Source of the DNA: Desulfurococcales archaeon
Lineage (GTDB): Archaea; Thermoproteota; Thermoprotei_A; Sulfolobales; NBVN01
Assembly: GCA_021158735.1 (NCBI GenBank)
Contig: JAGGUC010000048.1
Location: 1-36,768, forward strand
Reading direction: 5' to 3'
Length of the DNA: 36,768 bases
A program made the position numbers and the translations under genes. A model generated the notes under the pieces. The model saw only the letters and a list, made by a program, of their open reading frames with translations. It ran no database searches and was not told the DNA's origin. Shown here in pieces: positions 1-36,768 of the stretch; the stretch's first letter is position 1, and every line of letters begins with the position of its first letter.

Positions 1-316
1 ACCCATACCAGCCATATACATGCCTCAGTATGCCGTAGGTAGATTGCTTAGTTGAACCGCCCACATAGGCACAGAGCGCACCTATAATGGCCTCAATGAT
101 ACAGCCTATAACGGCTGCGTATATGACGTTCATGAGTCCTCCTTGAGTAGCTAGACCGCCTCCGACCCACAGAACAGCTATACATGATAGAACTCCCGTA
201 TACACTAGGAATATGTTCATTATGGTCCTACGTTCCCACGGAGGCACTGGCACTAACACGTAGTCGCCTCTGATGTCCTTCCAGGGGTAAGCCTCAGTAG
301 ACTCTTCACGGGACAT
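1..316 (-). CDS. Partial (N-terminal part) integral membrane transporter, NCS1 / purine-cytosine permease-like; continues past the window start
   Basis: Open minus-strand frame from ATG at 316-314 to the window edge. It is absent from the ORF track because there is no stop in the window. Translation: MSREESTEAYPWKDIRGDYVLVPVPPWERRTIMNIFLVYTGVLSCIAVLWVGGGLATQGG...STYGILRHVYGWYG. A cytosolic head with a P..ER motif followed by TM helices resembles NCS1 permease N-termini. TATA-like GTTTTTTAAG (minus, 348-357) lies about 35 nt upstream. Confidence 0.45.
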   Translation of the reverse strand, partial: MSREESTEAYPWKDIRGDYVLVPVPPWERRTIMNIFLVYTGVLSCIAVLWVGGGLATQGGLMNVIYAAVIGCIIEAIIGALCAYVGGSTKQSTYGILRHVYGWYG

Positions 317-410
317 TAGAAATACCCCCTTTAATTTCATAAGGTGTACTTAAAAAACATTTTTCTCAAGACCTATAAAAAACTTTTTGATTCATAGTAG
401 ATCCCGGGTG

Positions 411-950
411 CTACTGCTTAGATTTTTTCAGTTCTGTTTTTATATAACGAATTTTTTCTTCTGGTTCCCTAACCCCCTTAATAACCAGTACTGTCCTGTC
501 ATCATCCACCTTAAATACCTCTATGTCACCAACTGGCTGCCCTAGCGAGAATATGTATGCTTTAGCTTCCGTAGACCTGAAATCTACGGTATCGTCAAGT
601 TTAAGCCTTCGGGCAATTCTTCTATGCTTAACAACCACAATCTCCTTATTAGTTATAATGTAGTTTTCAGATAAAATTACAAATAATGTAATAGGTATTA
701 CCACACCTAATATTACGAGGGTATAACCTGCTGGATGTATTTCCTGTGTTATATAGAACCCAAATAGTAGGGCATTCCACATTATTAATAGTGAAACGAT
801 CCACAACCACCTAGGCACGTAATTGTGCTTGAATATGACTTTAGTACCCCTTACCCTAATCCTCACCGTCAAATCCTGAGAACCCCCCACTTGGTTTTCT
901 ATTGAATTTAACCTTATAAGTAGCTTATTAAGTAAAAAACTTATTAGCAA
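411..950 (-). CDS. Small membrane protein with two TM helices followed by a PH-like (bPH_2 / DUF304-type) beta domain; hypothetical
   Basis: 179-aa ORF. Two hydrophobic helices (WLWIVSLLIMWNALLFGFYI, YTLVILGVVIPITLFVILS) are followed by a soluble beta-rich tail. The architecture is typical of membrane-flanked bacterial PH domains. The TTG start is uncertain. Confidence 0.5.
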   Translation of the reverse strand: MLISFLLNKLLIRLNSIENQVGGSQDLTVRIRVRGTKVIFKHNYVPRWLWIVSLLIMWNALLFGFYITQEIHPAGYTLVILGVVIPITLFVILSENYIITNKEIVVVKHRRIARRLKLDDTVDFRSTEAKAYIFSLGQPVGDIEVFKVDDDRTVLVIKGVREPEEKIRYIKTELKKSKQ

Positions 951-1007
951 ATTAGAGTTTAAGATACCGATATATTTTCTTGAAACAATGTAAATATGTG
1001 AGCTAAG

Positions 1008-1658
1008 TTGATCGTTCAGCTCCCGCCGCCAATTAGCGAGGCACTACTCAACTACGTTAAAGAAGTAAGAAATATCATGAGGTACTTGAGGCGTGGTATT
1101 AAGCTACTTAATGACGTCCAGGTAGGTGAGGCGATGGAGGAGCTGTCATGTGCTATTAGAGCTGATACAAAAGCAGACAGCTTAAGGCGGGAACTACTCT
1201 TCAAGCTAGAGGAGGTCATTAGCAATAGCGCAACACGTGAGGCAATAGTGCACATCTTAAGGAGGCTTGACCTAGTTTCCGAGATGGCTAAGGAAGCCTC
1301 AAGATACCTCTCAATAATTCCCTACTTAGAAATTCCGGATGACATTAAGTCACGCATTGAGATGTTGAGTAAGCTAGGTCTTGAAGCATGCGATATACTG
1401 GTGAGTGCTGTTGCGGCCATACTAGAGGGGGAGGGAAGAAAAGCAATAGAGTACTCACTTAAAGTTGAGGAGGTGGAGGAGAGCGCAGATAACATTACGC
1501 TTGAGGCTAGGAGGATCTTAGTTGATGTAGGTGAGAAAATAAGTAACCCTGCACTCGTTTTAATGATATCTAACTTCATTGAGTCACTGGAGAGTGTGAC
1601 AGATTATGCGGAAGATGCCGCGGACTACATAAGAGCTATAGCACTGCGCACTAGCTGA
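1008..1658 (+). CDS. DUF47 / PhoU-like phosphate transport regulator (PiT accessory protein family)
   Basis: 216-aa all-helical ORF with the length and helical-repeat pattern of the TIGR00153/DUF47 family. It sits directly next to a PiT transporter gene. The start is uncertain: TTG at 1008, or ATG at 1080. Confidence 0.7.
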   Translation: MIVQLPPPISEALLNYVKEVRNIMRYLRRGIKLLNDVQVGEAMEELSCAIRADTKADSLRRELLFKLEEVISNSATREAIVHILRRLDLVSEMAKEASRYLSIIPYLEIPDDIKSRIEMLSKLGLEACDILVSAVAAILEGEGRKAIEYSLKVEEVEESADNITLEARRILVDVGEKISNPALVLMISNFIESLESVTDYAEDAADYIRAIALRTS

Positions 1659-1660
1659 GT

Positions 1661-2887
1661 TTATAGTGCGAGATTAATAAATAACATATACAGCAGTGCG
1701 GAAGTAGTCATAACAGCTGGGAGTCCGGCCACCCACATAACAACTATTTTTATAATAGTCTTCACGTTAATTGCCTTAATACCCCTAGCTAACCCAACCC
1801 CGGCTATCGACCCCACAACTGCTATGGTAGTTGAAACCGGGAGACCTAATCTAGTAATTACAAGAACCGCTATAGACGCCGCTAACTGAGCGCAGTAAGC
1901 TGAGGTATACGTAAGTATTGTTATTCCAGCTCCAATAACCTCAACAACCCTAGACCCCCACATGATTATTCCTATAGACATCCCCATCGCTGCAATAACT
2001 AAGGCTACCCCGGAAACATTTATGACAGGAGGTAGCCCGCCGGGTGATGTAAGAGCAAGTATTACAGCCGAGAGAGGACCAGCTGAATTAGCTACATCAT
2101 GCGCACCGTGACTAAACGCCATAGCTGAGGCAGATGTGAGTAAAAGCAATTTAATGTAGAGTTCCTTTTTCGGTACATCCCTAAATTTACTTAGATACAG
2201 CTTATCAAAAACAATGACTAAAGGTATGGAAAGTACTGCAATTGCAAGAGACATGTAAACTGAGTAGACAACATTCGAAATACTGGGTACGGAAATCAGA
2301 AGTAAAAGGGATGACGAAAACACCATAATGAATACTGATGTAATTAATACGTATGGGAGGCTCTTTTCACTCTGTAGTGCCTTCCCATATATCTTATATA
2401 GCGCAAAAGCTAAGGCAGCACTAACAGCAGGGAGGTACCCCCATGCTGCAGCTATGAAACTCAGGGTACTCCAATTAATGTTCTCCAATCCTACCGAAAC
2501 TATCGCAACCCCTATTATACCCCCCACAATGTTTCCTGATATAGACATCGGCACCCTAAGTATCGATGCTATAAGTACCCACAGTCCAGTCGCGATCAGC
2601 ACTGATATCATACCAACGATAATTAAGTGCACGTTCTTAATTTGAGTAATATCTACTATCCCCCTCATAAGCGTCAGCGAAACAAATCTACCAAACAGTA
2701 ATGCCCCAATAAATTCAAATATAGACGCAAGGACTAAAGCTTTCTTAAGGCTTAAAGCCCTCGACCCGACAACAGTACCAATCATGTTAGCTGCATTATT
2801 AGACCCATTATTCCAGGCCACAAAAAAAGCTGCTAGAACAGCAACCACTAGCCAGTAAATACTGGCTATAACAGTAAACCACCCCAA
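1661..2887 (-). CDS. pit: Inorganic phosphate transporter, PiT (PHO4) family
   Basis: 408-aa polytopic membrane ORF carrying both PiT signature repeats: GSNNAANMIGTVVGS near the N-terminus and HGAHDVANSAGPL in the second half. TATA-like TTTTTAATAC (minus) lies about 30 nt upstream of the start. Confidence 0.9.
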   Translation of the reverse strand: MGWFTVIASIYWLVVAVLAAFFVAWNNGSNNAANMIGTVVGSRALSLKKALVLASIFEFIGALLFGRFVSLTLMRGIVDITQIKNVHLIIVGMISVLIATGLWVLIASILRVPMSISGNIVGGIIGVAIVSVGLENINWSTLSFIAAAWGYLPAVSAALAFALYKIYGKALQSEKSLPYVLITSVFIMVFSSSLLLLISVPSISNVVYSVYMSLAIAVLSIPLVIVFDKLYLSKFRDVPKKELYIKLLLLTSASAMAFSHGAHDVANSAGPLSAVILALTSPGGLPPVINVSGVALVIAAMGMSIGIIMWGSRVVEVIGAGITILTYTSAYCAQLAASIAVLVITRLGLPVSTTIAVVGSIAGVGLARGIKAINVKTIIKIVVMWVAGLPAVMTTSALLYMLFINLAL

Positions 2888-2911
2888 GCTAACATTAAGA
2901 GAACTTACAAG

Positions 2912-2920
2912 TATTAAAAA
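2912..2920 (-). promoter_or_regulatory. TATA-box-like element upstream of the PiT gene
   Basis: The minus strand reads TTTTTAATA about 25-33 nt upstream of the start codon at 2887. This spacing is consistent with a leaderless or short-leader archaeal promoter. Confidence 0.3.
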
Positions 2921-2972
2921 GAATTCCCTAAAACATTATATTTATGATAATATATGGTCAGACATTATGGAG

Positions 2973-3023
2973 ATGATGAGTTTTCGGGGAGAATGACATG
3001 TGATGAAGCGGTTACCCACCTGA
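2973..3023 (+). ncRNA. Candidate C/D box sRNA (2'-O-methylation guide)
   Basis: Ordered box pattern in an intergenic region. C box ATGATGA is at 2973-2979, followed by a 13-nt spacer and a D'-like ATGA at 2993-2996. After a 3-nt loop, C' GTGATGA is at 3000-3006, followed by a 13-nt spacer and D box CTGA at 3020-3023. Total length is about 51 nt. The two spacers are equal, but at 13 nt they are one longer than the canonical 12. No clear terminal stem. Confidence 0.35.
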
Positions 3024-3041
3024 TGTATTTGATAAGGGGCA

Positions 3042-4622
3042 CTATATACCTATTTCAGTATAAAAGTCCTCACTTCCGTCATCATCGTACCTGCTATTGA
3101 GCCAAATTTCATGTACTGGAAGATCTCCACCACCCAACTTCCACCCGGCTTTATCTATTTTTACTAAGGCTGGTAGCGGTGTCATGAGCCCTAAAACAAC
3201 TGCCTCACCAGTATTTAATGAAGGTAGCAGCTCCAGTAACTCATCTGACAACGTCTCACTAGCTGATTGAACATACTTCTGGTCTCCGGGCTCAACTAAT
3301 TTGAGGATTATCTTGTTGTTTGTTTGCGACAAAGCATTATCGTCAATGTTTTTAGGTCTTTGACTAACTAAACATAAGCCTACTCCGAACTTCCTGCCCT
3401 CTCTTGCTATCCTAGCTACAACCTCCTTAGTTAGTGTCACCCTCTTCCTAGGTATCAATACATGCGCCTCCTCAATAACAAGTAGTACTGGAACTGGATA
3501 CCCGTGTGAGCCAGCTCTATCTCTTTTTCTTTCATCGAGAAGTCTCCTGAGGTAATGTGAGGTAATGACGTCCGCCACCTCCTCGTCAACTTCCCCTAGC
3601 TGAAAAATGTTAGCGTGCCCTACCTTAATTATTGAAGTGAGTTTTAGAGGAGCCTCAGGTGAGAGGACCCTGCCACCATACCTGTCTCGTAAATCGTACA
3701 GCTTAAGTAGTAAGTCAGCTATAGAACCCCTATCATTTGAGGGTATCTTCTTACTCTTGTCCCTCCGTTCACTCAGCTGCAGGTACTCCTCAACTTTATT
3801 AATGAGCATGTCAAGGAACTGCTCGGTCTTCTTAGTAGCGGATTTCGACCTAATCTCACTATACGCTTTCCTGAGGTATAGTCTCTGCTTACTGGCTTTA
3901 GGCTCAAGTCCGAGTAGTCTGTAGTACTCACCCAGCGTCAGGTCGGCGGGATTAACCGTGGGCCTTACTCTATTTACTCTGGAAGCCACACTGCCGTACT
4001 CTGAGTGCATGTCTATTATTAAGACCGTACCATTCAACTCATCCACGATTCTCTTAACTAGTACGGCAACAGCATTACTCTTTCCAGCACCTGTAATGGC
4101 CAGAATGGCTAAGTGCCTATTCACCATAGCCTTAACGTTTACGTAGACCGGGACGTTAGGATGATTAACCAGGTTTCCGAGCCTTACCCAACCATCGGTG
4201 CTTCTCTTAACGAAAACAGCCCTCAATACATCATCGGATGCCTCTAAAACCTTAGCAGCAGGTCTAGGAGGGTACTTAGGTGTCTCAGCTTTCCCTTCCT
4301 TAATTAACTTAGACAGCTTAGCAAGCAACCTAGCGTACCCCACCATGTAGTCATGCCTCCCAACTCCGAAAGCCTCCGCCTTAGCGATAGTATCCACTTG
4401 AGCAGTGCTGCTCGAGACTAGTGGATTACCTATTTTTGAGAGTTCGACAATACCTAACACATACTCACCATCATGATACTCAACAATAATGTACTCACCG
4501 ACTCTTGGAGGCCTTACCGCAGTGAAGTAAATACCTGTATGAGATGTTTCACCAATCACTCTACCTATTTCATTAAGTTTTAGCTCATTAAGGTCCTTAC
4601 CGACACCCTTACTTTCCATCAT
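3042..4622 (-). CDS. herA: HerA DNA translocase/helicase (FtsK-HerA superfamily ATPase)
   Basis: 526 aa. Walker A is ILAITGAGKSNAV and Walker B is LLVIEEAHVLIP, with an N-terminal HAS-barrel-like region. It is the last gene of the mre11-rad50-nurA-herA operon, and its ATG shares one base with the nurA TAA stop (TAATG). Confidence 0.9.
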   Translation of the reverse strand: MMESKGVGKDLNELKLNEIGRVIGETSHTGIYFTAVRPPRVGEYIIVEYHDGEYVLGIVELSKIGNPLVSSSTAQVDTIAKAEAFGVGRHDYMVGYARLLAKLSKLIKEGKAETPKYPPRPAAKVLEASDDVLRAVFVKRSTDGWVRLGNLVNHPNVPVYVNVKAMVNRHLAILAITGAGKSNAVAVLVKRIVDELNGTVLIIDMHSEYGSVASRVNRVRPTVNPADLTLGEYYRLLGLEPKASKQRLYLRKAYSEIRSKSATKKTEQFLDMLINKVEEYLQLSERRDKSKKIPSNDRGSIADLLLKLYDLRDRYGGRVLSPEAPLKLTSIIKVGHANIFQLGEVDEEVADVITSHYLRRLLDERKRDRAGSHGYPVPVLLVIEEAHVLIPRKRVTLTKEVVARIAREGRKFGVGLCLVSQRPKNIDDNALSQTNNKIILKLVEPGDQKYVQSASETLSDELLELLPSLNTGEAVVLGLMTPLPALVKIDKAGWKLGGGDLPVHEIWLNSRYDDDGSEDFYTEIGI

Positions 4623-5797
4623 TAGTATTCACCCAGTACTTCACGACCAGTTAATAAATGTGTAATACCTAGTGCATTAACTATATTGATAAATGCCTCC
4701 CTACTCAAGTATGTAATGTGGTGTGCCTCATAAAGCGGGTAAGGGTACCCATCACCAGATACGGACTTCAAGATATCAACCACATCCCTAACAACAGACT
4801 CTAGCGTGTTAGTAGCTGAACTACCAATAATGTAAGGTATCTCAACTTTAAACACATGTTCCCCTGTACCCAGTCTCACATAAGTTAATAAGATCCTTAA
4901 TTTGTCATAAAACTCCCTGAGTCCAAGCACTTTAGGCATCTCCTTAATAGGTTTATCCTCCAAGTAAGGCTTTGAAAAACCTGATTCCCTAGTCAGGTAC
5001 TGAAATAACATAATGTCCGTGACCGGGGTCTTACCCTTGAAGAAACGTTTGACGTAGGTCTGCGACCTACTAGTTTTTGAGATAAATAGTACAGGAATAT
5101 TGTTTAAGTATGCATCACTAATTAACCTTCTAATAACCGCTAACTTTTCTATGTACTCGAGAGCTGTGATCATCTGTGACTTACTCTCGTCAATATCATA
5201 AACTACCGGTTCAGTGACCTCCTTAGTAACAATAGGGCAGTTCCTCACAGCATCAATAGATCTTAAAGTCCTAGTTAACCTGGCCTCTATGTTACTGAAG
5301 ACCTCATCTCCGAACTCACGGGACACCCTGGCCAGAATAGTTGAAAGCAGTATATTGTTGAGCGGTGAAGGTGTTATCAGCATAGACCTTAGCGACCCGT
5401 CCATAAGCACGTACTCAACGTCACTCAGCATCGACTGTATAGCTACCTTAACCTCAAGCACTTCACGGTACAGGCCCACTCTCTCAGCTACTTGAGGAGG
5501 GGACAGTACATCAATATCAGCTACAGATAAAGTTACAGCACTCTCATATTTCCCGTTAGCTAGCCCACGAAATAGTACAGCAGCTGCTGCAACCCCATAA
5601 ATAGTAAATCCCTGAAAATCCACCTTAATATTGCTGCCGTCAACACCTGCTACTGACTCGGGCGCTGCGGGGGATGGTTCATAAGAAATCCAGAATCTCC
5701 TGACATCATTAAGGTGCTCACACCGGCTAAAAATTTCTATTTTTCTGATTATCTCATCTTTCTTTCTTGTTGCAGCAGCGATTAACTCAGAGCTCAA
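4622..5797 (-). CDS. nurA: NurA 5'-3' nuclease
   Basis: 391 aa. It has the NurA-type catalytic motif VAGVDGSN near the N-terminus and lies between rad50 and herA, as in thermophilic archaea. Its start overlaps the rad50 stop by 11 nt. Confidence 0.85.
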   Translation of the reverse strand: MSSELIAAATRKKDEIIRKIEIFSRCEHLNDVRRFWISYEPSPAAPESVAGVDGSNIKVDFQGFTIYGVAAAAVLFRGLANGKYESAVTLSVADIDVLSPPQVAERVGLYREVLEVKVAIQSMLSDVEYVLMDGSLRSMLITPSPLNNILLSTILARVSREFGDEVFSNIEARLTRTLRSIDAVRNCPIVTKEVTEPVVYDIDESKSQMITALEYIEKLAVIRRLISDAYLNNIPVLFISKTSRSQTYVKRFFKGKTPVTDIMLFQYLTRESGFSKPYLEDKPIKEMPKVLGLREFYDKLRILLTYVRLGTGEHVFKVEIPYIIGSSATNTLESVVRDVVDILKSVSGDGYPYPLYEAHHITYLSREAFINIVNALGITHLLTGREVLGEY

Positions 5798-8603
5798 TAC
5801 TACTCACCTCCCTAACCTTAGAGAAAGTATTCTTACTAACCTCGTACACAAGGTCCGCTGCCTCCTTAACTTCGTCATGGTGTGTAACAACTATGAGTTG
5901 CGGTATGACCCCACCACCCCTGAACTCCTTAAGCACATCTATGAGCTGCCTCCTCTTATCCTCATCTAAGTGGATTGTTGGTTCATCCAGAATCAAGAAG
6001 CCCAGCCTGCCTCCAGAAACAATATTATGGAGTGCCAACAGTGCAGCTATAGCTGTCACAACGACTTCGCCACCACTTAATCTATTGATGTCCGCTTCGA
6101 GGTAGGGTGACACAAGCGTTATGTTGAATTTCTCATCCACCCTAACATCGCTGTAGCTGATATTAAATAGTTCTATGTACTTCTTCATAAGAGCCTCAAT
6201 CTTAGCTAGTGAAACCTTCCTGATTATTGCTGGTGCCTTATCTCTATGCAGGATCTCCTCCCTAACCCACCTAAGCACGGAGAGCTTGTACCAAGTTGTT
6301 CTCAGTACTTCAGCATCCTCCCTTAAGGCCCTGACCTCATCACTGATCTCTGAGAACCTCACCTCAACCTCTGAGAGCTTACTCCTTAACTCACCCTCCT
6401 TCCTAACTAAGTCTTCTAAATCCTGCCTCAACATACTCAATTTGGCATCAATTCCCTTCAATTCCCTTACATTAGGTAGTAACTTACTTTTCTTCTTCTC
6501 TAAGAAAGAGACCCTACTCAAGTAATTCTTCACCTCCTCCTCAAGCCTCTCTAACTCCGCGGCTGACTGCTTCAATCTGCCGATTGCCTCACGCAACTCC
6601 TTAGCCCGCTCCGATGCTTCCTCTGCCATACTCATGGCTTCCCTAATATCAAAGCCCTCGCCAAAGAACATACTTAATTCGCGCCTGAGTTCCTTATGTC
6701 TCGCTAATAAGTCTTCTACTTCTTCTTCAAGCTTCCTAACCTCCTTGCGCAGACCGCTGACCTGCTCATCTTTAACTCCTTGAGCTATTATGGCCTCCAT
6801 CCTAGCCTTATCCATCTCGACGTGCATAAGTTCATTCTCTTCCTTTTCTAGTCTATTAATTTCATTTTTAAGAACGGTAATTCTGTCTTCAACAGAACGT
6901 ACTTCATCACTAATCTTTACTAACTTCTCCTTAAGCTCTCTTAACTCATCTTCTCTTAACTTAGCTGACTCGAGCTTCACTATTAAGTCCTCTAACTTCT
7001 TTAGTTCATCTTCCATCCTGGATGCTTTCTTACTTAATTCTTCAGCTTCACTCTCTAATCGCTCAGCCCTCTCTTTCCTGATCCTGACGTCGTTGTCTAA
7101 CTTCCCTATAAGGAACTCCCTACGCCCCTGAGTCAGTGACTGCCCGCACAGAGGGCACCTGCCTTGAAAACCCCTCATAAGTACCCTCAGCTTCTCATTA
7201 GCCTCCGCGGCTCTCCCCTTCTCTATCGATGCCTGAGAAAGCTTTTCTTGAATCACTATCTGTAGCTCCCTGATTGACTCCCTTAACTCACCAGCTCTAC
7301 GCTTCGCGACTGGCAGGGAATCAGCTACACTGCTAAACCTAGAGCCAAGAAGAACCGATATCTCATTAAGTACGGTACCTACTTCATCAAGTAGCCTGCC
7401 TATAAGTTTATTCAGATTCGCTTGGTCTGATTTAAGCCTACCCAAGTTCTCAGTGAGTTTAGATAGTTCTTCCCTAGCCTTACTGAGCTTACTACGGACT
7501 AGTTCTAACCTCCTAATCCTCTCCTCAATACCTTCAGGGTACTTGCCGAGTATTGACTTAAGCTCCGTCAGCAGCTCCTCGGCTCTCTCTAGCTCACCTT
7601 TCTTAGAGTCAAGCACTGTCTTCTTGCTATGAAGGTTTTCATCAATAAGAAGAAGCTCACGTAACTTTTGTTGCTGCCTCGACAACTCACTTAATTTTCC
7701 GACCTCAACCTCGAGTTCCTTTAGTTTTGCTGCCTCCCTACTCAGCTCACTTATTCTCTTCCTCCTAGCATCAACTTCACTCATAATATTCCTGAGTTCC
7801 TCTTCAATACCTATAAGTTCGTGCTTCTTGGCTTCCAGCTCCTTCTTTTTCTCCTCGAGTACCTCTATGTCACTCCGCAACTTACTTACCTTACTACTTA
7901 CTTCCTGAAACTCCTTCCTCAACCTACTCTGCACATCAGCTAACCTGATGAGGTCCTGCTCCTTACTTCTGATATCGGCTATTACCCTACTGTAGAATTC
8001 CTTCAGATTGTCTAGACTCTGCTTTGTTGGCTGGTAGGTCTGAGGAGGTACCTTCTTAGTTTTAACACTTACCTTATAGTCCTTGAGCCTCTCCCATGCT
8101 GCCTCAAAAGTGTTTAGGTTGAGGAGTTCATCAAGGATTTCTAGCCTGCTTGCAGGCTTAAGTGTTATGAGCTCTGTTAGCGCACCCTGAGGTATTATAG
8201 CCACCGTCTGAAGCGACTCCGCCTTAAGCCCTAGCAACCCTTCAATTTCCTTATTAACGTTGCTCACCCGCAGCATTGTCTTACCGTCCAACCTGAGCAC
8301 AGCATCATGCTTACCGCTCCTTGAGACCCTTCTTTCAATAATTACTTCCCTTCCACCGACATCAAGCCAGAGCTTAACGACTGCTTCAGCTCCTCTGGGG
8401 GTTGCTGCATTAACTAAACCCTCCAGGCGCCCCCTGCGAGCCTTACCAGTGAGGGCGAAGTATATAGCATCTAAGATACTTGACTTGCCAGCGCCATTAG
8501 GCCCCACAAGTGCCGTTACCCCCCTCTCGAAGACAATCTCACTCTCCCTATGTGATATAAAGTTTTTAAGGTAGACCTTCTTAATTATTACGCTCCCTAA
8601 CAC
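5787..8603 (-). CDS. rad50: Rad50 SMC-like ATPase
   Basis: 938 aa. Motifs found: Walker A GPNGAGKSS, a long E/K/L-rich coiled coil, zinc hook CPLC (about 7143-7160), ABC signature LSGGE, Walker B FLILDEPT and H-loop VVTHH. GAGGTGA Shine-Dalgarno within the end of mre11 lies about 8 nt upstream of the GTG start. Confidence 0.95.
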   Translation of the reverse strand: MLGSVIIKKVYLKNFISHRESEIVFERGVTALVGPNGAGKSSILDAIYFALTGKARRGRLEGLVNAATPRGAEAVVKLWLDVGGREVIIERRVSRSGKHDAVLRLDGKTMLRVSNVNKEIEGLLGLKAESLQTVAIIPQGALTELITLKPASRLEILDELLNLNTFEAAWERLKDYKVSVKTKKVPPQTYQPTKQSLDNLKEFYSRVIADIRSKEQDLIRLADVQSRLRKEFQEVSSKVSKLRSDIEVLEEKKKELEAKKHELIGIEEELRNIMSEVDARRKRISELSREAAKLKELEVEVGKLSELSRQQQKLRELLLIDENLHSKKTVLDSKKGELERAEELLTELKSILGKYPEGIEERIRRLELVRSKLSKAREELSKLTENLGRLKSDQANLNKLIGRLLDEVGTVLNEISVLLGSRFSSVADSLPVAKRRAGELRESIRELQIVIQEKLSQASIEKGRAAEANEKLRVLMRGFQGRCPLCGQSLTQGRREFLIGKLDNDVRIRKERAERLESEAEELSKKASRMEDELKKLEDLIVKLESAKLREDELRELKEKLVKISDEVRSVEDRITVLKNEINRLEKEENELMHVEMDKARMEAIIAQGVKDEQVSGLRKEVRKLEEEVEDLLARHKELRRELSMFFGEGFDIREAMSMAEEASERAKELREAIGRLKQSAAELERLEEEVKNYLSRVSFLEKKKSKLLPNVRELKGIDAKLSMLRQDLEDLVRKEGELRSKLSEVEVRFSEISDEVRALREDAEVLRTTWYKLSVLRWVREEILHRDKAPAIIRKVSLAKIEALMKKYIELFNISYSDVRVDEKFNITLVSPYLEADINRLSGGEVVVTAIAALLALHNIVSGGRLGFLILDEPTIHLDEDKRRQLIDVLKEFRGGGVIPQLIVVTHHDEVKEAADLVYEVSKNTFSKVREVSSIEL

Positions 8604-8610
8604 ACCGAGG

Positions 8611-9861
8611 TCACCTCATGAACTTCTCTAACCCCTTACCCCGTTGCTTAGTTAGATCAGTATATGAAGTAGGTACGAGCTTTAAGGAACCTACTTTATT
8701 AGACCATAGCTCCTTATACTGCAGTAACTTCTCGATCCATGCTTCAATGTCTTCCTCGCTATTACTAGCTAGAATGTCTTTTATCTTAAGTATCACTGCC
8801 GCTGCCTCTCGAGCTACTCTGTTATTGGGGTCCCCACCTATCATAGACGCCACTATGCTTAGAGCGTCTAATTCAACTCCCTCCTCACCACCTTTAGTGG
8901 GGCTCTCCACCACTCTCTCCAACCTGATTCTGACATAAGCTTTCTCACCCACTATTCTTCTGATTTCCTTCACTATGTCATCCTTCACCTTGTATGGGAC
9001 CGTCACCCATACATGAATTATTCCCTTTTTATCTGAAGAGCTTACCTTACTGAGTATGACCTTGAGATCCTCCCTGAACCGGTTGTAATTAGTTTTGAGC
9101 ATTACTTGCGGCCTCACATTCAAGTTTATGGTGTGTACTACTGCCTCACTAGTGCTCAAGTCAACCATGTAGAAACCCTTACCTACTTCTCTCCACGACT
9201 CTATTTCGTCAGCCCTCATAATATCTATGCTACCTGCATAAGCTACCACTGTGCCGCTCTCCAGCTTCCTTGCGATCCTCCTATGCAGATGCCCCATCGC
9301 TACGTAAGCTACTTCATGCGGTAGGTCTGCGAGGTCAAGCCCCTCCTCTATCATGAAGAACTGCTTTACGTTCTGATGAAGCATAAGGACTGTTCTCCTA
9401 CCCTCAACCTTCGTCATTATGTCGTTTAGCTTTCTCCTCAACATGTTCAGGTACTTCATCCTTGGTGGGTGGTGAGACACACCTGCAATATAGTAGTCCC
9501 TTCCCCCGCAGTGAATAACATCTACATCAGGCGTTCTTGAAGTACCCAACAGCCTGAGGTAAGGCACTAGTACCTGAGGAGGGAGGTCGTACTTCTTAGG
9601 CAGGTCATGCTCACCTAAAACTGAGTATACGCGGATCCCGTGCTCATGAGCCCTTCTAAGTACTTCACCAGCAATTTTAATTGCTCTATTGGGTGGACGG
9701 GGCTTGTCGAACATGTCACCCGATATGACGATAGCCTCAACTCCTTCCTTGATTGCTAAATCAACAGCTTCCTCAAAAAGCGAGTATATGTCGATCTCCC
9801 TCTCCTCAATTCCGTACTGCCGGAAGCCTAAGTGAGTATCCGCTAGATGAGCGATCAGCAA
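8611..9861 (-). CDS. mre11: Mre11 nuclease (calcineurin-like phosphoesterase)
   Basis: 416 aa with phosphoesterase motifs in order: HLADTHLG, GDMFD, GEHD, HQN and GHLH. It is the first gene of the operon. Confidence 0.95.
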   Translation of the reverse strand: MLIAHLADTHLGFRQYGIEEREIDIYSLFEEAVDLAIKEGVEAIVISGDMFDKPRPPNRAIKIAGEVLRRAHEHGIRVYSVLGEHDLPKKYDLPPQVLVPYLRLLGTSRTPDVDVIHCGGRDYYIAGVSHHPPRMKYLNMLRRKLNDIMTKVEGRRTVLMLHQNVKQFFMIEEGLDLADLPHEVAYVAMGHLHRRIARKLESGTVVAYAGSIDIMRADEIESWREVGKGFYMVDLSTSEAVVHTINLNVRPQVMLKTNYNRFREDLKVILSKVSSSDKKGIIHVWVTVPYKVKDDIVKEIRRIVGEKAYVRIRLERVVESPTKGGEEGVELDALSIVASMIGGDPNNRVAREAAAVILKIKDILASNSEEDIEAWIEKLLQYKELWSNKVGSLKLVPTSYTDLTKQRGKGLEKFMR

Positions 9862-10028
9862 TTTCCCTACCTAATCAAACACTGGCTATAGAAGCTAATA
9901 TTAAGTGCGACCTTAATTAATGAGTAATACTTAATGAAGTGTTCAGCCACCTGCTCACAGCGTAGAGGTATTACCTCAAGATCCGTAAAAGTCATTTAAG
10001 ATGAGCTAGTACTTAGTACAGTGATTTA

Positions 10029-10661
10029 ATGAGGCTGAAGCCCAAGCTAAAGCTAGTCTGCGGTGCCGTTGCACTGCTGATTTTTACTGCAGTAGCTGTA
10101 ATTAACAAATATACACCGTTGCTGAGAAGCCCTGACGAATACTTAATTGTTTTCTCAAGCAGGCTCACCTCCCAGGCAGTATGGTTAATGACTGTGATAT
10201 CTGTTGCCGCAAGCATTTACTGTGTGTGGGCCATCGCACTACTTCTTCTCATGCTCTCTCTCACCATGAAATTACTGCCCAAACACATCATAGTTCAATT
10301 AGTTGCTGTGCTAGCAGCTACTGAAGTACTGACTGCTCTAATCAAGCTACTAGTAGGTGTTCCCAGACCGCTATTAGGTCACGCTGAGGTACAGTCACTA
10401 AGCGTTAACAATGCACTTCATATAGTAGGTATGATGTCCTTTCCTTCAGGTCATGTGGCGAGATTCACTGTGCTGTCAGTTTACTTAGGGTATACCTCAA
10501 AGGCTGCGGCAGTATTGCTGTATGTGTTACTGCTGTTAGTAGCGGTGAGTAGGGTGCTACTTAGGTCGCATTACTGTGTAGATGTATTAGGAGGATTTCT
10601 ACTTGGGGTAGGAACTTCACTCACAATTAACTCGCTACTGACTGACTATAGAAGGAGGTGA
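10029..10661 (+). CDS. PAP2-family membrane phosphatase
   Basis: 210 aa, polytopic. The three PAP2 motifs are present: KLLVGVPRP, PSGH and SRVLLRSHYCVDVLGG. Confidence 0.8.
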   Translation: MRLKPKLKLVCGAVALLIFTAVAVINKYTPLLRSPDEYLIVFSSRLTSQAVWLMTVISVAASIYCVWAIALLLLMLSLTMKLLPKHIIVQLVAVLAATEVLTALIKLLVGVPRPLLGHAEVQSLSVNNALHIVGMMSFPSGHVARFTVLSVYLGYTSKAAAVLLYVLLLLVAVSRVLLRSHYCVDVLGGFLLGVGTSLTINSLLTDYRRR

Positions 10662-10665
10662 GGGT

Positions 10666-11166
10666 ATGTCCGTTGCTATCGAGCTCTTCATCACGTCAGT
10701 ACCATCAGTATTAAAGATTCTACTGCTTTCACTACTACCTACTTTTGAGGGTAGGTATGCACTTTTAATAGGTATCGCTGTTGGATTAGATCCCCTGACA
10801 TCATTCACTATTGCTTCGACAGGAGTTACTATTCTAGCTGTAGTGTTGCCTAGTGTCCTAACATTTATTGATGACCTGGCTAGGGCAGTATGGAACAGTA
10901 AATACACGTTAATCTCTAAGTTCTCTGGGTTATACCTTCGCTACGTCAGCAGTGTGAGACGCCGAGTGCACAAATATGTTGACAGATACGGCACCATAGG
11001 ACTCATACTATTTGTTGCTGTTCCACTCCCTGCTACAGGGGTATGGACCGGAGCGCTAGGTGCTTATTTATTGGGCATGAGTAAGTGGAGGACCGTAATC
11101 TCACTACTGGTCGGTGGCTTAATCTCCAACACAATAACTCTTGTTGCTGCAGTCATTGTGGTTTGA
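10666..11166 (+). CDS. Small membrane protein, COG2426 'putative small multidrug export'-like
   Basis: 166 aa with 4-5 TM helices. The N-terminal motif LLPTFEGRYALLIGIAVGLDP resembles this family. A strong GGAGGTGA Shine-Dalgarno at 10654-10661 precedes the ATG. Confidence 0.6.
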   Translation: MSVAIELFITSVPSVLKILLLSLLPTFEGRYALLIGIAVGLDPLTSFTIASTGVTILAVVLPSVLTFIDDLARAVWNSKYTLISKFSGLYLRYVSSVRRRVHKYVDRYGTIGLILFVAVPLPATGVWTGALGAYLLGMSKWRTVISLLVGGLISNTITLVAAVIVV

Positions 11167-11252
11167 AAGTGACGCATCAAGTCGATTATCGTGGACACCG
11201 TACCTTAGTTATTACATGACTTATTTATTTTATCAGCACCTGATCCTACTTC

Positions 11253-12125
11253 TTGCTGGAGGTGCTGGAAGTGGAACTAATTGCTGGCGTGATAGCAGCT
11301 GTTGCTTCATCTGTAGCGTTCTCCACAGCATCAATATTTATTAAGCTAAGCCTTAGAGACGTAAGAGACCCGTTCCTCGTTAACGGCATTAGAGCTGCCT
11401 TTGCTTCCCTAGTGTACATCCCCATTCTCGCCGTTATGGATGTCAAGAACGTTAGCTTATACGTTTTTGCTGTCATTGTAGCGTCAACAGTCATTGGTCC
11501 TGGGATCGGTGATGTACTATTCATCGTGAGTGTCGACAAGCTAGGTGCTGGCTTAGCAACCGTGCTGTCCTATCAGTACATACTGATAGCTCAGATCCTG
11601 AACATCTTCATTCTCCAGGACTACAGAGGCTTCATATCACTTTACCTAACCCCTCTAGCACTATTCGGTATGTACCTCGCAGTTAGTGAGGGCGGCATGA
11701 AGACGAATTTAAAGGGAGTGGTGTTTGCATATGCCGCAGCCTTCGTGTGGGGTCTAAGCACGATACTCGTTTCGTACCTGGTAAATACGTGCGGACTTCC
11801 CCCCATACAGGTGGCAGGCCTTAGGGTAGTTGTCTTAGCGCCCATACTAATGAGTATTGGTGTTAGAAACATTAGAACCATGACTAAGAGGGCCCTAGCC
11901 ATACTTGCCACGTCAGGTGTCGTATCATACTTTATAGGCTTCATTTTATTTACGACATCACTGAGAGTGCTAGGAGTAATGATACCTTCACTAGCAACAA
12001 CACTGACCCCAATGCTGTCTCAGCTAATTTCAAGTAAGGTGCTGTCCGAGGCACTTACACCTAGAAGAGTCACAGGTTCGTTACTGATCATTATTTCGCT
12101 AATCTTGGTTGTTCTACTCGCATAA
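11253..12125 (+). CDS. EamA/DMT-superfamily transporter
   Basis: 290 aa with about 10 TM helices in two similar halves, typical of EamA domains. The real start may be GTG at 11271, which follows GGAGGTG at 11258-11264. Confidence 0.8.
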   Translation: MLEVLEVELIAGVIAAVASSVAFSTASIFIKLSLRDVRDPFLVNGIRAAFASLVYIPILAVMDVKNVSLYVFAVIVASTVIGPGIGDVLFIVSVDKLGAGLATVLSYQYILIAQILNIFILQDYRGFISLYLTPLALFGMYLAVSEGGMKTNLKGVVFAYAAAFVWGLSTILVSYLVNTCGLPPIQVAGLRVVVLAPILMSIGVRNIRTMTKRALAILATSGVVSYFIGFILFTTSLRVLGVMIPSLATTLTPMLSQLISSKVLSEALTPRRVTGSLLIIISLILVVLLA

Positions 12126-12412
12126 AAGCATGAGCCAGACGCTTCTGTCCCATGCAAAGCACGCGAGGTATGAAATTACCCGTTTTGTTACTACCGCAGT
12201 ACAACTATTACGTTCTTCACAACATAATTATCCCTAAGCGCAAAGAGGTAGTTAATACTTTGATTATTTAAGGATGAATTTCATAAATCAAACGAAGCTT
12301 CTGGACGCGACCAAGACATAAAATAATTAGGAAGGAACCACCAGGTTGAACAAGCCCGGAAGACAGAAGAGATAGCAATAAGAATTTATTAGTTTAAAAA
12401 CTAAGTGCTGAT

Positions 12413-14152
12413 TTACTTTTGTAAAATACTTAAGACCTCATTAACATGCTGTACAGCTACTTCAATATGGTCCTTAATGAAGTTGCACTTGACCATGTTC
12501 TCAACACTGCTCAAGTAGCTTAGCGATAGGTTCAGTGCTTCCACCGCACCACTAATATTGCCCTCCTTGATCATGTCCTTCGCCTGGTCGAGGGCTTCCT
12601 CGGCACTCCCCAGCAGAGCCCTAGCCTCAATACTTAACCCGCATATGTGTAATTTACTTACTTTTAATGTAGTTTCCACCAGCTTCAGTGCCCTATCAGT
12701 GAGGACGTACGCAATTGAGTGCTTCTCCCCTTCAGCTTCCTCGGCCCTGTGAAGCACTCTCTCTGCATGACCTATCACGTACTTGGTTACTGAGTCAAGC
12801 ACGTGCTCTACCCGAGATATTACAGCCATAATTATCTTGAGGTATGGTTTTCCATGACCTGCTTCCTTCCTTAAATCGACAACCTTCTCCTTTAATTCCT
12901 CAACCAAGTCCTTAATTTCCTGTATGGACTCTGATACCCCCTCCTCGTCCCCACTAGCTGCTCTTTCTGCAAGCTGCTTGAGAACATCTATGACCTCTCT
13001 TGACAGGTCAGCTATTTCCTCAATTCCTTCCTTAATGTGGCCCGGTATTTCAGGGTTTGGCGTGACCTTACTCTCAACGTACTCTATGAGGGTTTGAACC
13101 GCCTTAATAACTTTACTTACGTTGTACCCGACCTCAAGTGCTCGGCAGGTTATTCTGTGCCTCAGCGCCGCTTGAATCCGGGTTGCAAACACCATTCTCT
13201 CCAAGTTCCCTAAGTACACTATGAGTCTCATTTTACTAACATTCAGCTTCTCCTCAACCATGCTCTCGAGCTTTTCTAGTTCCTTCGAGAGTTTGTCTGC
13301 GATCGACTCTAGCTTATTAGCTACTTTCACAAGTCCTAAATCTCTCAGCTTCTGAGCATTCTCCCTTAATTCCTCAATGGATCTTTTAGTGGAGTTTACT
13401 AGTGCTACTACTCTGACTTCCGCCTTCTCGACTATTGTAGTAGCTATAGCCTCATTTAATTCTGTACTAACATATCGCAGAAGCTCCCTAACCTCCTCTA
13501 TAGTACTGTTAAAGTATTCTCCATCCCACTCAGCTGTTCCGTTGATGACTTTATCTACATACTTCCTTAATTCTGCTAACTTCTTGCTTATGTTGGCTAG
13601 CACGGACCTGAGCTCATCGGCTAATGTGGCATTAATTACTTCCTTACTCTCAGCTCTTTCAACAGCTGCTTCAAGGGCCCCCGCAGTTGCATTTAATGCA
13701 TTAACCAGTCTCAAACACGTACTAACCTTCACTCTGATCCTTAGTCGCTCCTTCACAGGAAGAGGCATGTACTCCTTAGCAGCCAAACTTATTGCCCTAT
13801 GAACCTTCTTCATTCCCTCAATGAATAATTCCCTAGCAAGCGTCTTATTACCAGCCTCCTCAGCAACTGTTATGTTGCTCAGGAGTTTTTTGGTCTCATT
13901 AATCAGTGCCCACGGCTCAGTGTCTGCAGGTATTCCCCACCTATTAAGCAACCTTTCAGCCAAGACTATCGTGTGATTTAATATTCTGACGTAACTACCG
14001 TTAGCCACTACAGGGGTTGCATTAGACCATTCGTGCTCTGCTGAACTCCAGTCCTCACCTACGTCCTGGGCCATTACCGATGTTGGGACAATCACACCTA
14101 AAGCCACTAACAGGATTAAGGGCAGAGCCACCAGTTTTGAAGCTACGACCAC
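12413..14152 (-). CDS. Secreted, predominantly alpha-helical, sequon-rich protein of unknown function
   Basis: 579 aa. An N-terminal signal-like segment (KLVALPLILLVALGVIVPTSVMA/QD) is followed by heptad-like E/K/L-rich helices. I count 16 N-x-S/T sequons. There is no C-terminal TM helix. GGTGAG SD-like sequence and TATA-like GTTTTTAAT lie upstream. Confidence 0.7.
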   Translation of the reverse strand: MVVASKLVALPLILLVALGVIVPTSVMAQDVGEDWSSAEHEWSNATPVVANGSYVRILNHTIVLAERLLNRWGIPADTEPWALINETKKLLSNITVAEEAGNKTLARELFIEGMKKVHRAISLAAKEYMPLPVKERLRIRVKVSTCLRLVNALNATAGALEAAVERAESKEVINATLADELRSVLANISKKLAELRKYVDKVINGTAEWDGEYFNSTIEEVRELLRYVSTELNEAIATTIVEKAEVRVVALVNSTKRSIEELRENAQKLRDLGLVKVANKLESIADKLSKELEKLESMVEEKLNVSKMRLIVYLGNLERMVFATRIQAALRHRITCRALEVGYNVSKVIKAVQTLIEYVESKVTPNPEIPGHIKEGIEEIADLSREVIDVLKQLAERAASGDEEGVSESIQEIKDLVEELKEKVVDLRKEAGHGKPYLKIIMAVISRVEHVLDSVTKYVIGHAERVLHRAEEAEGEKHSIAYVLTDRALKLVETTLKVSKLHICGLSIEARALLGSAEEALDQAKDMIKEGNISGAVEALNLSLSYLSSVENMVKCNFIKDHIEVAVQHVNEVLSILQK

Positions 14153-14188
14153 TTTTCACTCACCACTAAGGAAACGAGTTCGTTCTAG

Positions 14189-14197
14189 ATTAAAAAC
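14189..14197 (-). promoter_or_regulatory. TATA-box-like element for the 12413..14152 gene
   Basis: The minus strand reads GTTTTTAAT about 40 nt upstream of the GTG start. This leaves room for a short leader containing GGTGAG. Confidence 0.3.
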
Positions 14198-14233
14198 CCC
14201 CTAAGAAACGCGGAACGCTTCACCCAGAACTGA

Positions 14234-14249
14234 AGGAACACCTGTTCCT
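14234..14249. promoter_or_regulatory. Perfect 7-2-7 inverted repeat AGGAACA-CC-TGTTCCT; candidate regulator binding site
   Basis: Read directly from the sequence. It lies about 40-55 bp upstream of the putative TATA box of the secreted-protein gene. Confidence 0.25.
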
Positions 14250-14462
14250 ATGAGCAGTTCACTCATTCCCCAATACTGTACTTTAGACGGACATCCCATG
14301 CGTGCAAATGACTCTATCATGCCATTCCTCAAAATTCGTTGAGTCACGTTACTTAAAATAATGTAATACACGGTAATCTATGATGTTAAGTATTAAGTTG
14401 CACACCAAAATCTCTCTTATAGATGAAAAGAAGATGTTTTAGAAAGCAGGAACTTAAGTATT

Positions 14463-15533
14463 TCAGCCCTCTCTTTGACTAAGTAGTTCTTCACCTTTCT
14501 CGGTTAGGAATAAGTAGGTTCTACCTCCTTCATCAATCCTGTTAATTAAGTTAAGCTCAGATAACTTCCTGACACGCCTCCATACGACGGATTTACTTAG
14601 CCCCACCTTCCTAGCCAGGCCAGATATCGTCAACTTATCATTCTTAAGTGCCTTTAGTATTTCTATGTCGCGCTCATCAACTTCACCACTAAAGACGAAG
14701 CCCTCACCACCTTCACCTCGTGCACCACCAGAAGGTACTAGTGCCGCCCCTCTACGCCTCGTTAATACTGCTGCTAGTACACCAATAATAGCGATTACTG
14801 CTGCTATCATAACATACACACCCCAATCATGGGTTCTGGGTGGCGGTGCCTCAGTATGTGTTGAGGTTTCATGCTGTGTTGTGGAGGTAGTGATCTTAGC
14901 TGTAGTTGTGGGGTAGGCGCTGGAGTATGGCATAGTTACTCCTGCAGGCGTGGTGGTTTCCGTAATGTTAATGGGGACTGTCGTTGTCTCCGTTATGGTT
15001 GGAGGTAGGTACTGTATTAGGTAAGTCCCTCCACTAACATACTTAAGTACTAGTGTTTCATCATACATAGTCACTGTAGCCGTGCCATTGAAGTACAGTA
15101 GTGCTGCACCACTGGGTAAGAATACCGTAGCTGGGCCCGCTGGCGTTATCATGACCTCGACGTAACCCATTGCCTGAGTTGCTACTAGAGCAGTGTAGGT
15201 TACTACAACATCTCTTGACGTATTAGACGTGTAAATAGCTAGTGTAGTTTCGTTAATTAACTCAACTGGAAGCACATTACCTACTTCATTAGTTGCTACT
15301 GCACTTTCAGGTATCATTCCCTTATCAACCTTAACATATACTACATAAGCTCCTTTGACGTCGCTCACCATCAGTGTGACGGTGGCACGGCCTTCAGAAT
15401 CTAATCTGTACCTGTAGCTGACGGTGTAGGCATAAGCAGTACTACTCATTAAAGCAGGCAAAACAGCGAGCAGTACGACAGCAGCCGCTAATACTCTCCG
15501 CAATTTTTCTACCGGGTATTCCACTTTAATCAC
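14463..15533 (-). CDS. Membrane-anchored protein: signal peptide, extracellular beta-rich domain, Thr-rich stalk, one TM helix, cytoplasmic winged-HTH (Lrp/MarR-like)
   Basis: 356 aa. The N-terminal hydrophobic segment is AAAVVLLAVLPALMSSTAYA. The stalk contains a tandem ITETTT peptide and TTTAKITTSTTQHETSTHTE. The TM helix is WGVYVMIAAVIAIIGVLAAVL, followed by RRR (positive-inside). The C-terminal wHTH is DIEILKALKNDKLTISGLARKVGLSKSVVWRRVRKLSELNLINR. TATA-like AAATTAATTTAAG (minus, 15554-15566) lies about 29 nt upstream of the GTG start. Confidence 0.75.
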   Translation of the reverse strand: MIKVEYPVEKLRRVLAAAVVLLAVLPALMSSTAYAYTVSYRYRLDSEGRATVTLMVSDVKGAYVVYVKVDKGMIPESAVATNEVGNVLPVELINETTLAIYTSNTSRDVVVTYTALVATQAMGYVEVMITPAGPATVFLPSGAALLYFNGTATVTMYDETLVLKYVSGGTYLIQYLPPTITETTTVPINITETTTPAGVTMPYSSAYPTTTAKITTSTTQHETSTHTEAPPPRTHDWGVYVMIAAVIAIIGVLAAVLTRRRGAALVPSGGARGEGGEGFVFSGEVDERDIEILKALKNDKLTISGLARKVGLSKSVVWRRVRKLSELNLINRIDEGGRTYLFLTEKGEELLSQREG

Positions 15534-15671
15534 ATAAAATCATTCTGAAGTCCCTTAAATTAATTTGCTGTTAGTTAAGTAAGGCAAAATTAATCATATA
15601 GTGATTAGGAATTTACATAATTATTACTTACTTCATATGCAATGAATTTTGAATAATATTCAACTAAGAAG

Positions 15672-16733
15672 TTAAGCCCGAATACTATGTGTGTCGAAGT
15701 CATACCTAAGTACAGCAATTATACCACCAAGTGCCTTGAGTCTAACCGATGCTGGTGTTTCAGTAGGAACTATCCTTACTAGTGCCCCCCTACTCTCTGC
15801 CGTGCTGAGTACTTCCTCAACGGTCTCTCTATTACCTCCGCTAAGTAATTCCTCACTAACAAGTAGCTTACTCACTGCATTAGCTTCAACCGCCAGCTTA
15901 ACGGATTCGAGCCCATAGGCCACACGCTCAGGCTTCTTGCTCAAAAGCATCATGAATTCCTCAAGCACCTCCTCAGCCTCAACAGCTGATACTTCCCTAA
16001 GGAGGTTCTTAACCACGTCTCTCCGAATTAACTCACTAATTCCTGCCCTCCCACCCGATGATACAGAGTCAACATATAGCCTAATGCCTTGATTGCGGGG
16101 TAATTGCGACGATAATTTCTTAGCTATCAGGTCCTTAAGAAAAGCAGGTGAACCAACAACCACCAGCCTTACTTTCTCTCTGGCTAACACAGACAGGGCC
16201 AGTTCCACCACGCAGTCAACTATTCTTTCCAGTGAGTTCGGGTCTCGGCTTGACACACCCGGTAATGACCTGTCGATCAAGTACTTGACCCCTTGACCAT
16301 AAATAATTGCTACTGATACTTCGTCGAAATCTGCAGCGAGAAGTAATGCATTAACCCATCTTTCACTGGCCCTCCTAAGTCTCTTTAACTGCGACTTACT
16401 CCATGATTCCTTAATGATGCTTACCTCAGTGCCCACATCAATATTCAGTGTGTGGTGTGAACCCTTTAATCCGTAACCGTCCGGAGCATCCACTATTACA
16501 CCATGGATCCTCAGTCTTGTGGCGAAAGGCTGAAAGTAGATATTCTTCACTCTAATAGCTACCACCATAGGTAGTCTTCTCTTTCCTTCACCATCTATTT
16601 TAACGTCTCTCAGAGTCCTAGCAATAATTACGTCCCCTTCACTGACGACCGTCTTAAGTACCCACAGGTCATCAGCACACTCAACCCTGACCTTCACCAC
16701 CCCTTTTCTTAGATCCTCAAACACCACCTTCAA
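15672..16733 (-). CDS. pelA: Pelota (Dom34) ribosome rescue / mRNA surveillance factor
   Basis: 353 aa. The N-terminus MKVVFEDLRKGVVKVRVECADDLWVLKTVV and the three-domain eRF1-like layout are characteristic of archaeal Pelota. Confidence 0.9.
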   Translation of the reverse strand: MKVVFEDLRKGVVKVRVECADDLWVLKTVVSEGDVIIARTLRDVKIDGEGKRRLPMVVAIRVKNIYFQPFATRLRIHGVIVDAPDGYGLKGSHHTLNIDVGTEVSIIKESWSKSQLKRLRRASERWVNALLLAADFDEVSVAIIYGQGVKYLIDRSLPGVSSRDPNSLERIVDCVVELALSVLAREKVRLVVVGSPAFLKDLIAKKLSSQLPRNQGIRLYVDSVSSGGRAGISELIRRDVVKNLLREVSAVEAEEVLEEFMMLLSKKPERVAYGLESVKLAVEANAVSKLLVSEELLSGGNRETVEEVLSTAESRGALVRIVPTETPASVRLKALGGIIAVLRYDFDTHSIRA

Positions 16734-16880
16734 TAAACTACCCCACTATCATGGAGCTACCGAACTAATTAACTTAAAACTCAGGACACATCCTCCAGCA
16801 CAAATTTATTAGCCCAACGGGCACTAATACACACCACTGCGAGGTGGTTAGTTAATGCAGAAGAAACTCGAGTAAAAGCT

Positions 16881-17279
16881 ATGCTAGGCGAAGGGTTTAG
16901 AGTTGAGGCACAGGCTAAAAACCACAGAATAGTAATGGATCTCCCATCTTCTTTTGGTGGTGCTGGCCCAACGCCTGTGGATTTGTTGCTAGCATCGCTA
17001 GCCAGGTGCTACGGTATAGTTTCAAGATATCACACACCTAAGCACGGCATAGAGATAAGAGGTATGAACATAATTATCGAGGCAGAGTACGACCCAGCAG
17101 GATTTGAAGGAGAGGACGTTAAGCCCGGCCTGCAAAAGGTCAGCATCATTGTCGAGGTCGACACACCAAATAGTGAAGAGGAAATTAAGGAGTTCATGAA
17201 GTTCGTTAGCCAGCACTGTCCTATTGAGGACACATTAAGAAGTCAAACCTCAGTAACCACAGTAATTAAGAAGAAGTAA
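16881..17279 (+). CDS. OsmC/Ohr-family peroxiredoxin-like protein
   Basis: 132 aa. It has the family pattern GGAGPTPVDLLLASLARC plus a second conserved Cys in SQHCPI. Confidence 0.85.
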   Translation: MLGEGFRVEAQAKNHRIVMDLPSSFGGAGPTPVDLLLASLARCYGIVSRYHTPKHGIEIRGMNIIIEAEYDPAGFEGEDVKPGLQKVSIIVEVDTPNSEEEIKEFMKFVSQHCPIEDTLRSQTSVTTVIKKK

Positions 17280-17318
17280 GAAGTGCTTTCATAATATAAT
17301 GTAAAACAATATAAGTAG

Positions 17319-17329
17319 TTTTTATTATA
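17319..17329 (+). promoter_or_regulatory. TATA-box-like element upstream of the aminotransferase gene
   Basis: TTTTTATTATA is centred about 36 nt upstream of the ATG at 17360. Confidence 0.3.
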
Positions 17330-17359
17330 GAACCTCAATCTTTAGCAGGGTACGTCAGA

Positions 17360-18553
17360 ATGCCGAACGTATTAACCGATAGGGTTGCAGTAGCAGAAAA
17401 GTATTCACTACTTGATGAGTATGTTATCATGGTTGTTAAGGCAGGGAATGTGATAGACTTCGCTAGCGGCTCCCCCGACCCTAGACTATTCCCTAAGGAG
17501 GAGGTAAGGGAATTAGCTCAAAGAGTAATTAACGAGCACGGTGTTGAGGCATTCTCCTACCCGCCGCCACTGGGACTCAGAAAACTAAGAAATGCTATTA
17601 AGTCACTCCTAACTGAATTAGGAGTAAGCATTCCGGGGTCTAAGGTTGCGATAACTAGCGGGGCTGTGCGAGCTGTTGAGCTGGTCAGTACGCTACTGCT
17701 TAATGAGAAATCCGGTGCAGTTGCTGAAGAACCAACATACTTACAGGCACTCTACCCCCTATACGTAGTAGGTAGGGAAGTGAAGTACATTAAACTCAAG
17801 AACTATAAGTACCTTAACACTGCGTCCCTGGCTAAGGTACTTAGAGAACCTCACATTAAAATATACTACACAGTACCGACAGGACATAACCCTACTGGAG
17901 CAACATTCAGTAGTAGTATTAGAGGCGAGGTAGCTGAGCTGGTTCGCGAGCATGATGTATTAACTATAGAAGATGACGTATACAGAACAGTTCTCGGCGG
18001 CGAGGCTCCAGAACCGATATCAGCTATCTGCGCTAGGCACTCGCACCCATACGTATATTTGGGCTCACTCAGTAAGGTTCTCGCACCCGGATTCAGGATC
18101 GCATACATGCTAATTCCTGAAGGTCTATTCCCTCACATCAGAGCCATAGCTAGCAATGCACTAACATTAAGTCCGCTAAACATGCTTATGGCTTACGAAG
18201 CTATAAGGTCAGGCTTTCTTATTAAAAGAATACGTGAGCTTTCCAGAGAATTTAAGGAGCGCATGAAGACCTTAAAGGACTCCTTAATGGACTACATGCC
18301 GGACTGTGCTTCCTGGAATGAGAATGCTGAGGGTTACTACATATTCATTAAGGTTAAGGGAGTAAACATGATTAAAATATTTAATGACGTCTTGAGGGCA
18401 GGCGTGGGGTATGTACCAGGTGATGCTTTCCTATATAATAGTGCAGACGACGAGACGGCTAGGCTATGCATTGCCAGACCTAACACCGAGGAAATACCTG
18501 AAGGCGTAAAGAAACTAGCTAAAGTAATTAAAGACAAAGTAAACTTAAATTGA
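17360..18553 (+). CDS. PLP-dependent aminotransferase, class I/II (ARO8 / 2-aminoadipate aminotransferase-like)
   Basis: 397 aa. Fold-type I motifs are present: NPTG, and the PLP lysine context YLGSLSKVLAPGFRIAY. Confidence 0.85.
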   Translation: MPNVLTDRVAVAEKYSLLDEYVIMVVKAGNVIDFASGSPDPRLFPKEEVRELAQRVINEHGVEAFSYPPPLGLRKLRNAIKSLLTELGVSIPGSKVAITSGAVRAVELVSTLLLNEKSGAVAEEPTYLQALYPLYVVGREVKYIKLKNYKYLNTASLAKVLREPHIKIYYTVPTGHNPTGATFSSSIRGEVAELVREHDVLTIEDDVYRTVLGGEAPEPISAICARHSHPYVYLGSLSKVLAPGFRIAYMLIPEGLFPHIRAIASNALTLSPLNMLMAYEAIRSGFLIKRIRELSREFKERMKTLKDSLMDYMPDCASWNENAEGYYIFIKVKGVNMIKIFNDVLRAGVGYVPGDAFLYNSADDETARLCIARPNTEEIPEGVKKLAKVIKDKVNLN

Positions 18554-18557
18554 AAAA

Positions 18558-19937
<1,380 letters not shown>

Positions 19938-20022
19938 CTAGGTAAAAAATTTTTAATTACATACCTTCATTTCAGCATAACAGTGCAAAAAAGTTTGCTC
20001 GACAACAGCTATTCAGTGCGGA

Positions 20023-20036
20023 TTCATGTACATGAA
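20023..20036. promoter_or_regulatory. Perfect 14-bp palindrome TTCATGTACATGAA in a divergent intergenic region; candidate operator
   Basis: Read directly from the sequence. An additional CATGAA half-site lies about 20 nt downstream. The palindrome sits between the divergently transcribed aminotransferase (start 19922) and antiporter (start 20189) genes. Confidence 0.25.
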
Positions 20037-20188
20037 CATACTTGTCTCCAGCATGAATGAGTGTTACTTAGGTCTCATCTAGTAAGCATAGTTAAGGTAC
20101 AGTAAAACACAGAAGTATCTTTAACTCGCAGTTACGACTTTATATAACTAGTGAGTACGTAGTACTGTAGCAACTAGTTGGTGTTAGC

Positions 20189-21358
20189 ATGAACGGCGAA
20201 GCTGCTGTCTTCGCATGGATGCTGAACTTAGCTTTAATGCTCGCCCTTGCAAAGATTTTTGAGGCCGTAGTTGTTAGGCTCGGTCTTCCCAGGGTCGTCG
20301 GCTACGTTTCTGCTGGATTAGTGCTAGCCATCATCGGGTTTGAAATCGATGTAGTTAGTTACGCCTTTGCACTTGTAGGCATTATTGTAATGTTGTTTTA
20401 TGCCGGACTAGGCGAGACTACTAAGGAATTTATGCGAGGCCTCAAAAAGGCTGGACTAGTGGCTAGCGGAGGTGTTGTGGGCGCGCTAGCTAGCGGCCTC
20501 ATTGCGGGACTGATACTTGGGTTACCTTATAGTGAGACCTTAGCGCTGAGCGTAGCGTACTCAGCTACGTCAGTAAGCATTACTGTCAAGACCCTGGAAG
20601 AATTAGGCAGGATAGGGAGCATGGAGTCCAGAGTTATTGTTGGGGCTGCAGTAGTCGATGATGTCTTAGGTCTCTCACTAATTAGTGTCATGGTCGGGAT
20701 CGCTAAGGGTTCTTTAGATCCTTACTCGATCTTAGGTACGACGGTGCTTGCTTTCGCCTTCTGGGCGGCTATTGTAGTAAGCTCGGAGCGAATGCCTAAA
20801 CCGCTAATGAAGTTGTCGGGATGGATGAAGGTTGAAGCGTTCCACCTCACCGTAACATTCATAATTTTAATATTGCTGTCGTATCTAGCTATCTACGTTA
20901 AGTTGAGTGCCATACTCCTAGCGTACGCCTTAGGGTTAGGGCTCTCAAGTCACTACTACCTCCGTAGGAGGATAGCTACTGGTATATACCCTCTAGTAGC
21001 TATATTTACTCCATTATTTTTCGTTTATGCAGGTTCCCTAGTTGATCTGGAGGAGGTTGCGGGGGCTTTCCTAACCGGCGCATTCATTATTACTGCGTCG
21101 GTTATTTTAGTCTTCGGTTTTCTATCTAAAATACTGGGATGCGCCCTAACCGCTAAGCTGCTTGGCTTCGATAAAAAGACATCACTTATAGTTGGGGTAG
21201 GCATGGTTCCAAGAGGTGAAGTGATGCTTGTTACCGCTGCAATGGCACTAGAACTTGGAATAATGTCCTACCACGTCTACAGCGCACTCTTAACATTAAT
21301 TATAACGTCCTCCATAGCCGTTCCCATCATACTTAAGAAGATATACGCGAAAATATGA
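20189..21358 (+). CDS. Cation:proton antiporter (CPA2 / Kef-NapA type Na+/H+ exchanger family)
   Basis: 389 aa with about 11-12 TM helices. The N-terminus LGLPRVVGYVSAGLVLAIIG is typical of the Na_H_exchanger family. There is no C-terminal TrkA-N domain. Confidence 0.85.
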   Translation: MNGEAAVFAWMLNLALMLALAKIFEAVVVRLGLPRVVGYVSAGLVLAIIGFEIDVVSYAFALVGIIVMLFYAGLGETTKEFMRGLKKAGLVASGGVVGALASGLIAGLILGLPYSETLALSVAYSATSVSITVKTLEELGRIGSMESRVIVGAAVVDDVLGLSLISVMVGIAKGSLDPYSILGTTVLAFAFWAAIVVSSERMPKPLMKLSGWMKVEAFHLTVTFIILILLSYLAIYVKLSAILLAYALGLGLSSHYYLRRRIATGIYPLVAIFTPLFFVYAGSLVDLEEVAGAFLTGAFIITASVILVFGFLSKILGCALTAKLLGFDKKTSLIVGVGMVPRGEVMLVTAAMALELGIMSYHVYSALLTLIITSSIAVPIILKKIYAKI

Positions 21359-21411
21359 TTAATGTAGCAAAATTAATGAAAAATTATTAAGTGGTTTAGA
21401 GTAATGTAGGA

Positions 21412-21861
21412 CTACTTGATCAGCCCTACAGACCTCAGTGCGTCAGCTAACATTATATTCGGGGCTACCTGATATATGAAAACACCTGCCTGAGTAAGTG
21501 CTTGGGCTAGGTTCGTGCCCATATTTGGTGCTAGTACAACCCTCACGTTCTTAGAGATCAGCCATTGAGCTAGTGCAAGTCCAGCACCCTGAGGCACTGA
21601 AGCTGCCGGGTTATCGAGTACGTTTACTGACATTACCTGACCATCCTTAACATCAATTAATGCTATGTACGGCGACCTCGCAAAAACTTGTGAGACCATA
21701 GAGTTCATGCCTTCGGCATTATTTACTGGTACTGCTACTCTTACCTCACCTGCCGGTGGGGGTGTCTGCTGAGGCTGTTGAGGAACTCCCCACCCTCTTT
21801 GCCTTCCCCAACCTCTTCTACCCCAACCTCTACCCCTCCCTCGCCCGTACCCGTAGCTCAT
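21412..21861 (-). CDS. NifX/NifB-C-terminal-like (dinitrogenase FeMo-cofactor-binding family) protein with an N-terminal RG/W-rich low-complexity tail
   Basis: 149 aa. The first about 38 aa are MSYGYGRGRGRGWGRRGWGRQRGWGVPQQPQQTPPPAG. The rest matches the family pattern (FARSPYIALIDV ... GAGLALAQWLISKNVRVVLAPNMGTNLAQALTQAGVFIY). AGGTGA Shine-Dalgarno lies 5-6 nt upstream of the ATG, and the gene is 22 nt downstream of the preceding gene. Confidence 0.8.
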   Translation of the reverse strand: MSYGYGRGRGRGWGRRGWGRQRGWGVPQQPQQTPPPAGEVRVAVPVNNAEGMNSMVSQVFARSPYIALIDVKDGQVMSVNVLDNPAASVPQGAGLALAQWLISKNVRVVLAPNMGTNLAQALTQAGVFIYQVAPNIMLADALRSVGLIK

Positions 21862-21883
21862 TAACTCACCTTCCTTGACTGAG

Positions 21884-22222
21884 TCAAAACCCCGAGCTAC
21901 TTCTTGATGTTTTTCCTGTTAGCTCCTTAAGCTCCTTAATCCTCTCCTCAACACTCTTTAATTCTTCTTGAAGATCTCTGAGGTCCTCCTCAAGCTGTTT
22001 TTTGTATTCCTCCAACATCTCTAGTTCCTCCTCAGGCGTCGTCGGTGGGGGCGGGTATGGTGGATAGGGCGGTAGTGGCATATATGTTGGGTACTGCTGC
22101 GGTGTCTGAGTCTGCTGAGGTTGCTGGGGTGGCGGAGAGTACGGGTACATGTACGGGTAAGGTGGAGGCATGTACCGCATTAATCTTCGCCAATACCTGA
22201 ACCAGTACATCTTTCTCACCAT
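21884..22222 (-). CDS. Small low-complexity protein: M/Y/W/R-rich head, P/Q/Y-rich middle, acidic coiled-coil tail (DUF5320-like architecture)
   Basis: 112 aa: MVRKMYWFRYWRRLMRYMPPPYPYMYPYSPPPQQPQQTQTPQQYPTYMPLPPYPPYPPPPTTPEEELEMLEEYKKQLEEDLRDLQEELKSVEERIKELKEL. It is co-oriented with and immediately upstream of the NifX-like gene. Confidence 0.7.
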   Translation of the reverse strand: MVRKMYWFRYWRRLMRYMPPPYPYMYPYSPPPQQPQQTQTPQQYPTYMPLPPYPPYPPPPTTPEEELEMLEEYKKQLEEDLRDLQEELKSVEERIKELKELTGKTSRSSSGF

Positions 22223-22311
22223 GTAATTTTTGGACTTTGCACATTAATAACACTATATGAAGTACCCTGCTTTGGTTTGTTTAAGGAGGTAGTTTTTCAA
22301 GCTTTACTGAA

Positions 22312-22319
22312 TTTATTAA
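22312..22319 (+). promoter_or_regulatory. TATA-box-like element for the DUF134 gene
   Basis: TTTATTAA is centred about 27 nt upstream of the ATG at 22343. This implies a leaderless transcript and favours 22343 over the TTG at 22277 used by the ORF track. Confidence 0.3.
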
Positions 22320-22342
22320 TGTGGAAGGTAGAGGTGTTGTGT

Positions 22343-22684
22343 ATGAGTCGTGAAGGTCCGCCTTGGAGATGGTGCTGGAGGCGTGAAGGGAGAGGGAGAA
22401 GACCTAAGCCTAGGTTCATAAGGTTTCAGACGACGCAGGTAGTTTTCGCACCGCTAGACGAGTCAGGGCGTCCAGTAGAAGGTGAGCCCATATATATGAA
22501 CCCCGATGAACTTGAGGCACTTCGACTGGTTTACTACTTAGGGTTAACGCAGGAGGAAGCAGCTGAGAAAATGGGTGTCTCCAGAGGGACTCTTTGGAGA
22601 GCGCTGAGTAGTGGGAGGAAAAAAATTATTTCAGCCTTAATTGAGAGGAGACCGCTGATACTTATGTCTGGCCCGCCTCTGTAG
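22343..22684 (+). CDS. DUF134 / UPF0251-family predicted DNA-binding protein (sigma-70 region-4-like HTH)
   Basis: Family pattern GRGRRPKPRFIRF..., then MNPDELEALRLVYYLGLTQEEAAEKMGVSRGTLWRALSSGRKKIISAL. The ORF track starts at TTG 22277. I prefer ATG 22343 (MSREGPPWRW...) because of the TATA spacing. Confidence 0.8.
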   Translation: MSREGPPWRWCWRREGRGRRPKPRFIRFQTTQVVFAPLDESGRPVEGEPIYMNPDELEALRLVYYLGLTQEEAAEKMGVSRGTLWRALSSGRKKIISALIERRPLILMSGPPL

Positions 22685-22901
22685 CTGGTGTTGCTACCTT
22701 AACTGCTGCTTCTGCATATTTCCTCCACATATCAAGCATTACCTTGTACATCTCAATATAGTACATCATTGCTATAAATCCCATCCACATACTTGACCAT
22801 GCATACATTGCCGCGAATGGGTCAGGCAGGTACGGCGGCATCCCCCAGTAGTAGGGGTTATATGGGTATGCCATAACTGCCCACCTCGCCTGCGTCACCA
22901 T
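22662..22901 (-). CDS. Small aromatic/Met-rich protein of unknown function, translationally coupled to the upstream W-rich ORF
   Basis: 79 aa from ATG 22901: MVTQARWAVMAYPYNPYYWGMPPYLPDPFAAMYAWSSMWMGFIAMMYYIEMYKVMLDMWRKYAEAAVKVATPATEAGQT. Its ATG overlaps the upstream TGA stop (ATGGTGA). The longer track version (to 22985) would overlap the upstream ORF by 91 nt. Confidence 0.5.
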   Translation of the reverse strand: MVTQARWAVMAYPYNPYYWGMPPYLPDPFAAMYAWSSMWMGFIAMMYYIEMYKVMLDMWRKYAEAAVKVATPATEAGQT

Positions 22902-23164
22902 GTTGGTGGGTAAGGGTATCCGTACATGTACGGTGTAGGGTACCAGTAGTGTGAGTAATAAGGCATCATCCAAGGCCAGTACCACCTAAGCCCCCATGGA
23001 GCACCGTAGAGCCACCAGCACGCACCTCTACCAAACAACCAGCCGGGCCTCTGCCAAGGCGGTAGGTAGCTGAAGGGACCTCTACCAGGCCATGGGCCTG
23101 ACCAACCGCCTCTACCTCTGCCTCCTCTCCACCCCCAACCTAGTCCGCTGAACCACCATGCCAT
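22895..23164 (-). CDS. Small W/G/R/P/Y-rich low-complexity protein of unknown function
   Basis: 89 aa: MAWWFSGLGWGWRGGRGRGGWSGPWPGRGPFSYLPPWQRPGWLFGRGACWWLYGAPWGLRWYWPWMMPYYSHYWYPTPYMYGYPYPPTW. I count 16 Trp in 89 residues. The GRGRGG head resembles the tail of the NifX-like protein. GGTGG lies just upstream of the ATG, and a TATA-like element lies about 37 nt upstream. No competing long ORF occurs on the other strand. Confidence 0.55.
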   Translation of the reverse strand: MAWWFSGLGWGWRGGRGRGGWSGPWPGRGPFSYLPPWQRPGWLFGRGACWWLYGAPWGLRWYWPWMMPYYSHYWYPTPYMYGYPYPPTW

Positions 23165-23196
23165 ACACTACCACCACTTTTTTGTGCGTATGCTCA

Positions 23197-23205
23197 CTTA
23201 TAAAC
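23197..23205 (-). promoter_or_regulatory. TATA-box-like element for the W-rich small ORF pair
   Basis: The minus strand reads GTTTATAAG, centred about 37 nt upstream of the ATG at 23164. This would give a roughly 12-nt leader containing GGTGG. Confidence 0.3.
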
Positions 23206-23373
23206 TTTCAGCATATGAACGAAATTCACTTAAACCTTCCAAGACTTAGCGTTTACTCGTTCTATAGTGCCTCCTGAGCAACCTTAAATACTTCCTGAGA
23301 AGTTTAAATCCAATTCTCCACTCCTCCGAAGTTATCGTGTCTGATAGTGGGCACACATCATCTACTGCAGGAC

Positions 23374-23652
23374 CTACTCCTTAACATATACTATAGGGTA
23401 TATCCCGCATCCTAGTGGCCTGTACTGATATATCTTGCAGGTGCCCTCTATCAGGTTGTAGAAGTAGCAGTAACCGTCGACATTCCTTAATCTCCAATAG
23501 CCTTCACTCCAAACGGTGAAATCCTGTACCTGATAACCCAGCTCCTTAATTACTGTGATGTCTTCTGGCAGGAGGATCATTTCAGTTTCCATATAGCACA
23601 GACTACACTTAAGGCATTCAGACCTCATGAAAGCCCCTGGCCCAGCAGTCAC
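23374..23652 (-). CDS. YkgJ-family (CxxCxxCC-type) putative Zn/Fe-chelating Cys-cluster protein
   Basis: 92 aa. The N-terminal Cys motif is ECLKCSLCY, and downstream Cys residues occur in GYCYFY...GTCKIYQYRPLGC. This matches the layout of the UPF0153/YkgJ family. The gene lies 20 nt downstream of the DtxR-type gene. Confidence 0.65.
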   Translation of the reverse strand: MTAGPGAFMRSECLKCSLCYMETEMILLPEDITVIKELGYQVQDFTVWSEGYWRLRNVDGYCYFYNLIEGTCKIYQYRPLGCGIYPIVYVKE

Positions 23653-23672
23653 TTCAGCAGCCCTCGCCCCAA

Positions 23673-24140
23673 TTACTCAGCTATGTATTGCTTAAGTACT
23701 ACGTTAAACCTACACGTACATGTAGGCCTCCCCATACCGCCAGCTACAATGAGTTCTCCGTGGGGACACCTAGACGGCCTTCCCAGCAGACACCATAACT
23801 TATCAACTATGTGCTTGGGTATGCTCAACTCTATGTCCCTTGCTACATGACATGCCTCCTCTACGCTTAGCCCCAACCTAGTCAGGGCTGACTCAATAAC
23901 TCCGTGCCTCCAAATAATCTCTAAGCACAAATCGATGCCCTCCTTTGTCAGCCTAATGCCCCTGCCTACCCTCTCAATCAGCCCCCATTTAACCAGCTTC
24001 TTAATCATGAGTGATGCTGTTGATTTTGAAACTCCGAGTGCTTTAGCTACGTCAACTACTCTAGCAGTGCCTTTAAAGGTGCAGTGCTCATATACGGTTA
24101 TTAAGTAGTCGATATCACGTGTACTCAGTAAGCCGACCAT
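23673..24140 (-). CDS. DtxR/MntR/SirR-family metal-dependent transcriptional repressor
   Basis: 155 aa. An N-terminal wHTH (VVDVAKALGVSKSTASLMIKKLVKWGLIER) is followed by the metal-binding/dimerisation helix pattern (RHGVIESALT...EEACHVARDIELSIP). Its start overlaps the permease gene by 16 nt. Confidence 0.85.
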   Translation of the reverse strand: MVGLLSTRDIDYLITVYEHCTFKGTARVVDVAKALGVSKSTASLMIKKLVKWGLIERVGRGIRLTKEGIDLCLEIIWRHGVIESALTRLGLSVEEACHVARDIELSIPKHIVDKLWCLLGRPSRCPHGELIVAGGMGRPTCTCRFNVVLKQYIAE

Positions 24141-24961
24141 TTCCTAACACCTAGTAGTGCATATATTACTGTTGCTGAAGCAAAAATACCTACACCTGCC
24201 GATGGAGGTAACTCGAGGGCTAGTGCTAGAACGTACCCTGACGCCATGATCAGAAGGGATGAAGCATAGGCTACTGCATGAATTTTTCTGACAGCAGCCC
24301 TAACAGCGATCAGGCCAGGAGCGGTGAGGACTACGTGGGTAAGTAACACCCCTAGTGACATAGCAAGTGATGTAGCGGTAGCTGCCGTTAATGAGTATAG
24401 GAGGTACCTGTAGTACCTAACTCTAAGCCCCATCGAGTACGCACCTTCGGGGTCGAAGAAAACGTACTTAAACTCGCCCCAAAACATGTGTATTAACGGT
24501 ATAACTATTATTGCAGTAGCTGCCAGCCTAGCAACATCACCTGCTGTAGCGAGGGCTGATGTTCCGAAGACATAGCTCATAGCCTTTGAAACACCTAAAG
24601 GGGACATGAAGCTCAGGTAGTAAGTCAGTATCACAGTTGTTGTGACTGATAAGCACACTGAGGTAGCTATAGCTGAATCTTCCGGAAGCCCTCTGTTGAT
24701 GGCCTCAGCAGTCAATACCGAAATCAAGATCGATACAAGCGCGGCAGTGACTACTGGAGGGACAGGGAGGTGTGCGACATCAGTTAGGAAGACACCTACT
24801 AAGCCTCCGGCAAGAACCGAGTGAAGTAGTGTGATGCCGAACGTGATGGATCTAGCAACAACCAGTGCCGGACTTACTGAACCAACTAGGGCACTACCCA
24901 ATAGCGCAGTAGCCGCGCTCATTATCAGTAGGTAGCTACTTCCTGAGGGCATGATCTTCAC
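24125..24961 (-). CDS. ABC-3 family metal (Mn/Zn/Fe) transporter permease
   Basis: 278 aa with about 8 TM helices. Its position between an ABC ATPase and a DtxR-type regulator, downstream of a ZnuA/TroA-like binding protein, supports the call. Confidence 0.85.
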   Translation of the reverse strand: MKIMPSGSSYLLIMSAATALLGSALVGSVSPALVVARSITFGITLLHSVLAGGLVGVFLTDVAHLPVPPVVTAALVSILISVLTAEAINRGLPEDSAIATSVCLSVTTTVILTYYLSFMSPLGVSKAMSYVFGTSALATAGDVARLAATAIIVIPLIHMFWGEFKYVFFDPEGAYSMGLRVRYYRYLLYSLTAATATSLAMSLGVLLTHVVLTAPGLIAVRAAVRKIHAVAYASSLLIMASGYVLALALELPPSAGVGIFASATVIYALLGVRKWSAY

Positions 24962-25727
24962 CGAGAATTATGAGACCTTTCACTTCAGTAAGCCCGGGGT
25001 ATGCAGCCTTAAGTATGTCCAGCCTCAGCACCTGGCTCGGCTTACCTATAGCGAAAACCTTCTTATTAATAAGAATGACCGTCGGCTCGTATGCCATGCA
25101 GGGCGAGAGTTCATGGGCCGACATCAAAACATCTACACCGAGTGTCCTGTGGATCCTGTACAGTAACTCAACAACCTCGCACTTTACTTTAAAGTCAAGC
25201 ATTGAGTACGGCTCGTCGAGAATCAGTAACTTCGGTCTTCTTATTAAGGCCCTAGCAAGCAACACACGTTGTCTCTCACCACCGCTCAATTCACTAAATA
25301 ACTTGTCCTCATAATCGCTTAGCTCAACTAAACTCAAATATTCTTTTACCTTCTTCTTTACGGTGCCTGAAATAACTCTAGGGGGAGGTAGCTTTGACAG
25401 TAGCCCCATAGCAACTACTTCCTCGACAGTCACCGGCGCTAGAGCGTCAACATTAATTACTTGCGGTACATAACCAACTACTTCAGCAATAGCTCCCATA
25501 TCACGCCATGGCACTAAGCCGTAGATGCTGGCACGCCCCTTTACAGGCTTTAAGAGTCCTATCAATGCCCTAATAAGTGTTGTCTTACCCGCACCGTTGG
25601 GGCCCATTAAAATCGCAAAGAATGGTGACTTGAGGGCGAATGAAGCATCATGTACTACTGGCTCCCTGCCATATGACAGGGTAACGTCCTTAACTTCAAC
25701 GTGTTTATCAGGTAGAGCGCTAACCAC
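24936..25727 (-). CDS. ABC transporter ATP-binding protein (ZnuC/MntA-type)
   Basis: 263 aa. Motifs found: Walker A GPNGAGKTT, signature LSGGERQR and Walker B LLILDEP. Confidence 0.9.
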   Translation of the reverse strand: MVSALPDKHVEVKDVTLSYGREPVVHDASFALKSPFFAILMGPNGAGKTTLIRALIGLLKPVKGRASIYGLVPWRDMGAIAEVVGYVPQVINVDALAPVTVEEVVAMGLLSKLPPPRVISGTVKKKVKEYLSLVELSDYEDKLFSELSGGERQRVLLARALIRRPKLLILDEPYSMLDFKVKCEVVELLYRIHRTLGVDVLMSAHELSPCMAYEPTVILINKKVFAIGKPSQVLRLDILKAAYPGLTEVKGLIILGEDHALRK

Positions 25728-26829
25728 TGCTGACCACCCTTGATTCGATGTACCTTCTTTGTAGAGTGACTACGACCGCCAGTACAATAACAAGGACGGC
25801 CTCAGATATAGCTAATGTAGTAGCTAAGTTATTGATACCAAATACCTCCTCCTCGCCCCACTCCCTCTGGTGGCTCATGCCGATAGAGTTCGCTTTAATG
25901 TCGCTGAGCTGCGCAGCTAGTACAGCAGGAATTAGGTTTGGAGTACTTGATAGTGTGCTAGCAGGTACTATTATATATGGTATCCTATTTAACTTAAGTA
26001 ACTCAAGAACTTTAGGATATCTTACCGCCATAGTATCCGTGATTAGAACAGCATCATATGCACCCCTATCATACCCGCTAACTAAAGTCTTCAGCGCACC
26101 CTCACTTAGTTCTGTCCCGGGTTCATTAAGCACTATCCCTATGCACTTAAGTCCTAAGTCATGAGCTACGTACTGAAGTATAGGTGTGAAGAGAATCACC
26201 CTCATACCGTACGGTACTAACCCGCGCACGGACTGATTCTCCATAGTAATTAATTTCTTAAACTCCTGAAGCCTGCTGTAGTAGTAGCTCCCGTGATTAG
26301 GGTCCACCTCAGCAAGAACTTCAGTAACCGCGGCCGCAGCCGCTACTAGGCCTGAGTAACTCATTAGGTACCCGTGAGGATTTACCCTACCAGTCCCTGG
26401 GTTCACCATTAATTTAAGTCCATGCCTTAAGTAATCCCTATAATCTACTATACTAGCCCTCACAACACCATCTCTCACCAGCTCACTAATCCTAGCCTCT
26501 ATGATGAGATGTGATGGACCTGTCATTAACACTACAGTAGCATTACTCAGCGAATTCACTAAAAAGGAGGTTGACGGCTCAAAATGATGAGGGTCAACAC
26601 CAGCAGGTACAAGAGAGTAAACAACCACCTCATCACCACCTATGAAAGATGCGACATACTTCAGTGACGCTGAGGTAACAGCAACAACCACCCTCCCACT
26701 ATCCAAACCAGCACTACCCCCACTTACTGCAGAAACGGTGAAGGTAGTACAGTGTACGAAGCAACCTAGAGCAACTAAAATAAACAGGAGGAGTACTGCG
26801 CTAACCACACGGCGCCTGACTTCATACAT
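25720..26829 (-). CDS. Metal-binding solute-binding protein (ZnuA/TroA cluster A-I) with a C-terminal TM anchor
   Basis: 369 aa. It has an N-terminal signal/anchor, the metal-ligand contexts VDPHHFEP and NPHGYL, and a C-terminal hydrophobic helix (LAISEAVLVIVLAVVVTL) followed by QRR. There is no His-rich loop. Confidence 0.85.
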   Translation of the reverse strand: MYEVRRRVVSAVLLLFILVALGCFVHCTTFTVSAVSGGSAGLDSGRVVVAVTSASLKYVASFIGGDEVVVYSLVPAGVDPHHFEPSTSFLVNSLSNATVVLMTGPSHLIIEARISELVRDGVVRASIVDYRDYLRHGLKLMVNPGTGRVNPHGYLMSYSGLVAAAAAVTEVLAEVDPNHGSYYYSRLQEFKKLITMENQSVRGLVPYGMRVILFTPILQYVAHDLGLKCIGIVLNEPGTELSEGALKTLVSGYDRGAYDAVLITDTMAVRYPKVLELLKLNRIPYIIVPASTLSSTPNLIPAVLAAQLSDIKANSIGMSHQREWGEEEVFGINNLATTLAISEAVLVIVLAVVVTLQRRYIESRVVSSG

Positions 26830-26981
26830 TACATCTCCCTAAGTTTTATGGTGTAAAACAGCTAATACAAGTTACTAATACCTAACGCCCTAGGACAACA
26901 GCACGGTGCTGGCTACTGTAGCAGGCTCCCTCATACCTTAATAACATATAATACATATTAATTTATGTCTAGGTGATTTAA

Positions 26982-27527
26982 TTGAGGTACGTGGGTATAG
27001 CAGCGTACTCCGGTCCCCCGCCAGACCACCTTAAAGCTGCTGCTGAGGAATTTCTCCATAACTTAGCTCTATGTAGATCAGCTGAAGACACCGTTGTTGT
27101 TACTGGTGGGTATTGGGGTTTAATGAAGTACGTAGTGGATCAGGCCCTCTCAATAGGTTTTAAGGTCACCATTATTCCTCCGCTAGAAATGGAGGACATA
27201 AGATTTCCTCTCAAAGCCCTAGTCATTAGGACTGGTACGTCGTTTAGAGTGAGGAGCATATTTTTAGTACGCACAGTAGAGGTACTTGTTGCGTTGGGAG
27301 GCGCAGCAGGTACTATGCAGGAAGTAGTGACAGCGTATACTGAGGGGGTGCCAGTATTTGTTTTAGGCATGACCGGGCTACCGACTGATAAGCTATACAG
27401 TCTGTCACCATACCTTGACGACAGGAAGAGATCTGAAGTAAAGTACTTTAATGATCCGAAGTCACTAGCGCAAGCAGTCTGCAAGTACCTCGAAGAGACA
27501 CCGCCTAAAGGATGGGCGGGGCTGTAA
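26982..27527 (+). CDS. TIGR00725 / LOG (lysine-decarboxylase-like, SLOG) Rossmann-fold family protein
   Basis: 181 aa. Family pattern VVVTGGYWGLMKYV ... LVALGGAAGTMQEVVTAYTEGVPVFVL. AGGTGA Shine-Dalgarno at 26971-26976 precedes the TTG start. Confidence 0.7.
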   Translation: MRYVGIAAYSGPPPDHLKAAAEEFLHNLALCRSAEDTVVVTGGYWGLMKYVVDQALSIGFKVTIIPPLEMEDIRFPLKALVIRTGTSFRVRSIFLVRTVEVLVALGGAAGTMQEVVTAYTEGVPVFVLGMTGLPTDKLYSLSPYLDDRKRSEVKYFNDPKSLAQAVCKYLEETPPKGWAGL

Positions 27528-27531
27528 TACC

Positions 27532-28527
27532 GTGCATGAAGGTCTTGGCAGGGCCGTAATAGCTGTAGATGTGGGGGCCACTAACTTAAGAGTAGGGATT
27601 TTTGACTTAAGTGCCTCTTTACTGAAGGTGGAGGTTACTAGGACACCCAGGTCGGGAGGACATGACGCGGTAGCTGACTCAATAAAGTATATTGCTGACA
27701 ATATGCTCAGATCTCTAGGAATTAGGCATGTAGTAGGAGTTGGTGTAGGTACTATAGGTCCTCTTAACATTAGAGAAGGAGTCGTCGTCAATACCCCAAA
27801 CAATCCGATCAGGACTTTCAGACTCAAGGCACCTCTTGAGGAGTTTTTTGATGTGCCTGCATACGTAGTGAATGACTGTGTAGCTGCTGTTTGGGGCGAG
27901 TTTAATGCTGGCAGCTTCAGAGAAGCCAAGAATATGGTCTATATTACGTTAAGCACTGGTATTGGCGCAGGCGTGATTGTAGATGGGCACCTCCTGCTAG
28001 GGAAGGACGGGAACGCACATGAAGTCGGGCACATAACAGTAAATTATAAGTATGGTGTCCGCTGTGGGTGTGGAGGTATAGGGCACTGGGAGGCTATTGC
28101 CTCAGGAGCTAATATCCCTAAATTTGCTGAGGAGGTATCCAAGAACTGGCATGGCAGTAAAACAGCAGCGTATTTTTTGGCATGTAAAGGCGGCTTAACT
28201 CCAGAAGACTTATTTAAGCATTGGAGGTTAGGTGACGAGTTTGCTACCTACGTCATCAATGAGCTTGTTGAGGTTAATGCTGCGGGCTTAGGGAGCGTTA
28301 TTAATGTGTATGACCCGGAAGTCATTACGCTCGGCGGATCTATAGCCATTAATAACACTGACTTCATAGAAAAAGTCGTGCAGAACGTCAGTAAGTACGC
28401 AATTAATAAAATACCTAAAATATCGTTAACCTCACTAGGTGAGAAAGCCGTGCTTGTAGGTGCTGCATACCTCATCCTAAACACACCTGAAGAGCTACCT
28501 AAAATTCAAGGTAGTACACACCAATAA
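27532..28527 (+). CDS. ROK-family sugar kinase (glucokinase/hexokinase-type)
   Basis: 331 aa. The ATP-binding N-terminus is IAVDVGATNLRVG, and the ROK zinc motif is GHITVNYKYGVRCGCGGIGHWEAIASG. The start is GTG. Confidence 0.85.
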   Translation: MHEGLGRAVIAVDVGATNLRVGIFDLSASLLKVEVTRTPRSGGHDAVADSIKYIADNMLRSLGIRHVVGVGVGTIGPLNIREGVVVNTPNNPIRTFRLKAPLEEFFDVPAYVVNDCVAAVWGEFNAGSFREAKNMVYITLSTGIGAGVIVDGHLLLGKDGNAHEVGHITVNYKYGVRCGCGGIGHWEAIASGANIPKFAEEVSKNWHGSKTAAYFLACKGGLTPEDLFKHWRLGDEFATYVINELVEVNAAGLGSVINVYDPEVITLGGSIAINNTDFIEKVVQNVSKYAINKIPKISLTSLGEKAVLVGAAYLILNTPEELPKIQGSTHQ

Positions 28528-28560
28528 GGTTCATAAGGTTAAATCAAAATTTCATTAGGT

Positions 28561-31017
28561 GTGAGTGTGGGGGCTAGAGACATCATACCTGTGAAGCGCT
28601 GGAGCCCCGAGCTAGAGGAAGAACTAATTAGGAAGTGGGAGGAGGAGGGGCTATATAAAAGCGAAGTGAACTTCAGGGAAGACACAAAGTACGTTGTCAT
28701 TGACACCCCACCACCCTACCCCTCGGGAAAATGGGGAGTTGCTCAAGCAGGGCACTACACACAGATCGACATGGTTGCCCGAGCTCTCAGACTTCTGGGG
28801 TACAAAGTACTTGTCCCGTTCTATGCCGACAGGAACGGTTTACCTGCAGAAGTAGCTGTTGAGAAAAAGTACGGCATAGCGGCACATGAAATAGCCAAGA
28901 CTCCTGAGGGCAGGGAGAAATTCTTAGAAATGGTTAGGAAGGTGCTTGATGAATATGAAGAGGATCTTGTCAGAACCTGGAAGCGTCTTGGGTGCCTGTT
29001 CGACTACTGGAGAGACGGCACAGACTCACCTAAGTACAGGAGAGTTACACAGGCAACATTCATTGAGTTATGGAATCACGGGCTTATTTATGAGTCCTAC
29101 AAGCCAGTTACGTGGTGCCCGCGCTGCAGAACCACATTAGCTGAAGCAGAAATTGAATTCAAGAAGAGGAAAGGTAAGCTATACTACATTAAGTTTAAGG
29201 TTAAGGAGACAGATGAGGACATAGTTATAGCTACTACGAGGCCGGAACTCCTTAATGCGTGTGGCGCGGTCATATATAACCCGGCAGATGAGAGGTACAG
29301 GCACCTCAAAGACAAGCACGCCGTCGTTCCACTGTACGGTAAGGTAGTGCCAATAATGGAACATGAATTAGCCAAGCCAGAATTTGGCACTGGCTTAGTC
29401 ATGATGTGCTCGTACGGTGACACTCACGACGTCTGGTTCTTTAGGGAAATGAAAATCGAGCCCACCATAGTCATCAGCCCAGATGGGACAATGAACGAAA
29501 ACGCAGGATTCCTCAAAGGTCTGAAAATAAGTGAAGCGAGGGAGAAGATAGCTGAGAAATTGCTTAATGGGGGATTAATAACTAAGGTGGAGGAGCTAGA
29601 GCATGAAGTGCCTGTCTGCTGGAGGTGCAGGACACCTGTAGAGTTCATTCATATGAAGGAGTACTTCATGAAGCAACTCGAATTTAAGGATAAGTTACTC
29701 AAGGTAGCAGACCGCATGATTTTCAGACCCAGGGAGCATAAGATCAGATTGGAGACGTGGATCAATTCACTGGCTATGGATTGGCCAATATCAAGAACTA
29801 GGTTCTATGGTACTGAGCTACCTATATGGAAGTGCAGTAGATGCGGTTACGTAATCCTCCCCGAGCCAGGCAGGTATGTCAGGCCGTGGAAGGAACCCTC
29901 ACCCGTGCCTAAATGCCCTAAGTGTGGGGCACCCAAGGAAGAAATTATTGGCGAGACAAGAACGTTTGATACGTGGTTTGACTCATCAATTAGCGTACTC
30001 TATATTACGAGGTGGCTAAACGACAGGGAAGTTGCACTCAAGGCACTTGAGCGCTCACTTAGACCCCAGGGTTATGACATCATAAGAACATGGCTCTACT
30101 ACACAATACTTAGGGTATGGCTACTAACTGGTAAACCGCCATTTAAGTGGGTCAGAATAACTGGTATGGGCTTAGATGAGAAGGGCAGGGCCATGCACAA
30201 GTCCTTAGGTAATGTAATATATCCTATGCCGTACATAGAGAAATACGGTGCCGATGCCTTCAGGTACTGGGCTGCTGCTTCAGGAAGGCTTGGAAGTGAC
30301 TATAGATGGTCTGAGAACCTCGTGAAGACTGGGCAATTATTCGCTACTAAACTAATCAACATGGCTAGGTTCATGTCTGTGTTCAGGGATTACAGCAGTG
30401 AGTTCAGGCTGAGGGAAATCGATAAAGCAATGATCAAGTACGCCGTTAGGGTTGCAAAAGAGGTAATTAAGTCTTATGAGGAGCTGGACGTGTTTGAACC
30501 AATACAGAAAATCTATGACTTAGCGTGGAATGTCTTTGCTTCAAATTACTTAGAGACCGTGAAGCCCAGAGCCTACGGGAGGGACAGCTTTAGTGAAGAT
30601 GAGGTTAGGGGTGCTCACTATACGCTTCACAGGGTCTTCAAGTTGATACTTAAGTTACTTTCACCGATCATGCCTTTCGTAACAGATTATATCTGGAGGC
30701 GGCTGTACTCACCTGATAGAAGTGTGCATACTGAAGTAATTAATGAAGAGGAATTGAGATATGAGGGAGGCAGGGAGGAGCTGATCAGTCTCTTAATAAG
30801 GATTAATTCTGCTGTCTGGAAATTCAAGAAGGAACGTAATATGAGATTATCCGATGAGCTTCCCGCAATACTTTATATACCAGCCGAGGGTAAAGGCATT
30901 GTCGATGATATTAAGGTGCTGCATAGGGTGCGTGAAGTAATTGCTGGGAAGCCTGAGAAGTGGGATGTAGTGCTGGACGAGGGCATATATCTAAGGTTGC
31001 TGAGTAAGACTCCTTAA
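28561..31017 (+). CDS. valS: Valyl-tRNA synthetase (class Ia), with non-canonical HIGH and KMSKS regions
   Basis: 818 aa. ValRS-type features: DTPPPYPSG, CP1 editing motif ATTRPELL and GTGLVMMCSYGDTHD, Zn knuckles WCPRCRT and CWRCRT, and GRAMHKSLGNVI at the KMSKS position. The start is GTG. Confidence 0.85.
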   Translation: MSVGARDIIPVKRWSPELEEELIRKWEEEGLYKSEVNFREDTKYVVIDTPPPYPSGKWGVAQAGHYTQIDMVARALRLLGYKVLVPFYADRNGLPAEVAVEKKYGIAAHEIAKTPEGREKFLEMVRKVLDEYEEDLVRTWKRLGCLFDYWRDGTDSPKYRRVTQATFIELWNHGLIYESYKPVTWCPRCRTTLAEAEIEFKKRKGKLYYIKFKVKETDEDIVIATTRPELLNACGAVIYNPADERYRHLKDKHAVVPLYGKVVPIMEHELAKPEFGTGLVMMCSYGDTHDVWFFREMKIEPTIVISPDGTMNENAGFLKGLKISEAREKIAEKLLNGGLITKVEELEHEVPVCWRCRTPVEFIHMKEYFMKQLEFKDKLLKVADRMIFRPREHKIRLETWINSLAMDWPISRTRFYGTELPIWKCSRCGYVILPEPGRYVRPWKEPSPVPKCPKCGAPKEEIIGETRTFDTWFDSSISVLYITRWLNDREVALKALERSLRPQGYDIIRTWLYYTILRVWLLTGKPPFKWVRITGMGLDEKGRAMHKSLGNVIYPMPYIEKYGADAFRYWAAASGRLGSDYRWSENLVKTGQLFATKLINMARFMSVFRDYSSEFRLREIDKAMIKYAVRVAKEVIKSYEELDVFEPIQKIYDLAWNVFASNYLETVKPRAYGRDSFSEDEVRGAHYTLHRVFKLILKLLSPIMPFVTDYIWRRLYSPDRSVHTEVINEEELRYEGGREELISLLIRINSAVWKFKKERNMRLSDELPAILYIPAEGKGIVDDIKVLHRVREVIAGKPEKWDVVLDEGIYLRLLSKTP

Positions 31018-31977
31018 CTCACTATTTAGTTTCTCAATAAGCTCCTTAAACAACCTGTAGGGTATTCTACACCCTGCTGCATGTGGATGACCACCTCCGG
31101 ACCCTCCTAGGCGCACAGCAACCTCTCTCAAGAACCTATTTAGGTCTATGGAGTTCTTACCTGCTCTCAAGCTCATGATCATTAAGTCATTTCTTCTCTC
31201 AGCTGCAATACCTACCTCACAACCTGTTGTCCCCCGAGCATAAACTGCTGCAATACCTAAGCTACCGGGTGGGTCAATAACGTAGGCTATACTTCCATCA
31301 ATATTTACATTACTCCTGACCCACTCATAAAGCATTTCATTGTTGCTTGCCTCAACTAGCGCCTTGACAACCAATTCGCCTAGTTGGGATGGCCTCCTAT
31401 TAACAGATAAGTGCTCAACAACATGCCTCTTAAAGTCGTACATTCTCCTAGACCCTTCTAGACCCTGTATGAGTATCCCTGCCTCGAAGTAAATCTGTCT
31501 TTTATCCCATTTTTCTAGGACATCCTTAACCCAGGGTGTCTCATCTCTGTAGTCACCTATAGCACCATATAGGGCCACCCTTTCATACTCACTACTCAAC
31601 TTACCTAATTTACTATAATACTTGAATGTCAGCTCTGATGCTGACATAGAGAGCGAGTGAACTACATTAATGTTCAATTCACTGAGACTATCACTTATTG
31701 GTTCCGGATGATGGTCTATGTATGTGATATCGCCATCATTGTAGTTATTGAGGGTTGCCAGCAAGTCCTTAATATTGTGCTCACTTAACGCAACGTCAAC
31801 AATGACGACGTCACCTCTAGCAGAAGAAGTAAAGTCCTCTATGAGACCAGCTGGGTGCGTGAAAACCACATTAACTTCGCTGTAATCCCTCCTGAGGGCT
31901 GCCAGCACTAAAGCTGCTGAGCAAATACCATCTGAATCACCGTGTGCAAGGATGGTCAACATGCGTGAAACCACCAC
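30991..31977 (-). CDS. DHH/DHHA1-family phosphoesterase
   Basis: 328 aa. Motif I is HGDSDGICSAAL, motif II VVIVDVA, motif III IDHHPEP and DHHA1 motif GGGHPHAAG. All catalytic motifs are intact. Confidence 0.85.
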   Translation of the reverse strand: MVVSRMLTILAHGDSDGICSAALVLAALRRDYSEVNVVFTHPAGLIEDFTSSARGDVVIVDVALSEHNIKDLLATLNNYNDGDITYIDHHPEPISDSLSELNINVVHSLSMSASELTFKYYSKLGKLSSEYERVALYGAIGDYRDETPWVKDVLEKWDKRQIYFEAGILIQGLEGSRRMYDFKRHVVEHLSVNRRPSQLGELVVKALVEASNNEMLYEWVRSNVNIDGSIAYVIDPPGSLGIAAVYARGTTGCEVGIAAERRNDLMIMSLRAGKNSIDLNRFLREVAVRLGGSGGGHPHAAGCRIPYRLFKELIEKLNSELRSLTQQP

Positions 31978-32034
31978 TGGTTAAACCTATTTAATTTTAT
32001 GTTGTTGGGAAATAAATCATAGAGTTTCCAGTCA

Positions 32035-33063
32035 TTAAAGCCTATTTAGAATTTTTCTTGGAGTGAGGGGGAGTGCCTCAACAACCTGAAAATCACACCC
32101 TAATTTCTTGGCTACCCTAATACTTGTAACTACCTCTCCATCGATGACGAAGGCCTGATCAGACCTTATGAGCTTATCAACCACTGATTCAGGACATGAG
32201 GAAATACTAGCCCAACGGACTAATCCGTCACTAACTTCTTCATAAATTAACTTAGTATTTAGAGCGCGTCTCTGCATTCTCCTAATGTACTGGTAACGAT
32301 CCTTAAAGACCGAAGGACAGTAATGTACATTTATGTCAAGATTTAGATCCTTAACCCACTCAAGAATCTCAATAGCCAACTCCTCTGAACCCTCAGCAGC
32401 TACCCCGCCTGACTTAGTGCGGAAGCCCCTCAACCTCAAGCTAAGGTAATTACCCTCACTGAACTCCAGCTCATTTAGGTTAATAAACTCAACACCAATG
32501 TCGTGAGCTCTCAAAATAAGTTTCTTCATGTCCTCCAGCGTGCCAGGTAATATAGGATTCTCGATACCAACGCTAATAGGGTGCTTAAGGGCCGCCTCCA
32601 GTGCATGCCACGAGTACTCAGCCACAACATGTATTCTCAGCTCATTAAGCCCCACCCTAACTAACTTACTCAGAACGCCGTTATTGATGAGTAAACCAGT
32701 CGTATATAGGTGTATGTGGAACTCACTCCCAAAGAAGTCCTTCAGCATTCTAATAATACTTAGTGTTCTATCTAATCTTACTAATGGGTCACCACCAGTC
32801 AGGCCAACCCCAGTAGAACCTGAGGCAATTAGCTCGCATATTATATCTTTTCTGGAACTTACTGGGCAGTCATTCACATACATTAAATCCCTCCCACGCC
32901 TAGCTGGCGATACCGGGCAGTAGAAGCAATTTTCACTACATATGCCAGTAACGAATATTACAGACTTTAATCCCTTAATGCATAGCTCACATCCTCTAGG
33001 TAGCTGGCCTACCCAGCAACCTAAGTCACTACATGACACCGACTCAGCTGACACAACAGCCAC
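32035..33063 (-). CDS. Radical SAM protein (related to pyruvate formate-lyase activating enzyme, COG2108-like)
   Basis: 342 aa. The CxxxCxxC cluster motif CSENCFYCPV follows an N-terminal Cys-rich segment (CSDLGC...CELC), and the GGDP motif LTGGDPL is present. Confidence 0.85.
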   Translation of the reverse strand: MAVVSAESVSCSDLGCWVGQLPRGCELCIKGLKSVIFVTGICSENCFYCPVSPARRGRDLMYVNDCPVSSRKDIICELIASGSTGVGLTGGDPLVRLDRTLSIIRMLKDFFGSEFHIHLYTTGLLINNGVLSKLVRVGLNELRIHVVAEYSWHALEAALKHPISVGIENPILPGTLEDMKKLILRAHDIGVEFINLNELEFSEGNYLSLRLRGFRTKSGGVAAEGSEELAIEILEWVKDLNLDINVHYCPSVFKDRYQYIRRMQRRALNTKLIYEEVSDGLVRWASISSCPESVVDKLIRSDQAFVIDGEVVTSIRVAKKLGCDFQVVEALPLTPRKILNRL

Positions 33064-33177
33064 CGTTCCCTTCTATATAACACGGTAGACGTCAATCAAT
33101 TTTTGACCTCTAAGTGAAATAAAGTTAACCTATGTGCTGATGGTTCGAGACCGAAGTACTTAATATTTCCCCTACTA

Positions 33178-34461
33178 ATGATCCAGTTAAGGTATCGTAA
33201 CGTGGAAATAAGAGGTATTAGTCTATGTAATCTGGCAGACTACATACCTCTAGTCTTTACTACATCATACATCAGCTACACGATCCTTACAACGTTCTTG
33301 AAGGAGATCTTCACCTACTCATGCCCGAGTATGTACCTGTATATTTACGGTTCAGCGATCTCGACGTTACTCTTAGCCGTATCAATAATTCTTGGTGCAT
33401 CGGTCTCGGGTCTCTACCTAGACCACCTATGGCGGACTGGAAGAGGGTTCAGAATTCTGATCATACTCCTGCTGTCATCAAGTATATTGTTTACAACTTA
33501 CGTAGTGACTACGAGGGGATTAAGTCATGAAATGTTTATCTCCACTAACGCTATTTTTTGGTTTATTACAGGGTTCTTACTAGGTAACTTGCTAACGAAC
33601 ACTAGCTTATATATCAGGTATATCTATGACGTAATGAAGAGAGGCACGACTGTAGGGGTAGGAGTAGGTCTAGGAGCTTTACTTCATTTGGGGCTTGCTG
33701 CTTCAGGACTAAGTGTGGCTTTACTAATAACCACCTGCTTAATTCTCTCAACACTTAGTGCAACTTCACTACTAGCTCATGAAAAGCTGCGTTCGGGGAA
33801 GTACTCAGAAAGGGTAGTTAATGAGGGTGTCTCACTTTACGATATGAGGGTGCTCATGCTCTTAATTCCTATTTACATTTTCTCACTCATGCATGGATTA
33901 ATCATAAGAAGTCACATACTACCGCATGCTAGAGTATTATTAGCTGATGTAGTGCTGAACGAACTAGTAATGAACTTACCCATGCTCATGTCTGTTCTTG
34001 CAGGAATGGTTATGGATTCCTTCGGCAGGAAGGTTGTAGGTATTGCTGGACTTATCGTGCTGGGTATTACATCGGTTTTTATGCTAACGATCTATACGCT
34101 GATAATACCACCTATTGAGATAAGTATACTTACGCTAATTTTCAGCAGGCTCTCGGCAGCCCTCATAACTCCCTATATAATGATCTTGTCAGCCGAAATA
34201 GCACCTAAGAAATTTGCTGGTAAATTCCTGAGCATATGTTATGGAACAACGGCCGCTGGGGTATTAACAGGTGTAGTAACACCTGATATACTCAAGTCCT
34301 TCTACCTACCCACTGCGGTTGGGGCCATGATCCTCTTTACCTCAGTCTACATACTCTACACACTCCCAGAGACCCTGCCTCCCGAGTACCTTAGGCGTAA
34401 GGAGGTTATTAGTTATGTTAAGAAGGCTATGAAGCTCAAAGGTAAGTCCAGATCTTCTTAG
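33178..34461 (+). CDS. Polytopic membrane transporter, MFS-like
   Basis: 427 aa with about 11-12 TM helices in two bundles separated by a charged loop (HEKLRSGKYSERVVNEG). An MFS-like D-x-x-G-R-K motif (MDSFGRKVVG) occurs in the second half. Confidence 0.6.
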   Translation: MIQLRYRNVEIRGISLCNLADYIPLVFTTSYISYTILTTFLKEIFTYSCPSMYLYIYGSAISTLLLAVSIILGASVSGLYLDHLWRTGRGFRILIILLLSSSILFTTYVVTTRGLSHEMFISTNAIFWFITGFLLGNLLTNTSLYIRYIYDVMKRGTTVGVGVGLGALLHLGLAASGLSVALLITTCLILSTLSATSLLAHEKLRSGKYSERVVNEGVSLYDMRVLMLLIPIYIFSLMHGLIIRSHILPHARVLLADVVLNELVMNLPMLMSVLAGMVMDSFGRKVVGIAGLIVLGITSVFMLTIYTLIIPPIEISILTLIFSRLSAALITPYIMILSAEIAPKKFAGKFLSICYGTTAAGVLTGVVTPDILKSFYLPTAVGAMILFTSVYILYTLPETLPPEYLRRKEVISYVKKAMKLKGKSRSS

Positions 34462-35197
34462 CTATTTCAAATATTAGCTTGCTGTATGGATGTCCGGGGA
34501 GGTCTCTCACCATCATTTTATCTCCATTATATAGGACTACCTCAGGGTAGTAAGGTATTACCTCAAGTAGTTCAGCACCGCCGAGTTTCCTGGCTACTGA
34601 CTCACCTAGCCTGAGCGCCTCCTCATGAGACTTAGACGGTACCTTATTAACGATCAGCATAACCTTAATTTCTACTAGACTGTAGATCTCCCTGAGGAGC
34701 ACTTCCGCACCTCGCACCTCTATCTTATCAGGGAGGGTGACCAATATAGTAGCATCGCTTGCTACAATAGCGTTAAGTGCTGAGTACTGAGGTCCTGGAG
34801 GCGTGTCTATCAGTATAATATCTACACTGTTGTGGCTGAACTTCTTGATCAGTCCAATTAACTTCTTTAGAGCATTCATTTCCCAGTGCCTATCCTTTAC
34901 AAGCGCCTCTTTAATAGCATCTATTGAAGGATTAGCAAATACTACGAGTAATTTACCCTTAACACCATCATCTATACGTACTATAACGTCATCATCTTCT
35001 GCTTCGCCGTTTAAGTAATCATTTATGAAGTGCTTGACTTTCGGTTCATTAAAGATGTAGTACTGAGTGGGGGCCCTCAAGTCGCAGTCCAGGAGAACTA
35101 CCTTATAATTAAGTGACGCAAGCGCGTAAGCTAAGTTGGCGGCTAGCACTGACTTTCCGCTCCCTCCCCTCTGGGAGTGGATTGCCACCGCCTTCAC
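34436..35197 (-). CDS. ParA/MinD-superfamily P-loop ATPase (deviant Walker A with Arg at the signature-lysine position)
   Basis: 253 aa. Deviant Walker A is SQRGGSGKSV, Walker A' is VVLLDCDL and Walker B is IILIDTPPG. It lies 5 nt downstream of a wHTH gene. Confidence 0.85.
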   Translation of the reverse strand: MKAVAIHSQRGGSGKSVLAANLAYALASLNYKVVLLDCDLRAPTQYYIFNEPKVKHFINDYLNGEAEDDDVIVRIDDGVKGKLLVVFANPSIDAIKEALVKDRHWEMNALKKLIGLIKKFSHNSVDIILIDTPPGPQYSALNAIVASDATILVTLPDKIEVRGAEVLLREIYSLVEIKVMLIVNKVPSKSHEEALRLGESVARKLGGAELLEVIPYYPEVVLYNGDKMMVRDLPGHPYSKLIFEIAKKIWTYL

Positions 35198-35202
35198 TTT
35201 TC

Positions 35203-35604
35203 CTACTCACCCTCGTAGTAGCTCTCAAATTGAGGAATAATGAAGTATACCTTCCTACCTTTCCTCCTCTTAATTACGTACCCTAAAGTTGTGAGTTGAT
35301 TTAAGTAGGCTGACTCTACAGCCCTGGCCCTGCCTGTGTACTTCGCAACATCCTCTGACGTAGCCTCACCACCTAGCTTTGCTAAAGCGATCAGGGTTTT
35401 TCTTAAGTGATCTGGGACTGACAATAATGTAACCACATCTATTATTCCTGTTCTCAGAGCGTCCTCGACATCGGCAACGCTTCTAAGCGTTTGCGGAACT
35501 CTTTGAACTAGTTTCTCTAACAATTCTATAATCTTGTCTAACTTTTTATTGACATCATTTAATAGTGATGTAGCATCAGCACTTGTATTTTTACTATCTC
35601 TCAA
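35203..35604 (-). CDS. Small coiled-coil plus winged-HTH DNA-binding protein, partner of the ParA/MinD-like ATPase
   Basis: 133 aa. An N-terminal helix (LLNDVNKKLDKIIELLEKLVQRV) is followed by a C-terminal wHTH (KTLIALAKLGGEATSEDVAKYTGRARAVESAYLNQLTTLGYVIKRRKGRKVYF). Confidence 0.65.
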   Translation of the reverse strand: MRDSKNTSADATSLLNDVNKKLDKIIELLEKLVQRVPQTLRSVADVEDALRTGIIDVVTLLSVPDHLRKTLIALAKLGGEATSEDVAKYTGRARAVESAYLNQLTTLGYVIKRRKGRKVYFIIPQFESYYEGE

Positions 35605-35732
35605 TTTTAAACACCTATTAATCTTTAACTTAAGGCTTTTAAATTAAGTAGGTTGTCAGGTATCCTAATTTTCCTAAAACTCCAGTAATAAGGGGAAAAC
35701 TCTATTTCTAGCAACACGTAAGTATATTTACG

Positions 35733-36768
35733 GTGCCGTTCTTGAGGGTTGTTGTACTTACTGGCGGGTTCGCCACAAGACTCAGACCACTAACATTAAC
35801 AAAGCCTAAATCTCTTCTTCCAGTACTGGGTAAGCCCTTGCTGGACTGGATCCTTGAAGGCTTAGCTAAGTCAGGACTTAAGGAAGTCATACTTTCGGTT
35901 AGGTACCTTGCCAGCATGATCAAGAGGAGATACGGGGATGGCTCAAGAGTTGGCTGCTTTATCAAGTACGCTGAGGAGGTCAAACCCTTAGGTGATGCAG
36001 GTCCTATACCACTGATCGACAGAGACGTGGGACTGGACTCAACCTTCCTTGTAGTTTATGGGGATGTTTTTAGTAATATTGACTATAAGGACGTCATAGA
36101 GTATCATAAAAAGAGTGGTGGTCTAGCTACTCTGGTTTTAACTAAAGTTGATAACCCCTATAGGTATGGAGTAGCTGTAGTAGATGACGACGGTAAAATT
36201 ACTGACTTCATAGAAAAGCCCCCGAAAAGCCATGCTATATCAAACCTAGTGAATGCTGGGATCTACGTATTTGAACCTGAGGTACTAAAGTACTTTCCTG
36301 AAAAGACACCGTCTAAATTAGCTAAGGACGTCATACCTAAGCTGGTTAGTGATGGCGTCATTTACGGCTACATACATAATGGGCTGTGGTCCGACATAGG
36401 TATTCCGGCAGACTACCTGAGGGCTAACTTTGAAGCTCTAACACACTATTACCCAAAGGGATATATGAGTAAGTCAGCCGATATTAACGGAGCCGAGATC
36501 CTAGACCCTGTATATATTGGTGAAGACGTCATCATTAACTCAGAGTCCATCATAGGGCCCTTCACTATAATTAATAAGGGATGTAAGATAGGAAAACAAA
36601 CCAGAATACTTAATTCAATACTCTTAAGCAACGCCATAGTGGAGGGTTCATCACTGATCATGAAGAGCATAATAGGTGAGAGGTGCTATATAGGGAAGTG
36701 GGTCAGGGTAAGTGAAAACTGTGTAATCGGTGATGAGGTTGTTGTGAGGGACTGCGTATATATAGCAA
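35733..36768 (+). CDS. Partial sugar-1-phosphate nucleotidylyltransferase (N-terminal NTP-transferase domain plus left-handed beta-helix); continues past the window end
   Basis: Open frame from GTG 35733 to the window edge, absent from the ORF track. Translation: VPFLRVVVLTGGFATRLRPLTLTKPKSLLPVLGKPLLDWILEGL...YGDVFSNIDY...VNAGIYVFEP... This is followed by hexapeptide-repeat-like IIGERCYIGKWVRVSENCVIGDEVVV. The G-G-x-x-T-R-L-x-P-L-T signature is diagnostic. Confidence 0.85.
   Translation, partial: MPFLRVVVLTGGFATRLRPLTLTKPKSLLPVLGKPLLDWILEGLAKSGLKEVILSVRYLASMIKRRYGDGSRVGCFIKYAEEVKPLGDAGPIPLIDRDVGLDSTFLVVYGDVFSNIDYKDVIEYHKKSGGLATLVLTKVDNPYRYGVAVVDDDGKITDFIEKPPKSHAISNLVNAGIYVFEPEVLKYFPEKTPSKLAKDVIPKLVSDGVIYGYIHNGLWSDIGIPADYLRANFEALTHYYPKGYMSKSADINGAEILDPVYIGEDVIINSESIIGPFTIINKGCKIGKQTRILNSILLSNAIVEGSSLIMKSIIGERCYIGKWVRVSENCVIGDEVVVRDCVYIA

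Follow-up and report, generated by a model that had tools for sequence, protein, structure and literature searches.

To our knowledge, IssA is the only thioferrate-binding protein described so far; although it has just one cysteine, it accommodates thousands of iron atoms. The protein (SipA, PF2025) was characterized in 2017 as a thioferrate iron-sulfur storage protein of Pyrococcus furiosus, binding iron and sulfur as thioferrate in particles of 20-300 nm (Vaccaro et al. 2017, PMC5524996). IssA is a COG1433/IPR003731 protein with a proline-rich linker and a tail rich in Trp, Gly and Arg (W/G/R tail), and MTH1175, the template of the IssA model, was termed an IssA-type protein in the same study (PMC5524996). 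In long-tailed IssA proteins the prevalence and the repeating pattern of W/G/R are conserved, not the sequence, and the IssA clade was delimited by a pI >= 9, fewer than five Cys and a Gly content of 20% or more over the last 40 residues (PMC5524996, Supplementary Fig. 7). Sulfur-induced genes of Palaeococcus include, among the strongest responders, those for IssA/SipA, another FeMo-co-binding protein and two CobQ-type Fe-S ATPases (PMC6981617). Storage and detoxification are both discussed as the role of IssA (PMC8219758). A survey of methanogen- and alkanotroph-type genomes recovered no IssA homologues in the few Crenarchaeota (four genomes), Bathyarchaeota and Verstraetearchaeota examined (PMC8351635).

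The orange-protein (ORP) complex of Desulfovibrio vulgaris (Orp3/4/5/8/9) also contains a NifX-like protein. Its Orp3/4 members are MinD proteins that bear two [4Fe-4S] motifs, and Orp8 consists of a single NifX-like domain and binds a Mo-Cu-S cluster non-covalently (PMC6345978). Two further families are touched on below. DUF5320 (PF17253) is an uncharacterized family whose N-terminal part is rich in G/R and whose C-terminal part forms a coiled coil, and DUF134/UPF0251 (PF02001, COG1342) is predicted to bind DNA. Our literature search found no publication on the function of DUF5320 and no functional study of the DUF134 family.

RESULTS

Five small genes in a Desulfurococcales-type crenarchaeon

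The window, i.e. the whole stretch of 36,768 nucleotides that was analyzed, stems from a Desulfurococcales-type crenarchaeon. A sequence-only reading had placed five small ORFs in it, and all five, designated A to E here, are present at their coordinates. Genes B (21884-22222, minus strand, 112 aa) and A (21412-21861, minus strand, 149 aa) are separated by a gap of 22 nt. As had been claimed, they are joined by a Shine-Dalgarno-like AGGTGA motif, read directly in the sequence at 21866-21871 (minus strand), 12 nt past the stop of B and with a 4-nt spacer to the ATG of A. Gene C (22343-22684, plus strand, 113 aa) is divergent from B, with a promoter region at 22223-22342 between the two. C converges on gene E (22662-22901, minus strand, 79 aa as annotated) with an overlap of 23 nt, and E in turn overlaps gene D (22895-23164, minus strand, 89 aa) by 7 nt. 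Further upstream, at 23374-26829 (minus strand), a CxxCxxCC protein (PF03692), a DtxR/MntR-type metal repressor, an ABC-3 permease, an ABC ATPase and a ZnuA-type binding protein are encoded. The order of these genes is the same in the related loci L001, L003, L004, L012 and L014.

Trp makes up 18% of D, as reported before, the mean over the large ORFs of the window being 0.9%. D further contains 19% G, 16% P and 12% Y; B contains 19% P and 11% Y, and E 14% M and 13% Y. All low-complexity strings that had been quoted were recovered, and sequence modules are indeed shared between genes: an exact copy of PQQPQQT occurs in both A and B, and PYMY is present in B and in D. At the DNA level, the similarity of these modules extends over just 15-30 nt at 76-88% identity, hence they are not recent duplications.

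In comparison to four related loci, dN/dS was 0.02-0.22 over all five genes, indicating purifying selection (A, 0.06-0.20; B, 0.02 versus L012; C, 0.05-0.13; D, 0.05-0.10; E, 0.10-0.22). The neighboring DtxR gene, used as a yardstick in the same comparison, gave 0.05-0.12. Synonymous sites were close to saturation in the comparisons of D and E. Genes A to E are syntenic in related Desulfurococcales MAGs, and they are real genes.

Protein A is related to MTH1175 and IssA

Residues 1-25 of A form a W/G/R tail and residues 26-38 a P/Q linker, together encoded at 21748-21861 (minus strand); residues 39-149 (21412-21747, minus strand) form a PF02579 domain. A profile HMM search bore out the proposed NifX-like identity, with 62.1 bits for Nitro_FeMo-Co (PF02579/IPR003731; Pfam cutoff 26.3) and residues 53-144 aligning to profile positions 2-91 of 94. 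The additional view that these families have no assigned function does not hold for COG1433/IPR003731, to which IssA, characterized in 2017, belongs (PMC5524996). Relatives of A in the PDB are MTH1175, TM1290, TM1816, PH0822 and ORP, the nearest entry being MTH1175 (1eo1, E=4e-14); the ORP structure 2wfb matched at E=3e-4. Thermococcales IssA-type proteins were retrieved via the peptide encoded by an IssA primer. The relation of the domain to IssA and MTH1175 is one of pairwise comparison only, namely 37% identity over 108 aa of the domain to a Thermococcales IssA-type protein (E=7e-16) and MTH1175 as best PDB match. The NCBIfam MrpORP model NF041136 matched the NifX domain of A alone, at 34.4 bits (cutoff 450), and the tail of A scored 15.4 bits against DUF5320 (profile positions 36-66), below the cutoff of 27.

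With a pI of 10.89 and no Cys, A lies within the pI and Cys limits of the IssA clade; it also lacks His. Its first 40 residues contain 28% Gly, seven Arg and three Trp. Gly amounts to 8% of the last 40 residues, below the C-terminal value for the clade, the tail being at the other end. NifX proteins with similar N-terminal RG/W tails recur in several unrelated loci. Judged by profile and pairwise matches, A belongs to the MTH1175/IssA type of NifX/IPR003731-domain proteins and is free of Cys.

Like IssA, A combines a globular MTH1175-type domain, a Pro-rich linker and a cationic W/G/R tail with a high pI and almost no Cys. Unlike in IssA, the tail is N-terminal rather than C-terminal and shorter (approximately 25 + 13 residues versus 70). 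The single Cys of IssA is missing from A, and a Cys-bearing W/G/R motif is found on the separate protein D instead. Thermococcales IssA loci show some likeness to this one, with a further tailed NifX-like gene and a gene for a small protein whose head is RG-rich (L095). The module described here adds the coiled-coil protein B and the helical protein E, both absent from the IssA loci examined. The hosts also differ, a crenarchaeon of Desulfurococcales type versus Thermococcales.

D and B correspond to two parts of a DUF5320-type protein

Residues 1-52 of D (23009-23164, minus strand) comprise a W/G/R segment with the conserved motif GPWPGRGPFSYLPPWQRPGWLFGRGACWW, and residues 53-89 (22895-23008, minus strand) form an aromatic/Pro tail with Trp as the last residue. 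D contains no acidic residue and has a pI of 9.9. An alignment of 35 homologues revealed 16 invariant columns within residues 24-48, including C48. The description of the minus-strand proteins as low-complexity is correct as to their odd compositions, but not for residues 1-52 of D, which are a strongly conserved motif and not filler, nor for E, most of which is predicted to be helical; in D, the segment conserved in composition only is the 37-residue tail. In this lineage, the tails of D-type proteins consist of 42-58% Y/W/F and end in Trp. Relatives of D fall into more than 341 homologous protein clusters from several archaeal phyla and are encoded in at least 206 species genomes.

B consists of a W/R/Y head and a P/Y/Q linker (22037-22222, minus strand) followed by a coiled coil of about five heptads (residues 63-100; 21884-22036, minus strand). 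Its earlier assignment to DUF5320 could not be upheld as such: B scored 22.2 bits against PF17253, below the Pfam cutoff of 27, and aligned with its coiled coil only (profile positions 62-98). The sequence TPEEELxMLExYKxxLEEDLxxLQEELKSVEERIKELK is shared by 45 non-redundant B-type relatives. D gave no match to DUF5320, so that neither protein alone passes 27 bits, and the layout of the family, in which one chain combines a G/R-rich N-terminal region with a coiled coil at the C-terminus, is here spread over separate genes.

Elsewhere these parts are joined. In Bathyarchaeia the D motif is fused to a coiled coil in a single chain, and D relatives that include a coiled coil score 27.4-31.9 bits on DUF5320 (profile positions 17-99), which is above the cutoff. 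D and B parts are combined in P0045, P0051, P0088, P0089, P0094, L019, L048, L061 and others. B-type sequences are also fused to A-type NifX proteins (L016, L025, L030, L037, L042, L053, L062), and in Nitrososphaeria both types occur in one chain. The fusions take the form of a B-type part, a W/G/R segment and a NifX domain, or of a NifX domain, GMGRG and a coiled coil; one protein of the latter form scored 54 bits on DUF5320. On these sequence comparisons, D represents the N-terminal half and B the C-terminal half of a DUF5320-type protein that is split in this lineage, D keeping the N-terminal motif and gaining an aromatic tail, and B keeping the coiled coil.

No significant alignment was obtained between D and the IssA tails (hhalign probability 3%; no BLASTP match), and the IssA tails gave no DUF5320 match. 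Hence, the link between D and IssA is one of composition and context only.

Gene neighborhood of D-type genes

Neighborhoods were counted within 5 kb of D-type genes, in 68 non-redundant loci. B-type genes were found in 44 of these loci, DUF134 genes in 41, NifX-like genes in 33 and Orp3/4-like MinD-ferredoxin ATPases (MinD/CbiA-Fer4 pairs) in 31. DtxR and FeoB were each present in 9/68, in several unrelated lineages, and thus D-type genes adjoin Orp3/4-like ATPases more often than iron-uptake genes. Near Thermococcales IssA genes, DUF134 was observed within 3-4 kb in two of nine loci and FeoB in one of nine. The proposal of one functional module gains support from the synteny over the 68 loci and from the fusion of B to A-type proteins in other lineages. 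Genes A to E form one conserved module. PADLOC defense models run against the locus returned weak generic coiled-coil and HTH matches only (LmuB, 14.3 bits; mad1, 22.2 bits).

Protein E belongs to an unnamed family

Immediately downstream of the D-type gene, an E-like ORF is present in 26/68 non-redundant loci. The E-like core reads DPFxxMxxW...YYxExYKxMxDxWRKxxE. The true start of E is probably the ATG at 22874 (MAYPY...), which gives a protein of 70 aa; a GAGGTG lies 7 nt upstream of this ATG, as in E homologues. In AF2 predictions, E yielded one helix (residues 19-61, pLDDT 77), while the D monomer adopted no fold (pLDDT 49.5). The Kyte-Doolittle maximum of E (19-residue window) is 0.5-1.2, hence E is not a transmembrane protein. 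E belongs to an unnamed family and, behind its Y/P head, is predicted to be mostly one long helix. D and E had been regarded as an extra W-rich pair by which the module is expanded in this genome. With D relatives in at least 206 genomes, E-like ORFs behind D in the loci counted above, and D and B as the halves of a DUF5320-type protein, the pair is no such extra.

Gene C and the divergent promoter

C was confirmed as a DUF134 protein (PF02001, 78.9 bits, Pfam cutoff 27) with a sigma-70 region-4-like HTH (Sigma70_r4_2, 37.8 bits); it reached 99.7 bits on the NCBIfam equivalog PRK04217, below the cutoff of 115. Its N-terminus carries a W/RG segment, PPWRWCWRREGRGRRPKPR, which is kept across loci and had been overlooked before. 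The N-terminal arm reads PPWRWCW...GRGRRPKPR. C is thus a clear member of the DUF134 family by profile match, and C and its relatives at D-type loci differ from it by an added PPWRW(C/R/H)W ahead of the basic GRGRxPKPR arm.

The B/C promoter region contains exact inverted copies of TTATTAATGTG at 22240-22250 (minus strand) and 22313-22323 (plus strand), each centered approximately 26 nt ahead of the respective start codon (ATG) of B or C. Allowing up to one mismatch, TTATTAATGTG has six matches in the window (0.92 expected). Both arms are kept in L001, L003 and L014; in L012 the stretch read spans the B-side arm alone, and that arm is conserved. The pair may constitute twin TATA elements or an operator.

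DISCUSSION

The reading that we favor, with a probability of about 0.5, is that the module specifies an IssA-like assembly for the binding of anionic iron-sulfur species, its partners being split DUF5320 proteins and its regulator a DUF134 protein. An Fe-S polymer or cluster would be nucleated or kept in place non-covalently by the NifX domain of A. The Arg/Gly/Trp segments of A and D would neutralize and wrap the Fe-S species, as proposed for the IssA tail, and the invariant Cys of D may cap or ligate them. Multivalency of the complex could come from the coiled coil of B, probably in a pairing with the E helix. Aromatic and cation-pi contacts might link those segments of B, D and E that are rich in Tyr, Trp and Pro to one another and to the Arg-rich segments, so that a large particle would arise and not a small complex of defined composition. 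C presumably regulates B-A and itself via the symmetric divergent promoter, and the adjacency of DtxR/Znu genes here, and of DtxR/Feo genes elsewhere, suggests that expression is tied to metal status. The earlier suggestions of metal or cofactor handling and of tails that mediate co-assembly point in the right direction.

The locus, together with the 68 related loci, suggests that IssA-type proteins are part of a wider modular system, in which the W/G/R tail, the Cys-bearing motif, the coiled coil and the aromatic segments are either fused or split into small genes and with which a DUF134 regulator travels. An IssA-like assembly would provide a functional context for DUF5320, DUF134 and the unnamed E family and would extend IssA-like biology to Thermoproteota. 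It bears on the storage, detoxification and trafficking of iron and sulfide in strict anaerobes.

A more far-reaching version, to which we give a lower probability, is that A, B, D and E jointly form a matrix of several components for a thioferrate-like iron-sulfide particle inside the cell, which would act as a scaffold of a condensate-like or biomineral kind. Separate chains would contribute the nucleating NifX domain, the W/G/R wrap, the Cys cap, the multimerizing coiled coil and aromatic/proline "stickers", and the DUF5320, D-motif and E families and DUF134 would be the missing partners and regulator of IssA. If true, hyperthermophiles would share an Arg-aromatic grammar with eukaryotic phase-separating proteins. 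These four families would then serve IssA-type storage across anaerobic archaea, bacteria perhaps included through canonical DUF5320.

Rather unlikely, although overlapping with the IssA-like assembly and not mutually exclusive with it, is a role as an ORP-like complex accessory, with the module as archaeal counterpart of the Desulfovibrio ORP complex. D, B and possibly E would serve Orp3/Orp4-like MinD-ferredoxin ATPases as partners or adaptors, with a coiled coil and disordered, Arg-rich N-termini in the part that partner proteins take with other ParA/MinD ATPases, and A would be the orange-protein equivalent with a non-covalent heterometal-sulfide cluster. The published cluster is anaerobe-specific and pairs the Orp3/4 MinD ATPases, which carry ferredoxin inserts, with Cys-poor NifX-like proteins of a single domain such as Orp8 (PMC6345978). 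These gene types surround D-type genes in 31-33/68 loci, the MinD/CbiA-Fer4 pairs often forming one co-directional run with NifX-like genes, and A, devoid of Cys, does match the ORP structure. However, the 36-kb window and the retrieved loci of close relatives contain no Fer4-MinD ATPase, and the only MinD/ParA-like gene in the window (34436-35197) has no ferredoxin insert and lies 11 kb away. Nor does the window encode an MrpORP protein; the MrpORP model covers only the NifX domain of A (34 versus 450 bits), and IssA-type proteins and MTH1175 are nearer relatives of A than ORP is. The regulators differ as well, DUF134 versus sigma-54 and an enhancer-binding protein, and none of the five ORP complex proteins, as given in the publications consulted, is DUF5320-like.

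DNA or RNA binding by the RG/RGG-like and the RGRP (AT-hook-like) segments of A, C and D appears improbable; on this view, the small proteins would serve alongside the DUF134 factor as co-regulators or as chromatin or RNA chaperones. C is an HTH protein with a conserved N-terminal arm, GRGR(R/P)PKPR, which we take to resemble an AT-hook core. Moreover, an RG-rich candidate G-quadruplex-binding motif was flagged in DUF134 and DUF5320 proteins of a Hadesarchaeon (PMC7565180). Yet in many lineages the RG segments are attached to, or encoded beside, a metal-cluster-binding NifX domain, the neighbors are enriched in Fe-S ATPases and in genes of iron uptake and iron regulation rather than in nucleic-acid enzymes, and the D motif with its invariant Cys is far better conserved than usual RGG boxes.

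Finally, the notion that D and E, perhaps together with B, are spurious ORFs or the decayed remains of genes in a stretch of odd composition can be rejected on the conservation data: D and E lack a Pfam or NCBIfam match, D lacks a predicted fold and was skipped by gene callers in L001, L003 and L004, but the omission results from a false 5' extension of the E ORF that overlaps D, dN/dS is 0.05-0.22 with synonymous sites near saturation, the breadth and 16 invariant residues of D and the fixed position of E-like ORFs behind it were noted above, and B-type sequences are conserved (45 non-redundant). An extreme Trp/Tyr/Pro/Arg/Gly composition can therefore face strong purifying selection in proteins of hyperthermophiles.

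Arrangement and composition of the five genes

The proteins encoded in the 36.8-kb window (GC content of approximately 45%) recur, identically or almost so, in MAGs labelled Desulfurococcales archaeon. All five ORFs proposed by the sequence-only reading are present at the coordinates it gave: a NifX-like gene (A, 21412-21861, minus strand, 149 residues), a coiled-coil gene (B, 21884-22222, minus strand, 112 residues), a DUF134 HTH regulator gene (C, 22343-22684, plus strand, 113 residues), a Trp-rich gene (D, 22895-23164, minus strand, 89 residues) and a small helical gene (E, 22662-22901, minus strand, 79 residues). The AGGTGA motif proposed between B and A was found at 21866-21871, 4 nt 5' of the ATG of A. 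D and E overlap by 7 nt, while C and E are convergent and overlap by 23 nt. The extreme composition was confirmed, D containing 18% Trp, 19% Gly, 16% Pro and 12% Tyr, compared to a mean of 0.9% Trp in the large ORFs of the window. Modules said to recur between genes were likewise recovered, PQQPQQT in A and B and PYMY in B and D. Since the underlying DNA is only 76-88% identical over just 15-30 nt, recent DNA duplication was ruled out as their source, and the modules owe their similarity to common composition or to ancient descent. No match was obtained in the window with Rfam or tRNA scans; a bacterial-type promoter and terminator scan was uninformative, the models being bacterial and the host an archaeon.

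Gene A has the architecture of IssA

The assignment of A as NifX-like was upheld by a Nitro_FeMo-Co match of 62.1 bits (cutoff 26.3), and its best match in the PDB is the NifX-type structure MTH1175. Literature searches on DUF5320, DUF134/UPF0251 and COG1433 gave almost nothing functional. Nevertheless, "no assigned function", as the gene set had been described, is too strong for A, whose nearest characterised relative is IssA of Pyrococcus furiosus (PMC5524996), a protein to which the MrpORP paper (PMC6345978) leads. IssA combines an IPR003731 domain modelled on MTH1175 with a Pro-rich region and a disordered, cationic, Trp/Gly/Arg-rich tail containing the sole Cys of the protein (PMC5524996). 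It binds anionic thioferrate chains, with particles of 20-300 nm, and its long-tailed relatives keep the W/G/R content and repeat pattern of the tail, not its sequence (PMC5524996).

For comparison, nine Thermococcales-type IssA loci were fetched from metagenomes with back-translated MKIAIPTNGGG, the peptide encoded by the cloning primer of the IssA authors. The A domain shares 37% identity over 108 residues with these IssA-type proteins (E = 7e-16). A has a pI of 10.9 and no Cys, both in agreement with the published numeric criteria for IssA, whereas agreement with the glycine criterion is obtained only when the tail-bearing, N-terminal end is used. There, the first 38-40 residues contain 28% Gly, 7 Arg and 3 Trp and are followed by a P/Q linker; DUF5320 matches this RG/W tail faintly, at 15.4 bits over profile positions 36-66. 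A has the IssA architecture, with the tail relocated to the N-terminus.

Also encoded at the IssA loci is a second, GMGRG-tailed NifX-like protein; of the nine loci, two have DUF134 at 3-4 kb and one has FeoB. In Palaeococcus, the genes most induced by sulfur include IssA/SipA, an adjacent FeMo-co-binding protein and two CobQ-type Fe-S ATPases (PMC6981617). At one Thermococcales-type locus (L095, 2513-2740 and 2796-3287), a 75-residue ORF lies between IssA and the second NifX-like gene with its (GMGRG)n tail. It has an RG-rich MPRGMGRGYGRR head, a strongly hydrophobic stretch and no Pfam match, and may encode a membrane-anchored RG-rich partner of IssA.

D and B as halves of a DUF5320-type protein

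Neither D nor E matched Pfam or NCBIfam, and the proposed DUF5320 identity of B was not sustained, as B scores 22.2 bits (cutoff 27) and matches through its coiled coil only. D was searched against 5.8 billion proteins, giving at least 341 clusters, from Thermoproteota, thermophilic Nitrososphaeria, Bathyarchaeia, Methanomethylicota, Korarchaeota, Hadarchaeota and others, and at least 206 stretches encode a D relative in a scan of species-representative genomes. In an alignment of 35 D homologues, 16 positions are invariant within GPWPGRGPFSxLPPWxRPGWLxGRGxCWW, the single Cys included. Judged from this alignment, the stretch is a conserved motif and not low complexity.

After the motif, the family has two kinds of tail, either aromatic, as in D, or a linker followed by a coiled coil. 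Relatives of the latter kind exceed the Pfam DUF5320 threshold (27.4-31.9 bits, profile positions 17-99). The B-type layout, kept in 45 non-redundant sequences, comprises a W/R/Y head and a linker rich in P/Y/Q ahead of TPEEELxMLExYKxxLEEDLxxLQEELKSVEERIKELK. Because coiled-coil relatives of D pass as DUF5320 and B-type genes lie near D-type genes, D and B are, by sequence comparison, each one half of a DUF5320-type protein, which Bathyarchaeia encode as a single chain and which is split in this lineage. Homology of D to the IssA tails is not claimed, as neither hhalign nor BLASTP gave a significant alignment between them and the IssA tails had no DUF5320 match in Pfam. Against PDB sequences, a D-family profile gave nothing beyond weak coiled-coil matches. 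AF2 gave no confident fold for D from the 35-sequence alignment (pLDDT 49.5), which, in view of the conservation, suggests that D may fold only on a partner or ligand.

Aromatic tails contain 42-58% Y/W/F and at most 6% charged residues, and nearly always end in Trp or Tyr. The last residue of the 20 aromatic-tail proteins listed is Trp (17) or Tyr (3), often as -WW, and -GWW also ends the Thermococcales IssA-type proteins. The conserved C-terminal Trp may be a functional anchor.

In several public contigs D was missed by gene callers, owing to a false 5' extension of the E ORF overlapping it. The public gene calls omit or shorten a D orthologue (82% protein identity) at L001 5828-6097 and L003/L004 5828-6085, for instance, E having been called there with a spurious extension of 30-40 residues. 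This annotation artefact likely hides the D family in many genomes.

E belongs to a family of small helical proteins

With E alone, a word-indexed search of a large database found just four close clusters. This made E look like a lineage-specific orphan, a view reversed once phmmer was run over ORFs from the D-type loci, which found E-like ORFs of 60-90 residues directly downstream of D-type genes in 26 of the 68 non-redundant loci, the usual gene order being D, E, B. With this count and the breadth of the D family, the suggestion that an extra W-rich pair expands the module in this genome was not borne out. The E core has a Y/P/W head, then (F/P)DPxxxM...W...YYxExYKxMxDxWRKxxE. A profile search gave 22 clusters and an exhaustive search of 1.84 billion representatives gave 14; none of these matches is named or has a Pfam domain. 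AF2 predicts one long helix (residues 19-61, core pLDDT 85-92), and the C-terminal half shows 3-4 hydrophobic spacing in the sequence. Hydropathy ruled out a membrane protein, as no sequence of the real protein exceeds a Kyte-Doolittle maximum of 1.2. Judging by the homologues and a GAGGTG motif, translation of E probably begins at the ATG at 22874. D and E are not one frameshifted gene, since the end of D is at the same position in relatives and, in other genomes, the start of E-like genes lies past the stop codon of D, without overlap.

Neighbourhood and gene fusions

The five genes keep the same arrangement in four related loci (L012, L014, L001 and L003), in line with the expected conservation of the neighbourhood. 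We counted neighbours at up to 5 kb from the 68 non-redundant D-type genes and found B-type genes at 44 loci, DUF134 at 41, NifX-like genes at 33, MinD/CbiA ATPases with ferredoxin inserts at 31, E-like genes at 26, and DtxR and FeoB at nine each. By our estimate, a gene at about one copy per genome would be present by chance in such a 10-kb window well under 1% of the time. DtxR or Feo adjoins D-type genes in several unrelated lineages and in varied gene orders (Bathyarchaeia L010, Hodarchaeaceae L080, Desulfurococcaceae L084/L085 and others). Many NifX-like neighbours carry an N-terminal RG/W tail like that of A (L001, L008, L024, L047, L052, L067 and others).

In Nitrososphaeria (L016, L025, L030, L037, L042, L053 and L062), a B-type head and coiled coil are followed by a GYGYGWGRGRG segment, a P/Q linker and a NifX domain, equivalent to B fused to A. 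Other lineages have the reverse order of NifX domain, GMGRG repeats and coiled coil (L034, L058, L060, L081 and L086), the L058 protein scoring 54 bits on DUF5320. The strongest evidence for B and A probably acting together, and for the RG/W segment being part of what the NifX protein does, comes from these fusions. With the conserved gene set, they fit the proposal of one functional module. The ferredoxin-insert ATPases at 31 loci could instead speak for an ORP-type complex, with DUF5320 proteins as adaptors of MinD-Fer4 ATPases; no Orp3/4-like ATPase was found within the window, and we consider this explanation unlikely.

Gene C and the divergent promoter

C matched DUF134 as proposed (78.9 bits), with a sigma-70 region-4-type HTH. 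An N-terminal PPWRW(C/R/H)W...GRGR(R/P)PKPR arm (window 22343-22400 in C) is common to the DUF134 proteins of D-type loci, and its conservation extends the W/RG theme over A, C and D. We take the GRGR(R/P)PKPR part to resemble an AT-hook core. Nucleic-acid binding as the role of the module, which the sequence-only reading had linked to RGG-like tails, would accord with such an arm; we consider it improbable. The canonical DUF134 start MVRPRKCRRV, without the Trp segment, was seen in L081, where the protein further carries an RG tail and, at the C-terminus, a zinc-ribbon-like CxxC...CxxC.

An exact 11-mer, TTATTAATGTG, forms an inverted pair between B and C (22240-22250, minus strand; 22313-22323, plus strand), each arm approximately 26 nt upstream of the ATG of B or C and conserved in related loci. 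A third exact copy (28298-28308, plus strand) lies inside a ROK-family gene (27532-28527). At no more than one mismatch, six copies were observed in the window against 0.92 expected. The pair would be compatible with an operator, with twin promoters of leaderless transcripts, or with a combination of the two.

A putative Zn/Fe-chelating CxxCxxCC gene (PF03692, 23374-23652, minus strand) lies between a DtxR/MntR repressor gene and D, on the same strand as ZnuABC-type transporter genes, an order kept in close relatives only. The gap upstream of D is 209 nt, with a TTTATAA box approximately 37 nt before its ATG. D-E may share a transcript with this metal-uptake operon or be situated immediately 3' of it.

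A model for the module

From the observed architecture, conservation, synteny and fusions we infer a mechanism to which, as a whole, we assign a probability of roughly 0.5. The Cys-free NifX domain of A would bind an anionic Fe-S polymer or cluster, which the Arg/Gly/Trp segments of A and D would neutralise and wrap, and the invariant Cys of D may cap it. Multivalency would come from the coiled coil of B, probably with the helix of E; aromatic and Pro segments would add aromatic and Arg-aromatic contacts, giving a large assembly, with C as the regulator. The earlier idea of metal handling and co-assembly is in keeping with the evidence. PADLOC models gave no link of the module to defence. New here is an IssA-like system in which the tail is permuted, the DUF5320 partners are split and a small helical protein, hitherto unnamed, is included. 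This module is conserved widely among anaerobic, thermophilic archaea and has hardly been studied.

Selection on the five genes

dN/dS was calculated by the Nei-Gojobori method against the four loci of identical arrangement, with synonymous sites near saturation in the more distant pairs, and was 0.06-0.20 for A, 0.02 for B, 0.05-0.13 for C, 0.05-0.10 for D and 0.10-0.22 for E, compared to 0.05-0.12 for the neighbouring DtxR gene as control. The conservation of D and B exceeds that of the NifX-like A. The possibility that D and E, and perhaps B, are spurious ORFs was rejected.

Other genes of the window

A MinD/ParA-type P-loop ATPase without ferredoxin insert (34436-35197, minus strand; AAA_31, ParA and CbiA models) lies 11 kb from the module, and the two small ORFs that come after it (35203-35604 and 35708-35983) are without Pfam match. 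At E <= 1e-5, Pfam gave no match for a 579-residue ORF (12413-14152, minus strand). PhoU-like and PHO4 phosphate-transporter genes (1008-2887) precede a complete HerA-NurA-Rad50-Mre11-type DNA end-resection operon (3042-9861, minus strand), which is ordinary in a crenarchaeon.
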